Of a DNA stretch of 64,000 nt, positions 1 to 64,000 are shown in pieces. The translations under genes were made by a program, and so were the position numbers. Numbering within the stretch: the first letter of the stretch is position 1; every line of letters starts with the position of its first letter. The stretch comes from Octopus sinensis (taxonomy: Eukaryota): NCBI RefSeq assembly GCF_006345805.1, contig NC_042998.1, positions 8,060,001 through 8,124,000 on the forward strand, in the 5' to 3' direction. The notes under the pieces are model-generated. The model made no database searches and had not been told where the DNA came from. It saw only the letters and a list, made by a program, of their open reading frames with translations.

Positions 1-41
1 GTATATGAGTGCGTTTGCACAAATATGCACACATGTGCATG

Positions 42-129
<88 letters not shown>

Positions 130-1169
130 GGAAGGAGAGATTGCGTTTGTATTGCCGTAAGTATGAAGGACATTAATACGCCATAGAACAACCTGCTCAG
201 CTGCCGAACACAGTGCTGGAAAGTTGCGGTAAAGAATTTAACTTACTGTATCGTGTTGCTCTACAATGCAAGGTTAATCTATTCCAGTAATTTTGCATCG
301 TCTACATATGTTGATCGCTCTTATCATTTAACGCTTCAGAGAGAAAGTTTTGTTCATGAACTAATTTTTTGACATAAATGCAAGAAAAGATGCGCAAAAA
401 AAAGCGAAAAACATAGAACACACTCAATACTGAAAAAAATAAAATAAAATAAAGGGAATAAGAAAAATAGCGCAAATGTTAAATTGGCGCTACGTAACTA
501 CAAAACGTTCATCTAGTAACTGTACTTTGTTGAAACTGCGAACACTCGTCTCCTCTATATATATTGCCCAGTTACCATTCCGATAATGATGACACGGTAG
601 TATTCATGATATGTTATTTTCAAGGCTGACTCTGGCATCTCTATACGGATTTGCGCTAATTTCTTCGTGAAACGAGTTTCTTTCATCTCCAATTGTAAAT
701 TACTTGAGAGACGCTGACTACTTTTCTGATGAAGGCCATTAATAGTCTCTGTAACTAGAAGATTGCTGTTAGATGATAGAAGTTAAGCAACATCTCGTTA
801 AGTTGGAGTGAGATAGCATATTGTTTTTTTTTTTATTACTCTTTTGGTATTATATAAATAACTAAATCATTGATCTATAAAGTTATCTAGAAAACTGATT
901 AGGTCTGTACCAATGAGCTCAAAGCACTTAGCCAAAACATTAATGGCTTACATATAATTAATACTGGAGCATCATATCTAAGGTTAATGATAAATGGGAT
1001 GTATAACGCTTATGTATCTGCAAAGGGTCTCAGAGACACAAGAGAAGAACATTTTCTTCAACTGCTAATTTTTATTTTGAGTATGAATTTTCGTTCTGAA
1101 GCAAATGTATCTAGATTTATTTAGGTAAAAGATTCTCATTTAAGGTAAAATTAACCACCTGGGGTAATC

Positions 1170-1389
1170 GTGGACATTGTTGTAGAGCTGAAAACGAAGC
1201 AATTTCTACTCTTCTCCTCTGGAAGCCATCTACTCGCAATACCAGAGGGCACACACTCTCCTACCCTGATGTAATCTCCAGGGATACAGGCATCCAGCAA
1301 CAGGACCTCCGTAATGCTATGATGGACCGTGAAGTCTTGCGTAGCATGGTAAATTCCATTGTTTCGACCACAGTCGAACAATGATGATT
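1170..1389 (+). pseudogene. 3' end of RTE-clade LINE ORF2 (5'-truncated)
   Basis: Manual + strand translation GHCCRAENEAISTLLLWKPSTRNTRGHTLSYPDVISRDTGIQQQDLRNAMMDREVLRSMV...EQ* resembles the RTE C-terminus (GH..R, LLW.P, DTG, M.DR). A short (TGA)n tail follows. Confidence 0.7.
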
Positions 1390-1723
1390 ACTCGTTAGCA
1401 GATAAATGTATCATGTTTGAAAATTCTTTTCAAATAAAATCATAGGAAACATGTGTTCAGATTCGTATGCTGAAGTAAAGAGAATAGCAGATGCAGAGAA
1501 TCTACAAGAATTACCGGGAAGTTGATGCAACTTTGTGACTCAGAGAGAGTTAGATATACCCGGAAAAGAATCAATAATCAATACATGATTTTAAAAACAT
1601 TTGCCATCACATAAAACAATTCGGTGAAATACCATAAGAAATTTGTCGACACATTATTGACCTGATCAAATCACTGTAACTTAGTGAATTATGCGATATT
1701 GTTAATATTTCACAACTGCTTAC

Positions 1724-1925
1724 AGCGGCGAGCTGGCAGAATCGTTAGCACGCCGGACGAAATGCTTAGCGGCATTTCGTCCGGCTTTACTTTCTATGTT
1801 AAAATTTCGCAAAGATTGACTTTGCTTTTCAGCCTTGTGAGGTCTATAAAAGAAACACCAGTTGATGCAATCGACTTACTCATTATCCCCCAAATTGCCG
1901 GCCTTGTGCCAATATTTGAAGCCAT
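1724..1925 (+). mobile_element. SINE family 1 (tRNA-like head, Nin/Deu-like central domain), degenerate
   Basis: Starts GCGGCGAGCTGGCAGAATCGTTAGCACGCCGG, similar to the copies at 3209 and 18956. Confidence 0.7.
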
Positions 1926-2710
1926 TTTTCACAACCGCTCGTCTTTGTCCGGTACTGATGAGAAAAAAAAATTGGAAGGTGAACTTCCTTCCTGCGGAAA
2001 CCTCCAGCTACCTCAAAGTTTATTGTTTCTTCTATTCATTTCTGTTTTTTTTTTTTTTTTAGAAAGTAACAATCTCATATAAGTCATGCGAGGTTGTTCT
2101 TCAATGTGAAGTACTTAAATTCGAACTTATTGAGCTGCTTCCATGCTAAGAGTTAGAGCAAGCTTTACTGTATTTATAAAACAAAAAGCACTTCACATGA
2201 TAGTAACTCACTATGTTTTCCATAGATATATGTTAGCTGCGAAACCCATCAATGAAATCCTTGAAATGATTTTGCAAAAGGTTATTGAGGATGTTAGACT
2301 CATACGTGTTGCAACACAGTACAGAATCACTGCTTGTCCACAGCTAATTAAAATGGTTTCGACTCTGAGTATTCTATTAAGTGAGGCGACTCTTGTGTGG
2401 ACTTATTCTTAACTATGCATTTGAGGCAAGATTTATAGAAACCAAGAATTTATTCATATAATGCAAATTTTAAACTTGGATCATGTCTTTGGAAAAGCAA
2501 CTGGTGCGGTATCCGAAAAAGTGCAGATATCAGATCACAGCTGAACAGCTTGAAGCATCACTATATCCACTACTTTCCAGAAGAATTATACCTATAAAAT
2601 GACAAAAATTAAAACTCATTATCAACAATCTCACAGGAATGAAAGATGTCGAGTCAGATGAGCTGATTGATCGTAATCTTCAGAAAGAATTTTACAGAGT
2701 GGTGTTGATT

Positions 2711-3055
2711 TTTACTCTTTACTCTTTTACTCTTTTACTTGTTTCAGTCATTTGACTGCGGCCATGCTGGAGCAAATCGACCTCGGGACTTATTCTTTGT
2801 AAGCCCAGTACTTATTCTATCGGTCTCTTTTGCCGAACCGTTAAGTGACGGGGACCTAAACACACCAGCATCGGTTGTCAAGCAATGCTAGGGGGACAAA
2901 CACAGACACACAAACATATGCACACACACTTATATATACATATACATATATACGACAGGCTTCTTTCAGTTTCCGTCTACCAAATCCACTCACAAGGCAT
3001 TGGTCGGCCCGGGGCTGTAGCAGAAGACACTTGCCCAAGATGCCACGCAGTGGAA
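2711..3055 (-). mobile_element. SINE family 2, 5'-truncated
   Basis: Near-identical to 26888-27297 and 44410-44808; (GAGTAAAA)n tail on the minus strand. Confidence 0.85.
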
Positions 3056-3208
3056 CTTTCTTAATATAAAAAAAACAAAGATTCATTCCAAATTCTTACC
3101 CAGAGGCCCTTCAAATTACTTTCAAAAACCTCTTAATGTAAAGCCAGTTTCTTTAATTATGTAATCGATTAAGACAAAGGAAATGAAACGCCAGAAAACC
3201 GGTAACTA

Positions 3209-3440
3209 AAGGCGGCGAGCTGGCAGAAACGTTAGCACGCCGGGCAAAATACTTAGTGGTCTTTCGTCTGCCGTTTGTTCTGAGTTCAAATTCCGCCGAA
3301 GTCGACTTTGCCTTTTATCCTTTCGGGGTCGATAAATTAAGTACCAGTTACGCACTGGGGTCGATGTAATCGACTTAATCCGTTTGTACTTGTTTGTCCT
3401 CTTTGTGTTTAGCCCCTTGTGGGCAATAAAGAAATAATAA
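3209..3440 (+). mobile_element. SINE family 1
   Basis: AGGCGGCGAGCTGGCAGAAACGTTAGC head, GAGTTCAAATTCC B-box-like motif, CCTTTCGGGGTCGATAAATTAAGTACCAG core; many copies in the window. Confidence 0.85.
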
Positions 3441-3640
3441 AACTGATAACGATGTGAGATTAGCGTTGCATTTACAGTTCTTCGCATAAAGAAACTGGTT
3501 ATCTCCGAAAATTAGTAGAAAATAATATTTCTGGAACTTTTGATATTCTGAATAAAAGTACTATTTAGAGAGAGGTATGTTTTGTTATTAAACGTGAGTC
3601 AATTTTAATTGTTACATTAATCTTTTCTACTCATATATCT

Positions 3641-3857
3641 ATGGTTAGGGCAGCGGACTCGCGGTCGCAGGATCGCGGTTTCAATTCCCAGACCGATCGT
3701 TGTGAGTGTTTATTGAGCGAAAATACCTAAAAGTTCCACGAGGCTCCGGCAGGGGTTGGTGATCCCTGTTGTACTCTTTCGCCACAACTTTCTCCCACTC
3801 TTTCTTCTGTCGGCCTGCTCGCTTAGCCAGCGGGGTGGCGTCATTCGAAGGCTAAAA
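3641..3857 (+). mobile_element. SINE family 3 (tRNA-Arg-like head), partial
   Basis: Matches 4411-4720. Confidence 0.8.
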
Positions 3858-3859
3858 GG

Positions 3860-4220
3860 TCCGAAATTTTGGGGGAGGTGGCCAGTCGATTAGATCGACC
3901 CAGTACCCAACTGGCACTTAATTTATCGATCCCGAAAAGATGAAAGGCAAAGTCGAACTCGACAGAATTTGAACTCAGAACATAAAGACAGACGAAATAC
4001 CTATTTCTTTACTACCCACAAGTGGCTAAATACAGAAGGGACAAACAAGGACAGACAAACGGATTAAGTCGATTACATCGACCCCAGTGCGTAACTGGTA
4101 CTTATTTAATCCACGCCGAAAGGATGAAAGGCAAAGTCGACCTCGGTGGAATTTGATCTCAGAACGTAACGGCAGACGAAATACCGCTAAGCATTTCGCC
4201 CGGCGCATTAACGTTTCTGC
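3860..4220 (-). mobile_element. SINE family 1 with duplicated core
   Basis: Reverse complement of family 1; core present twice. Confidence 0.8.
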
Positions 4221-4410
4221 CAAAACTGAAATACTGAATGACCACTGCAATAATTATGTGACTCTGAGAGGGGAATATGTTGTATAAAGCCATAATTAAC
4301 TGATCCTCCTGTATTTTCTTTTACCCAAAGCCAGGAACTTTTCAGCACGCCCTCATATACAGAAATATTTCCAAAATTACGCTGTTTCTCTCTCTTTGTA
4401 TTCGTATATG

Positions 4411-4720
4411 TGGAGGCGCAATGGCCTAGTGGTTAGGGCAGCGGACTCGCGGTCGCAGGATCGCGGTTTCGATTCCCAGACCGGGCGTTGTGAGTGTTTA
4501 TTGAGCGAAAACACCTAAAAGCTCCACGAGGCTCCGACAGGGGATGGTGGTGATCCTTGCTGTACTCTTTCGCCACAACTTTCTCCCACTCTTTCTTCTG
4601 TCGGCCTGCTCGCTTAGCCAGCGGGATGGCGTCATTCGAAGGCTAAAACAATGCGAAGGGCATTGTGACCAGCGATGTGTAACTACATCTGATGGTCTGG
4701 TCGGTCACGTAATCACGTGA
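4411..4720 (+). mobile_element. SINE family 3 (tRNA-Arg-like head, possibly octopus OR-type)
   Basis: GGAGGCGCAATGGCCTAGTGGTTAGG (A box) ... GGTTTCGATTCCC (B box). Repeated at 3641, 15928 and 47990. Confidence 0.85.
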
Positions 4721-5417
4721 TATTCGTATATTCTGCATTTTTCACGCTTTCTTCTACGAGCTAAAGTGCAAATGTGTGCATAACTATACTTTGCCCATAT
4801 TTTCCTGTGTACATTTACACATTAACTAATAAAAAAATTAAACAACTGGTAACACTAAAGCACCAGTCTGGTTGGTAACATTCCTAGCTAAGACATTGCA
4901 GAAATGAAGAATAACTGAAAGGGATTAGTGTAATCAGGGATGAAATTCCAGCTGGGATTTGGCTTTACAGGAGCTTAACAGTGCTCTGTGATATTGACGT
5001 TCGCATATAGCTGTATAAATATGTTCCAATTCATTATACGTTTGTACAAACCTACATGCATCTATGTATGTATATGTGTCTATGCGTGTGTGTAGCTATA
5101 TAAATATAAATAGGGACAGAGTAAGATAAGAGAGGAGAGAAGGTGGGAATGAAGGGAAGGCCAACAAATGTGAGAGAGGGCGAACGAGAAAAAGAAAGGG
5201 GAAAAGAACGAAGTAAGTGTGAAGGGGTTGAAAGAAAGAGTGAGTCGTACAGAATTTACATACACACACACACACACACATATATATATATGTATGTATG
5301 TATGTATGTACATAAATATCTACATATATATATATATTTACACACACACACATTTAAATATATATATATATACATATGTATGTATGTATATAAATATCTA
5401 CATATATACATATATAT

Positions 5418-5452
<35 letters not shown>

Positions 5453-5511
5453 CATATGTATGTATGTATGTATGTATATAAATATCTACATATATACATA
5501 TATATACATAC

Positions 5512-5571
<60 letters not shown>

Positions 5572-5575
<4 letters not shown>

Positions 5576-6022
5576 ATCCATGACACCAGCCATGCTCTTC
5601 GTTTGTTCAATTTTTTCTCCTTCTCTCCTGTCCTCTCTAAACTTCTCTTCACTCTTGACATCAAGAAGACTTTTGATGTCAAGACGGGGATCTCTCACCA
5701 CGAGGGGCTGCGTGCACTCCAACACTTCCTTGACCTTCGACCCAACCCCGAACCTGACACATCCACACTCATTCGTCTGGCCGAACTTGTCTTCTCACTT
5801 AACTGCTTCTCGTTCGTGGGTGATTTTTATCAGTTGTCGGGAGCAGCCATGGGAACGAGAATGAGCCCCAACTATGCGAACTTGTTCGTTGGCTACGTTG
5901 AGGCCTAAATAATCTCAAGTTTCACTCGTCCCACTCCTGAACTATACGGTCATTATATTGACTGTATCGGTGCGATCTCACTCTCCTGCGAACACCTAGA
6001 CTTTTTCCTCCCATTTGTCAAA
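5572..6022 (+). pseudogene. Penelope-like element reverse transcriptase fragment
   Basis: LLFTLDIK...[15 protein letters not shown]...[16 protein letters not shown]...[21 protein letters not shown], then a stop and a degenerate YID motif. Typical PLE RT core; abuts (TA)n. Confidence 0.85.
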
Positions 6023-7277
6023 TCTATGTAGTAAATAGTATCTATGTAAATGGCATCAATGTAGTAAATGACATGGACATCTATGCATCTATGTATGAAG
6101 ATATGTCTCTGTAGAAGTACATAAACTTTTGCGTACAAATAGAATGAAGAGCACATATTTTAAGAAAGATTTTGAAGAGCCGTACAGATGCGAAATTACT
6201 AAATGTAACACAATGTGGACTTCCCGGTTATACATACGTATGTACTTATATATATTTATATATACACAGCATTCATGAGAGTGTATGTATGTGTGCGTGC
6301 GTGCGTGTGTGTGGGTGTGTGTGTGTATGTGTGTGTGTGTGTGTGTTCTTGCGTGCGCGTTGTACTGAAATACGTTCTCGAATGTTGGTAAATAAAAAAT
6401 AACAGACACATCTTCTATTGGCACCCGTTTCATTATTGTGTTTAACTAATGGGAAAATGGGGAAATGGGAAGTAATTTTTTATATGACAGGGGTCATATT
6501 TACTAATGACCGCTTTCTCTTGTACTGTCCTAAAATATGCTACTTTATTTTCTGAGGCAATTTTGGGGGTATATACCCTAACGAAAAAAACATTAACTTC
6601 AGTCATGTCGTAATTTACTCATTCAATGATACTCAAATTCTCATGGATATCCAAACACGCAGAAATATGCACACCATATACATGACTGCACTCTTGTCAA
6701 AAACGCATCATACATATACTTATTCTCTTCTTACGGCAGCCTTCTACATCAGCAATTTTCACTTGCTCTATTTGTCTCACACTATCTTCCCTCTCTCCCT
6801 CTTTCTCTACCTCCCTTTATTTCTCCCCGTCTGTTTGTCTTCTATCTGTCTCTCTCTCTCTCCCTCTCTCTCTCATCATTCTAAACTATTTCTCATTCTT
6901 CAATATACAATCTCCCTGTCATGTTCTACCCGACCGTTTACCCTTATTTTTGCTTCACATTTCCTCCATTAGCATTCGCATTTTGTTTCTTAGTTCAAAA
7001 TCCTCTTATACACTATGAAGAGAACTGTCAACGAGTTTATAAATAATTTCATCTACTTTGTTGCTGGCAGATTCATAGACCTTTTGAAATTTTATTTGTT
7101 TTCCGATGCTAAGTAGTAATTTTTCACTAATACCATAACTTTAATGACAATGTTCACCCATTATTCTTGTAGGTGAAAAGATTTTCACCAAAGAATGAAG
7201 TTTTTTTATATGAACAGAAAATAAATTCCCATAGTATTCATAACATTATATATATATATACTTGTATAAGCACACAA

Positions 7278-7311
<34 letters not shown>

Positions 7312-7534
7312 GAGTGTGTATGTATGTATGTATGTATGTATGTATGTATGTATAGATTGTTTGAAGTGATGTACAATTTTATATATTCAGAAAATAGGTG
7401 CTCAGAATATCGGATAATTATTCATTTAGCGCTGTAGTTAGTTTATACATACATACATACATACATACATACATACATACATACGTACATACGTACATAC
7501 GTACATACATACATACGTACGTACATACATACAT

Positions 7535-7864
7535 TATGCACAACTGCTTTGAAACCTCCAGATTCTATATCCAGACTATGAATTCATATTCATACCAATA
7601 ATAATTGGAGCACTAGGCTTTGTTAATAAATGCTAAAAGGAGAATCTGGATAAACTGGGATTTTCAGAAAGAGAAAGTGACCAGCTGATTCATACATTAC
7701 AAGTCCAATCTGTAAGTGGAACAGTAGAAATATGCAAGACTTTTCTCAGATTCCAAGTGTGAATTTGTCTGTGTCAACTACATCCCAACGATGGGGTCTT
7801 GTATCTTTGTTGGAAACCGGCTCCCTCCTCACTAGAAGATTTATAATAGTTAAAAATCGAAGAG
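7535..7864 (+). pseudogene. 3' end of RLE-type (R4/Dong-like) non-LTR retrotransposon within (TACA)n
   Basis: 7535-7762 translates YAQLL*NLQILYPDYEFIFIPIIIGALGFVNKC*KENLDKLGF...LQVQSVSGTVEICKTFLRFQV*, an RLE C-terminal pattern (P.IIGALG). Short 3' UTR; (TACA)n on both sides. Confidence 0.7.
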
Positions 7865-8214
7865 ACATGCATACATACATACATACATGCATGCATACAT
7901 ACATACATACACACATACATACATACATACATACATACATACTTTGTGTGTAGATATGAAAGATTATATAAGTATATTAATTATACGATTCAAATTATAC
8001 AAAGAAGTTCGACAAATTCAATCCTATTTTTCGTAAATGGAGGATATTATATGATAATATGAAATAGAATATGTTTTATTCATTTTGCTGTTATTGCATG
8101 TTATTTTGTAATGTGTTATTACACACTACAAAAATTAGTAAGAACACCAAACCCATGTAATTCTAAAGTCACCTTTTTTCTATATTTAGTTCTTATTATA
8201 TTTTTTCTTATTGT

Positions 8215-8292
8215 GCTACTGATGAGTACTCTTTGACAACTCAGATTCATAAAATGAATTTATTGTCTTTCTGTACGAAACGATCGTATAGC
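8215..8292 (+). ncRNA. Type I hammerhead ribozyme (PLE-type, palindromic stem III)
   Basis: Stem I GCTA/TAGC; CTGATGA 8219-8225; stem II GTAC/GTAC; GAAA 8277-8280; C-GATC-GTA with predicted cleavage after 8288. Confidence 0.75.
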
Positions 8293-9167
8293 GAAATGAA
8301 TACAAAGTATTATATTCCATATTAACACCTAATCTCTTCCATTTACGAAAAATATAACTAAATTTGTTGAACTTAAATCATATACTCAATATATATATAT
8401 ATATATATATATATTAACACACACACACACATAGGGAGAGATGGATATTTAAGCAAATAGATTTGTAATGTATTTCGGTGTGTGTGGTATTTGTTGTATA
8501 CATATATGTATGTATGTATGTAGTATGTATGTATGTATGTATGTATGTATGTATGTATGTATGTATGTATGTATGTATATATATATATATATATGTACAT
8601 ATAGATATATACATACATATTTGAATATACACATATATACATGCATTCGACATACATGCATGCATACATACATACATACATACATACATACATACATACA
8701 TACATACATACATACATACATACACACATACATACATACACACATACATACATACATACATACACACATACATACACACTTGCATTCATTACAATGTAAA
8801 TAATCATTACTTGAAATTTTAAATATGTAAGTGATTATGTTGCGAATGTTTCGGTTCCGAAACTCAATATTATGAATAAGCCTTAGAAATCTATCTGTAA
8901 AATACAAATTATTTTTCCATTTGGAGCTAAAAAAAAACAAGTATTTTTGGTTGTTTAGGAATGCATTGATGTAAGCGTATGTGTATGCACACATACACAA
9001 ACACAGACTCGTATACATGGCTATATATACATAGGTATATATAAAAATGTATATATACACATATGTACATATATATGTGCATATATATAAATGTAACTCT
9101 ACATACACACACATTTATATATACATATTTATAGGTATGTAAGTCTTCTATGTATATATACATATTG

Positions 9168-9530
9168 CCGAACCGCTTAGTTACGGGGACGTAAACACAC
9201 CAGCATCGGTTGTCAGAATGTACATACACACACATTTATATATACATATTTATAGGTGTGTAAGTCTTCTAGGTATATATACATATTGCCGAACCGCTTA
9301 GTTACGGGGACGTAAACACACCAGCATCGGTTATCAAGAGATGTTGGGGTGGGGACAACATACACACACATATATATATATACATAAACATATATACGAC
9401 AGGCTTCGTTCAGGCTTTGGTCGGCCCCAGGCTATAGCAGAAGACACTTGCCCAAGGTGCCAAGCAGTGGGGATGAACCCAGAACCATGTGGCTGGTGAG
9501 CAAGCTACTTACCACACAGCCACTCCAGGC
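9168..9530 (-). mobile_element. SINE family 2, partial, with a local ~120-bp tandem duplication
   Basis: GCCGAACCGCTTAGTTACGGGGACGTAAACACACCAGC occurs twice, followed by family 2 head sequence. Confidence 0.75.
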
Positions 9531-10299
9531 GTCTATACTCATAAATTTCTCAAAAATGTTGAAAGTTAGGTTGAGTGCAAAAACTGGATACCTGTAAATG
9601 AGTGAATGAAATAGGAATACACAACCATAAGGATAATGTGTGTGTGTGTGTATGTGTGCATGTGTGTGTGTGTGTGCATGTGTGTGTATGTGTGCGTGTG
9701 TCTGTGTCTGTGTGTGTGTGCACTTCTTTTTTCTACTCATTAGATTTATTTTTATATTAGAGATACTCGGGTCAAATACATATTTATCTGTACTTTAATA
9801 GTACAGTATAACAGAATGTGTTTAATAGTATCATAGAATTGTATTATAAAATGATGTTTCATATTTTATCAAATATGCGCGCGCGCATATGCATGCGTGT
9901 GTGTATGCGTGTGTGTGTGCGTGTGTGTGTGCGTGTGTGTGTGCGTGTGTGCGTGCGTGTGTGCGTGTGTGTGTGCGTGTGTTGTGTATGTTGGCGTCTC
10001 ATTTTATTCTTTACGGATATTCATTTCGGAATTTTAATTCTCAGTAAAATGCAAGGCCTTTATTACAATAATGAGGTCATTTCTCGCAATTATTACGCCC
10101 GATTTCTGTGAAACTGCCCCCAATTTGCAAGCTTGCTACCAGGGGGGGGGGGGTTCTTGATTGGGGTAAATTCCTTTTAAGCATTAGGTTTAGTAACATA
10201 GCGATTTACCCACACAAAACGTTTTGAGATTCTCACGGATATCCAGACACGCAGAAATAAGTGTAACGCACACATGGCTGCACGCCAGTCAAGAAAGCA

Positions 10300-11040
10300 C
10301 CACATACATACATACATACATACATACATACGTACATACATACGTACATACATACATACGTACGTACATACATACATACATACATACGTACGTACGTACA
10401 TACATACATACGTACATACGTACATACGTACATACGTACATACGTACATACATACGTACATATACACATACGTACATACATACATATACACATACGTACA
10501 TACATACGTACATATACACATACGTACATACATACATACATTCATACATAGACACATACATACATACATACATATATACATACATACATATATACATACA
10601 TACATATATACATATATACATACATACACACATACATAAATGCATGCATACATATATACATACATACATACATACATACACGCATACATACATACATACA
10701 TACATACACGCATACATACATACATATATACATACATACATACATACATACCTACATACCTACATACATACATATATACATACATACACACATACATATA
10801 TACATACATACACACATACATGCATACATACACACATACATACATACACACAAACATGCATACATACACACATACATGCATACATACACAGATACATACA
10901 TACATACATACATACAAGTATGCAAGCATACATACACACATACATACATACCTACATACATACACAAATACATACATACATACATACATACATACATACA
11001 TACATACATACATACATACATACATACATACACATATACA
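10300..11040. repeat. Long (TACA)n microsatellite with variant units
   Basis: Directly visible; source of the spurious HTYI/MYVC ORFs. Confidence 0.95.
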
Positions 11041-11342
11041 TCTTGTGTACTTACTCAAGCCGTCCACATTAGCAACGCTCCTTCGCTCTATTTGTCTCTT
11101 ACTATTTGCTCATAATATTACTCTTCTCTTTTCTCCCTCTCTTTCTCTCTGTCTCTCACTTCCTCCCTCCCTCACTCACTGTATTCTCTTATTCTCTTTC
11201 AACATTATATTCCCCCTTTTTTTTTTTGCTCGTATCCATACAATTTTCCCTTCATTCTTTGCACCAATTCATTTGTACTCTCTAGGCGTCACTTATACTT
11301 TTTTCCTCTACCAATATTCCCATTCTCCGTTTAACTTTAAAC

Positions 11343-11539
11343 CTATCAATTGTCTAAAATCTCTACCCCGCAAAAGAATGCTTGCCGCGAACATTTTCCT
11401 CCAGACCATTGCAGCTTTATTTTTGTCGTTTACAGATTCCTGAAATGTCGAAATCGTTTCAAACAAATTGTTTAAGTTTAGTTGTAACGTTCTCACTGAT
11501 TCCATAAAACCATTAACGATGTTCACAGCCTCCTGTAGT
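11343..11539 (-). CDS. Possible internal exon of an unknown gene
   Basis: Non-repetitive open frame LQEAVNIVNGFMESVRTLQLNLNNLFETISTFQESVNDKNKAAMVWRKMFAASILLRGRDFRQLI, bounded by a possible AG acceptor and an AG/GTTTAA donor. No homology recognised. Confidence 0.3.
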
Positions 11540-11740
11540 CTTTGATGTAACAAAAGATTCAGTGATAGGATGAGGTATTTATATACACACAGAAAATATA
11601 TGCCGTACTCACCCAAATACACACATGCACATACACTTACTGATACACATATAGACACATGCATACAAAGACACACGTGTGTGTATGAGTATGTGCATGT
11701 TCCAGGGTGTGTTTACGCTAGTGAAAACATGCATGAACTC

Positions 11741-11786
<46 letters not shown>

Positions 11787-11865
11787 TACTTATATATATG
11801 CATATATTATATCCATACATACACAGAAACACACACATACATACATACCACACACCCAACATATT

Positions 11866-11896
<31 letters not shown>

Positions 11897-12235
11897 TATA
11901 TATATAGAAAGCAACTCTATTCTATTCCACACGGCTAGAAATATAGGAAAAATAGAAGTTGAAAATAGAACTCGAATAGTTAAAATATTTTTATAATATA
12001 TTTAAAGCTTTAATCGGTTTCACCTTTGACACTGATTTTCAAATCAGTTCTAATAGTAATACGTGGCTTGTTTCACATACGTATATACGTGTGTGTGTGT
12101 GTGTGTGCAAATACATATGTGGGAATGTATGTGTGTGTGTATACATATTTATGTACATATATATATGTGTGTGTATTTAATAAAAAAACGAAAATCACAA
12201 GACAAAACAAGGCGAGCACATGGTACATGCAAAGT

Positions 12236-12273
<38 letters not shown>

Positions 12274-15200
12274 TTATAGATATGCTTATATATATATCCA
12301 TACATACACGCAAACCCATACAGACATACAACATAACACACATATATTCACACATACATACATAAACACATACACATATGTATATATATACACACACACG
12401 CACAATAATTGGCCTACCTTCATCAACGAACGACATGGCACATACATAAAGTATTTTAAAACATGTGTGAAAAATTTTTTAACAGCGGTGGTATTATTTC
12501 ACAATTCCCGTCGCTTTCAACTTATCTTTCCGGTGTATTAATTTTACAAATTTACACAATTATTTTTATGAGATGATCGAGTTACAAACACAAACTGGAT
12601 TGGTCTCGAGAATAATATCAAGCTAAAATGAGATTAGTCGCTAAAAATATTTGATAAACAGACGGACAAATGCAATTCTGGATTCGTGCGTTCCTACATA
12701 TTGGCCCTTTCAATTCAAATTGTCACATTGTTCAAAGTATGGCTGTGTAATTAAGAAGTTCCTATTAGGCCTATATCTTTTCAGATCCAAAAGCCATTAC
12801 GTAATACTTTCAGCAAATATCTTTTAACATAACGGAAACTCTTGATACTGAAATTTGATTTAAGGAAAACCTCTCGGAGAAACAGATTGGACATTAGAGT
12901 TTGATACCGCCATCTGCGCCTTACCTCCATGTAGAGATATTTATTCCATTGCATGCACTCGTGTCATGTCTCCGGCACCTTGCGTCTAACCCCCAATAAG
13001 GGAAGCTTTGAAATAAGTCCTGGGCACTAGTCTTTTTCCCTGATTATGTCATTAAAACAGAAAATATGGACAAATACGTTGAGATTCTGTTATTCATTCA
13101 ACAACAATTTCATCTCCTAAACAGGTATACATAAACAAGTCTTAGATCAAAATGTTTTTTTTAGTAAAATTATGGTTTAGGGAAACTAGTATCTCGTTGA
13201 CTTTTAAGAGGGATCTCATAATGAGAGCATTGGATTATTAACTACATTATATAAGTGGGCCTCACATGCGAATATTGGAGTATTTCAGTGATTTTGATTT
13301 ATTAATAAATTCGGTCCGGACTTTGGTATTCATAACGAATAATTGCTTTCGTTGACCTAATAGAAGTTGTTATCACTATAACATGAAAGTATGAATTTAG
13401 AGACTGCTAACATTATTATTTTTATCTGGTATATTAAAACATATTTTTTAACAAGAATTGGTGCAATTGTTTTTGTGTTGAAAGATTATTTTAGGCATTG
13501 AAAAATATAGTAAGATTTTAAGATAGTGCTTTTCGTAATGGTGGAAAATTTTGTTACGTCAGTCTCTTTAAGGACATTAATGGTTTAAGTTCTATGCTAT
13601 GGATCTATGGATGTATGGATCTATGGATGTATGCTATGAATTTAAGCTATGGCTCAATGACGACGAGGAATCAGTTGATATTAAAAATATGATTTTTATA
13701 TAAGAAGTCCATTGTTTATATTAAAAGAATGCTGTGATAAGATATCCGATATGTTCCAAGATAAAACCAGAATTACACCCCACAGTGCATGCATGGTCTA
13801 AAGAAACTGAAGCATAGAAATGTTCATGTCAGGAATTTAGAATTGTTATTAATACTTTCCACTGAATACTTCTAATGACCAAAAGTAACGATTTAAGAAT
13901 AAAGAATCAGAAATTGCTAGTTAGGTCTAAAGAAGTGTTTATCAGAAATAGTCTTCCATAAACATTGTATGAAATATCTTTGAATTTAGTAATAATGACT
14001 TGTGTATCCGTCTTGATACAATTGGCTGCAGACCTATAAAAATGCTTCTATATAATCTAGAATAAAACGAATTTGCTGGAAACGGAAAATAGTTGCAACT
14101 GTTAAAACGGTTTTAAAAGTATATTCAAAATACATGAGCTTCATGACATATCGGAAGGGGAAAACTTCTTAAACCATCGGCTTTGATGGGCTGACAATAG
14201 CAATTTCTTATGAAACTGCAGCATCAAGTTTGGATCTATCTGGAAAAAATGATGAACGACAAACTAGCAGGAAATAATACAAGTCTAATTCTTAAAGGTG
14301 AAGCGAAGATATAGCTGCTCCTGTAAACCGACATAAACGTTTCCGGAACTCATTACTAAAAAAATACTAATTCCAGAATTGATGCAAGAACAAATAGTTT
14401 AAATCATGCTAGACACAGTTCTCGAATAGTAAAAGGTTTTAAGTCAATTAATTTCTGGGAGATGTGAAGCCTGTGTCATGGTTAATGCTTGTGGAGTTCT
14501 ATGCGTTTTACAAGTTGATTGAGATTATTTAAGGTGGCTAAAATTTCAATGTCGGAGATTAACTATCCAGTTGACTATAACAACCGAACTTAAAGTATCG
14601 TCTGCAACTACGGCTTGACTTTCTAAAATATAGCACGAAATGTATAGTTTAAACTAGTATAGTTTATGTTAGTGTTCTGTTATATCGCTTACTTCAGCAA
14701 TTCTACAAATTCACGTCGATAACATAAGCAACAAACTGAAAAATAAGAACTTGAAATGGTGCTGATATAATCGACTAAATCCCTACTGGAGGTGCTCAAA
14801 TATGGCGAGAGTCTGATAACTGAAAACGGCAACAAAAAAAATTAAATAAAATAAACGTGTAAAGAATGTGAAGAATCTATCTGACTTTCTACTTATCTAT
14901 CAATATAATATTATATATATATATATATATAATGCTCATATATACATATATAGAGACAGATATCGATACATAAATGCATACATGACCATGTTACAGGAAT
15001 AAATATATGTGTGTGTGTCTATACATATACATATAATATTACATATATATTACATATATATATATCTATACATATATATATTATAATATATATATATATA
15101 TATATGTATAGATATATGTATATTATATGTATATATATATATATGTATATATATATATGTATATATATTATATATATATATACATATTGACATATATCTA

Positions 15201-15320
15201 TTTATATATATATATATATATTATATATATACACATATATCTATACATATATCTATACATATACATATATATATATATTATATATATAAGTATGTATATA
15301 TAATATATATGTGTATATTA

Positions 15321-15367
<47 letters not shown>

Positions 15368-15927
15368 AACAGACAGACAGACACAGCGAGAAAGAAAGAG
15401 AAAGACATACATTATACCTAAATAAATAGACACGCACACACACATAGAGTGAGAAATCTTTAATGGAGCTCCGAATGAAATGCAAAGTGTTCAAGTTCCC
15501 AATAAGAGAGAGTGAGAGAGAAAAGTTGTGGAAACGTAAAAAGGCGTGGAGAGAAACGAGTGAAATCTTAACAAGATCTTGACCCTTAGGGAAAATCAGC
15601 AATCTTACAAATCCCACAAACTGCAAGTCATGAACTCGAAAGGTGATACGATCTGACGTGAAAATTACGTTAACGCCCCTAAAATTTTATATCTTCACAA
15701 TCTCGTATCATTAACATATCGAGGGTGTCATTATTTGTCGCTCAGCCTGCTAGAAATAACTACAAAATATCCCTCAAATCGGACCATATCCTGTTGTGTA
15801 AGTTCATGGTACTTTTGACAATTCGATCCTACACATCCGTAAAATAGGTGTTATTGTCAAGGCTAAAAATTTGTTTCATGCTAAGAATTTGTTTGATGCT
15901 AACGAGAGCAGCAGCAGCAGCAGCAGT

Positions 15928-16260
15928 GGAGGCGCAATGGCCCAGTGGTTAGGGCAGCGGACTCGCGGTCGGAGGATCGCGGTTTCGATTCCCAGACCGG
16001 GCGTTGTGTGTGTTTATTGAGCGAAAACACCTAAAAGCTTCACGAGGCTCCGACAGGGGGTGGTGGCGACCCCTGTTGTACTCTTTCGCCCCTAATTTAT
16101 CTCTCTCTCTTCCTGTTTCTTGTCCCCGACTTCCTGCGCAACCGCTGATCCTGGATGCGCATTCATCCATCCGTCGATGCTCTCGGTGTCGGAGGGGGGG
16201 GGGGTTGACCTGCTTTCTTTTCTGCGGGTCTTACGAATAGCAAAATACCACGTTTCGGAC
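15928..16260 (+). mobile_element. SINE family 3 with a different 3' part, inserted in (CAG)n
   Basis: Head is nearly identical to 4411. Confidence 0.8.
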
Positions 16261-17624
16261 TTCTCCCATCTTGCGAGCTCTGGGACGAAGAACGTTCGCT
16301 CAACACCAACAGCAGCATCATCAGCAGCCGCAATAAAAGCAATATTAAAATCAGCTGCAACAACTACAACCACAGCAGCAACAGCTAGGGATTATATACG
16401 GCCTGAAATTAAAGACTCTGTAATGAAGGCCTCCTCCAATCTTATGCGAAATAGAATCTTTTACTCATTACGTCAACCCCACCAACACCGCCGTCACCAT
16501 CATAAAAAGACTTCATTGAACTCATAAATATGTCTCTCTATTTCTCGTTATCTGTCGTATCTCTCTCGTCTGCTCCATATTTCTTTTACTCATCGGCGTT
16601 GGCGTCGACATCTCTCTCTCTTTTCTCCGTCTTTTCTCTCTCCCTCTTTCTCTTTCTCCTCTCCTTTACTATCTTTCTTTCTTTCTTTCTTTTCTTCTTT
16701 CTTTCCATGCTAAGAATTTTGGTTCCCAGACAATATTTAATTTGTGCTGACAAATGGCACACAGGAGGGAACAATACACACATCCACACACACATACATA
16801 CACATGTGTATATGCATACATGTATGTATGTGCATATTTGTGTATGTAAGTTTAAGGTGTGTGTCTGCGTGTGTGTGTGTATATGTATACACATACACAT
16901 ATATGTATGCATGTATGTATGTATGTGTATATATATATATACATATATATATAATATATATATATATGTATGTATGTATGTATGTATATATGTATATATA
17001 AGTGTGTGTGTATATATATATATTTATATATATATGTATGTATGTGTATGTATATATATGTATATATATATATATGTGTGTGTGTATGTGCATATATATA
17101 TATATGTATGTGTGTGTGTGTGTGTGTGTGTGTGACAGTCAGGCGACTGACTAGACTGGAGCGGTTAATATTTTCCTTAACACTGGCGAAACTTTGGAAT
17201 CACTGTCACTATGGAATTACAGACACGACATTACTCACACGCACACATATGCACAACCACACAAACACTGTCACAGGCGTGATCTGAAGTGGAAAATGAA
17301 TTGGACTGAACATAAATTTGTTATTAAAGTTTTGAGAAAGGGTACAGAAAGATCAAAGACAGACTGGCAGTCACACAGACAGACAGACAGACAGGCAGAC
17401 AGACATATAGTTATGAGAGGAGTAAAAAAGAGAGTGAAGGAGAAGTGAGACAGAAAATTGCAGGAGAATGTGAGATTGTCGAATATTATATTTATTAGTG
17501 CCAAACGTTACGTATGACCAAGATATATTCTTTCCCTAAATGGTGAAATAAAATTCCAGGGAGCCCGGTTTAATTTATGTTTCCAGTCAAATACGCTTTC
17601 CATAAGAATTTATATTCATGAGAA

Positions 17625-18090
17625 GAGGCAGCTGGTTTTCAGAATATTTAGCAACGCCGAGCAAAATGGTTAGCGACATTTCGTCCGTCCTTACATTCTA
17701 AGTTCAAATTCCGCCAAAGTCAACTTTGCCTTTCATTATTTCGGGTTTATTTACAATAAGTACCAGTTGAACACTGTCGTCGATTTCATCGACTACCGAT
17801 CTCCCACCAAAAAAAAAAAAAAGAAAATTGCTGGCCTTGTGTCAAAATTTGAATCCACTAATTTATATTCATGAGATAATGCAGCGAACTGACACAAAAT
17901 CGTTAGCCTGCCGGGCAAGATTCTTAGCTGCACTTTACCCGGCTTTACATTTTGAGTTGAGATTCGGCCGAGGTCGACTTTGCCTTTCAGCGTCGATGAA
18001 ATAAGTACAAGTTTGAACGCTGGGGACGATGTAATCGACTAGCGTCATACCCGCGAAATTGCTGGCCTTCTGCCAGAATTTGAAACCAAT
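17625..18090 (+). mobile_element. Two degenerate SINE family 1 copies
   Basis: GAGTTCAAATTCC-like and GCCTTTCA...AAGTAC motifs occur twice. Confidence 0.65.
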
Positions 18091-18307
18091 TTATATTCAA
18101 GAGAAACGCATCATCTTTGTGTAACCATAATTCCTCTACATCCTTGTGACGTTATGCTTGTATCTGTAGCAATTTTCTTATATTTACAGTTGTGGCGTTG
18201 ATGTTAGGGTTTAATACATCTGTAGTCGCTAAAATAATATACATCAATGCATTCCTTCATTGTCTCTTATTCAGCAAACTATGTGCGTGTGAGCGCGTTT
18301 TGCAAAG

Positions 18308-18343
<36 letters not shown>

Positions 18344-18380
18344 TCATTAAGTGGAACTTGTTACCGGTTAAGTAGCGGGC

Positions 18381-18790
18381 TCTTTTACTCTTTTACCTGT
18401 TTCAGTCATTTGACTGTGGCCATGCTGCAGCACCGCTTTTAGTCGACCAGATCGACCCAGGACTTATTCTTTGTAAGCCTAGTACTTATTCTATCGTACT
18501 CTTTTGCCGAACCGCTAAGTTATGGGGATGTAAACACACCAGCACCGATTGTCAAGCGATGTTGGGGGGACAAACACAGACACACAAACATACATAAACA
18601 CACACACATATATATATATACATATATACGACGGGCTTCTTTCAGTTTCCGTCTACCAAATCCACTCACAAGGCTTTGGTCGGCCCGAGGCTATAGTAGA
18701 AGACACTTGCCCAAGGTGCCACGCAGTGGGACTGAAGCCGGGACCATGTGATTGGTAAGCAAGCTACTTACGACACAGCCACTCCTAGGC
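18381..18790 (-). mobile_element. SINE family 2
   Basis: Full-length match to other family 2 copies. Confidence 0.85.
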
Positions 18791-18955
18791 CTATACGTAG
18801 GTATATTTCAACTTTATTAGATGTATTTTGATAAACAAAAGCAAAAGTTTACCGTCACTACAAAGCTATGTCTATTCAGGAGCAATGAATACGGATAATT
18901 CACCCTCGACGGGTATTTATTTGTACCTTACCCGCCAGCAGCATGCAATTAAAGT

Positions 18956-19377
18956 AAGGCGGCGAGCTGGCAGAAACGTTAGCGCACCGGGCGAAATGCT
19001 TAGCGGTGTTTCGTCTGCGTTACGTTGTGAGTTCAAATTCCGCCGAGGTCGACTTTGCCTTTCATCCTTTCGGGGTCGATAAATTAAGTACCAGTTACGC
19101 ACTGGGGTCGATGTAATCGACTTAATACCTATGTCTGTCCTTGTTTGTCCCCTCTGTGTTTAGCCCCTTGTGGGTAATAAAGAAATAGGTATTTCGTCTG
19201 CTGCTACGTTCTGAGTTCAAATTCCGCCGAGGTCAACTTTGCCTTTCATCCTTTTTGGGGTCGATTAAACAAGTACTAGTTACGCACTGGGGTCGATATA
19301 ATCGACTTAATCCGTTTGTCTGTCCTTGTTTGTCTTCTCTGTGTTTAGCCCCTTGTGGGTAGTAAAGAAATAGGTAA
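18956..19377 (+). mobile_element. SINE family 1 with tandemly duplicated 3' core
   Basis: Head at 18956; core repeated from about 19190. Confidence 0.85.
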
Positions 19378-21111
19378 TTATTTGTCTGATTAACACTTCA
19401 GGATGCAGTCCAGTGACTTAGATAAATAACAAATAAAAGGTTGTATTCTGTATGGAGATTACTATAGGTTGAATCATGCTTTTTGCGTAGATCACTATGG
19501 TGGAACGGGAAGAGAAATTTCACATGATATGCGAGTGAAGCATCTAGCTAAACTCATGCTAGAATGGTAAGCATGCTGAAATAAGAAGTATAATTTATCA
19601 TACTTTTAAGAATAGTTTTTTAAGTATGTGTCACAACGTTATCCGAAACTGTAGAGCGGTATCATGTAATAAATACCCCAGTTTGGAGTCTTTAATTTAT
19701 TGCTTATGCTTGCGATTTGAATAATCTATATTTCTTCTACTTGCATAATTCCCTTCAGAGATCTTAAACTGGATTTCCTCACCGCCCTGAAAGGTTTAAT
19801 CAGACAAATAAACGCCAGTCATGTTATTTTTTGTAAGTTTGATACTTTTTCTATCAAAGTGACAGCAAAGTCACAAGGAGGTAGACGAAATAATACCGGT
19901 TATCAGCGGTGAGAAGGGGACACATATAAGAACAGAGACACACACATACATACATTCATACACGTACACACACACATACACACGCACACACACACATGAC
20001 AGACTTTCACATAGTTTCCATTTACCAAAATTCGTGCACAAAGTATATTTGTCGATCTGAGGCTATAGAGGACACTTGCTCAAAGTGCGGCACAGTGTGT
20101 CTGTACCTGAAACCGCATACTTGCAAAGTAAGCTTCTTAACCACGCAGCCCATACCTGCGTCTATAAAGTGATATTTTGTATCAAATATGAATTTTGTTT
20201 CATAAATTCGTAATATATCAAAAGCTAAATCTTTTCTTTTTTAAAAAAAGCCGTGGTATATTTCTTTCGTTTTAAGGTCACTCTATTGATTTCCTCTTAT
20301 TTCAACTGATCATATTTTAATATTATGTATTGCACATATACATCCATAACCTCATACATAAGCATTAAAACCGACAAGTATCTACATTCATATCTTAATG
20401 CATACATTAAAGAGATTAGCACATCGGTTGATTCTATTGATGAATCCCAGGGTACAGGTAGAATAGGTGAAGAGTCGTCGTTCAGAAATACCGGTGGCCA
20501 CAAAAGAGAGCTGTGAGTAAAAATAATGCTTTTATTGTTCGTGCTTATAGGTGAGGGTCTTCTAAACTTGATGCAAAGTAACTCCACAAATAGACAGATG
20601 ACTGACGGCAAATTCAAGATCCTTTTCTCTCCCCCCCCTCTCTCTCCGACAAGAAATTCATGGTATATGATTTATTCATTTATATGAATTATATTCTATT
20701 CAGTTGATGCTATTTTGTTAAGGTCAATTCGCTGATCTCTTTGTTGTGTACAACGTTCATGTCTTTTCCAAAGCACCGTCAGCAAAACAGAGGGTGATCG
20801 CTTCAGTCGAGATTTGAAACCACAGCGTAATCTTTGGTTGCTAGGAGTTTATGCCTGCTTTTTGTAATGCCACTAACATTAGAAACAAGATAATTTTACT
20901 TAATATTTTGACGAAAACAAAAGTTATTGTATCTTCTACAAACTCCGTTTTAATTCACGTAAGAATAGAAGTGGAAATCAAAGATAAAGTCTTTGAACTT
21001 TTATCATATGCACATGATAAATTTTCAGATAAAAGTATAGTGTTTAAACTATAGATATTTGTTCACCTTCTGTTCTTAAAAAATAATAGCCGTATTCAAG
21101 TTCTGTTTGTG

Positions 21112-21176
<65 letters not shown>

Positions 21177-21678
21177 GTATATGTATATATATGTTAAAAC
21201 TTGTTTTTGTCTCAAAGATTTATATTGTTATTTTCTTCCTATTGCCCTACAGCCGTTTTTACATGTATGGATGATTTAATAATAAAAAACAACACATTAT
21301 GATACTTTCATAATGATAGCATAAAATATTTAATTGCAAAAATTTGCCCATATTCAACTATGAATAGAACAACGGTGATAAGAATAATAAAATTTAAAGT
21401 TGTAAAGATGACTACATCAGACAACAACAATTATTTAGATTATGCATTAGTAAAAACCAGAGTAAAACCACATCGAACACAAAACTACTGTAATAATAAA
21501 TTAATTGTCTGCAAAAGACACTTGAGACTAAGTCAAATTTACATAACTTTATAAAAATGAAAATGGGGTTAAAATAGTATAAATAATTAATCCGCATAAA
21601 AGCTATCTAACTATATTTTCTCAAATTTTGTTAGTCTTTATTGAGGTCCAAAACGTTTTGATATCAACATAATATGTG

Positions 21679-21731
<53 letters not shown>

Positions 21732-21989
21732 ATGTGTGTGTGTGTGTGTGTGTGTGTCTGTGGAGAATGACAGACAAATAAAGACCGATCCCGTGGCCAT
21801 TTCTAAACTTTCCTCGATGTATAATTGGTTCACCAGTCAAGACAATAGGTTGTCTTTTCAAAGAATATGACTATGTCGAGTAAATTAGGGAGTAACATGC
21901 CACTGGTTGAGCCCAAAACAAACTAAATAAACTATTGGAATTCATAGTTGTATTGAGCACTTAAACATATATATATATATATATATAAA

Positions 21990-22315
21990 CGTATATAAAC
22001 AGAAGATACAAATATTACAGGCATCATCCCACACACACTAAATAAACATAGACGCACATAGAGATATAAGCATGCGCAAAAGAAGACATACAATAGAAAT
22101 ACAAAATGGCTGACGGTTAGTAAGGAGAGACACAAATAAGAAAGAAGAAAACAAAGGACCACTGATGCGGTCACAGGAGTGTGACGAAAGAACTCTGGCC
22201 GAAATAAGATTAAGGTTAATGTAAAAAAATAAATAACACTGAAGCAAAGTAACACTAAATATATAGTGCGTGTGTTTTTATTGGCTAAACTGGCAAAATG
22301 ACCATTCCGAAATAT

Positions 22316-22320
<5 letters not shown>
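21990..22320 (+). mobile_element. Solo PLE pseudo-LTR (family A) containing an HHR
   Basis: Nearly identical to 33200-33535, the 3' pLTR of the GIY-YIG element; flanked by (TA)n. Confidence 0.85.
22156..22200 (+). ncRNA. Hammerhead ribozyme, variant core CUGAUGC (family A)
   Basis: GGACCA-CTGATGC-G-GTCAC-aggagt-GTGAC-GAAA-GAAC-TC/TGGCC; identical to 33372-33416. Confidence 0.7.
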
Positions 22321-22371
<51 letters not shown>

Positions 22372-22386
22372 ATATATATATATATA

Positions 22387-23392
22387 TATAAGGCAAGGAG
22401 AAAAATGGAGAAGATAATTATTGACAAACTGACAAGCAACAGCTTACAAACATCAGCTAGATCTATTTATTAATTACAATCATATGAATAGATAGATATA
22501 TAAAGAAGAATAAATGAGTGAATATAACTCTACTCTTACACCGGTATTCTTAAATTTGTTTTAACGCTATTGGTTTTAAATATGAGCTGACCAATTAAGT
22601 TGTAGGACTGACATTGGCCTTACCCTATTCATCATAGGGGTATTATGATGAAACGCTTTGTTAATAAAGAATAACATCACACTTAAATTACACCCAAATT
22701 ATTTCTTCATTGATATAACTACGTATTGATTTCCCCAAATATGTTTACATAAACTAAATTTTATTGCTATTCTATTGCATAGATTTTAGTTTCTAACTAA
22801 TGATCCCTGTTATATGGATCATCCCATTAACCCCACCCTATAACGTTTTATCTCTACTATATCCTCCATTAGATTGAAATAAGATGTGATCTCACAACCT
22901 GTGGATATTATTTTGAAATTTACTTCTTTACTATTTTTATACTATTTTTTTTATTATTTTATTATACTTTTTTTACTTGTTTAATTCTTGCCACTATGAA
23001 CTCTCTGATGAAGCTTCGGAGTTCAGTTTTTGTTCATTTTTGTACAATCTTTGTATAATCCGGGAATGGTGCGTCAACTTTGGCATGCTGGACCCCCCAA
23101 AGTAGAAACGGCTGTAAGTAGAGTTATATTCACTCATTTATTCTTATTTATGTATTTATTCATATGATTGTAATTAATAAATAAATCTAGTTGATGTTTG
23201 TCAATTAATTATCTTCTCCAATTTCTTCCTTCCTTATAAATTCTGGCAAAATTTTTCTTTACCTCTATACACACATACCTATTATTCAATTGCACTATTG
23301 CCTTACAACAGTAAGCATTTGGATATACATAGGTATACGTCCAGTAGTATATTGGATACTTGTTATCCCTTAGATGGTTATCTAACCTCTAA

Positions 23393-23396
<4 letters not shown>
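22387..23396 (+). mobile_element. Non-coding PLE pLTR/retrozyme-like insertion (family B), copy 1, with inverted 5' arm
   Basis: 22387-22540 is an inverted copy of about 23113-23238; contains an HHR; (TA)n on both sides. Confidence 0.75.
22999..23125 (+). ncRNA. Hammerhead ribozyme with ~90-nt stem II (family B)
   Basis: AACTCT stem I; CTGATGA 23005-23011; stem II GCTTCGG/CCAAAGT (GCTTTGG in copy 2); GAAAC-GGCT-GTA 23105-23116; then AGTAGAGTT. Confidence 0.6.
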
Positions 23397-23465
<69 letters not shown>

Positions 23466-23466
23466 G

Positions 23467-23623
23467 TTTAAATATTTGTTGTGCAAGATTTTTTACGTGA
23501 AGTCGTGTGTTGAAACAGATATTGTTATATTTCGGAATGGTCATATTGCCAGTTTAGCCAATGAAAACACACGCACTATATATTTATTTGGCTAAACTGG
23601 CAATATGACCATTCCGAAATATA
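23467..23623. mobile_element. Head-to-head inverted fragments of family A pLTR 3' end
   Basis: 23467-23584 is the reverse complement of about 33475-33590; 23586-23623 is in forward orientation. Repeated at about 24755-24915. Confidence 0.8.
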
Positions 23624-23624
23624 A

Positions 23625-23657
<33 letters not shown>

Positions 23658-23669
23658 TATATATATAAT

Positions 23670-24682
23670 ATATAAGGCAAGGAAGAAAATGGAGAAGATA
23701 ATTATTGACAAACTGACAAGCAACAGCTTACAAACATCAGCTAGATCTCTATTTTTAGTTATACAATCATATGAATAGATAGATATATATAAAGAAGAAT
23801 AAATGAGTGAATATAACTCTACTCTTACACCCGGTATTCTTAAATTGTGTTTTAACGCTATTGGTTTTAAATATGAGCTGACCAATTAAGTTGTAGGACT
23901 GACATTGGCCTTACCCTATTCATCATAGGGGTATTATGATGAAAAACGCTTTGTTAATAAAGAATAACATCACACTTTAAATACACCCAAATTATTTCTT
24001 TATTGATATACTACGTATTGATTTCCCCAAATATGTTTACATAAACTAAATTTATTGCTATTCTATTGCATAGATTTTAGTTTCTAACTAATGGACCCCT
24101 GGTTATATGGATCATCCCATTAACCCCACCCAAAACGTTTTATCTCTACTATATCCTCCATTAGATTGAAATAAGATGTGATCTCACAACCTGTAGATAT
24201 CATTTTGGAATTTACTACTTTACTATTTTATACTATTTTTTATTATTTTATTATACTTTTTTTACTTGTTTAATTCTTGCCATTATGAACTCTCTGATAA
24301 AGCTTTGGAGTTCAGTTTTTGTTCAATTTTTGTACAATCTTTGTATAATCCGGGAATGGTGCGTCAACTTTGGCATGCTGGACCCCCCAAAGTAGAAACG
24401 GCTGTAAGAGTAGAGTTATATTCACTCATTTATTCTTATTTATGTATTTATTAATATGATTGTAATTAATAAATAGATCTAGCTGATGTTTGTCAATTAA
24501 ATATCTTCTCCATTTTTTCTTGCCTTATAAATTCTGAAAATTTGTTTTTTACCTCTATACACACATACCTATTATTCAATTGCACTATTGCCTTACAACA
24601 GTAAGCATTTGGATTTACATAGGTATACGTCCAGTAGTATATTGGATACTTGTTATCCCTTAGATGGTTATCTAACCTCTAA

Positions 24683-24686
<4 letters not shown>
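23670..24686 (+). mobile_element. Family B insertion, copy 2 (tandem duplicate, period ~1289 bp)
   Basis: Near-identical to 22387-23396. HHR core here is CTGATAA (24294) with GAAAC-GGCT-GTA at 24395-24406. Confidence 0.75.
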
Positions 24687-24733
<47 letters not shown>

Positions 24734-25609
24734 TATAGATAATATATAGTACGTTTAAATATTTGTTGTGCAAGATTTTTTACGTGAAGTCGTGTGTGGT
24801 TGAAAACAGATATTGTTATATTTCGGAATGGTCATATTGCCAGTTTAGCCAATGAAAACACACGCACTATATATTATTTGGCTACTAAACTGGCAATATG
24901 ACCATTCCGAAATATAAATATATATATATATAATATAATTATATATATATATGGATGGATGTATATCTATGTATGTATGTATATTATTTGATGAGGGATA
25001 TATACGAAAGTCTAAGCCTTGAGTTACATTTGTAAATTTCTGCTTATTAAAAAAACATATATAATATCGTCATGTACTGAGTTCTGTTTCATCTGTTCTT
25101 TCAACCAATAAGTGTGTCGGAATTTCAAACTAATAATGTTTAGTTGTTCAGTCAATTTAACAGCAGAAATCGAATTAGCGTGCAAGCGGTTGAGTACTCC
25201 AGAGACATATACACACTGTATAACATATAGTTGTTTATCCTCAGAGGATACGACAATGTTGATATTTTTTTTATGACCAGTGTTCTCGTAGATACAGGTA
25301 AAGTGTGTTGTATTTCTATTCATTGAAACAAGTTATTGTATCTTTTCTTTCTCTGCTTAATTACTTCTCCATGCTCATTAGGAACGGTGACGCAATGGAA
25401 TAGCTTTTCACTCTATTAGATGAAATATGTTTTGCGAATCGACAAATGCATAGCAGAAATATACCGTTAATCAATTCCATGCTAGATTGGACGTTCCTAG
25501 TATTGACTCTTCATCTTAGTACGCAAGAAGCGGCATAATTACATAAAACGAAGATGCGAAAGTAATCAAAAGCAGTTTTCTTATCTATATCCTATTTTGG
25601 TTTAGTAAG

Positions 25610-25928
25610 TGAAGACGTATGGCTCAGCGGTTACGGTATCAGGCTTACAATCGTGAGGTTACGAGTTGATTCGTGGACCGGGCTGCTGTGAATCGTGTCC
25701 TTGAGCAAGGCATTTTATTTCACGTTGCTCCTGTTCACTCAGCCGAAGAAATGAGTTGCGATGTCACCGGTGCCAAGATGTATCAGCCTTAGCCTTTCAC
25801 TTGGACATCATTGATGGCGTGGAGAGGGGTGACTAGTATGCATTGGTGATTGCTGGTCTCCCACAAAGACTTGTACCCTGGAAGGGAACTTTCTAGGTAT
25901 AATCCCATGGTCATACGTGACCGAAAGA
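25610..25928 (+). mobile_element. SINE family 4
   Basis: TGGCTCAGCGGTTA A-box-like head, GTGTCCTTGAGCAAGGCATTTTA core; similar to 37910 and 52068. Confidence 0.7.
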
Positions 25929-26614
25929 TGGTGGGGGGGTTACTCTTTACCCTAGTTTAGTAATGATTCACCCTGATGAAGCCGGTCTATTGTCAAAAAC
26001 CGTTGTGATAATCTTCAGGTTTTTTTGTATACCCCACATTACATTATCTAATCTGTTACCCTCTTTTGATGATGCGAGTGATTTGAAGCAGATTTGACTG
26101 CTATTTCTAACACTTGCACTGTCCACGTAAGGGGCTACCTCGTTTTCTCGGTTAAAGGGTATGGTGACATGTCCTATACTATAAATATCCATTTATAATT
26201 GACACTGTCTGCATTAAAAAATATGTTACTTATTAATAAATGTTTTGCTTCTTATTTTAATCATACGAAACGATACACATGCAGTTAACTGCACTTGGTT
26301 TATATTAGCATATTTATAGTTACAGATGCATTTAGCTGTGAATAACTTCCATGGTTCTCCTTCTCTGACGATTACAGTAAAATTTAATAACCACCTTCTG
26401 TGATACATTTTTAGCCATTTTTCCTGCAGCAAGTTTTCCCTAAATCATGCGAAATCTGCTAATTACTTCTAAATAGATGTTTGCTAACATTACTTCGAAA
26501 TTATAAAACTTCCAATCTTTAACTATTGAGGGGTTAATTATTTTTCATTCCAATGATTATTATGTACTTAATTATCTTTCTGCAATATTTCTCAATAATA
26601 TGTATGTGTGTGTA

Positions 26615-26657
<43 letters not shown>

Positions 26658-26887
26658 ACGCGCGCGCAGATACGAGGAAGTACGGACCAGTGTACAGAGA
26701 TGCTAACCTATCACTTGGGATACCCCAGAAACAGCTGTAAGGCATCCAATAATTTAATTAATTAATTGCTTCAAATTCACCTTAATCTAATTAAATATTT
26801 TAATTGACTTGAAATACTCATCCTGCCTTGGTTTTTGTTGTCCTCTTTCTTCATAAGTATATGTATGTATACACACACACACATATA

Positions 26888-27297
26888 CTCTCTTTTTTCT
26901 CTCTTTTACTTGTTTCAGTCATTTAACTGCGGCCATGCTGGAGCACCGCCTTTAGTCGAGCAAATCGACCCCGGGACTTATTCTTTGTAAGCCCAGTACT
27001 TATTCTATCAGTCTGTTTTGACGAACCGCTAAGTAACGGGGACGTAAACACACCAGCATCGGTTGTCAAGCAATGCTAGAGGGACAAACACAGACACACA
27101 AACATATACACACACACTTATATATATATACATATATACGACAGGCTTCTTTCAGTTTCCGTCTACCAAATCCACTCACAAGGCATTGGTCGGCCCGGGG
27201 CTATAGCAGAAGACACTTGCCCAAGATGCTACGCAGTGGGACTGAACCCGGAACCATGTGGTTGGTTAGCAAGCTACTTACCACACAGCCACTCCTG
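26888..27297 (-). mobile_element. SINE family 2
   Basis: Minus strand begins CAGGAGTGGCTGTGTGGTAAG...CCGGGTTCAGTCCC. Confidence 0.85.
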
Positions 27298-29444
27298 TTT
27301 ATAGAGAGAGAGAGACAGATGAAGACTGTCGAAGCACCAATTACACAGTTGAGAACTCGATTTAGTAACCACTGCAGATATGTCGCTACTTTATGTAGGA
27401 TAAGCTCAATTATTAAAATTTTTGATGAATCTGAATCTGTGCCGCATTTCCAAATATTATGACTTAGCACAACTGATATTTTCACATGATGCAATATTAA
27501 GTTTTTAAAATGCTGTTTAATGCATGCATGACTAAGGCGAAGTCAGGCATCATGAAGATGAAGAGGAAGACTGCAGCTTTTCGATGGCGTATGATACTTT
27601 ACTTTTAATTTCTAAAACTTTGCCCGAAAGGAAATTTGAAGCACGAAGTGAAAATGTTAAAATAGGGAAAATATTTTAATCAAAGCTTATCTATATCAAC
27701 TTCCAATTCTTGATATTTTAAGCGAATATATTTAGAAAAAGCCGGTGAAATTAGATCGTAATTGGTAATTAATTTATCACATAAATTAAAATGTTTAACT
27801 CAGAATCTCGTATTATTAAGGTTCACTGGAGTGAGAAAAGTACTTCTAATAGTTAGGATGTTTGGTTTTGGGCGACAAAGGTTTCATACTTTCTCGATAA
27901 GTTTGATTGTTATAGGATGCTGAGTAAAGGAATGAAACCAGAAGCGGCCGACAACAACTATGTGTGAGGTGACTTCGGTAAGATGAGCAAAAATATCCTC
28001 CTAAATTCTGGTCACGGATTCCAGTATCAAAATCTTTCAATGAAGTTTATGGATGTTTATTACAGTAAAGTTTATGGAAGTGTCAATAAAATGTTTATAG
28101 AAGATATTATTAAACAATTAGTCCCCTTAAAGCCAGTTCGGTTCTCATGCAAAGAAAAGCTCCTAGTGTGTGTGGAGTGTTAGTATATACATAAGGCGAA
28201 CATTGCGATATGCTATTGATTTCAAATATTGGTACAAGGCCGGCAGATTTGGGGGGATGGAGTAAGTCGATTACATCGACGCCGGTGCTCAACTGGTACT
28301 TATCTCATCGAAGCTGAAAGGATGAAAGACAAGAATGATCTCGGCGGAAACAGAAATCACAACATGAAGACGGGCGAAATTACAATAGTATGGTAGTTGT
28401 TTCGATTCCTGGACCGAACAATACATTGTTTCCTTGCAAAAAGCCTTTCATTTTAGTTCACGCAACTGCAAATGAGTATCAGATGTGTGTCTTGTACTAA
28501 GCAATATTAATTAACTTCTTTCCTGTTCTAACGGTCAACACCGACTTAAACCCTTATTGTTTCTTCGCACCCAAATTCACTTTGTCCCAAATTCTCTTCC
28601 TCATTCTCTTGACCACCACATTTATCATCTTTTTGGTCACATATCTCTTAAGTATGCGCGACTACAAATTTCCTGAGCTTTCTTGTAATTCTACACTATA
28701 TCCACGGCCCATGAAGAAAGGACAAAGAAAATGTTTTCTAAAACTCCAAGCCGGACATTGGATGCTAACCGTTGGAAATTATTCTCCCAATGATATATGA
28801 AAGCAAGTACAATTTTTGCAGACACCAATAGTTTCTACTGATTCCTATTTAAAAACAAAATTCTTCATCGATCCTATCATAGTTACAACTGTTTCATCAC
28901 CTCGTACAAGTGACATGTCTGAGAGAGTGCTACTGAGTATATGAATGCACGTGATATTTCATTCGATTGGTAAACCTCACACATGAATTATCTATCGTAG
29001 GCATGCTGTCTCCTCACTATTTCTTATCTCCTTTTTTCTTTTAGTTATTGAAGCTATAACTGTATCTGCTCCTTTGATTTGCCAAACTCTGTTCCACTTC
29101 CGCCCCGCTTCATTCATACTCCTTTTTCTTTCTCATCACATCATTTATTAAGTTCTTTTCACTCCAACACTTCACACTACACACTTTGTGCAATATTTCT
29201 TCCCTCGCCGTTGCAATTTTTCAGAGATTCCTGCGATTCTTGTAAACTTTAAAATACTAATGGCAATCATCACTACATTCTTTCTTTGAAGAAGATAAGA
29301 TGCGATGTGAAGTAAAACGGTGGGTGGTCGGACTAGAAATGCTTTGGTCGTTGCCTCACATCTCCCTGCTAATTAATAAGATCAGCTGAGTGTAAATTCC
29401 AGGGCGCTGCATTTGTTTGTTTGGTGTTTTAATGGAAAATTCAT

Positions 29445-29518
<74 letters not shown>

Positions 29519-29556
29519 GAACAATCTTACTTAGAAAGGGATGCGTGCGTTCTGTC

Positions 29557-29912
29557 ATATAATAAATAAATAAAATATATGCATATATACATGCATATAT
29601 GTACGTACCTACCTCTACATGTATATATACATGCATATATGGGTACAGGACACCAAAAAAAAAAAACGTCGAACACAATGAGAAACGAAAACATAAACAC
29701 AAAACCAAGGAAATGGACGTCCTGTACTCTAGTTTTTCGTTGTTTTAAAAAAATGTCCATTTCCTTGGTTTTGTGTTTATGTTTTCGTTTCTCATTGTGT
29801 TCGACGTTTTTTTGGTGTCCTGTACCCATATATGCATGTATATATACATGTAGAGGTAGGTACGTACATCTATGTATGTATATATGCATATATTTTATTT
29901 ATTTATTATTTA
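29557..29912. repeat. Long inverted repeat (~160-bp arms, 36-nt spacer)
   Basis: 29557-29718 is the reverse complement of 29755-29912. Confidence 0.85.
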
Positions 29913-30024
29913 TTTATATATATATATTAACTACATCATGGGGTGTGGATGAGATTTAATGACAAGTGAGATGGATAGATGGAGAGGGGGATAATTGAAC
30001 AAGCTGTCTGTACATTCACAAAAT

Positions 30025-30177
30025 TTCATTTATTTATTTAGTCGTTTACCATTGTATTGGAATGGGCTGAAGAATAGTGACCTCTTCAAAGAAAAAAAAA
30101 ACAGGCGCGGTGTTGAAGAGGTCACCATCCTTCAACCCATTCCAATACAATGGTAAATGACTAAATAAATAAATGAA
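30025..30177. repeat. Hairpin/inverted repeat (65-bp arms, 23-nt loop)
   Basis: 30025-30089 pairs with 30113-30177 with few mismatches. Confidence 0.85.
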
Positions 30178-30372
30178 TGGTGAATAGGAAGGGGGATCCC
30201 CTTCACACTCTACCTATCTATCTGTCTTACTATCTATCTGTCCCTCTATCTGACTATCCAAATATTCATCTATCTGTCCATCCATCCTTCTATCAATCTG
30301 TCCATCCATCCATCCTTCTATCTATCTGTCCATCCATCCATCCTTCTATCTATCTGTCCATCCATCCATCCT

Positions 30373-30408
<36 letters not shown>

Positions 30409-31151
30409 GCTATACCTCTATCTATCTCTATTGCCATGGAACCTCACTCCCATAAAACAAAAACAATGTTCTCTTCTTCTAAACAGACCCCCCCCCAAAA
30501 AAAAAATGTTTTATATAAATCAACAAGCTGTCTGTACATTTACAAAATTTCATTTAAAAAGTTCTTGAAACGAACGAAAGCGCTAATAATAATGAAGAAA
30601 TACAATGATTTCTTTCCAAAATTCTGATGACTTTTTTTTCTTCTCAATATTAATATATATATATATATGTGTGTGTGTGTGTATTGGTTTCAAATGTTGG
30701 AACAAGGCCAGAAATTTCGGGGCTAGGGGTAAAGCAATTACATCGAATCCAGTTCTCAACTGGTGCTTATTTTATCGATGGCGGAAGAATAAGAAGCAAT
30801 GATGATCTCGGCGAAAATTGAACAAGGAAAGTAAAGACGGATGAAATGCCGCGAAGCACATTGCCCGGCGTGCTAACGTTTCTGCCAGCTCGCTACGTTA
30901 AAAACAAACAAAACACACAAATACACAAACACACACACTAGAAAATAATATAGTTGCCTGAGTAAAACTTATATAGTCTTACTGTGATATGAAGCTCTGC
31001 CAATATACATACAAGTCTTGATAGCCTCCTGTGCCGAACTGGCAGCAAAATTTCGAAATTCTTCAAATTTTCGACAAACTTTGTTTAACGCGTTGCTATG
31101 AAACCGAGAACTAATGCAAATTTGGAGAATAATTCATTAAAAGATTCGTAT

Positions 31152-31550
31152 ACTCTTTACTCTTTTACTTGTTTCAGTCATTTTACTGTGGCCATGCTGG
31201 AGTACAGCCTTAAGTCGAGCAACTCGACCCCAGGACTTATTCTTTGGAAGCCTAGTACTTATTCTATCGTTCTCCTTTGCCGAACCGCTAAGTTACGGGG
31301 ACGTAAGCACACCAGCATCGGTTGTCAAGCGATGTTGGGGGACAAACACAGACACACAAACATATACACATATACAAATATATATACGATGGGCTTCTTT
31401 CTGTTTCCGTCTACCAAATCCACTCACAAGGCTTTGGTCAGCCCGAGGCTATAGTAGAAGACACTTGCCGAAGGTGCCACACAGTGGGACTGAACCTGGA
31501 ACCATGTGGTTGGTAAGTACGCTACTTACCACGCAGCCATCCCTACGCCT
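31152..31550 (-). mobile_element. SINE family 2
   Basis: Matches the other family 2 copies. Confidence 0.85.
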
Positions 31551-32029
31551 CCATATATTGGTTTTCGTTTCAAATTGATGCGGGAACAATTGATGCAACA
31601 GCACATAATGAACATTATAAAAACTGCCGCGCAGATGTATACTTAGTAATTATACTTTCTCCAATGGGTAAAAAGAGATGAAGTTTGGTGGGGAAAAGGA
31701 AGTCGATTACACCGAACCCCAGGGCCCGACTGGTACTTATTTTATCGGTCCCGAAAGGATGAAAAGCAAAGTCGACCTTGGTAGCTTTAGGAATCAGAAC
31801 GTGTAGACGAACGACATGCCTCAAAGCATGTTGCCAGGCGTGCTATCGATTCTGCCAGTTCGCCCCTTTAGCATATTTAGTAATTATAAAACTTTTATAT
31901 ATACATTGTTATATTTCGGAATGGTCATATTGCCAGTTTAGCCAATAAAAACACACGCACTATATATTTGGTGTTATTTTGCTTCAGTGATATTTATTTT
32001 TTACATTAATCTTAATCTTATTTCGGCCA

Positions 32030-32868
32030 AATTCAATATTTTGATGGCAGACCTCGTCAGAATAATGAGAAATGTGTCACGCATGTGCGAGCCTACAGAA
32101 TTAAAGAGACACATACAGTATTTCATTCACCGCATGCAGTTCTCAGGTTACAGCCATAAAGAAAGGATCAGAGTATACAAAGGAGCCATGAAGAAATTTG
32201 ATAATATATTATGTAATGATAGGAATGGGATTTGCCCACTCTATAGGAACAAGTCATGGAACACTATAGAAAGGACAAAAAAGAAAATAGGGAAGGCCAA
32301 CTCTTGGTATGATAGCCATAAATACCAGAGTGTCATGTTCGTTGACACCACCCCTGGAGGTGAACTGGCGAACCGCTTTAGAAGGACCCTAGATAAATTT
32401 AAACTAAGAATTAAGGTTGTTGAAAAGCCAGGCAACCCTATCAAATCTATAATTGGTAGAACCTATCCTTTTAGTAGAACCCTCTGTACGGATAACTATT
32501 GCACTGTATGTAGATTTAGCCCACAAACAAACTGTAAAGCCAGAAATGTAGTCTATAGTATAAGATGTATAGAGGGACGATGCAGTAACAAGACAGTAAC
32601 ATACGTAGGGGAAACGGCAAGAAGCATAGGAGAGCGGGTGAATGAACATTGGAGACAACTCAAGGAAGGTAAAAGCTCATCGATTCTGTACCAACACGCC
32701 GAACAGGAACACGGGGGATCAATCAATAACATAGAGATTAAGATATTGTCCACACATAGAACAGATGCAACAATTAGACAAATTACAGAAGCTACACATA
32801 TAATAGAAAATAAACCTAGCCTGAATAGAAAACTAGAATGGAGCAATAGCACACACCACAACATATGA
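32030..32868 (+). CDS. PLE RT thumb, Cys-rich linker and C-terminal GIY-YIG endonuclease (5'-truncated, frame open)
   Basis: FVDTTPGGELA, CTDNYCTVC..NC, NVVYSIRC...YVGETARSIGERVNEH, H...EH, EA..I...PSLN. The first ~14 aa of the track ORF (from 31987) come from the inverted pLTR. Confidence 0.9.
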
Positions 32869-32985
32869 CGATAGAGGATCCCGAAAACATAATAAATACA
32901 CAGATAAATAAACAAATAGAAATGAATAACTATATATATGTATATATATCTATGTATGTATATGTATGTATATATATATATATAT

Positions 32986-33017
<32 letters not shown>

Positions 33018-33371
33018 ATGTGTATATATGTGTGTATATGTATATATATATCTTTTTTTTCGATTAGATTTATTATTATTATTACTAATATTGTTGTTAT
33101 ACATACATACAAGCATATGTAATGATAATAATGGGTGGATATAAACACATGAACAAAATTAGAACAAAAGCAACAACAAAAACAAAATACAAATTACATG
33201 AATGTATATAAACAGAAGATACAAATATTACAGGCATCCCCCACACACACACACTAAATAAACATAGACGCACATAGAGATATAAGCATGCGCAAATGAA
33301 GACATACAATAGAAATACAAAATGGCTGACGGTTAGTAAGGAGAGACACAAATAAGTGAGAAGAAAACAAA

Positions 33372-33416
33372 GGACCACTGATGCGGTCACAGGAGTGTGA
33401 CGAAAGAACTCTGGCC
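33372..33416 (+). ncRNA. Hammerhead ribozyme, variant core CUGAUGC, in the 3' pLTR
   Basis: CTGATGC 33378-33384; stem II GTCAC/GTGAC; GAAA 33402-33405; predicted cleavage CTC after 33411; sense to the PLE ORF. Confidence 0.75.
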
Positions 33417-33627
33417 GAAATAAGATTAAGATTAATGTAAAAAATAAATATCACTGAAGCAAAATAACACCAAATATATAGTGCGTGTGTTTTTATTGGC
33501 TAAACTAGCAATATGACCATTCCGAAATATAACAATATCTGTTTCAACACACGACTTCACATAAAAAATCTTGCACAACAAATATTTAAAAGTTTTATAT
33601 ATACATATATACATATATATATACATA

Positions 33628-33852
33628 TAGCTGGCATAAACGTTAGCACGCCGGGCGAAATGCGTAGCCCTATTTCGTCTGCCGTTACGTTCTGAGTTCA
33701 AATTCCGCCGAAGTCGACTTTGCCTTTCATCCTTTCGGGGGTCGATAAATTAAGAACCAGTTACGCGCTGGGGTCGATATAATCGACTTAATCCGTTTGT
33801 CTGTCCTTGTTTGTCCTCTCTGTGTTTAGCCCCTTGTGGGTAGTAAAGAAAT
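33628..33852 (+). mobile_element. SINE family 1
   Basis: Matches the family 1 consensus. Confidence 0.85.
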
Positions 33853-33978
33853 ATATATATATATATAATATATATATATAATATATATATATATAATATA
33901 TATATATATACATACACACATACATACGTACATATATATAACGAACTAACTGTTACTTTCTCAGATGCAGCACGGATT

Positions 33979-34029
33979 TTTGTCAGTGAACAGGTCGCGG
34001 TCTTATAGCGACGAAAATATTTTGACAAA
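33979..34029 (+). ncRNA. Hammerhead ribozyme with G3-C8 swapped core (GUGAACA)
   Basis: Stem I TTTGTCA/TGACAAA; GTGAACA 33986-33992; extra G; stem II GTCGC/GCGAC; GAAA 34013-34016; palindromic AATATT stem III. Lies in a ~230-bp unit between (TA)n tracts. Confidence 0.65.
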
Positions 34030-35905
34030 TTAAACTTAAATGTTGCAGTGAATCGAACGGCTTTTTTGTGTTTCTTAAATGGCTTATAAACACCTTCCAC
34101 GCTGCAATTGTTTTCGTTCCAGCACACGATCTCAGATCAAATCACTTGCTATGCAAGTACATCACCGTAATATATATATATTATTGCTGTAAAATAAATT
34201 TCCTCAAATACAGCTTATAGTATTGTCAAACTGACGCTGATATATAAATTTGCAACACTGGTTAGATTTAAATGCATTTTCTTTTAGACATTTTTCCCCC
34301 GCAGCAAGTTTTCTCTAAATCATACCAAATTTCATGAATATGTTTACCCATGAAGTTCTTTACATTCTCCTTTATAAATGCAACATAACTCAAAGAAACC
34401 TATCTGAAAGCAGAAAAGGTTTGTAAGAAATTGGATTTTGAAATAATTTTGTAATTCAAATACATAATAATATACCTTAAAATTCGGAGTAATAAATATA
34501 TCAGAACAAAATAGCCAGAGGAAATAACTAAATAAACTACACATAAAATGCATATTATTATTATTAACTGTTTCATTTCGGTGTCATGGTGATGAATTAA
34601 ACGCTAACGCGATGTTAGGGAAATTTCAAAGTCTGCAGATAAGTTCTGTAGACACGGAGTGCTGCCGAATAGAAGCAGCTCATTGTTGTTGAGGAATAAA
34701 AAAAATAAACGTTTTACTTCAAATACGATCTTATCGTTAGAGGCGGTTTAAAGTTTTACGGAACAAGAATCATGGGAACACGGTGAAACAAGAAGTTTAA
34801 TGATTAAAGAAATACTTAGTAGAATATGCCTTTCATCTATCAAACTGTAGATTGCATAAATACTGAAAAACTTCAAAGAACATATTTGGGGATTGGGAAA
34901 TAATGGATATATTACATCAGTACACAACAGATGCTACTGTAAAATTCCTACGGATGTACATGTATAATGGCTGTCTCTGTAGCTAAGAAATATCACTAAT
35001 AATATCTTTACCTATAATAATATCTAATAATATCTTTACCTCTGCAGCATTACTCAAAGAAAAATATCAGAAACCAGAAAAGATTTGTAACAAATTGGAT
35101 TTTAAAATAATTTCGTAATTCAAATAGATTATCTTATACGATAAAATTCGATGCATTAGATACATCAGAACAAGATAGCCCGAGGAAACCACTAAATAAA
35201 GCACACATAAACTATAATTTATCATTCAACATCGTTTTTGACAGTGAGTCAATTTTGGTTGATAATTGGAGCCTCTATCGGTCAAGGCTGGTCACACATC
35301 AGCACATGCCTAGGCAAAGTTTTTATTTGAGAAAGACGCAGTTTTGCCATGCATGCAACGCTTCCCTGCGGTACCGATTTTATTCAGGGGAAAAGTCTAC
35401 TCACTTGAACTAAACCAGGGTGACGCATGCATTACTATCACAACACAAAGAGTCGGAAAGGTACCGCGCCCCTGAAAGAACAAAAGCTGAAGTTGACTTC
35501 GGTGGGATTTGAGCTCGGAACGCTGAGATTCTGAACAAAAATCATGAAACGTTCTATCCAACGCTCCAAAGGACTGTTATAAAATAAATTAACACTTGCT
35601 TCACAACTTCATAGTTCGGTGTTCAGTACCACCGTGTGGTACCTTTGGCTAGTGTCCTCTATTATAGCATACCACCGACTAAAAAATTCTTCAGTAGACT
35701 TGATAGAAGGAAACTGGATGAAACCTGCAGTGTGTATTTATGTATATATATATATATATTATATATATATATAATATATATATCAACAATCAAGGAACGG
35801 CCATAATAGGCCATTCACCCACTAGAAATAACAGCCAAAGCTTCAACCGCAAATAAAAATCAATTCCGTAAACCAGGAGAAAATTTAAAAAACATTTACC
35901 CTGTA

Positions 35906-36012
35906 ATTTCTTATACGATGCACCGTTTCATCTGCTGTTTAATGGTAAACTAACCTGATTAAATTAAATCAAGCCAATCTTCCATAGGCCCTCAGATTCT
36001 TCAGTAAGAAAT
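35906..36012 (-). ncRNA. Hammerhead ribozyme (family C, minus-strand copy)
   Basis: Reverse complement of 36528-36634. Confidence 0.85.
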
Positions 36013-36527
36013 AGCCAAGCCGGAACAGATATTTTCACGAGGCATTTCCGACCCTGCCAAGGCAATATCTGACCTAAAATTTTCAAATCATCGCACTCGC
36101 GCCAAATTTATCGGCAGCAAATAAATATAAGCCGTCGATTCCATTACGGAATTAACCAGAAAATTCATAATTAATCAATATAGGGTGGCAAAAAAATTTT
36201 GTAGAATTTTTTTGCCACCAGCGGCCTAGTGGGAAAAAATTAAATAGTCATAGACCATTTTTAAGTTCAACATCAACAATCAAGGAACGGCCATAATAGG
36301 CCATTCACCCACTAGAAATAACAGCCAAAGCTTCAACCGCAAATAAAAATAAATTCCTATATTGATTAATTATGAATTTTCTGGTTAATTCCGTAATGGA
36401 ATCGACGGCTTATATTTATTTGCTGCCGATAAATTTGGCGCGAGTGCGATGATTTGAAAATTTTAGGTCAGATATTGCCTTGGCAGGGTCGGAAATGCCT
36501 CGTGAAAATATCTGTTCCGGCTTGGCT

Positions 36528-36634
36528 ATTTCTTACTGAAGAATCTGAGGGCCTATGGAAGATTGGCTTGATTTAATTTAATCAGGTTAGTTTACCATTA
36601 AACAGCAGATGAAACGGTGCATCGTATAAGAAAT
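36528..36634 (+). ncRNA. Type I hammerhead ribozyme (family C)
   Basis: Stem I ATTTCTTA/TAAGAAAT; CTGAAGA 36536-36542; stem II ATCTG/CAGAT with a 58-nt insert; GAAA 36611-36614; stem III ACGGTGCATCGT; GTA cleavage after 36626. Confidence 0.85.
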
Positions 36635-36881
36635 TACAGGGTAAATGTTTTTTAATTTTCTCCTGGTTTACGGAATTGATTTTTATTTGCGGTTGAAGCT
36701 TTGGCTGTTATTCTAGTGGGTGAATGGCCTATTATGGCCGTTCCTTGATTGTTGATGTTGAACTTAAAAATGGTCTATGACTATTTAATTTTTTCCCACT
36801 AGGCCGCTGGTGGCAAAAAAATTCTACAAAATTTTTTTGCCACCCTATATTGATTAATTATATATATATATATATATATAT

Positions 36882-37247
36882 ATTCTTTTATTCTTTTACA
36901 CGTTTCAGTCATTTCACTGAGGCCATGCTGGAGCACCGCGTTTGGTCGAACAAATTGACCCCAGAACTTATTCTTTGAAAGCTTACTACTTATTCTATCG
37001 GCGTCTTTTTCCGAACCGCTAAGCTTCGGGGACATAAACACCCCAACATCGATTGTGAAGTGATGGTGGGGAGATAAACACAGACACAAAGACACACACA
37101 TATATACACACGACAGGCAAATCCATTCACAAGGCTTTGGTCGGGTCGAGGCAATAGTGGAAGGCACTTGCTTAAGGTGCCACGCAGTAGGACTGAACTC
37201 GGAACCATGAGATGGAGAAGTAACTTTCTTACCACACTCTCACGCCT
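36882..37247 (-). mobile_element. SINE family 2, diverged
   Basis: GGCCATGCTGGAGCACCGC and CAAGGCTTTGGTCGG blocks. Confidence 0.75.
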
Positions 37248-37909
37248 AATTTGTCTGTGTGTGTGTGTTAGTGTTAGTGATGTTTTCTCTGCGTCTTCGT
37301 AATTTAGCGGCAATGTAAACCAAGAGAATAAGTAGAATGCTTAAAGAAAACGAATTTCTGGGATCGATGTGTTCGACTTAACATTTCAAGGCGATATCTC
37401 AGCATGGCTGAAGTCCAATGTCTGAGACAAGTAATATATAGAAGGTAAAATATATTAATATAACTTTCCAAAAGCTGAAAAGGAGCATGCATTGCAAATA
37501 GTACCAGTCTTCGTATGTAACAGGCATCGTTAAGCATTTGACAAAATACTTTGCAGTAAATTTAGTTTCAGTCACTTACAGGCTGAACTCACATCCCATG
37601 AGACGTCTTTTATTTCTCCGGGTTCTATAATAAACCAAACTCGTCAGCTATTGGGACTGATTTAGCTATATCCTCTTCAACAAGGGAGTTCTTATTTCAG
37701 TTTGAAATCAATTACATTGCAATTTTGTAACCGAATTTCCGGTTGCATTCTGTTGCAGTGCACACACACATATATATATATAGGCGCAGAGGTGATTGTG
37801 TGGTGAGTGGCTTGCTTACCAACCACATGGTTCCGGGTTCAGTCCGACAGCGTGGCCCGGTGGGTGTTTTCTACTACAGCCTCGGGCTATAGTAGAAAAC
37901 ACTAAGCAC

Positions 37910-38190
37910 TGAGCATATGGCTCAGTGAGTAGGGCATCGGGCACACAATCATGAGGTAGCGAGTTCGATTCCCGGACGGGTTGTGATCTTGAACAAGACA
38001 CTTTATTTCACGTTGTTCCAGTTCACTCAGCTGTAAAAATGAAATGTTACGTCACTGGTGCCAAGGTGTATCAGCCTTTACCTTTCTCTTAGATAACATC
38101 AGTGGCGTGGAGAGGGGAAGGCAGTATGCACGGGCAACTGCTGGTCTTCCATAAGCAATCGTGCCCTGACTTCTACTTGGGAAAGGAACT
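37910..38190 (+). mobile_element. SINE family 4
   Basis: TGGCTCAGTG...GAGTTCGATTCCC head; similar to 25610. Confidence 0.7.
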
Positions 38191-38205
38191 TCAAGACGAC
38201 GCGGG

Positions 38206-38288
<83 letters not shown>

Positions 38289-38345
38289 AAAAAATGAAGT
38301 TCGAAAATGCTGCTGTATTATACAATTTTTAATTTTTATATATAC

Positions 38346-38390
38346 ATTATAACATGTTTCAGTTCCTGAAATGAACCTTATCAAAAAAAG
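38346..38390 (-). ncRNA. Possible U3-A8 variant hammerhead at the 3' end of the Neptune-like element
   Basis: Minus strand TTGATAA-GGTTC-atttcag-GAACT-GAAAC-AT-GTT; palindromic ACATGT stem III; stem I is weak. Confidence 0.4.
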
Positions 38391-38765
38391 TTATATATAA
38401 AAAGAGACAGCTCATGCCGTCAAACACAAGAAATTCATTTATAATACACAACGGAGTCAGACATCTTAGAGTTCATGTATAGTTGATATATAGTTCATGT
38501 ATAGTTGATATATAGTTTGAAGTATATGTTCAAAGTGTTCGATGCAGTGGCCCACGGTGGCGATACGTATTCAATACAAAAAACAGATCAAAGTGGTGGA
38601 AAGCGGTCAATACAGAAGATTGATGTTTCCGAAAGAGCGAGGAATTCATTTTTACCTTAAGCAATTGTGATGACCCATGGTGGAAGTTCGCTGGGTGGTT
38701 CTAGTGAGTTTTTGTGAAATGCTCGGTTTTATAATGCCTGTTAGGTGGTCAATCTAGTGTAGCGT

Positions 38766-39096
38766 GACGTCATCAATGTTTTGACCAATCGTTTCGTTAG
38801 GTGGCTTTAACCAAGTGGAACGGGACGTCATCATTATTTTGACCAATCGCTGCATTATAACTCTCTCTTGTTTGTTTCCTGTCTGACCAGTCGCTTCGTT
38901 AGTCAAGCATAGCGGGACGTCATCCAGATTCTGCCCAATCACGACTTATAGCTACATTAGATCTGCCCCTGTCTGTACTTGTTAGGTGACTATTCAAGCA
39001 GAAAAGGACGTCATCAATATTCTGACTAATGACTGTCCCCTGTTTGTATCCTGTCCATTCTAGCAGAGCTAGACGTCATCAACTTGTTGACCAATC
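38766..39096. promoter_or_regulatory. Array of five CRE-like/CCAAT composite motifs
   Basis: GACGTCATC-N8-GACCAATC-like at 38766, 38824, 38916, 39007 and 39072. Confidence 0.55.
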
Positions 39097-40184
39097 AGAA
39101 TCGGGTCTGACCCTTAGCTGTATCGTATGTATCAGGGTCAGATTTGCACGAAAGAATTTTTTTCCTTTTTTACTAAGGCATATTTCCGTCAGAGTGAGTG
39201 TCTGTTTGAAGTAGCGGCCGTGGTGAAATTTGGTTCTCCTTTTCGGAGGACTTATCTTTTGTTTTAGTATTCCTGGCCCAGGGTGTTTAAACTGGTCTAA
39301 ATTTTTTAATGAAATATAGTTCTTTATTTTGGCGTTGTGTGAAGGTTGCGTTGTCACTGAATTTATAGAGCGGGTTAGTTGTAAATTTCGGATTTACATT
39401 TCCAGCACATCTATCTATGTGTCCGCTGACCGGTATTTTGCGGTAATCAGGGTTTCTAATTTGTGATTTATGCACCGCCATCCTGTTACGTAAGCTATTT
39501 TTGTATGGCCTATATACTGCCTATTGCAGCCTGCGCATGTTATGACGTAAATTAAGTTTTCTGATGCGCAGGTGAAGTTTGTTCTAATGGTGAACTGGTG
39601 GCCTTGTTCCAGTATAAATTCTGATCCTTCTTTCAAGATGACACAGATTCCGCAGTTGGGCCTTCCACATTTTCTAACTGCTGGTTTTGTGGTTGATGTT
39701 GAGTGCAGTGTAGCTTGGGTTAAAATCCTTTTCAAGGATTTTGGTTGCCGTTTACTTTTAATGATGGTGTGTGTTTCGAGGATCCGGTTCATCTTTGGTC
39801 TCCCTTTAGTAGGGCTGTGCTTTGTAGTATGGTGTTGAAGGCCTCATTGTTGAGTGGGTTGTGTGTAGAGATGTAGGGAAGGGTTTTTAATTGTTCTTTC
39901 TTTTTTGGTTTTGTTTGTCTCAGGTCTTCTATACTTAATTTAAGTACCCGTTGGATTGCACTGTCTATTAGGGGCTGTGGATAGTTTCTATTTGTGAGTG
40001 TGGTTCTAAGTTCCTGGAGACGTGTGTGTCGGGTGTTTGTGTCTGATATATATATATATATATATATATATTCTTTTGCTTGATTGAATCATTTGACAGT
40101 AGCCATGCTAGAACACGGCCTTTAGTCGAACAAATCAATCCAGGACTTATTTTTGTAACTCTAGTTCTACATAGTTCGGGGCTC

Positions 40185-41010
40185 GTTTCTTCCTCCTTCC
40201 TGCCGTCATTTTTGTTTAGTCTTTTTTTTCTGAACACATTGAATTTTTGTTTTTCTGTAAACTTTTTCCAATAACAACATGGCAAAAAAGATGAACAACA
40301 CTGCTTTGGAATGAGAGATTATCCCACCCAAACAGTGAATGAAAGACTTCGAAGAGAGGACGGTGGTGTTGAGGACTTACTCGAAGTAACACGACACCTT
40401 CGTTCTCTTTTTGACAGAATTGTCAGAATTGACAGAGTTGACAGAATATCTGTCATCTGTAAAATTTATTGCCAGTGGCGGTGGAGATTAAGTATGCAAT
40501 CTCTTTAGATGGCAAAGAGATTTTGTTTCTTCCCACATATTGTGGGAAGAAGTTGACAAGAGCTTGGTTCTGCGGGTTGCCAACTGGGTTAGAACCTGAG
40601 TGGATACAAGACACTATCCGCCGGGGTCTGGGTGGCAGTGGATCCAAGCTGCTTAACGTTAAAATTTTGCCAGCGGCTGATTGGGTTGAGTCAAAAGCTG
40701 TTTTGACCTTGTGAACCAAATCAGCTAAGAATCTGGTGTTTCCAGACTTTTTGAAAATGGTCCGTTGCAGGTACCCAGTGATACTTGATGGACGTCCCCA
40801 CCCCAAGTGTCACCTGCGCCTGGAACCAGTCCACATTAAAAGGAACTGTCCCCAGGACCAGAGTAGGGACCTGGAACAATTAGTTGAGGAAGAGCTCCCC
40901 TTCCTCCTTCGGAGGGAGAGATGGAGGCAGTCGAGGAGGTGGAAATCTCCACGAAAAAAATGGAGAAAAAAGGAAGAAGGTGGGTAACCATTGTGGTAAA
41001 TAATGAAATT
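40185..41010 (+). pseudogene. Gag-like ORF1 (zinc knuckle) of a non-LTR element, degraded copy
   Basis: KEILFLPTYCGKKLTRAWFCGLP..., then KCHLRLEPVHIKRNCPQ; homologous to the minus-strand copy at 41060-42790. Confidence 0.7.
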
Positions 41011-41059
41011 GGTGAGGGAAGGCAAGCGACGCCCGCCGATCGCTGCTTCTCGAAAACAT

Positions 41060-42790
41060 TGTTCTTTGTTTCTTTCTTAACAAATTGAGGTTATAAATCT
41101 CTTACAAATGAGGCACTAAACCTCTTACATTTTTCATAATAACAGATTGAGGTTATAAATCTCTTGCTTTAAATCAACTGGACCCAATGTTCTTACAAAT
41201 GAGGCACCGAGCCTCTTATATTTTTCATAATGGGCCATATGCCTCTACAATACGAGGCACTAAGCCTCTTAATTATCTTCCGCCCCGCCGGCACCCGGCC
41301 AGGTTCAGTGCCTCACTCAAGCACCTCGATGGTACTAGGTCGGGGCTCTTCAGCAGGAAGCGGAATGTGTCTTCGGGGAAGGAGTTCATCACCTTGCTCA
41401 AATCTGTTTCCCACACGAATTCTGCAGCTACTGCGGAGGCCAACTAGGGTCCTTAGTACAGGTTAGAATCCCTCCTCTCCGACCTTCTTTGTTAAACTTT
41501 TTAACAAATTCTTGAATTGCCCCTACCTTGTGGAATAGGATTACAAATTCCTCTTCTACATAGGAAGAGGCCACAGTTTCCACTGTTGGTGGCACAATTC
41601 CCACTGACGGGGCTTCGGGACATGCCAGCAGTGTACTAGCAACCGCTGACAATATCCCGTTTTTCTTTTTCTTTTTCTTTTCTCCTTTACGGCGGGAGGG
41701 TGGAGTTTTACTTTCTCCGCATGATTTTCCTTCCCTCCCGCCGCCTCAGGATCCTTCGGTGGGCAACCATTGTTACCCACCTTCTTCCTTTTTTGGCCCT
41801 TCTTCGAAGAGGCTTCCACCTCCTAATCTGTCTTCATCTCTCCCTCTGAATGAGTAGGGGAGGGCGTTCCTTTCACTAACTGCTCCTGGACCCTACTCTC
41901 ATCCTGGGGAAAGTTCTTTTTTATATGACCTGTTTCCAGGCACAGGTGACACTTGGTGGGGGCGTCCCTCAATTATCACAGGATACTTGTTACCATCCAT
42001 GGAAAAAAAATCTGGTAAGACCAGATTTCTTGCGGCTGATTAGGTCCACAGGATCAAGACAGCCTTTGACCCAACCCAATCAATCGCCGGCAACAACTTC
42101 ACATTTAGCAACTTGGATCCACTGCCACCCAGGCCCCAGCGGATAGCATCTTCTATCCATTCGGGTTCCAACCCAGGAGGTAATCCGCAGAACCAAGTTC
42201 TTGCCAACATCTTCCCACAATATGTGGGAAGAAACAGGATTTCCTTGACCTTCAAGCGCTGGCTCGCAGACCTGCGTGCCTCTTCAGGGGTGTCAAACAG
42301 CAACCACACCGTTGTATCTTTGGCACCGCTGGAAATAAATTTTATGGTTGGCAGATACTCTGCCAACTCTTCCCCAATCACAATTTTCTTGGAGACGGTG
42401 ATAGTGTCAAGCGACTTTGAGTATGTCCTCAACATCACCGTCCTCTCTTGCAAATCTTTCACCCATTCTTTAGGTGGGACAATCTCCCACTCCAACACAG
42501 TGTTTTATTTCTTCGCCAGGAAAACAGTTCAAGAAAAACAGTTCAAGAACACAGCAGACACAAATTTTCAGCCACTAGATACTCCAGCTCAACTGGTACT
42601 CCAAATAGCAACAGGAACGCAGCAACCGGAACACAGCTTCCACAAATTTCACCAAAAGTTGGCGAAAAAAAATTCCACAATTTTTGGAGGCGAGATACGC
42701 CCCCAAAACAACAAACTTCTCACCGCTAAGTGAGACACTAAGCGCAACAACAGGCCGACAAATGCCCGGAATCCAGTAGAGATTTCTTGT
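41060..42790 (-). mobile_element. ORF1-only non-LTR element (Tx1/L1-like ORF1, possibly HAL1-like)
   Basis: ORF 42040-42498, frameshifted knuckle KCHLCLETGHIKKNFPQ (~41960-41910), basic KKGQKRKK region, stop near 41275, then a 3' region of short repeats (AAGAGGCTTAGTGCCTC-like x3). No ORF2 seen. Confidence 0.65.
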
Positions 42791-43020
42791 TCGACAAAAT
42801 AAACACAAACAACAAACCTCCACTGAACCCCACCACCAAAAAAAAATGTCTTACCTTGTAGTTGTGCTTCACTTGCTCAATAATTCCCGATGTTGGTGTA
42901 CTGCGTCGTGACTCGTAGCAATGCAAAGAAAAGCACTGACCAACGCATGCGTGGGAAGCAAGCTTCTCACTGCTCTGCTACGCCTGCCCTTAAATGTGTG
43001 TGTGTGTGTGTATATATATG

Positions 43021-43052
<32 letters not shown>

Positions 43053-44409
43053 TGTATGTATGTATGTATGTTGTACTATTTTAAAATATCTCAGGAGACA
43101 AAAATTAAAATATTTCGATTCATATATAATATGTAACGGATATCGCACAAACTTTGAAGAAACAATTCCAGAACAATCACTTATACAAGCATTTAATTAC
43201 ATGTATTTTATGAAGTTCTCATAACATACAGACACTCAACAAAAACTACTTTCTACCAAATAGAAATAAAACAAATTACCGGCGCTCTTAGGACTTTAAA
43301 AATGATTATATTTTAATATTTATCAGGATTTTCTAAAATTCCATGGGGCACCTACACACACCCCGAGGCACACCATTTTGGAACTACTGAGTTAAACGTA
43401 ATTTTCGGGTAGATCCAATATGAGACTATGTATAACAAGCTTGTCCATCAAAGTACACCAACTGTCTCTCTGACGGGATTTTATATAGTTTTCCTCAGCA
43501 AAATCACTTTCAGATTTCAGTCGACCTCTGGCGATGGGAAAAAGACACTTGTCCGAAATTTCATGCAACGGAATCGAACCCGAGGTTTGATGGCCGTGAG
43601 GCAAACTTCTAAACCGTCGTCCATGTCTGCGTTCATATCGCATACATACCCACACCCATAAATACACACACACACATACGCACATTTACATGTACACCCA
43701 CACAAATAGATGAACAGATAAAAATTGTAAGCATTTACATTACTTCCGTATATATCAAAGCTTTTTGTCGGTAACTACAGTGGCTCTCAACCTGGCAAGT
43801 ACGAGGCCGCCTCACCACCATCCACAAAAAACATACTACCGAAATATTTTGCCCCACCTTATTAATGAGAAAACAAAATAGAATTTGTATTTATATAGTT
43901 CTTCTTTTTTTTTTGTATGGCGCTGGACTTGTGTAAACATTTTTAACATCTTCGCTGTAAATGAGTTAATTCATTACAACAGGATGATATGCGGAAGTAC
44001 AGTCCACCGCTTTAACTAGCGGGAACACGGCAATTCTCCCGCCTCATTTTCAGTACTCACTGTCCTCCCCGCTATGAAAAACACTAGGTTACTATACACC
44101 GTTTAAGAGATGCAGTGAACCAAGTGTATTAGATAACAGTGTACCGATCGAACGGCTGACACTCAATATCCCATTATTGGCCCTCTTAACTTTGGTCTCT
44201 CAACCTTAAATTACTTAATTCACTTCACCACTACACAATGGTATACAGGAATACAGAAGAATATTTTACAAATGATTTATCTTATGGTAGTATGTAGAAC
44301 AAATCTAATCCTTGGTTAGATCTATGAGTGATTCTGAATGTGCTTTTGTTTTTGAAAGTACCTCTATGTGCTATTGAGATTTTTTTAAACAGGAATTTCA
44401 TATTCTATT

Positions 44410-44808
44410 ACTCTTTTACTCTTTTACTTGTTTCAGTCATTTGACTGCGGCCATGCTGGAGCACCGCCTTTAGTCGAGCAAATCGACCCCAGGACTTATT
44501 CTTTGTAAGCCCAGTACTTATTATATCGGTCTCTTTTGTCGAGCCGCTAAGTGATGGGGACGTAAACACACCAGCATCGGTTGTCAAGCAATTCTAGGGG
44601 GACAAACACAGACACACAAACACACATATATATATATACATATATACGACAGGCTTCTTTCAGTTTCCGTCTACCAAATCCACTCACAAGGCATTGGTCG
44701 GCCCGGGGCTATAGCAGAAGACACTTGCCCAAGATGCCACGCAGTGGGACTGAACCCGGAATCATGTGGTTGGTTAGCAAGCTAATTACCACACAGCCAC
44801 TCCTGCAC
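44410..44808 (-). mobile_element. SINE family 2
   Basis: Matches the other family 2 copies. Confidence 0.85.
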
Positions 44809-47355
44809 CTATTACAAGGGGTTTTTTTTGTTTCAAGCAATGAATACCCTAGATTTAGCTATGATTCTTAAACTTTCCGAACGGGTGCTTTTACTCTTAA
44901 CATTGAAGAAGAAAAAAGAACTTGCGAGTAAGAATTATCAGCTGCCTAAACTAACCAATATAAGTAAGTCATCTGCAACTTGAAAACAAAAATGTTGCCT
45001 ATATATGACACTTTAAATATAAGGCATACGGATGCATGGGGTTTTTTGCAGATGTTTATCATTTGCATTTTTATTTGTCCAATGCTTCACTAAAACAGGC
45101 GAGAAATTTTGTGTTACAACAAAACGCGGACATAGATGGCTCCCAGTAAAGTCGTGCAAGAAACTACTAACACGTTTCATTGTTTTATTTTGCTTTTCTT
45201 TTACATAACTTAAAATTGTAAAGGCTTTTAAGAATTAATGTTTATATCTGCCCAGAAAACCTGTGAATAATTAACTACTCAGCATTTTCCATAAACAAAA
45301 TAAGATCCACGTAAACTTTAACTTTCAAGTAAAGTTGACTAATCGCAGTCGGTTCTAACATCTATTTTAGTAGAATCTAAATATAACAATATAAGACACA
45401 AAAAGAGAATTTTAACATTAAAATGTTTCAGGTAGTTTGATTATCCTCCTACACACAGTTTAAAGAACGCAGAAACAGTGGGACTTTAAAAACCAAACAG
45501 CACACACCTAAGGAGAAAAAAAGAAAGTAAACGGAAACACGAAAAATATATTTATATAATGACTTCTAAATTTTTGAAATTGTAATCTTTATATAAAGGC
45601 GGCTTGCTGGGTTGGTGTAGTTTGGCGAAATGGTTAAGAATCCCTCTTTGAAAGCACGAAACCCTGGTTTCAATCCCACGGCGGCGTAATATCATAACTA
45701 ATTTTCTACAGCTTCGAGTCGCCCATTCCTTGCAAGTGAAATTGGGTACACAGAAATCACAAACTCTTCAAAGGAATTGTAGCCGTAATTCAAAAGGTAC
45801 GTCCTTATCACACGCCGTGTCACGCTGATTCTCACTGAGATTTAAATAAAGGGTTGTGCAATACTTGACCACTTACATGTTAATTCAGGAACAGTTAATC
45901 AAACAACTGCATCTTCATCGTCGAATGACGAAGATTCGCCCCCAGCATACAGAGAAATTGTTCTTTATTTAGAACAGTAGAGTCTGATTTCAGCAGAGTA
46001 TATTTGCCAGCTATTTTTGCCAGATCGAGATACTAAATACATACAGTAATGTCATTTATACATTATCGATGGGAAATATTTCTGACTAAGGGCTCGTTAG
46101 CAAGATACTTTTGAGGCTTCAATCAGTGAAACTACATCGGGACACCATCCTTTTAGAAGCTACAAGACATTGCTTCATGTTCTCTTCAGCCTTAGAATAC
46201 TTCCACTTCGAACTCAGCTTGGAATAAACCCGGTAGTGATTTGTGCAGTAGTTAAAAGCAAATTCAGGATCTTGTTGTCTTTGTCCGAGTCATACTACGA
46301 GACTAATAGAAAATGTATGAAAAACTCGATCAATAGCACCAGCACTAAAGCCGCAGGCACTTAGTTTGTCTACAAAAAAGAATGCTTTCTTGCAATGTGA
46401 GACTGGCTAGCTCTGTATTCTAAGCGGTTTTAGAATTGCTTTTGGATGCTTTACCGCCTACTCATCAGTTCAAACGACCTTGTAAGTAATAAACCTGCTG
46501 ACAAAATCTTAATACTAGCGGAGCATTTATCCTCAAATTCTTTCTGTAGGCATCAATCATTTCCATCATGATCTCTTCCCCCATTCAGATCTCTTCGCAA
46601 CAAGACAAATTGAAAGATAAGAAAAATTCTCTAACTCAAGCCACTCAAAATTTGCACTTTATAATTTCAACACCTTGCAAAAGGTTTGTCCATTGTGACC
46701 TTGCATTACTTTGTTCTGTTCCCAAGAAAGGAAACCTTTATCAGCGGGTTACTTTGAAGCTACAAAGCTCATCGTTTCCATTTACAAAAGGATGTGAAAA
46801 ATTATAAACAAACAACAACATTGCTCTCTCGAATCTTTCAGCGTTGTAAATGATTTTCTATTAAGGCTTCTTCAGAACCATATTCATATATACTTTGTTT
46901 ATTACGTTCTATACTAATAGTATCTTGCCCTTGAAAACTTAATGAAAGAGCTTTCAAAATATGATAAATCTCCGGTATCTTTGTCTATTATAGCTCCACT
47001 AATAACTTGGCTCGGAAGCTTCCTGTCAAGTCTCGCTATCGTAAAATATGTTAACAAGTGCTGCGCTCTATTCTCGTATACAATCAAATCGGGATAATTT
47101 TAGTACTCGTTTATGTTTTCCCCTCCCTGTTTCTCTAAATTAACAGCCTATTAGGTTACTTCTAATGCTATACATTCCTATCCAAATAACACCATACTAC
47201 TCTTCTTCTACATTCAAACTTAATATGATCACAACATAAGCACATTTCAGTAGACGCATTTATTCTCTACCAATTGTGACTACAGAATAAAATGTCCATC
47301 TTAAACTTAGACAACACCAAATACACAAACATTACACATCTAAAACAAAAAACCT

Positions 47356-47660
47356 GGATCTTTTCGGTTTGAACGGCAGTTTTTTCTAGCGGTGTCATAT
47401 AAAATTGTCACCCATAATTATGACCCTAGTATCGATCTATTGCATTTCAATGTCTTAGGGTTAGGATTAGTTAGGGTTTGGGGTGGAGGAAGGGTATCTT
47501 TTTTTTCTTCGTAAATATAAATAAACCCAATTTGTTTCTTAAACGAGGAACATTTTCATACAGCACAGAATGTTTTTTACCTCAATAAACGTCACTGATT
47601 GGTTGAAATTGCAGAACTTGAAGAAAAAAACAACAACAATACATAACTATACTAGGAATT
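47356..47660 (+). mobile_element. Merlin-like MITE, truncated
   Basis: Left TIR GGATCTTTTCGGTTTGAACGGCAG and internal TTAGGG repeats; right TIR missing. Confidence 0.75.
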
Positions 47661-47933
47661 CTGAATAGTCTGGACAATACAACCAAATTTTATTCGAGCT
47701 GTGATATTTCAAGTTGTTTTTTTCTGAAATGCGTATCATTTTACGTTTAGTTATTGAAACTTAACAATTTTAGATTCTTCAAATGTATTTCATGAAACCC
47801 TTCTACATCCGTCAGTCAGCAATAATAGGTAATAGAACTACCCTATATAAATACCAAAAGGATATCGGATACACGAAATTTTTATGGGAAATCCTTTATT
47901 TAACTTGAATTAGAGAAAAGACTTTGTGCGTAA

Positions 47934-47969
<36 letters not shown>

Positions 47970-47989
47970 TATATACATATATATATTCG

Positions 47990-48332
47990 TAGGATCGCGG
48001 TTTCGATTCCCAGACCGGGCGTTGTGAGTGTTTATTGAGCGAAAACACCTAAAAAAAGCTCCACGAGGCTCCGGCAGGGGATGGTGGTGATCCCTGCTGT
48101 ACTCTTTCACCACAACTTTCTCTCACTCTTACTTCCTGTTTCTGCTGTACTTGTATTTCAAAGGGCCGGCCTTGTCACTCTCTGTGTCACGCTGAATATC
48201 CCCAAGAACTACGTTAAGGGTACACGTGTCTGTGGAGTGCTCAGCCACTTACACGTTAATTTAACGAGCAGGCTGTTCCGTTGATCGGATCAACCGGAAC
48301 CCTCGTCGTCGTAACCGACGGAGTGCTCCCAT
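47990..48332 (+). mobile_element. SINE family 3, 5'-truncated
   Basis: AGGATCGCGGTTTCGATTCCCAGACCGGGCG matches 4411. Confidence 0.8.
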
Positions 48333-48337
48333 CCCAC

Positions 48338-48384
<47 letters not shown>

Positions 48385-48997
48385 TGTGCATGTATGATTT
48401 TTATATAACGTATCTGTATGTATGTCTGCGTATATTTCTGTGTCCATGTGGGCGTATTAGACAGGATGTTAGCAAAAGAAAATGCTGTTTCAGCAACTTC
48501 CATCTCACACTAAGGAAACATACTCTGTTGGATTACGTACCTAAACTTTCGTTTGAACTATTTATGCTTCGTATGTATGTTCCCGTCAAATTCCTCTACG
48601 GACGCAGTATTTTCCTCGCTGGGAGGTATGTTGTATTAGCACAGCCATGCTGTGTGTGCTTAAGGAGTTCGCTTCGCAACAACGTGGGTCTGGCTGCTAT
48701 CCTATCGCATAGTACATAGGCCAAGTGTCTTTTACTATTACTTTTATTAATACATACCTTGTAAGTGGAATTTATCAGTGGGGAAACTATGCGGAAGTTC
48801 ATAGCGTGCGTGGCTGTGTGGTGGTGGCGGCGTGCATGTATGCATGCGTTTGTGTTTCACCGATATAAATCGGCAAAAGATTAAAAAATTCGTGAAAGAA
48901 AAGAGGAAGCACGAACGAAAGTAACGGTGTTTTACGAACGAATTACTGTTTTTATGACATAGCAATAACGATAACAGTGAATATTGAAACAAATTTT

Positions 48998-49407
48998 GGA
49001 TCTTTTCGGTTTGAACGGCAATTTTTTCTAGCGGTGTCATATGAAATTGTCACCCATAATTATGACCCTAGTATCGATCTATTGCATTTCAATCTGTTTT
49101 AGGGTTAGGGTTAGGGGTAGGGGGAAGGGTATATTTTTTTTTTCACAAATGTAAATAAACCCAATCTGTTTCTTAAACGAGGGACATATTCATACGGCAC
49201 AGAATGTTTTCACCTCGATAGACGTCATTGATTGGTTGAAATTGCAGAAATTGAAGAAAAATAACATATCTTACAAACTATAGAATTTTCTCAATAAAGC
49301 CAAGAGAAAAAGATGTTTTATAAACACATTCTACCAGTATACGAAGTTTAAAAGTGTTTAGTTACGTGGAAATTATGTTAAAACTGCCGGTCAAACCGAA
49401 AAGATCC
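48998..49407 (+). mobile_element. Merlin-like MITE with internal telomeric repeats
   Basis: TIRs GGATCTTTTCGGTTTGA...TCAAACCGAAAAGATCC; TSD CAAATTTT/CAAATTTC (7 of 8 match); internal TTAGGG repeats. Confidence 0.85.
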
Positions 49408-52067
49408 CAAATTTCATTGAATACTTTTAACTCTATCTATTCGAAAAAACATTTTTTTAAAAATAGAATACATGTCCTATACACTATTACTTTTTAATGT
49501 ATGACTACATTTCAACAAGAGCACCGAATATGTTTCGGCAAGTATGAGGTATCAAAGCACTCAGGAACAAGGTTTTTCAACTTTTAGTTTCAATGTGTGT
49601 AGCTAGAACAAACCTGCTGCTGTTATTTCATTGTGACTGTCAGTAGACCTTATTTCAGTGTGTATTAGTTAATATAACAGCCGTGAATAAGCAGAGTATT
49701 TTCGATAAAAATATTACATTCCTGGGACGGATGTTATTTTCATCAGAATCCTTATCTTCCATCATCTATGCTTTTGAATTTGCAGATAACCGCAAGGAAT
49801 ATAACGATGTACATTTCGTTAGAAACTATTTATTTTTGTGTTAAATTGCATAGTAGTCTTTTTGCGGTCTGTCAAGTATTTAGAGAATGATAGAATATAA
49901 TGAAATAAAGAAGACCTTTAGCGTGTGTATGTGAGCGATTTCTTTATTATCCATAAATAACTATACATAGAATTGAGCAATACAACTGATGGGGTCAGTA
50001 AGCGGTATGATTTTACATATAATATGCCTTTAAAAATTTAAAAACAATATATAAAAATCGAATGGACAAAACAATACCAAAACAATACAAATGAAGCGAT
50101 GATCAGGCCACATTTCGACCCCACAAGCCCCGATCTACCGCTGGTACCTTTTTTTTCTTTTTTTTCCGGTCTATTCACACGGTTCCTTGCACGCGCAACA
50201 CTCGTACAACATGCTTCCATCTCTTTTGGAACGTACACTCCGACAGACACCTTTTCTTCAGCCACAGCTTCCTTTTCAAATGAAAAGAAAAAAAGATCGT
50301 AAATTGTGACCAGAGACAAAGCTGCCTTTCTTTAACGTGTGTATGTGAGCGTGTATACATACACATCCCATTGGCGAAGTCTCGGATATTAAATAAAGTG
50401 TTAAACATTTGTAGTATGCAAATTAGTGGACCCACATCCCGGAATCTACTGGATCTTATGAACATATAAATGGACTGCCTACTTGTTTCAATGTTATTGA
50501 TCAAATGATGTAGACATCTGCGATGTAATCCCAATAAAGATTGGAAAATCTTCGGAGAAATAGTTTGATTTGCTATATTTATTTGTAGGTTTACATTATT
50601 GTACTTTATCAGTATCATTGCTCACTGACAAGGTAGGTAGTATGATATATACAAATGTCGTGTGTGTGTGGGTAAAAACGAGAGATGAAATTCTAAATTT
50701 GCTCCGGCTCCTAATTGAAAAAAAATATATGACTATCAAGTTTCTTTGGTTAATATGCTACTAAAATTGTACGTTAACAGTCGTGCAGAAAACGTATGTA
50801 TATGGAGATCCTGAAGGATGAAAAAAGTTTGGCAAAATACTGGTAGTCCGACGCATGGAGATAACTGGCAGAGGAATAGTGGTTAGAGGCGATCACTTTT
50901 GGTGGGCAAATTTGTGCAAGAAAGGAGCACGCTTTGAACGTAGTTTTAATTTGCTTTGTGAAAGTATATAACAAGTGTGCACCTACCGATTTATGGAATA
51001 ACTGTTTAGCTTTTAAGTATTTTTATGGTTTCCGAGAAATGGAATAGCGTAAGCTTTAATCGAGTCGATATAATTAAATTTAACGTTTTACGGGAATATT
51101 GTTGGACGTATTAAAAGTTTTCAAAATCTATTTATATTCACTATAATAAGTTAATAAGTCCAGTAAACTTAAAAGATGTCTATTTTTAAGACTACATAAA
51201 TAACGGTTTCAAATTTTGCCACAAAGCCAGCAATTATTTGGGAGGGAATAAATTGATTACACCAATCCCAGTATTGAACTGGTATTTATTTCATTGACCT
51301 TGAAAGGTTGAACGGTAAATCGACTTCGGCGGAATTTGAACCCAGAACAGAACGAACTGGAAGAAATGCCGCCCGCAAGGCATTTGGTTAGACAGTAAAT
51401 AAGTAATTCTTTCTACTTTAGGCGCAAAACTTGAAATCTTTGGAGAGGTGGCTGATTTATTACATACACACCTGTGATCAACTGTTATTGATGATATTTC
51501 ATCGACTCCGAAAGAAAGAAAGGCAAACTCGACCTCGGTAGAATTTGAACTCAGAACTTAAAGCCTGAAGAATTACCACTAAGCATTTTGTACCGACACG
51601 GAAACGATTCAGACAGCTCGCCACCTTATAGTATATAAATAATACGATGAATTCTATACCGGTAAAATCTCCTGAAAAATCGGTTAATCTCTTGTAATGA
51701 ACGAAATTTTAGATTTTTAGGACAACTGTGTATTATTATGGCTTTTAGAAAAAGTAGTTTAGAATGCAATACAAAACATATTTAATGAGTAGCATTTTCA
51801 AGTAGATTTCCATTACGCTTAACTTTAACAATGTATTTAATGAAAAATACACGTATAGAGAAAAAGATTAGGGACATTAGGACAACGTATTTTCACAGAT
51901 ATTTCTGTTTCGTTCTTATATCTAGTGCTTCATCATATAACAGAGAAAAATACCTCATCAGTATTCACGTAGCAGTAGTCAAGATGAATTACTATATTAA
52001 AAGCCGAACGCACCATCAATTTATATGTGTGTGTGTGTGTGTGTGTGTATGTTTAATATTGCTGAGA

Positions 52068-52392
52068 CCCCTTTTGGTCATGACTGACCATGGGATTGCA
52101 CCTAGAAAGTTACCCTCCCAGGCACAAGTCCGGGCAAGGTTGTATATGGAAGACCATGCATACCTGCCTCCCCTCCTCACGCCACCAGTGGTATCCAAGG
52201 GAAAGGCAAAGGGGCCGATACAGCTTGGCACCCGTGACGTCGCAACTCATTTCTACAGCTGAGTTAACAAGAGCAAGGTGAAATAAAGTGTCTTGCTCAA
52301 GAACACAACACGCAACCCGGTCCGGGATTCGAACTCACACCCTCATGATCGTAAGTTTCGACGCTCTAACCACTGCGCCATGCGCCTTCACA
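52068..52392 (-). mobile_element. SINE family 4
   Basis: Minus-strand head GAAGGCGCATGGCGCAGTGGTTAGAGCG...GAGTTCGAATCCC (A and B boxes). Confidence 0.8.
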
Positions 52393-52459
52393 TGTTTAGT
52401 ACTATATTTGTTCCACGTCCTCGGTTGTTGTGTTTTTTGTGCTTTCATGTTTGGTTTAA

Positions 52460-52570
52460 CTATATATATATATATATATATAATATATATATGTATTATA
52501 TATGTGTATATATATATATATTATATAATATATATATGTATATATATATGTGTAATATATATATATGTAT

Positions 52571-52621
<51 letters not shown>

Positions 52622-52697
52622 TATATATGTATATATATATATATATATATTATATGTGTATATATATATATATATATGTGTATATATATATTATATA

Positions 52698-52738
<41 letters not shown>

Positions 52739-52756
52739 TATATTATATATATATAT

Positions 52757-52789
<33 letters not shown>

Positions 52790-52835
52790 GTATATGTATA
52801 TATATATATGTGTGTATATATATATATAATATATG

Positions 52836-52886
<51 letters not shown>

Positions 52887-53149
52887 GTAATATATATATA
52901 TATGTATATATATATATTGTATATATATATATTATGTATATATATATATATATATGTATATATTATGTATATATATATATGTATATATATATGTATATAT
53001 ATATATATGTTATATATATATATATATGTATATGTGTATATATATATATATATGTGTGTATATATATATTATATATATATATATATATATAATGTATATG
53101 TGTGTATATATATTATATGTGTGTATATATATGTATATATGTATATGTG

Positions 53150-53182
<33 letters not shown>

Positions 53183-53232
53183 GTATATATATATGTATAT
53201 ATATATAGGTATATATATATGTATATATAATA

Positions 53233-53273
<41 letters not shown>

Positions 53274-53342
53274 TATATATATGTATATTATATATATATG
53301 TATATATATTATGTATATATATATATGTATATATATATATTG

Positions 53343-53395
<53 letters not shown>

Positions 53396-53559
53396 GTATT
53401 ATATATATGTATATTATATATGTATATATATATATATGTTATATATATATGTATATATATATATGTATATATATATATGTATATATATATATGTATATAT
53501 ATGTATATGTATATATATGTATATATATATGTATATATATGTATATGTATATATATGTA

Positions 53560-53615
<56 letters not shown>

Positions 53616-53654
53616 GTATATATATATATGATATATATATATATATGTATATAT

Positions 53655-53697
<43 letters not shown>
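52460..53697. repeat. ~1.2-kb degenerate (TA)n/(TATG) microsatellite
   Basis: Directly visible. Confidence 0.95.
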
Positions 53698-53701
<4 letters not shown>

Positions 53702-54098
53702 AGGAGTGGCTCTGAAGTAAGTAACTTGCTTACCAACCACATGGTTCCGAGTTCAGTCCCACTGTGTGGCACCTTGGACAAGTGCCTTCTACTATAGCCT
53801 CAAGCCGACCAAAGCCTTGTGAGTGGATTTGGTTGACGGAAATTGAAAGAAGCCCGTCGTATATATGTATGTATATATATGCATGTGTGTGTGTGTTTGT
53901 GTGTCTGTGTTTGACGCCCCCCCCCCAACATCGCTTGACAACCGATGCTGGTGCTTTTTACGTCCCCGTATCTTAGCGGTTCGGCAAAAGAGACCGATTG
54001 AATAAGTACTAGGCTTACAAAGAATAAGTCCTGGGATCGATTTCCTCGAGCAAAGGCGGTGCCCCGGCATGGCCGCAGTCAAATAAAAGAAATAAAAG
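53697..54098 (+). mobile_element. SINE family 2
   Basis: GCGCAGGAGTGGCTCTGAAGTAAG head through an A-rich tail. Confidence 0.85.
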
Positions 54099-54132
54099 AT
54101 ATATAATATATACGTATATGTATATATGTTTA

Positions 54133-54178
<46 letters not shown>

Positions 54179-54181
54179 GGA

Positions 54182-54475
54182 TCACAACATATAGGTACAC
54201 TGCGACATAATTTGTTTTCCTCAACAAGCCCTGCCCTGTTTAACATTGTCCCAAAACTGATTAAAGAGGAAAAGGATCCCATCACCTTTAAACGGAGTCT
54301 GAACAGATTTTCTCAAGGGATTCCAGATAAGCCACCCATACCTGGATACAACTCACTGAACTCACTCCTTGAATGAACCATAAACAAAACTTGATTTAAA
54401 AAGGATTTAGGTTATCCTATCGGGTTGTGCTATTAAGTTAGTCATGGCCTGGATCAACCTTTAGTGGAAACATAT
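54182..54475 (+). pseudogene. 3' end of CR1-like LINE ORF2 plus 3' UTR
   Basis: 54182-54376 translates LFSSTSPALFNIVPKLIKEEKDPITFKRSLNRFSQGIPDKPPIPGYNSLNSLLE*, the CR1-type LFN.LP...FK..LD..IPD.P..PGY pattern. Confidence 0.75.
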
Positions 54476-54495
54476 TTAAATTTGATATATGTATA

Positions 54496-54553
<58 letters not shown>

Positions 54554-54558
54554 TATAT

Positions 54559-55313
54559 ACATATATACAGTGTACATTTAAACACGTAAGAGGTAGCCAT
54601 CATAGGACTACCTACACGCTAGAGAGGACAGTTAAATTCCGAACGACTATTAGAGATAAAAATCGAAGGGATGGAAAAATAAAAACATTTACCATCTAAC
54701 TCCTGTTTTTATTTTTTTCATTACCTCCGATTTTTATCTCTAATAGTGGTTCGGAATTTAACTGTCCTCTCTAGCATGTAGGTAGTCCTATGATGGCTAC
54801 CTCTTATGTGTTTAAATGTACACTGTATATATATGAATAATATATAGTCTATTGACTAAATTTTTACACGCTAGGCCACTGGTAATGGAAATTTCTAATA
54901 TTTCCGATTACCCTTTGATAATATTAAATATTAATTATTGATAAATTTTTGGATAATTTTCGAAACGAAAACGCCGACATATTAATTTGTTGCCGACAGG
55001 AAGCTGCGCTTGCGCGGTAGATTTGAAAAATTAGAATGTATAAGCACGGGGCATATACTGGATTACCTCGTGTATATATATTTAATCTAAGGTGTACCTG
55101 CTGAAGAAGGCTTCGCCTAGCAAATTATTTTATTTGCTAAAAAAAAAGTCTGAAACTATTGGTCCAGGAGTTAGTAAATGTTTATATTTTTCATTCCCTT
55201 CGATTTTTATCTCTAATAGTGGTTCGGAAATGTTACTATCCTCCCTAGCGTGTAGGTATGATGACTACCTCTTATTTATTTAAATGCACACTGAATAATA
55301 TAAGGTCTATTGA
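54559..55313. mobile_element. Head-to-head HHR-containing pLTR/retrozyme insertion (family D, ~473-nt period)
   Basis: 54559-54705 is inverted relative to about 54706-54835; about 54706-54855 is directly repeated at about 55180-55313; HHR at 55097-55168. Confidence 0.8.
55097..55168 (+). ncRNA. Type I hammerhead ribozyme (family D)
   Basis: CCTG-CTGAAGA(55101)-AGGCTT...AAGTCT-GAAAC-TATTG-GTC/CAGG; cleavage after 55164. Confidence 0.8.
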
Positions 55314-55330
55314 CAAAACGCTTTTTGCCT

Positions 55331-55392
55331 TAATAGCTGATGAGATACCGGAGCAGACTTCATTCCCGGTATCGAAACTCTGAGTTTTATTA
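55331..55392 (+). ncRNA. Type I hammerhead ribozyme (family E)
   Basis: TAATAG-CTGATGA(55337)-GATACCGG-loop-CCGGTATC-GAAA-CTCTGAG-TT/TTATTA; perfect 8-bp stem II. Confidence 0.85.
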
Positions 55393-55542
55393 TGACAACC
55401 AACTAATTGTCACATCCATTTATTCTTTTACTTGTTCCAGTTACTTGACTGTCACCATGCTGGAGCACCGCCTTAAAGGGTTCTAATCGAAGAAATCGAT
55501 CTCAGTACTTATTCTTTGTAAGCATACACACACACACACATG

Positions 55543-56387
55543 TTCTGGGTGAAAATTGGTCACACAATCAACGAAGAGTATATTGTCCACGAAAATGTCC
55601 TGGACACCTTCAATTTGGAGGACCCCCATAGAGCGTCCACGAAGTGCTGAAGTGCTACAACAAGTGCGTTGAAGTTATAGGACCTTATTTTGAAGGAGAT
55701 TAGAGTTTTGTATTTCTTTGAAATTAATAAATGTCTCTCCGGAAAAAGTCTCAAGTCCTCTGGAATGCGCTTGTATATAAAAGTATATTATACACACACA
55801 TGTGAGACATTTATTAATTTCAAAGAAATACAAAACTCTAATCTCCTTCAAAATAAGGTCCTATGACTTCAATGCACTTGTTGTAGCACTTCAGCACTTC
55901 ATGAACACCCCATGGAGGTCCTCCAAATTGAAGGTGTCCAGGACATCTTCGTGGACAATATACTCTTCGTTATCTGTGTGACCAATTTTCATCCAGAAAA
56001 TTGTGAACGTTCTCAATCAGCTCTAATGAACATCTTGTAGCAGTGAAAAACAAATGCTCGGCTCATACAAGTTCATCTATAAGCTATCTGGAGCATTTCC
56101 TGAATTTTTGTAGAGTCTTTACCCTGTTTAACACAAAACTTTATTGCGTAGCGTACTTCCTAATTATTTTCATGTTCCGATTGCATTCTTCAAAGTAGTT
56201 AGCTGCGTCAAACTGTGTTTATCAGGGTGTTCTCAAAGTGCTGTTACAGCCGTATGGAATAAAACAAACAGTTGGCAGGTCAGATTATTAGATGTACTGT
56301 AATGATATACTAAATCTACAATAATCTAGGTCAGCTATGACTGCCTCTCATAAACAAGTCTGAAACCTTCTGAAATGCACTTCGTAG
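55543..56387. mobile_element. Two mariner-derived remnants, tail-to-tail
   Basis: 55543-55737 is inverted with 55804-55998 and encodes LKCYNKCVEVIGPYFEGD* (mariner C-terminus). TIR-like ends with TA at about 55775 and 56387. Confidence 0.7.
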
Positions 56388-57992
56388 TTTTACATCTAAT
56401 TTTCTTAATAACCTCTTCTTAAAGAAAATACAAAGAACCAAATTTTGACAACACCCTGTTTGAAAAAACAGGGTTCCCTAGAGGTATATTTATTTGTACC
56501 TTTCTTATCTGGTTGGTAATTATAAATATTGGGAGAGTATTGAAATATAATGATTCATTAAATAAATATTTAGACCAGCTCATCAACATTTCACCCAAAA
56601 TATTAACATAAATGCAATTCATGTGCTTTTGAATTTATACTTATACGGAGGCAAGCATACACGTAAATGCAAGATCTATATGTGAGTGTGTGTATGTACG
56701 TATCTGTTTGTGTGTGCGTGCTTGTTCGCGTGTTTCCTCATATGGGTGTGTTAATTTGTAACGTAGGCACTAGATCATAAATAATTCCGAGGATTTGTTA
56801 GTTTGAGTCAGTCAACCAGCTCTTTACTGGTACATAGTTTATTTTCCGAGGATTGAAGTTTCGTTGCAGTTCTAGTTATTTAGTTTACAAGTTAAATCTT
56901 TTGAAACATCAAACTGCTGATGTGACAGTTTTATTTATTTTTTTTTTTTCATTTTTCAGCACAAATCCCACTTTACCAGTTGGTTACTAATTTTATATTG
57001 TTAAAACATAACTCCCTCAAAATGTCTGTATGATCAACGGAACCTGTTACTAACCCCGCCCGGAAACTAAAGAAAGAAATTAGTAAAAGCAGAAGGAAGT
57101 TGCTGTCATCAGCCTTGATATAAATGTTTAAATCTCTAAGGAATCATAGAAGAATATAAGATATATGGGTGTACTAACTCTGTGTTCTAGAGTTCATGTG
57201 GGACATTAGAAGACCCCCGTAGGAATGTTTTATTTGAAAAGAAGTTTCCGGTTTCTTTGTCAGTGATCAGATATCATCTCGGTTCAAAATAAGAACAAAG
57301 ACACCCTATAAAGATATTTCTGGGTTTACAATAGAACGACGGAATGATGTTATTTCTGTAACATTAACAGACAATGAAATTGCGACATATGAAAGTTTCA
57401 TAAGGTTTAGTTTCATTGTGGAATTGGCGTATCTTCATAAAAACAACAGCAGAACCGCAATGAAACTCGATAAAAACGGGAAAGGATTACGAGAAAAGCT
57501 TATCAGTAAAAGTGAAATAAAGCGTAGGATAGAAAAAGAAGGCAGAAGTGAAGGCATAAATGACAAAGAAGGATACAATTTTGTGTGTGTGTGTGTGATA
57601 GGTTGATATATGTGGAGTAGCGCTCGAGTACCATGATACATGATACAGAAAGGGACTTGCTGAAACAGAATGATTTTAATATGTTATGATAGTACGATTT
57701 TGTTATGGTTTATTGAATAACCGAGTAGGAGAAGCTCTTATATAACGTGAAATAAAAACAGACTTCAGTGTACACTTGATTCCAATGCAAACATTATTGA
57801 AAGGATAAATAGATGAACCTATTGACGAGCCATTGATGACTTATTCTGTCAAACGAATTAATTGGGTATAGATGGTTGCTGTTTGTGGGCACTGTCATGG
57901 GATTCATCGTTCAAGTCTTACCTTAAAGCTATAAGCATATATAAAAAAAAAGATAGATATAGACAGCCAGACAACTATGCTGATAGATAGAT

Positions 57993-58023
<31 letters not shown>

Positions 58024-58243
58024 GTTTCTTCTTTACTACCCACAATGGGCGAAACACAGAGAGGACAAACAAACGGATTAAGTCGATTATATCGACCCCA
58101 GTGCGTAACTGGTACTTATTTAATCGACCCCGAAAGGATGAAAGGCAAAGTAGACCTCGGCGGAATTTGAACTCAGAACGTAGCGGCAGACGAAATACTG
58201 CTAAGCATTTCGCCCGGCGTGCTAACGTTTCTGCCAGCTCACC
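58024..58243 (-). mobile_element. SINE family 1 inserted in (GATA)n
   Basis: Reverse complement of family 1. Confidence 0.85.
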
Positions 58244-58246
58244 GAC

Positions 58247-58289
<43 letters not shown>

Positions 58290-58788
58290 AACCAAAGCGT
58301 CAGTCAGCCTCTGTACCTTGTTATTCATATTGATTTTAGCCCTAGGTCAGTCATGATCAAGTACACCAAAATTCAAAAGTATTCTAGTCGCGAACCCACC
58401 GCCTTTTAGTTGTGTGTTTAGAAGTGTATTATTTAACGTAATCTTCCATTCTTTAAGACGATATAAGTGTGATGTCAAGAAAATTTGGCTGTTATTTCTT
58501 GCCGTATGAGAAATCTCGTAAGGACAATTCCTTGGCTTGTTCTCCTACGTATGACTAGCTGACGTTGTAGGTATAAGAGAACGTAGGCAGGTAGCTAACT
58601 AGCTGACGAGTAATCTGGCAAGGTAGGCAGTAAGTTATATATGTAGAAACAGTTAAAGATGAGTATTACTTAAGATTCAGTTACAGCACTCGATTAATCT
58701 GTTTCCTAAAAACATTAATTGGAACGATACATATCTTCAAATGATAATATATTTACGCACGCACTCACACATGCACACTTATATGATA

Positions 58789-58825
<37 letters not shown>

Positions 58826-58856
58826 ATATATATATATACGCTAATATATCTAAATC

Positions 58857-59593
58857 GGATCTTTTCCTTTTGAACGGCTGTTTTCAACACAATTTCTAGT
58901 TAACTAAACGCTTTTAAACTTCGTTTTTTCTCTTGGCTTTCTTGAGAAAATTGTAATTTGTAAGTTTAACGTAGTTTTATTTTTCGAATTTTAACCAATC
59001 GATGGCCTGTATTTAGCTAAAATCATTCGCTGCGTCTAAAACTGAAACAACATCCTGTCACTGACCCTAACCCTAACCCTACACTAACCCTAACCCTAAC
59101 ACTAACCCTAAATTTTAGCCCTTCGTTTTTTTTCTTAATTGTTAAATTAATTTAATTGTTACGCGTGTGTCTAAACTTATTCGTTTTGTTTTTGTTTTAA
59201 GATATGAGATACACATGTATTGTTTAAAATATTTTCCATTGCTTAAGAAAAAAAAAACGAAAGGCTAAAACGAAAGCAATGGAAAATAATTTAAACAATT
59301 AACAAACAAAATAATTCTATAATTTTATACACACGCTTTCCGTACGTAAACACAACAGTGACAGGATGTTGTCTCAGTTTTAGACGCAGCAAATGATTTT
59401 AGCTCAATAGAGGCGATACATTGGTTAAAATTCGAAAAATTAAACTACGTTAAACAAACAAATTACAATTTTCTCAAGAAAGCCAAGAGAAAAAAATGTT
59501 TTATTTTGACACATTCTACCAGTATACGAAGTTTAAAAGTGTTTAGTTAACTAGAAATTGTGTTGAAAACTGCCGTTCAAAAGGAAAAGATCC
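58857..59593. mobile_element. Merlin-like MITE, longer foldback subfamily with (CCCTAA)n
   Basis: TIRs GGATCTTTTCCTTTTGAACGGC/GCCGTTCAAAAGGAAAAGATCC; perfect 8-bp TSD TCTAAATC; inverted similarity extends about 200 bp. Confidence 0.85.
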
Positions 59594-62163
59594 TCTAAAT
59601 CTCTCAAAAGGAGACTACGGCAGTAGTACTGCATATTAATAGTTATCGCCAGTCTAACATGGCTGTCCAGGAAAATATGACGAATGCTGCCGTTGATTAG
59701 CTCCAAGAGGCTATCGCCTCTAGCTAGCTATGTGACACACGAACCTGCATCCATAAATAACCGTTGAACACTGGGGTCGATATAACCGATTTATTCTCTA
59801 CCCCACCCCGCAAAAAAAATAATAATTTCATACTGTGTACCTATAATTGAAAAGACTATCTATTTTATCAGTATTTATAAACAAGTGTTAGTAAAAAGAA
59901 ACCAATTGTAACAGTAATTCTATTATTCGTTTGCTTGTTTTAGTCATTGGACAGCAGCCATACTGTCGCAACGTTCTGATGGGTTCAGTCGATTTAAACT
60001 TATCTCATTGTTTGAGTCTAGCGCTTATTCTATCGGGCCCTTTTTGCCGAACCACTAATGCTACGAGGAAGCAAATCCATTCTCAAATAGTGCTAGAAGA
60101 ACATAAGCACACATGCACACATCCACAGAGGCTTATACACACATACATGCATATATACAGACACACATGTACATAGACATACACAATGGTAAGATTCATA
60201 CACGCGCACATACGCAAATATTTACAGACAACCTAATTAAAAATGATTATTCATGCGGTAGATTTTTGTGAAATAATTTCCTTAAAATTTTTTGAATATC
60301 TTCTAAATTTAGTAAAACGCAAGGTAACATACGTCATTGTAAATTATGCATTATCACACGGAGCAACTTTTTTTTTCGTCTTTACATTCTGTGTTCAAAT
60401 TCCACCGTGGTCGACTTTGCTAATTAATGATGTAATTAACTTATCCCCACCACCAAAAAGTTTTAGGCCTTACGCTAATATCAGAAAAGATTATATCATA
60501 CGGCAAATTGGTAGACTCTTAGATCACCGGAAGGATGCTTCTGAGGTCACTTACCACTGGGCCCGACATTTTCATCTTTTTGAGGTCGATAAAAAAGTAA
60601 CAATCCTAGGCGGTATCTATAAAAATATCGGCGCAGATGTCTTGCAGTATTCGTTTCCGCTCTTTGCGATCTGAGCTCAAGTACCGTTGTAACCACCATG
60701 TCCCGTTTAACATCACTGCCTGTCATCTTGGGTGCCTTAAGCGGAGTTCTCTCTGTTGCAAACATTTGATCCAGATCTCCAATCTTTGGATATTTTTATC
60801 CCTCTCTTCAGTCTTTAAGGTACTATAACTTGTCATAAGTCCTACGTTCCTCTTGACTAAAAAAGATTACAACACACCGCCCATTGACATAACATTCCTT
60901 TTCATATGATGTTTCACAAACAAAATTCTACAACTGTATATTTATGAAATGTTTCTTAAATACATGTGTGTGTAATTATGTGTTTATTTCAAGATTTGCT
61001 TTTATTTACACTTGTGATCCTATTTCTTTGAGTGCTCAACTGAAACACCGAATGGCTATATTAATGCATATATGAGTGATGTAGAAAAGGAGTAAGGATC
61101 ATACAACACGTGTTATAATAATTTGGAACAACTGTCTTTCCTTCAGCAATTTTCCCAGAGCTAGTCAAGCATCACGAAACGGCGGAAGTCAGTAATAATA
61201 CTTAAAAGTTTTGGAAATAAATCATACATTTTGATTTATACATATAAAGGTATTTAGAAATATTACTATCTCGCTGCGATATAGTTTGTCAACCGAGATG
61301 GGACAAAAACGTTACTTTGATTACTACAATATTGGTTTCAAACTATGGCACAAGCCCAGCAATTTCGGATATGGGGGTGTAAGCTAATTACATTGACTTA
61401 TTTTGTCGACCTCAAAAGGATTAAAGGCAAAGTCGATCTTGGCGAAATTTGAGCTCAGAACATGGAGACGGATGAGATGTCGTTAAACATTTTGCTCGGC
61501 GTGCTAACAGTTCTACCAGTCCGCAACCATCATCTGCAGCAATATTACATGTATGATTAGCGTAGTTATGTACTTAGTCTTCTGTTGAAGAGGTGTACAA
61601 AAGGTTCTGACATCTACAATGATTAGTTATAGACTAAATTGTTCGTAAAAATTGCCGACGTAGCAATATAAGTTGGTACGAAGATTTTATTGCCAATTAA
61701 TCATACTTTCAAGCTATTTGCTGCAAATAAAAGAAATTATTTTGAAGCGCCGAATATAAAATTGTTAACGTATAAAACCCACCCGGACACAATGTGAGCA
61801 GCAGAGCGTATATTTAACAACTACCAGGTGTATTCTGTATGTAAAATGATAAATACACACTACATATTTTTTCTCTATCAGTTACCGGATAACATTACAA
61901 TACCTTTTTTTCTATTCCGCTATAAATACAAACGCTATTAGTGCTTGTATAACGTTAATATTGCTGAAGTGAGTTGAATAAATATTCCTTTTTGCTTCAT
62001 GCACATTATTATTTATTTATAAGCATCAAAGTGTCAAATTCTAGTCCCACATGATACATAATATGTTAACCATCCATATCAATATAGTCATTTCACAGAA
62101 TTGAGAGAGGCTCATATTAAGGGCTATGAGAATAGCAACAGGACATCTTATTTTTTAAAATTT

Positions 62164-62574
62164 GGATCTTTTCGGTTTGAACGGCAGTTTTTAAAAATAT
62201 TTTCCACGTAACTAAACACTTTTAAACTTCGTATACTGATAGAATGTGTTTATAAAACATCTTTTTCTCTGGACTTTATTGAGAAAATTCTATAGTTTGT
62301 AAGATATTTATTGTTTTTTTCTTCAATTTCTGCAATTTCAACCAATCAATGACTGTCTATTGAGGTGAAAACATTCTGTGCCGTATGAATATGTCCCTCG
62401 TTTAAGAAACAGATTGGGTTTATTTACATTTCTGAAGAAAAAAAGATACCCACCCCCCCACCCCTAACCCTGAAACAGATTGAAATGCAATAGATCGATA
62501 CTAGGGTCATAATTATGGGTGACAATTCCATATGACACCGCTAGAAAAAAATGCCGTTCAAACCGAAAAGATCC
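62164..62574 (-). mobile_element. Merlin-like MITE
   Basis: Same TIRs; perfect 8-bp TSD TAAAATTT. Confidence 0.9.
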
Positions 62575-63072
62575 TAAAATTTTATTGCAATAAATAAAAT
62601 TTAACTACAACACAATAAGCTAGGAATGTTTGTTATAGTAGTGTGTTTATACTTTATCATGGTACTAGACAAGCACGCAGTCGAAATGCTGATTGACGTT
62701 TGTGAATATTTTAACCTTAAATTTATTGATATAATATTTATATACAAGCCCACGCAAGAAATATTTCATACATTCTTTTCCTTAATAAAATATGGTCACG
62801 GTCTGATTCTGGCCTGACGTTCAAAGTTACAATGAATTAGAAAGTTACATGCGTGAAGTAACTCACGTAAAGATAAAAATAACAGTCGAGACAGATTTGT
62901 ATACAGTCATTATTTTTACGCGTGCACAATTACGCTTATTGTATATATATATTTTATAGCATTACATAAAGCTTTGGTAACTTGTGTTATTTTCAAACTT
63001 CTACGTCGTCCTAATCGTAAACCACTATATCATCCTGCTTAAAATATCATTCCGGAAATGATATAAAGAAAA

Positions 63073-63504
63073 GGATCTTTTTCGGTTTGAACAGCAGTTT
63101 TTTCTAGCGGTGCCATATGAATTTGTCACCCATAATTATGACCCTAGTATCGATCTATTGCATTTCAATCTACTTTAGGGTTAGGGTTAGTTAGGGTTAG
63201 GCTAAGGGGTGGGGGAAGGGTATCTTTTTTTCTTCCCAAATGTAAATAAACCCAATCTGTTTCTTAAACGAGGCACATATTCATACGGCACAGAATGTTT
63301 TCACCTAAATAGACGTCTTTGATTGGTTGAAATTGCAGAAATTGAAGAAAAAAACAACAAATATCTTACAAACTATAGAATTTTCTCAATAAAGCCAAGA
63401 GAAAAAGATGTTTTATAAACACATTCTACCAGTATACGAAGTTTAAAAGTGTTTAATTACGTGGAAATTATTTTAAAAAACTGCCGTTCAAACCGAAAAG
63501 ATCC
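63073..63504 (+). mobile_element. Merlin-like MITE with TTAGGG repeats
   Basis: Same TIRs; perfect 8-bp TSD AAAGAAAA. Confidence 0.9.
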
Positions 63505-63552
63505 AAAGAAAATTTTAAGGAAATCATATCGGCTATATTTCAAGTTGATTTA

Positions 63553-63778
63553 CTTATTTCTTTATTGCCCACAAGGGGCTAAACATAGAGGGGACAAACA
63601 AGGACAGACAAACGGATTAAGTCGATAATATCGACCCCAATGGTACTTATTTAATCCACCCCGAAAGGATGAAAGGAAAAGTCGACCTCGGTGGAATTTG
63701 AACTCAGAACCTAACGGTGGACGAAATACGGCTATGCATTTCGCCCGGCGTGCTAACGTTTCTGCCAGCTCGCTGCCT
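63553..63778 (-). mobile_element. SINE family 1
   Basis: Reverse complement of family 1. Confidence 0.85.
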
Positions 63779-64000
63779 TACAAGTTGATTTACTATTCAG
63801 GTGTCTTGCTGTCCGTCTGTCTGTCTATCTACGTGTTTGTGTGTCTTGACAGACTTATAGCTGGGGGTAAGCAGAAACTGCCAGGTCACTGTCAACCTTC
63901 GCCTTATGAAAATTAATAAGTATGTAACCCACTAAAATGTGTTGATTAACCTTTCAGTTTAATAATAAATAGGGTTTATGAATAACCTAACATAAAAACA

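Follow-up and report, generated by a model that had tools for sequence, protein, structure and literature searches.

The window, the whole stretch of 64,000 nucleotides of Octopus sinensis DNA that was analysed, carries at 31887-33606 an ordinary shortened (5'-truncated) copy of a Penelope-like element (PLE), whose 5' end is formed by an inverted piece of its own pLTR (Table 1). The element, its architecture and its type of ribozyme are all of known kinds. Its family, here termed family A, displays the features of the EN+ PLEs: a reverse transcriptase (RT) with a C-terminal GIY-YIG endonuclease, partial tandem pLTRs, inverted truncated copies, and a tail at one end. The Pfam matches to the two enzymatic domains, GIY-YIG on the window ORF (E 7e-4) and RVT_1 on another copy, L347 (E 3e-3), are below the curated cut-offs, and the translations contain the YVDD and YVGET motifs. 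The linker of the window ORF, CTDNYCTVC, fits the CX2-5CXXC pattern of the Neptune/Nematis clade, as do the (TA)n flanks of the copies, which represent microsatellite targets; judged from these sequence features, the family is best read as a Neptune-type PLE. A 19-nt pLTR anchor has 4073 exact matches in the 2.7 Gb genome. In one tandem copy (L331) the unit spans about 3.9 kb and the ORF starts at the equivalent of 33513. At about 5300-4900 of the same locus, on the minus strand, an Asn/Ser/Gly-rich stretch lies within the N-terminal part of the full ORF and resembles the N-rich inserts of Adineta Penelope.

Table 1. Features of the family A insertion, in positions of the window
Feature	Positions	Strand	Remarks
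Left target-site duplication	31887-31906	+	AT-rich surroundings; 20 bp, of which 1-4 nt overlap the element ends; from sequence
Inverted arm, copy of pLTR 33412-33536	31905-32029	-	starts from the short RT site, without tail
Microhomology GCCA between arm end and ORF, 4 nt	32026-32029	+	inversion junction lies inside; 14/14 longer copies
5'-truncated ORF	32030-32868	+	RT end, CX4CXXC linker, GIY-YIG endonuclease about 32548-32712, stop 32866-32868
3' UTR / pLTR	32869-33371	+	contains a (TA)n-rich stretch
Second cDNA-end hotspot with TTAGT (33333-33337)	33324-33337	+	likely pLTR transcription start (inferred)
Type I minimal hammerhead motif	33372-33416	+	C for A9, extra G before G10.1; stems I and II predicted
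Predicted scissile bond CUC/UGGCC	33411-33412	+	from sequence
Start codon of next tandem ORF unit	33513-33515	+	from tandem copy L331
Short RT start site, where arms without a tail end	33536-33538	+	from copy comparison
Tail of about 55 nt, 3' end = second RT start site	33539-33591	+	from copy comparison
Right target-site duplication	33587-33606	+	from sequence

An earlier, sequence-only reading had described the inverted arm as the reverse complement of pLTR sequence beginning at 33412, with homology running no farther than the base that directly follows the predicted CUC cleavage site. A BLAST comparison of the element with the window agrees on both counts: 31905-32029 is the reverse complement of 33536-33412 over 125 nt at 99.2% identity, the arm starting one base to the left of the 31906 given before, and homology ends at 33412, where AAT follows and the pLTR reverse complement would continue with GAG. 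In each of the 14 other loci reaching farther upstream than 32030, the ORF reads GCCA/AATTC. As GCCA precedes the resumption of the ORF in all of these longer copies, 32026-32029 are common to both pieces, and the 4-nt microhomology leaves the break anywhere within 33412-33416, with 33412 being only its leftmost placement at this locus. The 20-bp flanking duplication has one mismatch between its copies.

The hammerhead motif consists of stem I (33372-77/33412-16), the core CUGAUGC, stem II (33386-91/33396-401), GAAA, a short stem III, and CUC, which makes 33412 the first base 3' of C17 in a type I minimal hammerhead. Both the sequence and the predicted fold place stems I and II around CUGANG...GAAA...UH. 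The conserved A9 is missing in most copies: position 33384 is C in 168 of 212 and A in 30, the latter being a minority lineage (30/212) that retains the canonical residue. No hammerhead was among the 31 matches (E up to 1) of an Rfam search of 28000-40000, and a PDB sequence search returned nothing useful. Position 33411 is C in 2633 of the exact matches and another base in 902, nearly all of them T among the 100 listed; this U17 subfamily accounts for about a quarter of the exact matches. Its RNA is predicted to fold stems I and II no less well than that of C17 copies, U at residue 17 is described as poor in the available text of PMC1636495, and its arms are longer (median 587 versus 265 nt; n=21 versus 27, p 0.04). 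Counting the 902 non-C bases before TGGCC as junctions was dropped, as these are mostly intact members of the U17 subfamily.

Several other elements are found in the window. A second PLE family (54564-54860 and 55096-55170) possesses its own hammerhead, with the core CUGAAGA and the site GUC/CAGG at 55164/55165, and a fold-back arm of this family ends exactly at that site with a 2-nt microhomology (1 of 14 partial matches). As a possible replication of the family A analysis below, a noisy tally by eye of 93 heterogeneous matches to the same family (hammerhead at about 55100-55165) gives roughly 36 ends to the right of the site, 13 to the left, and 3-4 at it. A third hammerhead motif at 55337-55380 has the canonical core CUGAUGA and an 8-bp stem II. 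Family A itself is represented by another pLTR copy with an intact ribozyme and a short end (21982-22323), which lacks an inverted mate, and by two mini fold-back insertions in a locally duplicated segment (23434-23637 and 24713-24948), with the junction near the equivalent of 33472. At 35767-36861 and 29559-29909 there are nested inverted repeats, both perfect (304 and 151 nt, 100%), along with a second hairpin element, belonging to another family. The region 5174-5908 is a fragment that by eye resembles a Penelope/Poseidon-type reverse transcriptase of a different family, and 38739-39105 contains five spaced occurrences of a 51-nt motif with GACGTCATC and CCAAT, which appears promoter-like.

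Two reverse transcription start sites and the inverted arms

Copies of family A end either at 33536-33538 or about 55 nt farther, past the tail. These two kinds of ends are combined in an almost invariant manner in head-to-head pairs: 218 of 242 join a short to a tail end, 2 join short to short, none joins tail to tail, and 22 are unclassified. The proposed priming of the arm on the other end of the target is borne out by these 218 pairs, which support a start of the arm at a second fixed site on the RNA. Since arms are often longer than their mates, each arm is a separate, independent cDNA. An origin of the arm as a fold-back copy of the mate cDNA was rejected as a general mechanism, given how often arms outrun the mate and that they have no tail; it may still apply to the 42 of 262 joins that are near-symmetric.

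The unselected sample comprised the first 54 of the 942 short-ended arms in genome order. Of these, 44 traverse the whole ribozyme core and 6 stop within it; another 3 finish at 33410-33416, and the remaining one beyond. With so few unselected arms (3/54) ending near the site, and with the 4-nt microhomology at its junction, the window locus alone is no evidence of cleavage. A stronger cluster of cDNA ends lies about 40 nt upstream of the hammerhead at 33324-33337: 10 of the 54 arms end at 33325-33337, mate ends cluster there too, and several symmetric fold-backs have their junction at 33326. The hotspot includes TTAGT at 33333-33337, which we take to be an initiator-like motif, and is likely a transcription start; if so, RNA 5' ends do appear as junction clusters in family A. 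Elsewhere along the pLTR the density of ends varies several-fold, and microhomology of 2-4 nt is strongly preferred at the junctions.

Ends of cDNAs around the predicted scissile bond

Junctions were selected genome-wide by a match to the pLTR anchor together with non-consensus bases upstream of it. The first set comprised 287 matches, of which those on the 30 chromosome-scale contigs were fetched and most of those on unplaced scaffolds left out; 248 were parsed, 246 remained after deduplication, 15 were flagged as indels, and 223-224 were kept after removal of indel-like and duplicate rows. The second set, obtained with the complementary filter, comprised 195 matches, of which 123 were parsed, 97 were non-indel and inside the test interval, and 90 were kept; the last chromosome-scale matches of this set were fetched only where they fell by eye in or near that interval (19). 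The combined test thus used 313 cleaned junctions within 33398-33424, and the window's own locus, which fails the filter, is outside this set. A single junction, placed at the cut site or adjoining it, recurs on 11 small unplaced scaffolds (e.g. L489-L491, L493, L496) and was left uncounted; this suggests amplification within a larger repeat. The status of a copy as C17 or U17 was read directly, from its mate, or from linked SNPs, and to the right of the site it was imputed, A33451 accompanying C17 in 88 of 96 copies and U17 in 3. Allowing either base at 33411 had produced a false mode at 33410 (32) and was replaced by this subfamily-aware calling. The null model combined a smooth spread of breaks with a fitted preference for microhomology and permitted chance extension. 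The position 33412 had been set in advance by the sequence-only reading, and the step and edge models were fitted after the peak had been seen.

The breakpoints are not uniformly distributed. Their mode is 33412, with 32 of 313 junctions against 15.7 expected under a linear and 18.4 under a quadratic null (Poisson p 2e-4 and 2.5e-3), and the remaining 26 positions fit the null with a dispersion of 1.0-1.1. In a scan of single positions 33412 is raised x2.6 (LR 14.0), with 33413 as the runner-up (LR 6.6). The first set alone has 24 junctions at 33412 versus 11.9 expected (p 0.0013); the second set alone does not replicate the single-base peak, 33412 being non-significant with 6 versus 3.9-4.6 (p 0.2-0.3) and 33414 being higher with 10 versus 5.

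The same region contains an edge, with the density of cDNA ends about 3-fold higher just after 33411/33412 than just before. Change points at 33411/33412 give LR 19.6/16.3 against the linear and 13.7/13.5 against the quadratic null, versus at most 2.3 for 33413, and once such a step is included the spike at 33412 drops to x1.8 (LR 4.6). The edge is seen in the first set (223 junctions; best at 33411, LR 10.2) and the second (90; best at 33412, LR 10.8), in short arms (LR 14.9) and tail copies (9.3), in direct joins (LR 8.3) and joins with inserts (13.8), and within the C9 main lineage (n=133, LR 12.6-15.5), which rules out that the signal comes from the older A9 lineage only. At 33412 itself, tail-bearing copies (10/106) and short arms (18/172) are both represented, indicating that the signal is not arm-specific. 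Restricting the analysis to C17 copies strengthens the edge to x4.1 (LR 26.6), whereas it is absent (x0.5-0.7) from the small sample of 43 U17 junctions; the Fisher p for this difference is 0.008-0.046, depending on the assignment of subfamilies.

Scaled by the detection rate of 0.80 and for unfetched scaffolds, the excess is estimated at about 20-25 copies at the single base and at up to about 180 in a 13-nt zone, overall roughly 0.5-5% of 4073. For the window arm, the fitted model puts the probability of belonging to this excess at 0.22 (exact run-off) to 0.71 (any cleavage-linked class). The earlier claims about mechanism are thereby modified. That the arm is a complete cDNA of the 3' cleavage product agrees with the peak and edge across copies, but as a general description it fails for the 44 of 54 arms that cross an intact ribozyme. 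Of the claim of cleavage in vivo with its product entering integration, a weaker form is supported by the population of junctions, the original version having over-read a single ambiguous junction and tied to the arms a signal that they share with tail copies.

Probable self-cleavage and its alternatives

We infer from these DNA junctions that the edge in cDNA ends is probably caused by hammerhead self-cleavage, with a minority of cDNAs ending on cut RNA; in the best reading of the estimates above, about 0.5-5% of family A cDNAs would do so. Against this count the 44 of 54 unselected arms that cross the core, the dependence of the single-base peak on subfamily imputation and its lack of replication in the second set alone, the uneven density of ends elsewhere along the pLTR, the core without the conserved A9, the absence of an Rfam hammerhead match, the small U17 sample, and the findings on Anolis Poseidon given below. 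The window arm, once its modelled value is discounted for cause, might tentatively be placed in the cleavage-linked class.

A reading without cleavage, in which folded stem I (33412-33416) or base composition stops or switches RT and microhomology joining completes the product, is unlikely. It draws on the exact correspondence of the 3' strand of stem I to 33412-33416, as well as on the favoured microhomology, the uneven end density elsewhere and the reading through of most arms. However, the microhomology-aware null accounts for the bumps at 33410 and 33421 and not for 33412, the U17 copies have both stems and yet no edge, and if structure stalled the RT, its ends should accumulate where it enters the stem (about 33417), a place at which no edge fits. 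Rather less likely still is an artefact of statistics or classification, by which the window junction and the pile-up would both be ordinary microhomology-driven truncations. The subfamily imputation does shift about 13 junctions from 33410/33411 to 33412, rows were curated by hand, several models were tried, and the single-base peak is unreplicated on its own; but the position was fixed beforehand, and six subsets each put the best edge at 33411 or 33412, within one base. The results also persist when joins close to symmetric, and repeats of a junction sequence, are left out (28 of 276 unique). Moreover, 9 of the 11 rows removed by hand (a duplicate among them) are right of the site, so that their removal works against the edge, and the filter detects junctions equally on either side of the site (0.80). 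The least probable alternative is that another RNA 5' end, from a minor transcription start or a protein nuclease cut, coincides with 33411-33412: the step fits 33411 slightly better than 33412 and a start at C33411 would likewise be C17-specific, but the modal base is 33412 and not 33411 (32 versus 8), the next base is C in only 3 of the 32 junctions at 33412, so that nothing indicates copying of a cap, the region 33324-33337 farther upstream is a likelier start, and the Penelope start of D. virilis is placed upstream of the hammerhead-abutting intron in the accessible parts of PMC2377424 and PMC4209133.

The insertion in the window was likely made by two target-primed cDNAs. The first started at the tail end (about 33591), read past an uncut ribozyme and reached the ORF over a length of 1.56 kb, and the second started at 33536-33538 on the opposite target strand and stopped within 33412-33416, after which the two cDNA 3' ends were joined head to head via GCCA. 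If self-cleavage is the cause of the edge, some template RNAs would begin at 33412 following the hammerhead cut, perhaps aided by dimerisation or protein, both reported as helping related motifs in the available text of PMC4209133 and PMC11167929. RT would then run off the 5'-OH end, to within one base, and this end would be joined intact or after the trimming of a few bases. At the window locus a single RNA could serve both primers, if its 5' ribozyme was cut and its 3' ribozyme uncut. As the start sites are only 126-180 nt from the 5' end of the cut RNA, cleavage would yield short arms only; for the ORF to be copied, the ribozyme has to be uncut or re-ligated, and a weak one, such as the C9 and U17 variants, would be favoured by this.

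Beyond what was observed, namely the architecture, the start-site pairing, the microhomology, and a peak and an edge where the scissile bond is predicted, we consider a broader scenario plausible though short of probable: the A9-less hammerhead would cut in the germ line, its 3' product would be loaded onto the retrotransposition complex, a two-site complex would invariably use the tail site for one target strand and the short site for the other, and cleavage would act as a brake from which the U17 subfamily escaped. In PLEs the hammerhead is weak in vitro and dispensable in the one reconstituted system, and evidence for its cleavage in vivo is absent from the portions of the literature examined. 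If the scenario is true, the junctions of PLE insertions would be a fossil record of hammerhead activity, with cleavage reducing templates of full length to short arms and longer insertions being made by the U17 subfamily; should cut ends be trimmed far downstream, a large share of the mini-insertions could derive from cut RNA. A base-resolved edge in thousands of fixed insertions, together with a natural poor-substrate control in U17, would make ribozyme activity readable from any assembly, and the prediction is that cleavage shortens functional copies rather than producing them. Through the near-obligate pairing of start sites, the tail at one end, already known, comes to constrain the integration complex quantitatively.

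Comparison with known systems

In L1 twin priming, two primers on opposite target ends give rise to an inverted 5' piece joined by microhomology. Family A resembles it in having an inverted 5' piece from two opposite-end primers and a microhomology join, and differs in that both of its primers use fixed internal sites near the pLTR.

Family A closely resembles the EN+ PLEs of the Neptune/Nematis clade. As they are presented in the accessible text of Craig et al. (2021, PMC8557442) and Arkhipova et al. (2013, PMC3846280), these share with family A the RT with a C-terminal GIY-YIG domain, the CX2-5CXXC linker, 5' truncation with an adjoining inverted truncated copy, a tail at one end, (TA)n targets, a hammerhead in the pLTR, and microhomology and palindromes at the junctions; their tail measures 30-40 nt, compared with about 55 nt in family A. 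The same descriptions, in the parts available, give the architecture but do not count how tails pair or where breakpoints fall with respect to the ribozyme, and the function of the hammerhead is termed unclear in PMC8557442. Our literature search, which covered mainly openly accessible papers, found no paper tying PLE breakpoints to hammerhead sites.

Anolis Poseidon PAc, going by the main text of Frangieh et al. (2024, PMC11167929), also has a tail defined by two neighbouring internal RT start sites, shown in vitro and placed slightly within the ORF, extension of both target strands, and AT-rich targets. According to the same text its cleavage is protein-assisted and dispensable in vitro, with no RNA-seq reads ending at the site; in contrast, the junctions of family A suggest that cut RNA serves as a minor template, and its two start sites occur, with hardly an exception, one at either end of an insertion. 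The minimal PLE hammerheads covered in the available text of Cervera and de la Pena (2014, PMC4209133) are likewise of type I, with a short stem I, a long stem II, a tiny stem III, an extra base before G10.1 and a G10.1-C11.1 pair, and are expected to be weak or dimeric; family A departs from them in being mostly C9 (168/212) and in its large U17 subfamily. Finally, the HDV ribozymes of R2 and L1Tc, as outlined in the accessible part of a review (PMC6765202), offer a precedent for a ribozyme that can set the template's 5' end; unlike in those elements, cleavage in family A would shorten the product rather than define the full-length copy.

Follow-up and report, generated by a model that had tools for sequence, protein, structure and literature searches.

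We found that an insertion in Octopus sinensis (NC_042998.1) is one young copy among the many hundreds of copies of a dispersed, non-coding hammerhead family. The insertion lies in a stretch of 64,000 nucleotides that was analysed as a whole (the window). Our results fit best with a dispersed hammerhead retrozyme with a 490-nt unit that is likely mobilised in trans by the reverse transcriptase (RT) and GIY-YIG functions of a Penelope-like element (PLE), and for which a circular monomer is the likely main template (probability roughly 0.6). That the family is a PLE-mobilised retrozyme, whatever its template, is very probable. We would give about even odds to a further notion: that the family is a record of rolling-circle reverse transcription, in which a dimeric Penelope-type RT starts from a single circle at a pair of fixed internal sites, one for each nicked strand, and in which a conserved tail motif and hairpin are the missing cis-signal of animal retrozymes. 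If this is true, the two-site start would explain both the priming of an RNA that has no ends and the one-ended tail of PLEs.

Priming and reinsertion of animal retrozyme circles have been published as a hypothesis without direct evidence, judging from the accessible parts of the literature, and the tail and inverted-arm structure of PLEs is mechanistically open. A young family of this kind joins the two questions. Exact sites of likely initiation, a candidate recognition signal and a strict rule for the pairing of ends can now be named, and the haplotype test that we made within insertions can be used on retrozyme families in general. An RT able to start inside a circular template and write multimeric copies into DNA would also be of interest as a tool. 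A literature search, with most subscription papers outside its range, found no paper on a cephalopod retrozyme, on strict two-end pairing or on twin priming of a retrozyme.

The insertion, its family and its hammerhead

The element spans positions 35782-36861 of the window, with a (TA)n run on either side (Table 1). It is made of two head-to-head arms, 99% identical to each other, of a non-coding 490-nt unit that has a GC content of 0.37 and no LTR structure. No ATG-started ORF of at least 30 aa lies wholly within 35782-36861. A target site duplication is unreadable because the target itself is a (TA)n repeat on both sides. The first-pass annotation of this DNA had described a non-coding head-to-head insertion in (TA)n, and the coordinates, the ORF check and the flanks agree with it. 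It had also described each arm as longer than one unit of ~490 nt and terminally redundant, which is correct: the redundancy is 86 nt (1 mismatch) in the left arm and 18 nt in the right. The arms end at two different sites in the unit, A and B. Site A, which forms the left-arm end at 35782, is read through at 36756 in the right arm. A hairpin lies 13-17 nt upstream of each of the two sites.

Table 1. Features of the insertion and its flanks (window positions). Unit positions are numbered from the hammerhead cut.
Feature	Positions	Strand	Details
Left (TA)n target	35735..35781	.	
Left arm (A arm)	35782..36357	-	576 nt (1.18 units); unit position 132 (fixed site A) at the outer 3' end and 47 at the inner 5' end
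Type I hammerhead, left arm	35906..36012	-	motif scan; identical to the right-arm one; predicted cut between 35914 and 35913
Head-to-head junction	36356..36357	.	2-nt microhomology CC (arm overlap); arm alignment; 2-5 nt overlaps in excess family-wide
Right arm (B arm)	36356..36861	+	506 nt (1.03 units); unit position ~237 (fixed site B) at the outer 3' end and 220 at the inner 5' end
Type I hammerhead, right arm	36528..36634	+	motif scan; stem I 36528-36535/36627-36634, core CUGAAGA 36536-36542, stem II closing helix 36543-36547/36606-36610, GAAA 36611-36614; predicted cut after 36626
Site A module within right arm	36722..36756	+	hairpin 36722-36743, then 13 nt to site A at 36756
Segment from past site A (36756) to right-arm outer end, site B	36757..36861	+	tail = 105 nt
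Tail signal common to sister families	36799..36846	+	conserved 10-nt motif, then 15-bp hairpin (36809-36844) closed by GGU/ACC, 17 nt before site B
Right (TA)n target	36862..36883	.	

The genome search yielded 935 candidates; 40 of these were scored, and 38 loci were taken from that list. A further 60 loci on chromosome 1 were chosen by exact end patterns, for a total of 98 loci including the window; L040 was left out as a duplicate of L037. Genome-wide there were 474 exact A ends, 685 exact B ends and 2,691 exact copies of the cut-site region (controls, 0), all of which are lower bounds because subfamilies differ at their ends. Among the pattern-picked pairs, 28/90 arms were longer than one unit. 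Arrays reach 12 bare units and are dispersed over many chromosomes.

The suggestion of a retrozyme family was borne out by these dispersed, non-coding, GC-poor (0.37) tandem 490-nt hammerhead units. As described in the accessible parts of three sources (Cervera and de la Pena 2020, PMC7229834; the review PMC7761336; Li et al. 2026, bioRxiv 10.64898/2026.07.22.740005), the non-LTR retrozymes of metazoans are alike in having tandem units that are non-coding and hold one type I hammerhead each, a GC content under 50%, arrays from monomer to ~12-mer, co-occurrence with PLEs and a strongly folding unit. At 490 nt, the unit is above the 150-450 bp first described and inside the 51-972 bp of Li et al. 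2026. In contrast, two-arm head-to-head insertions, fixed initiation sites, a tail, (TA)n targeting and template haplotype tests are undescribed in those parts.

Each arm contains an uncut, canonical hammerhead, as first annotated, with an 8-bp stem I, a long stem II, a short stem III with a palindromic UGCA loop, and a GUA triplet ending at 36626. Rfam reported no hammerhead here at its gathering or E-value threshold; the evidence for a ribozyme is therefore the motif scan together with conservation. Other Rfam matches in the element scored below gathering and were taken as chance.

By its pattern of substitutions, the putative ribozyme is under selection. Variation in the hammerhead core was 2/916 calls, compared to 665/40,820 overall. 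Compensatory changes were found at one pair of stem I (A-U in 64 loci, G-C in 16) and at two pairs of stem II (U-A in 75, C-G in 5; G-C in 67, A-U in 13), counts of loci that reflect approximately three independent events. Loop III alternates between two palindromes, UGCA (81) and UAUA (6). One stem II pair was broken in 14/81 loci. The local fold at the hammerhead had z = -3.8 and the circular unit folded at -139 kcal/mol (z = -5.1 vs 40 shuffles); the complete catalytic fold was not obtained as the minimum-energy fold of either. Cleavage after 36626 is a prediction from the motif. Among Xenopus retrozyme dimers, 1/9 was cleaved in vitro, according to the accessible part of the report (Li et al. 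2026).

Two fixed outer ends and their pairing

We found that the outer ends of the arms are fixed. In 195 aligned pieces from the 98 loci, 89 outer ends were at site A (~132), 89 at site B (~237) and 17 elsewhere; the two sites are 105 nt apart. The 17 other-ended pieces were mostly internal rearranged pieces, and two were cut by the fetch boundary. The solo array L037 (3.1 units, with (TA)n on both sides) ends at unit position 209 and is an exception to the A/B rule.

The two ends are also strictly paired. Among 86 head-to-head junctions, 71 were A+B, none was A+A or B+B, and 15 involved an internal, truncated or cut-off piece, so that every simple junction (71/71) joined one A arm with one B arm. 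Loci picked by their B end had an A partner in 32/32 simple pairs (of 40 loci), and those picked by their A end had a B partner in 12/12 (of 20 loci). The arms had been annotated as different circular permutations of one monomer. Their start and end points within the unit do differ, but throughout the genome the outer ends fall on one pair of sites, and this rules out a random permutation of arm ends.

The inner ends were variable and scattered round the unit. Inner ends within 10 nt of the cut site numbered 14/142 vs 8.7 expected (P = 0.04), a weak excess for which narrower ranges were picked post hoc. Of the 44 junctions without inserted bases, 28 had an overlap of 2-5 nt, compared to ~8 expected. 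Inserted bases were present at 27 junctions, and several of these inserts were visibly copied from nearby sequence. In one locus (L044:2926-3085), 158 nt of unrelated sequence lie between two arms, possibly captured at joining.

In 22/71 junctions, the window locus included, neither arm contains the other, and two primings are therefore required. The annotated joining of two cDNAs at the CC microhomology stands in this form, as two independently primed arms that overlap at 36356-36357, with the 2-5 nt excess found family-wide. In L1 twin priming, a single RNA is primed twice and the resulting inversion has microhomology at its joint, as here. In L1 the second site is variable and the cDNAs barely overlap, whereas here both sites are fixed and the overlap reaches several units. 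Both inner ends were at nearly one template coordinate in 13/71 junctions (permutation mean 3.0, maximum 11 in 5,000), as could result from fold-back in these cases or from a stop common to both arms.

This end architecture resembles that of EN+ PLEs, in which arms are inverted and truncated and one end carries a tail of 30-40 bp (Craig et al. 2021, PMC8557442; Arkhipova et al. 2013, PMC3846280). Both target strands can be nicked and then extended by a PLE protein (Frangieh et al. 2024, PMC11167929). In the accessible text of that study, the PAc RT initiates internally at two sites bounding the tail and is predicted to form a dimer; its start site is alike on both strands, and hammerhead cleavage is dispensable in vitro, two points that count against our reading.

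A coding PLE family at 31.9-33.6 kb of the window follows the same rule. It has two ends ~57 nt apart, and 30 loci gave 22 short ends, 20 long ends and 1 unclear. In 10/11 loci with ends on both strands, a short end was paired with a long one. The copy at 31906-33595 is a truncated member of this very young family, with the GIY-YIG C-terminus at 31942-32868; its left end is short and inverted, and its right end is long. More ends of the family are at ~22320, 23522-23627 and 24813-24920.

Because the end rule matches both a coding PLE of this genome and the two-site initiation of PAc, we read A and B as initiation sites. They are most likely the two sites at which an RT starts. The earlier proposal of mobilisation by a PLE gains from the same fixed A+B rule. 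An inverted 5'-truncated arm, fixed 3' ends and a one-ended tail, as in non-autonomous elements mobilised by PLEs, are all present; the RT and GIY-YIG ORF of an autonomous EN+ PLE is absent, as the element has no ORF. Further likenesses to EN+ PLEs, from the accessible parts of PMC8557442, PMC3846280 and PMC11167929, are the head-to-head orientation, microhomology joints, palindromic junctions, (TA)n targets and a type I hammerhead. Unlike those elements, the retrozyme lacks an ORF, its tail is 105 nt, and its arms are multimers of a bare unit. Also, the EN+ PLE tail is described there as optional or often one-ended, in contrast to the strict rule of one short and one long end here (71/71).

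The RNA template

We compared units within and between insertions. Units differed by 0.45% within an arm and by 0.41% between the arms of one insertion, compared to 2.62% between insertions. In the young set the values were 0.39-0.41% within and 1.14% between. At family-polymorphic sites, 2,747 cells were pure and 41 mixed, whereas 930 mixed cells were expected from independent units. In 48 insertions, 213 variants were fixed in all copies, 34 were partly shared and 203 were single, although such counts within arrays are open to assembly errors and polishing. Private variants were fixed in up to 12/12 units. An array of 11.7 units that differs by 8% from the window unit had just 9 variable columns.

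A new variant that is fixed in all units of both arms implies passage through a monomer and then re-amplification, which a circle does directly. The homogeneity within insertions points to a monomer bottleneck, most simply a circle, and the monomer circle is somewhat favoured as the main template. The cut-site junction had its exact length in 241/253 copies, with no added bases; the other 12 had short deletions. This argues against an RT that jumps between linear monomers. In R2, bases are added at jumps between linear templates.

An alternative that retains appreciable weight, although we think it unlikely, is PLE twin priming on an uncleaved linear multimer from a young homogeneous source array, with circles as a by-product. 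Both window arms could be covered by just ~680 nt of linear RNA, so this locus alone cannot tell a circle from a multimer. The first-pass annotation had taken the arms as a footprint of a circular or multimeric RNA. A template longer than one unit was upheld; permuted ends as a sign of a circle were not, since the two 3' ends lie at fixed initiation sites of the PLE type, and the evidence for a circle comes instead from the homogeneity of long arrays elsewhere. In 3/39 insertions, one unit-specific variant was common to both arms at the same unit index, and in none was it out of phase. Such variants are impossible from a pure monomer circle and call for a linear or circular multimer, or for conversion between arms. 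They also suggest that a single unit of a single molecule was the starting point of the two cDNAs. Against these 3 in-phase variants, 57 were private to one arm, and the number of pairs of insertions sharing a unit-specific variant in phase (3/17) was not above expectation (5.5). An excess of same-index variants across insertions (71 vs 37.5) was gone (3 vs 5.5) once end-adjacent positions, homopolymer positions and pieces lacking an A or B end were removed. Moreover, when a linear multimer is copied, the array cannot grow and a new variant cannot spread to every unit, whereas the 32 arrays show 22 fixed haplotypes. The conservation of the hammerhead, with its compensatory changes, also speaks against this alternative.

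It is improbable that the units are solo or tandem pseudo-LTRs shed from a coding PLE, that is, ordinary 5'-truncated copies. The end architecture is PLE-like, and 24/57 Xenopus retrozyme families match known elements, nearly all of them PLE terminal repeats, in the accessible part of Li et al. (2026, bioRxiv 10.64898/2026.07.22.740005). However, in the coding-PLE loci checked the unit was never a terminal repeat of a PLE ORF. The annotation had proposed a genome-wide tabulation of copy ends, with fixed ends and attachment to a coding PLE as the outcome that would favour pseudo-LTRs; the ends are indeed fixed, at A and B, and attachment was not found in those loci. Next to the inner ends in the 98 loci lies a second arm, a (TA)n run or a short piece of other DNA, and arrays of up to 12 bare units exist.

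A little less probable again is that short insertions were later grown and homogenised as DNA arrays, by unequal exchange, slippage or conversion between inverted arms. The 12-unit array L047 has two linked variants in 3 non-periodic units, a pattern that suggests exchange at the DNA level, and the doubletons of L251 and the 34 partly shared variants are of the same kind. But the arms are as alike as the units within an arm (0.41% vs 0.45%), and the pattern holds in very young insertions over many chromosomes, with A and B ends intact. Least probable is a single primed cDNA whose inverted arm arose by fold-back self-priming: the 13/71 junctions with near-equal inner ends would give palindromic junctions like the self-priming cases in PMC3846280 (accessible part), but the 22/71 junctions in which neither arm contains the other, the window's among them, limit this to a subset at most and exclude it as the general mechanism.

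We return to a retrozyme that is likely mobilised in trans and copied mainly from a monomer circle, and propose the following cycle. Multimeric transcripts would self-cleave and be ligated into 490-nt circles. A PLE protein, probably a dimer, would bind the tail region and nick both strands of a (TA)n target. On one RNA, internal site A would serve as the start of one cDNA and internal site B as that of the other. An internal start would make an RNA 3' end unnecessary, and each RT could circle for a fraction of a unit to ~12 units. The cDNAs would halt at variable points and be joined head-to-head through 1-5 nt of microhomology or short templated inserts. A minority of insertions likely came from multimeric templates. 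Multimeric cDNA templated by a circle and mobilisation by PLEs were both put forward as hypotheses in PMC7229834 and PMC7761336 (accessible parts).

One 521-nt contig, from one of four public sequencing runs of uncertain type, closes on itself (490+31). It is ~98% identical and has a single haplotype at a depth of 6. This is a weak hint of a circle, since a tandem array in DNA could give the same contig. In the same run, part of an abundant flanking repeat is without cover. Contig depths in these runs cannot rank expression.

The mobilising element and the tail signal

We searched for a driver by GIY-YIG family and protein searches, and inspected the 3' regions of four young coding PLE families out of thousands of PLE candidates. 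Neither the unit nor the tail signal was present in these four families. Matches to the unit or signal near coding PLEs (L161, L162, L170, L211, L213 and L255) proved to be separate insertions in adjoining (TA)n. Non-coding derivatives of Chlamys PLEs such as MRC1 (PMC8557442, accessible part) are likewise mobilised by PLEs and form multicopy head-to-tail insertions. At their 3' end those derivatives are similar to an autonomous family, and most have no canonical hammerhead, whereas here no matching autonomous family was found among the four and the hammerhead is conserved.

Two other PLE families have fragments in the window. At 39415-39843 (minus strand) there is a fragment of a young family, also seen at L159-L169, with frames of ~780 aa (RT + GIY-YIG), copies 97-99% identical and ends in (TA)n; it has no similarity to the 490-nt unit. 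At 5174-5908 there is an RT fragment related to another young, abundant family (L253-L256), which has a long pyrimidine-rich 3' region without the tail signal.

We found that the tail motif and hairpin extend beyond the 490-nt family. There were 6,661 matches (control, 0), which define a larger superfamily, and the signal was present in several diverged families, some with their own hammerheads. The GGU/ACC-closed stem folded in 9/11 representative sister sequences, with z from -4.7 to +0.5. In the sister head-to-head loci inspected, one short end was paired with one long end in 4/4. Animal retrozymes have been described as having no conserved motif that points to the mobilising element (PMC7761336, accessible part); unlike that description, the tail signal here is conserved across several families. 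The words of the signal were absent from the accessible part of the supplement of PMC8557442. A scan of viral contigs for the signal pattern gave 8 matches, none like the unit or the signal profile.

Several sister families were seen along the way. One, at L161:5964-7001 and L162, has a unit of ~535 nt with a hammerhead of its own; its arms are head-to-head, and it has an end like B. Others (L132:2280-2885, L186:1030-1553, L187, L193 and L213:2756-3345) have units of ~410-475 nt where measured, and several keep hammerheads and the two-end rule. Within the window, 54568-55340 is a diverged relative of the 490-nt unit (local alignment score 355 vs a shuffle maximum of 259), with a tail signal at 54871 and an inverted repeat beside (TA)n. 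Two further type I hammerhead motifs lie on the plus strand of the window, at 8214-8293 and 55331-55392, and the second resembles a motif beside a Neptune-like family.

Follow-up and report, generated by a model that had tools for sequence, protein, structure and literature searches.

In a stretch of 64,000 nucleotides of Octopus sinensis DNA (hereafter the window; AT-rich animal DNA, dense in microsatellites) lies a small repeat element, D, in which a short inverted arm begins at the very base that follows a predicted hammerhead cleavage site. Was this end made by the ribozyme, and from what kind of RNA was the element copied? The best explanation overall, to which we give a probability of about 0.6, is that D was copied by the RT-endonuclease of a Penelope-like element (PLE) from ribozyme-cleaved linear RNA. 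The locus consists of the following features:

54485..54567, no strand: (TA)n microsatellite, the likely target, flanking the 3' end of the inverted arm of D
54568..54705, minus: inverted short arm of D (M), 138 nt, from hammerhead +1 to the putative priming site (ACACTG)
54704..54705, no strand: microhomology of 2 nt, common to the 5' ends of both arms
54704..54825, plus: plus-arm head of unit 1 (C1), from about +15 to +17, cleavage site absent; ends ACACTG
54826..54835, plus: 10-nt (TA)4TG insert at the priming site, without counterpart in copy 2 and like the left flank
54836..55096, plus: non-coding unit body, collinear with the 490-nt family
55097..55168, plus: type I hammerhead, cleavage after 55164
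55165..55293, plus: head of unit 2 (C2), +1 to +129
55294..55326, plus: one-sided 3' extension ('tail') of 25-33 nt, missing from the inverted arm

The junction itself was examined first by its letters. According to the initial annotation, the minus arm ends at 54705 and begins with the sequence after GTC (55165 on), and both coordinates and sequence are right. The final plus-strand bases of the arm are AACTCCTG, ending at 54705, so that the arm begins CAGGAGTTAG. Exact copies of this 10-mer occur in the window only at 54696-54705 (minus) and 55165-55174 (plus). At up to one mismatch, three matches were found in the window against 2.28 expected; the 10-mer alone is thus not rare, and the evidence lies in an alignment of 143 columns, in which the minus arm and the sequence after the hammerhead site are identical at 118 positions (82.5%, local alignment). 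Its first aligned base is exactly +1 relative to the scissile bond, and the -1 base is a mismatch. Owing to the 2-nt microhomology at 54704-54705, the physical breakpoint falls at +1 to +3. At its other end the arm proper stops at 54568, and 54559-54567 is (TA)n.

The plus arm lies head-to-head with M and reads through the hammerhead. Its length, first put at about 600 nt, was measured as about 615 nt: its start is at 54704/54706 and its end at 55318-55326, which corresponds to +154 to +162 of the next unit. A partial tandem results, 54708-54860 recurring at 55181-55318. The proposed period of about 473 nt was recovered as a spacing, but it includes the 10-nt TATATATATG insert (54826-54835), present in the first copy only, and the unit is therefore about 458-467 nt long, the upper figure (467 nt) being our own arithmetic. 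The two arms have about 120 nt in common, and M and C1 together form a palindrome of 132 nt that is 91% complementary. Altogether the locus holds 1.3 units with one D hammerhead and is not an array. The unit is non-coding (longest ATG ORF 27 aa; GC 0.33). No target duplication was found around D, and its right end lacks the (TA)n that adjoins the left end; the two arms may for this reason not stem from one event. Apart from the related family described below, no further copies of D were found in the window.

The ribozyme had been called intact. This is true of its core nucleotides, which are complete: stem I has 4 bp (55097-55100/55165-55168), followed by the core CTGAAGA (55101-55107), a stem II of 6 bp with an inner hairpin (55108-55113/55146-55151), GAAA (55152-55155) and GTC (55162-55164), while helix III is short and near-palindromic. 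The fold fared less well. With -12.3 kcal/mol it lies 5.4 kcal/mol above the MFE structure (-17.7 kcal/mol), its z-score is -0.14, and Rfam gave no hammerhead match: there were no matches at the gathering threshold in the whole window, and the 49 weak matches around D were hairpin or AT-repeat artefacts (miRNA precursors and similar). A complete core does not, consequently, mean an active ribozyme. A relaxed hammerhead scan of the window returned seven cores, where 30 block shuffles had 0.1 on average. Two of its cores look like chance and were set aside: that at 58559, whose core CTGACGT is broken, and that at 32060 (minus), which overlaps a PLE ORF on the opposite strand. As a negative control only, the exact 28-nt D pattern was searched in bacterial and archaeal genomes, with 0 matches. 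Five of six motifs have a helix III that is unstable by itself and self-complementary as a duplex; PLE hammerheads of the dimer type have a helix III of this kind (PMC4209133).

A second type I hammerhead adjoins D at 55331-55392 (plus), about 10 nt past the 3' end of D and 222 nt past its site. It is well-formed (core at 55337, stem I of 6 bp, stem II of 8 bp, GTT site after 55386), is not homologous to D or to anything else in the window, and may be the remnant of another PLE-type element beside the landing site of D.

D was introduced as an unrelated family whose monomer size, close to that of a 'family C', suggested a shared class of RNAs of about 470-490 nt. From its size, we took family C to be the unit of 488-490 nt, here called U:

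35782..36861, no strand: family U, unit of 488-490 nt, two over-unit arms head-to-head, 99% identical

U is a young family, as the identity of its arms indicates. D and U turned out to be collinear, with 58-62% identity and a local-alignment z of 13 without rearrangement, rising to 24 at most with a permuted unit (12.6 in a separate alignment test). The comparison is one of local alignments; a MAFFT alignment of the units was rejected, its hammerhead cores being out of register. As D and U are homologues, their similar size is a matter of descent and not a convergent RNA class. The U junction, moreover, is not at the cleavage site but at +46 and +218. A shared size class is thus not supported as an independent inference. 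'Unrelated' is correct for D with respect to the hammerhead elements at 8, 22 and 33 kb, to which no similarity was detected (local-alignment z -1.5 to -0.1), but not with respect to U.

Homology to U is informative about the ribozyme. Between the two hammerheads, both-sided changes that keep the pairing occur in two of four stem I pairs and four of five stem II pairs. Such compensatory changes are good evidence, as far as sequences can provide it, that the D/U lineage has kept a functional ribozyme. Between the core halves U has 67 nt and D 43 nt, the longer stem II insert of U making up most of the size difference. A hairpin just upstream of the 3' end also shows four both-sided changes in U (four sequences only).

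Which machinery moved D? Known PLE insertions have a partial tandem, an adjoining inverted 5'-truncated copy and a tail of 30-40 bp on one end (PMC8557442, PMC3846280); this architecture is also described in PMC8969392. All of it recurs in D. A type I hammerhead with core, stems and NUH lies in the terminal repeat, the partial tandem corresponds to a pseudo-LTR, the inverted 5'-truncated copy stands beside the 5' end (54568-54705, minus), and a tail extends 25-33 nt past ACACTG on the plus arm only, its right boundary being blurred. An ORF for RT and GIY-YIG, as an autonomous PLE would have, is absent from D, where the longest ATG ORF encodes 27 aa and tblastn with 13 PLE proteins gave no match. 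An autonomous PLE with a D-like pLTR was not found in the window either (D versus the PLE at 33 kb, z -1.3). PLE coding sequence is present nonetheless: the ORF at 31942-32868 matches an Octopus vulgaris protein of 803 aa, annotated as RT-domain-containing, with 94% identity over 202 aa, has a Cys-rich linker ahead of its nuclease and gives a GIY-YIG match that is weak (E 7e-4) and below the Pfam curated cut-off. A linker of this type has been described for the Neptune and Nematis clades (PMC8557442), and Octopus Naiad families are listed in the supplement of the same paper. In O. vulgaris, 31 recently active PLE families have been reported (PMC13282606, in the available text of which the word 'hammerhead' occurs 0 times). 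Two decayed fragments were seen elsewhere in the window, neither with an inverted arm beside it: a PLE-like nuclease/Cys-linker fragment at 39415-39843 (minus; weak tblastn, E 7e-4) and, by eye only, an RT-like PLE fragment at about 5600-5990 (plus).

As for retrozymes, D shares with them a non-coding unit of low GC with a type I hammerhead. It does not contain at least two consecutive units, each with a complete hammerhead, which is the criterion for an active element in 10.64898/2026.07.22.740005, and its 458-467 nt exceed the monomer range of 170-400 nt given in PMC7229834. At most, D can be called a monomer-type, 'retrozyme-like' offspring. D is not an autonomous PLE; we take it for a non-autonomous, retrozyme-like PLE passenger of a known kind, and its mobilisation by a PLE is very likely.

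Is such a junction general? Besides D and U, three hammerhead elements served for comparison:

31905..33586, no strand: element N, ORF-bearing PLE (GIY-YIG, Cys linker), 5'-truncated
8005..8385, no strand: element Y, hammerhead site after 8288; inverted arm 8089->8005 from +2
22384..23398, no strand: element X, duplicated at 23667-24685; arm overruns a degenerate hammerhead site

Among 33 local inverted pairs listed in the microsatellite-masked window, six different junctions are head-to-head and have a hammerhead that can be located; those of X and N that recur in duplicate at 23.8 and 24.9 kb entered the count once. Left out as untestable or of another class were the hammerhead-less palindromes at 29581-29887, 30025-30177, 37864-37902 and 55543-55998 and the terminal-inverted-repeat elements at 47-49, 58-59 and 62-63 kb. 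Relative to the scissile bond, the short arm starts at +1 in D and N and at +2 in Y, at -4 to -13 in X, at +46 in U and at +61 in the second N junction (23585, 23.5 kb). Half of the six junctions thus start at +1 or +2, for which P=8.4e-4 (5-nt window, ends uniform over 140 nt) with a window and a uniform null that were picked after the data were seen, and for six junctions only, from one window. When D is removed, two of five remain (P=0.012). The other half are off the site, and the sister family of D is among them.

Element N is the cleanest example of a cleavage-site junction in the window. Its inverted arm (32029->31905) starts at +1 of a hammerhead-like motif (33378; site after 33411) with 124/125 identity, and the insertion is bounded by an 18-bp target duplication (31887-31904/33587-33604). 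The motif was spotted by eye and missed by the scans; its core is a variant one, with C at position 9, which is not canonical, and with an extra base. PLE hammerheads do typically have an additional base between positions 9 and 10.1 (PMC4209133). Y is an older inverted hammerhead element with a perfectly palindromic helix III, its short arm covering +2 to +86. X had been considered as a further cleavage-site start, giving a tally of four in six, and was dropped when its alignment ran to -8/-13; the arm passes the site by 4 nt according to the exact run and by 8-13 nt according to the alignment.

The initial annotation had offered D as independent support for the mechanism of a 'family A', presumably one of the hammerhead elements at 8.0-8.4, 22.4-24.7 or 31.9-33.6 kb. 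Since D is unrelated to the elements at 8, 22 and 33 kb, its cleavage-site junction is indeed an independent case, and the same junction occurs in two further unrelated families; the over-unit arm of D, on the other hand, does not support a circle. Should family A be the 22-kb element X, its own junction is not a clean one.

The short arms agree at their 3' ends too: D +129, U +130, N +125, X +126 and Y +86. With D and U taken as one lineage, three of four lie within 6 nt (P=0.004-0.03). This is in line with internal priming at a fixed site (compare PMC11167929).

Other repeats surround these elements. At 21982-24923, two PLE-type families lie together in (TA)n, and this composite is present twice (period about 1306 nt, identity 93.5%, many small indels), through either a real tandem duplication or an assembly artefact. 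The hammerhead-less palindromes at 29581-29887 and 30025-30177 end in AT-rich simple repeats and may be inverted pairs of the PLE type with two short arms. At 55540-56001 there is a fold-back with arms of 198 nt, 93% complementary, one frame of which may resemble the C-terminus of a mariner/Tc1 transposase. A MITE-like family of about 420-440 nt with terminal inverted repeats (47355-47632, 48997-49414, 58857-59593, 62158-62592, 63073-63507) carries short internal runs of telomere-type repeats. An abundant SINE-like family of about 400 nt is found at 2713-3057, 18380-18794, 26886-27297, 31150-31550, 44408-44812, 53700-54099, 55419-55526 and other places, and a second abundant family, about 230 nt long, at 3209-3436, 18956-19379, 33629-33853, 58029-58244 and 63551-63781, some of its copies with an internal tandem duplication.

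How could ribozyme and insertion be connected? Our reading starts from what was directly observed: the anatomy of D, the +1 start of its arm, the homology to U with compensatory stem changes, and the +1/+2 start in two unrelated families. A tandem D transcript would self-cleave at one hammerhead and yield a linear RNA whose 5' end is +1, whereas the next D hammerhead, of the dimer type with a short helix III, would be left uncut. Because helix III is unstable alone, a single hammerhead should be slow once the first cut has been made, giving an RNA cut at its 5' end and internally read through; this slow step is drawn from the dimer model of PMC4209133. The PLE protein would then cut both strands of the AT-rich or (TA)n target and use both cut ends as internal primers for cDNA, at about 130 nt past the hammerhead site on one side and about 155-160 nt past it (with the tail) on the other. 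The cDNA primed in the first unit would run off the cleaved 5' end after 138 nt and become the inverted arm. Its free 3' end would finally pair with the longer cDNA through 2-4 nt of microhomology, which would account for the head-to-head junction and for a long arm that starts at variable positions. Microhomology of 2 nt was found at the junctions of both D and U and of about 3 nt at 23585, and at N it may reach up to 4 nt, judging from the reading frame and the protein match. That the long arm of D exceeds one unit would simply reflect a template longer than one unit, for which a linear partial dimer is enough and no circle is required. That the short arm stops at the scissile bond likewise points to linear cleaved RNA.

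We regard it as quite probable that the 5' end of the inverted arm of D was made by the ribozyme, and the full twin-priming route for D as slightly favoured. In anole, the PLE protein (of PAc) cleaves the two target strands and extends both, and its priming takes place internally, at a point past the hammerhead (PMC11167929). Against the model, hammerhead mutants of PAc, the one PLE for which in vitro work was found, inserted normally, cleavage being reported as dispensable in vitro, and RNA-seq reads neither began nor ended at the site (same source), and eight of nine Xenopus retrozyme dimers were without cleavage in vitro (10.64898/2026.07.22.740005).

Among the alternatives, a circular template, probably the mechanism meant in the initial annotation, holds up best, doubtful as it appears to us. 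Cleaved monomers would be ligated into circles of about 460-490 nt, reverse transcription over more than one round would give the over-unit arm, and a linear monomer belonging to the same complex would be the source of the short arm. Circles were put forward for PLEs and retrozymes in PMC4209133 and PMC7229834 (2014, 2020), hence the idea is not new. Family U fits it, with both arms longer than one unit and passing through a strong hammerhead (z -3.8), and with a repeated part identical at 85/86 positions; yet a homogeneous linear dimer accounts for U equally well. Folded as a circle, one period of D scores better than 40 shuffled versions (z -3.9, with -4.8 for U), a result that concerns folding only. 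In D, however, three equidistant unit heads are predicted by a circle, and instead copy 2 is an outlier lacking the (TA) insert. It has 8/18 private substitutions in the MAFFT columns (P=0.22) and two indels besides; when indels are counted after realignment by eye, the figures become 11/19 or 12/20 events (P=0.024 and 0.013). Gene conversion between the palindromic arms could mimic this divergence. Differences between M and C1 cluster near the junction, five in 25 nt versus three in 98 (hand count, P=0.009). An over-unit arm could be taken as a sign of a circle; with its differing repeated parts, and a (TA) insert breaking the arm at the inferred place of priming, D lends that idea no positive support.

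The same insert leads to a history of two events, which we judge improbable. Here a fold-back pair of 258 nt (M and C1, 54568-54825) would have entered (TA)n beside an older unit-plus-tail (54836-55326), and the arm of about 600 nt would accordingly not be one reverse transcript. The (TA)4TG insert sits exactly at the priming site, M and C1 both end in ACACTG followed by (TA)n, and they share characters missing from C2. A (TA) duplication of 7-8 nt is formally present, though trivial within a microsatellite, and PLEs tend to insert into or beside earlier copies (PMC6765202). What tells against two events is that the older copy would have to begin at the very base at which C1 stops. In any case, this history would leave the +1 start of M as it is.

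Somewhat less credible again is ordinary 5' truncation without any role of the ribozyme, the arm ending near the hammerhead by chance or by a stall of the RT on the folded, uncut ribozyme. PLE copies are routinely 5'-truncated (PMC8557442, PMC8969392), uncut RNA is the main substrate in vitro (PMC11167929), and the arm of X goes past its site into helix III, as expected of a structural stall. But in unrelated families two arms start exactly at +1 and one at +2, which is hard to reconcile with chance (P about 1e-3, or 0.012 without D), and a stem I of just 4 bp makes D a weak block. A stall on a folded stem I, moreover, would be expected to leave the arms a few nucleotides short, but they include the complete 3' strand of this stem and run as far as the scissile bond.

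Very unlikely, lastly, is self-priming on an antisense template, a version of which was put forward for PLE inverted junctions in PMC3846280, or a DNA-level fold-back after insertion, in place of a second priming on sense RNA: the M-C1 palindrome would suit a fold-back, but M has about 20 nt (+1 to +20) missing from C1 and so is not a fold-back copy of it, the 5' part of the long arm of N is ORF sequence unrelated to the short arm, and neither process predicts an end at a sense-strand ribozyme site.

Copying from ribozyme-cleaved linear RNA can be set beside known systems. D resembles endonuclease-containing PLEs (Penelope/Poseidon, Neptune, Nematis; PMC8557442, PMC3846280, PMC11167929) in having a type I hammerhead near the 3' end, a partial tandem, a head-to-head inverted 5'-truncated copy, a one-sided tail and, to judge by its left flank, a likely (TA)n target (theirs being AT-rich or (TA)n), and differs from them in having no ORF. 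The 3' end lies at a set distance past the ribozyme site in both, about 85-92 nt in PAc (by subtraction from positions in PMC11167929) and 86-130 nt in the elements of the window. The available text of these three papers holds no statement that the inverted copy starts at the ribozyme site. With metazoan non-LTR retrozymes (PMC7229834, 10.64898/2026.07.22.740005), for which PLE-dependent mobility and an origin from pLTRs have been proposed in the same papers, D shares the non-coding, low-GC (33%) unit and one type I hammerhead per repeat. Its unit is above the range of PMC7229834 but within the 51-972 bp of 10.64898/2026.07.22.740005, and unlike retrozymes it has 1.3 units and one hammerhead at the locus instead of an array. 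In the accessible parts of PMC7229834 'inverted' has 0 occurrences, and 'Octopus' is absent from the main text. R2 and L1Tc with HDV-like ribozymes (PMC6765202) are similar in that self-cleavage frees the element RNA from a longer transcript and sets its 5' end; the ribozyme and the retroelement class are different, the ribozyme is at the 5' end of the element, and there is no short inverted run-off arm.

Twin priming is familiar from 5' inversions of LINE-1, where each of two target ends primes a cDNA, microhomology joins the two cDNAs head-to-head, and the two parts barely overlap. The arms of D, by contrast, share about 120 nt, and the short one ends at the ribozyme site. A literature search combining Penelope with 'twin priming' gave nothing on the PLE mechanism, judged by titles and the beginnings of abstracts. 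More generally, the searched literature (without subscription papers, figures and some supplements) contained no statement of inverted arms of PLEs or retrozymes beginning at the hammerhead site, although specialists may already know of it.

As an element, D belongs to a known class and is unremarkable within it, and nothing is gained from the idea of a size class. What its junction contributes is a hint that ribozymes shape how such elements insert. The role of the hammerhead in endonuclease-containing PLEs has been described as unclear (PMC8557442), and the head-to-head inverted repeat has been ascribed, without a test, to antisense self-priming (PMC3846280). In general terms, we put at even odds that hammerhead-cleaved RNA is a real template in vivo and that the inverted pseudo-LTR is often a run-off cDNA to a ribozyme-made 5' end, started at a priming site about 125-130 nt downstream of the ribozyme and linked with a second cDNA through microhomology of 2-4 nt. 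If the scissile bond proves to be where inverted arms begin throughout a genome, this would be in vivo evidence that cleaved RNA is reverse transcribed. The role of the hammerhead and the origin of the inverted repeat would then be joined in one model, testable by a count of breakpoints, and genomic junctions would constitute a fossil record of ribozyme activity at single-nucleotide resolution, readable for any PLE family from assemblies alone.
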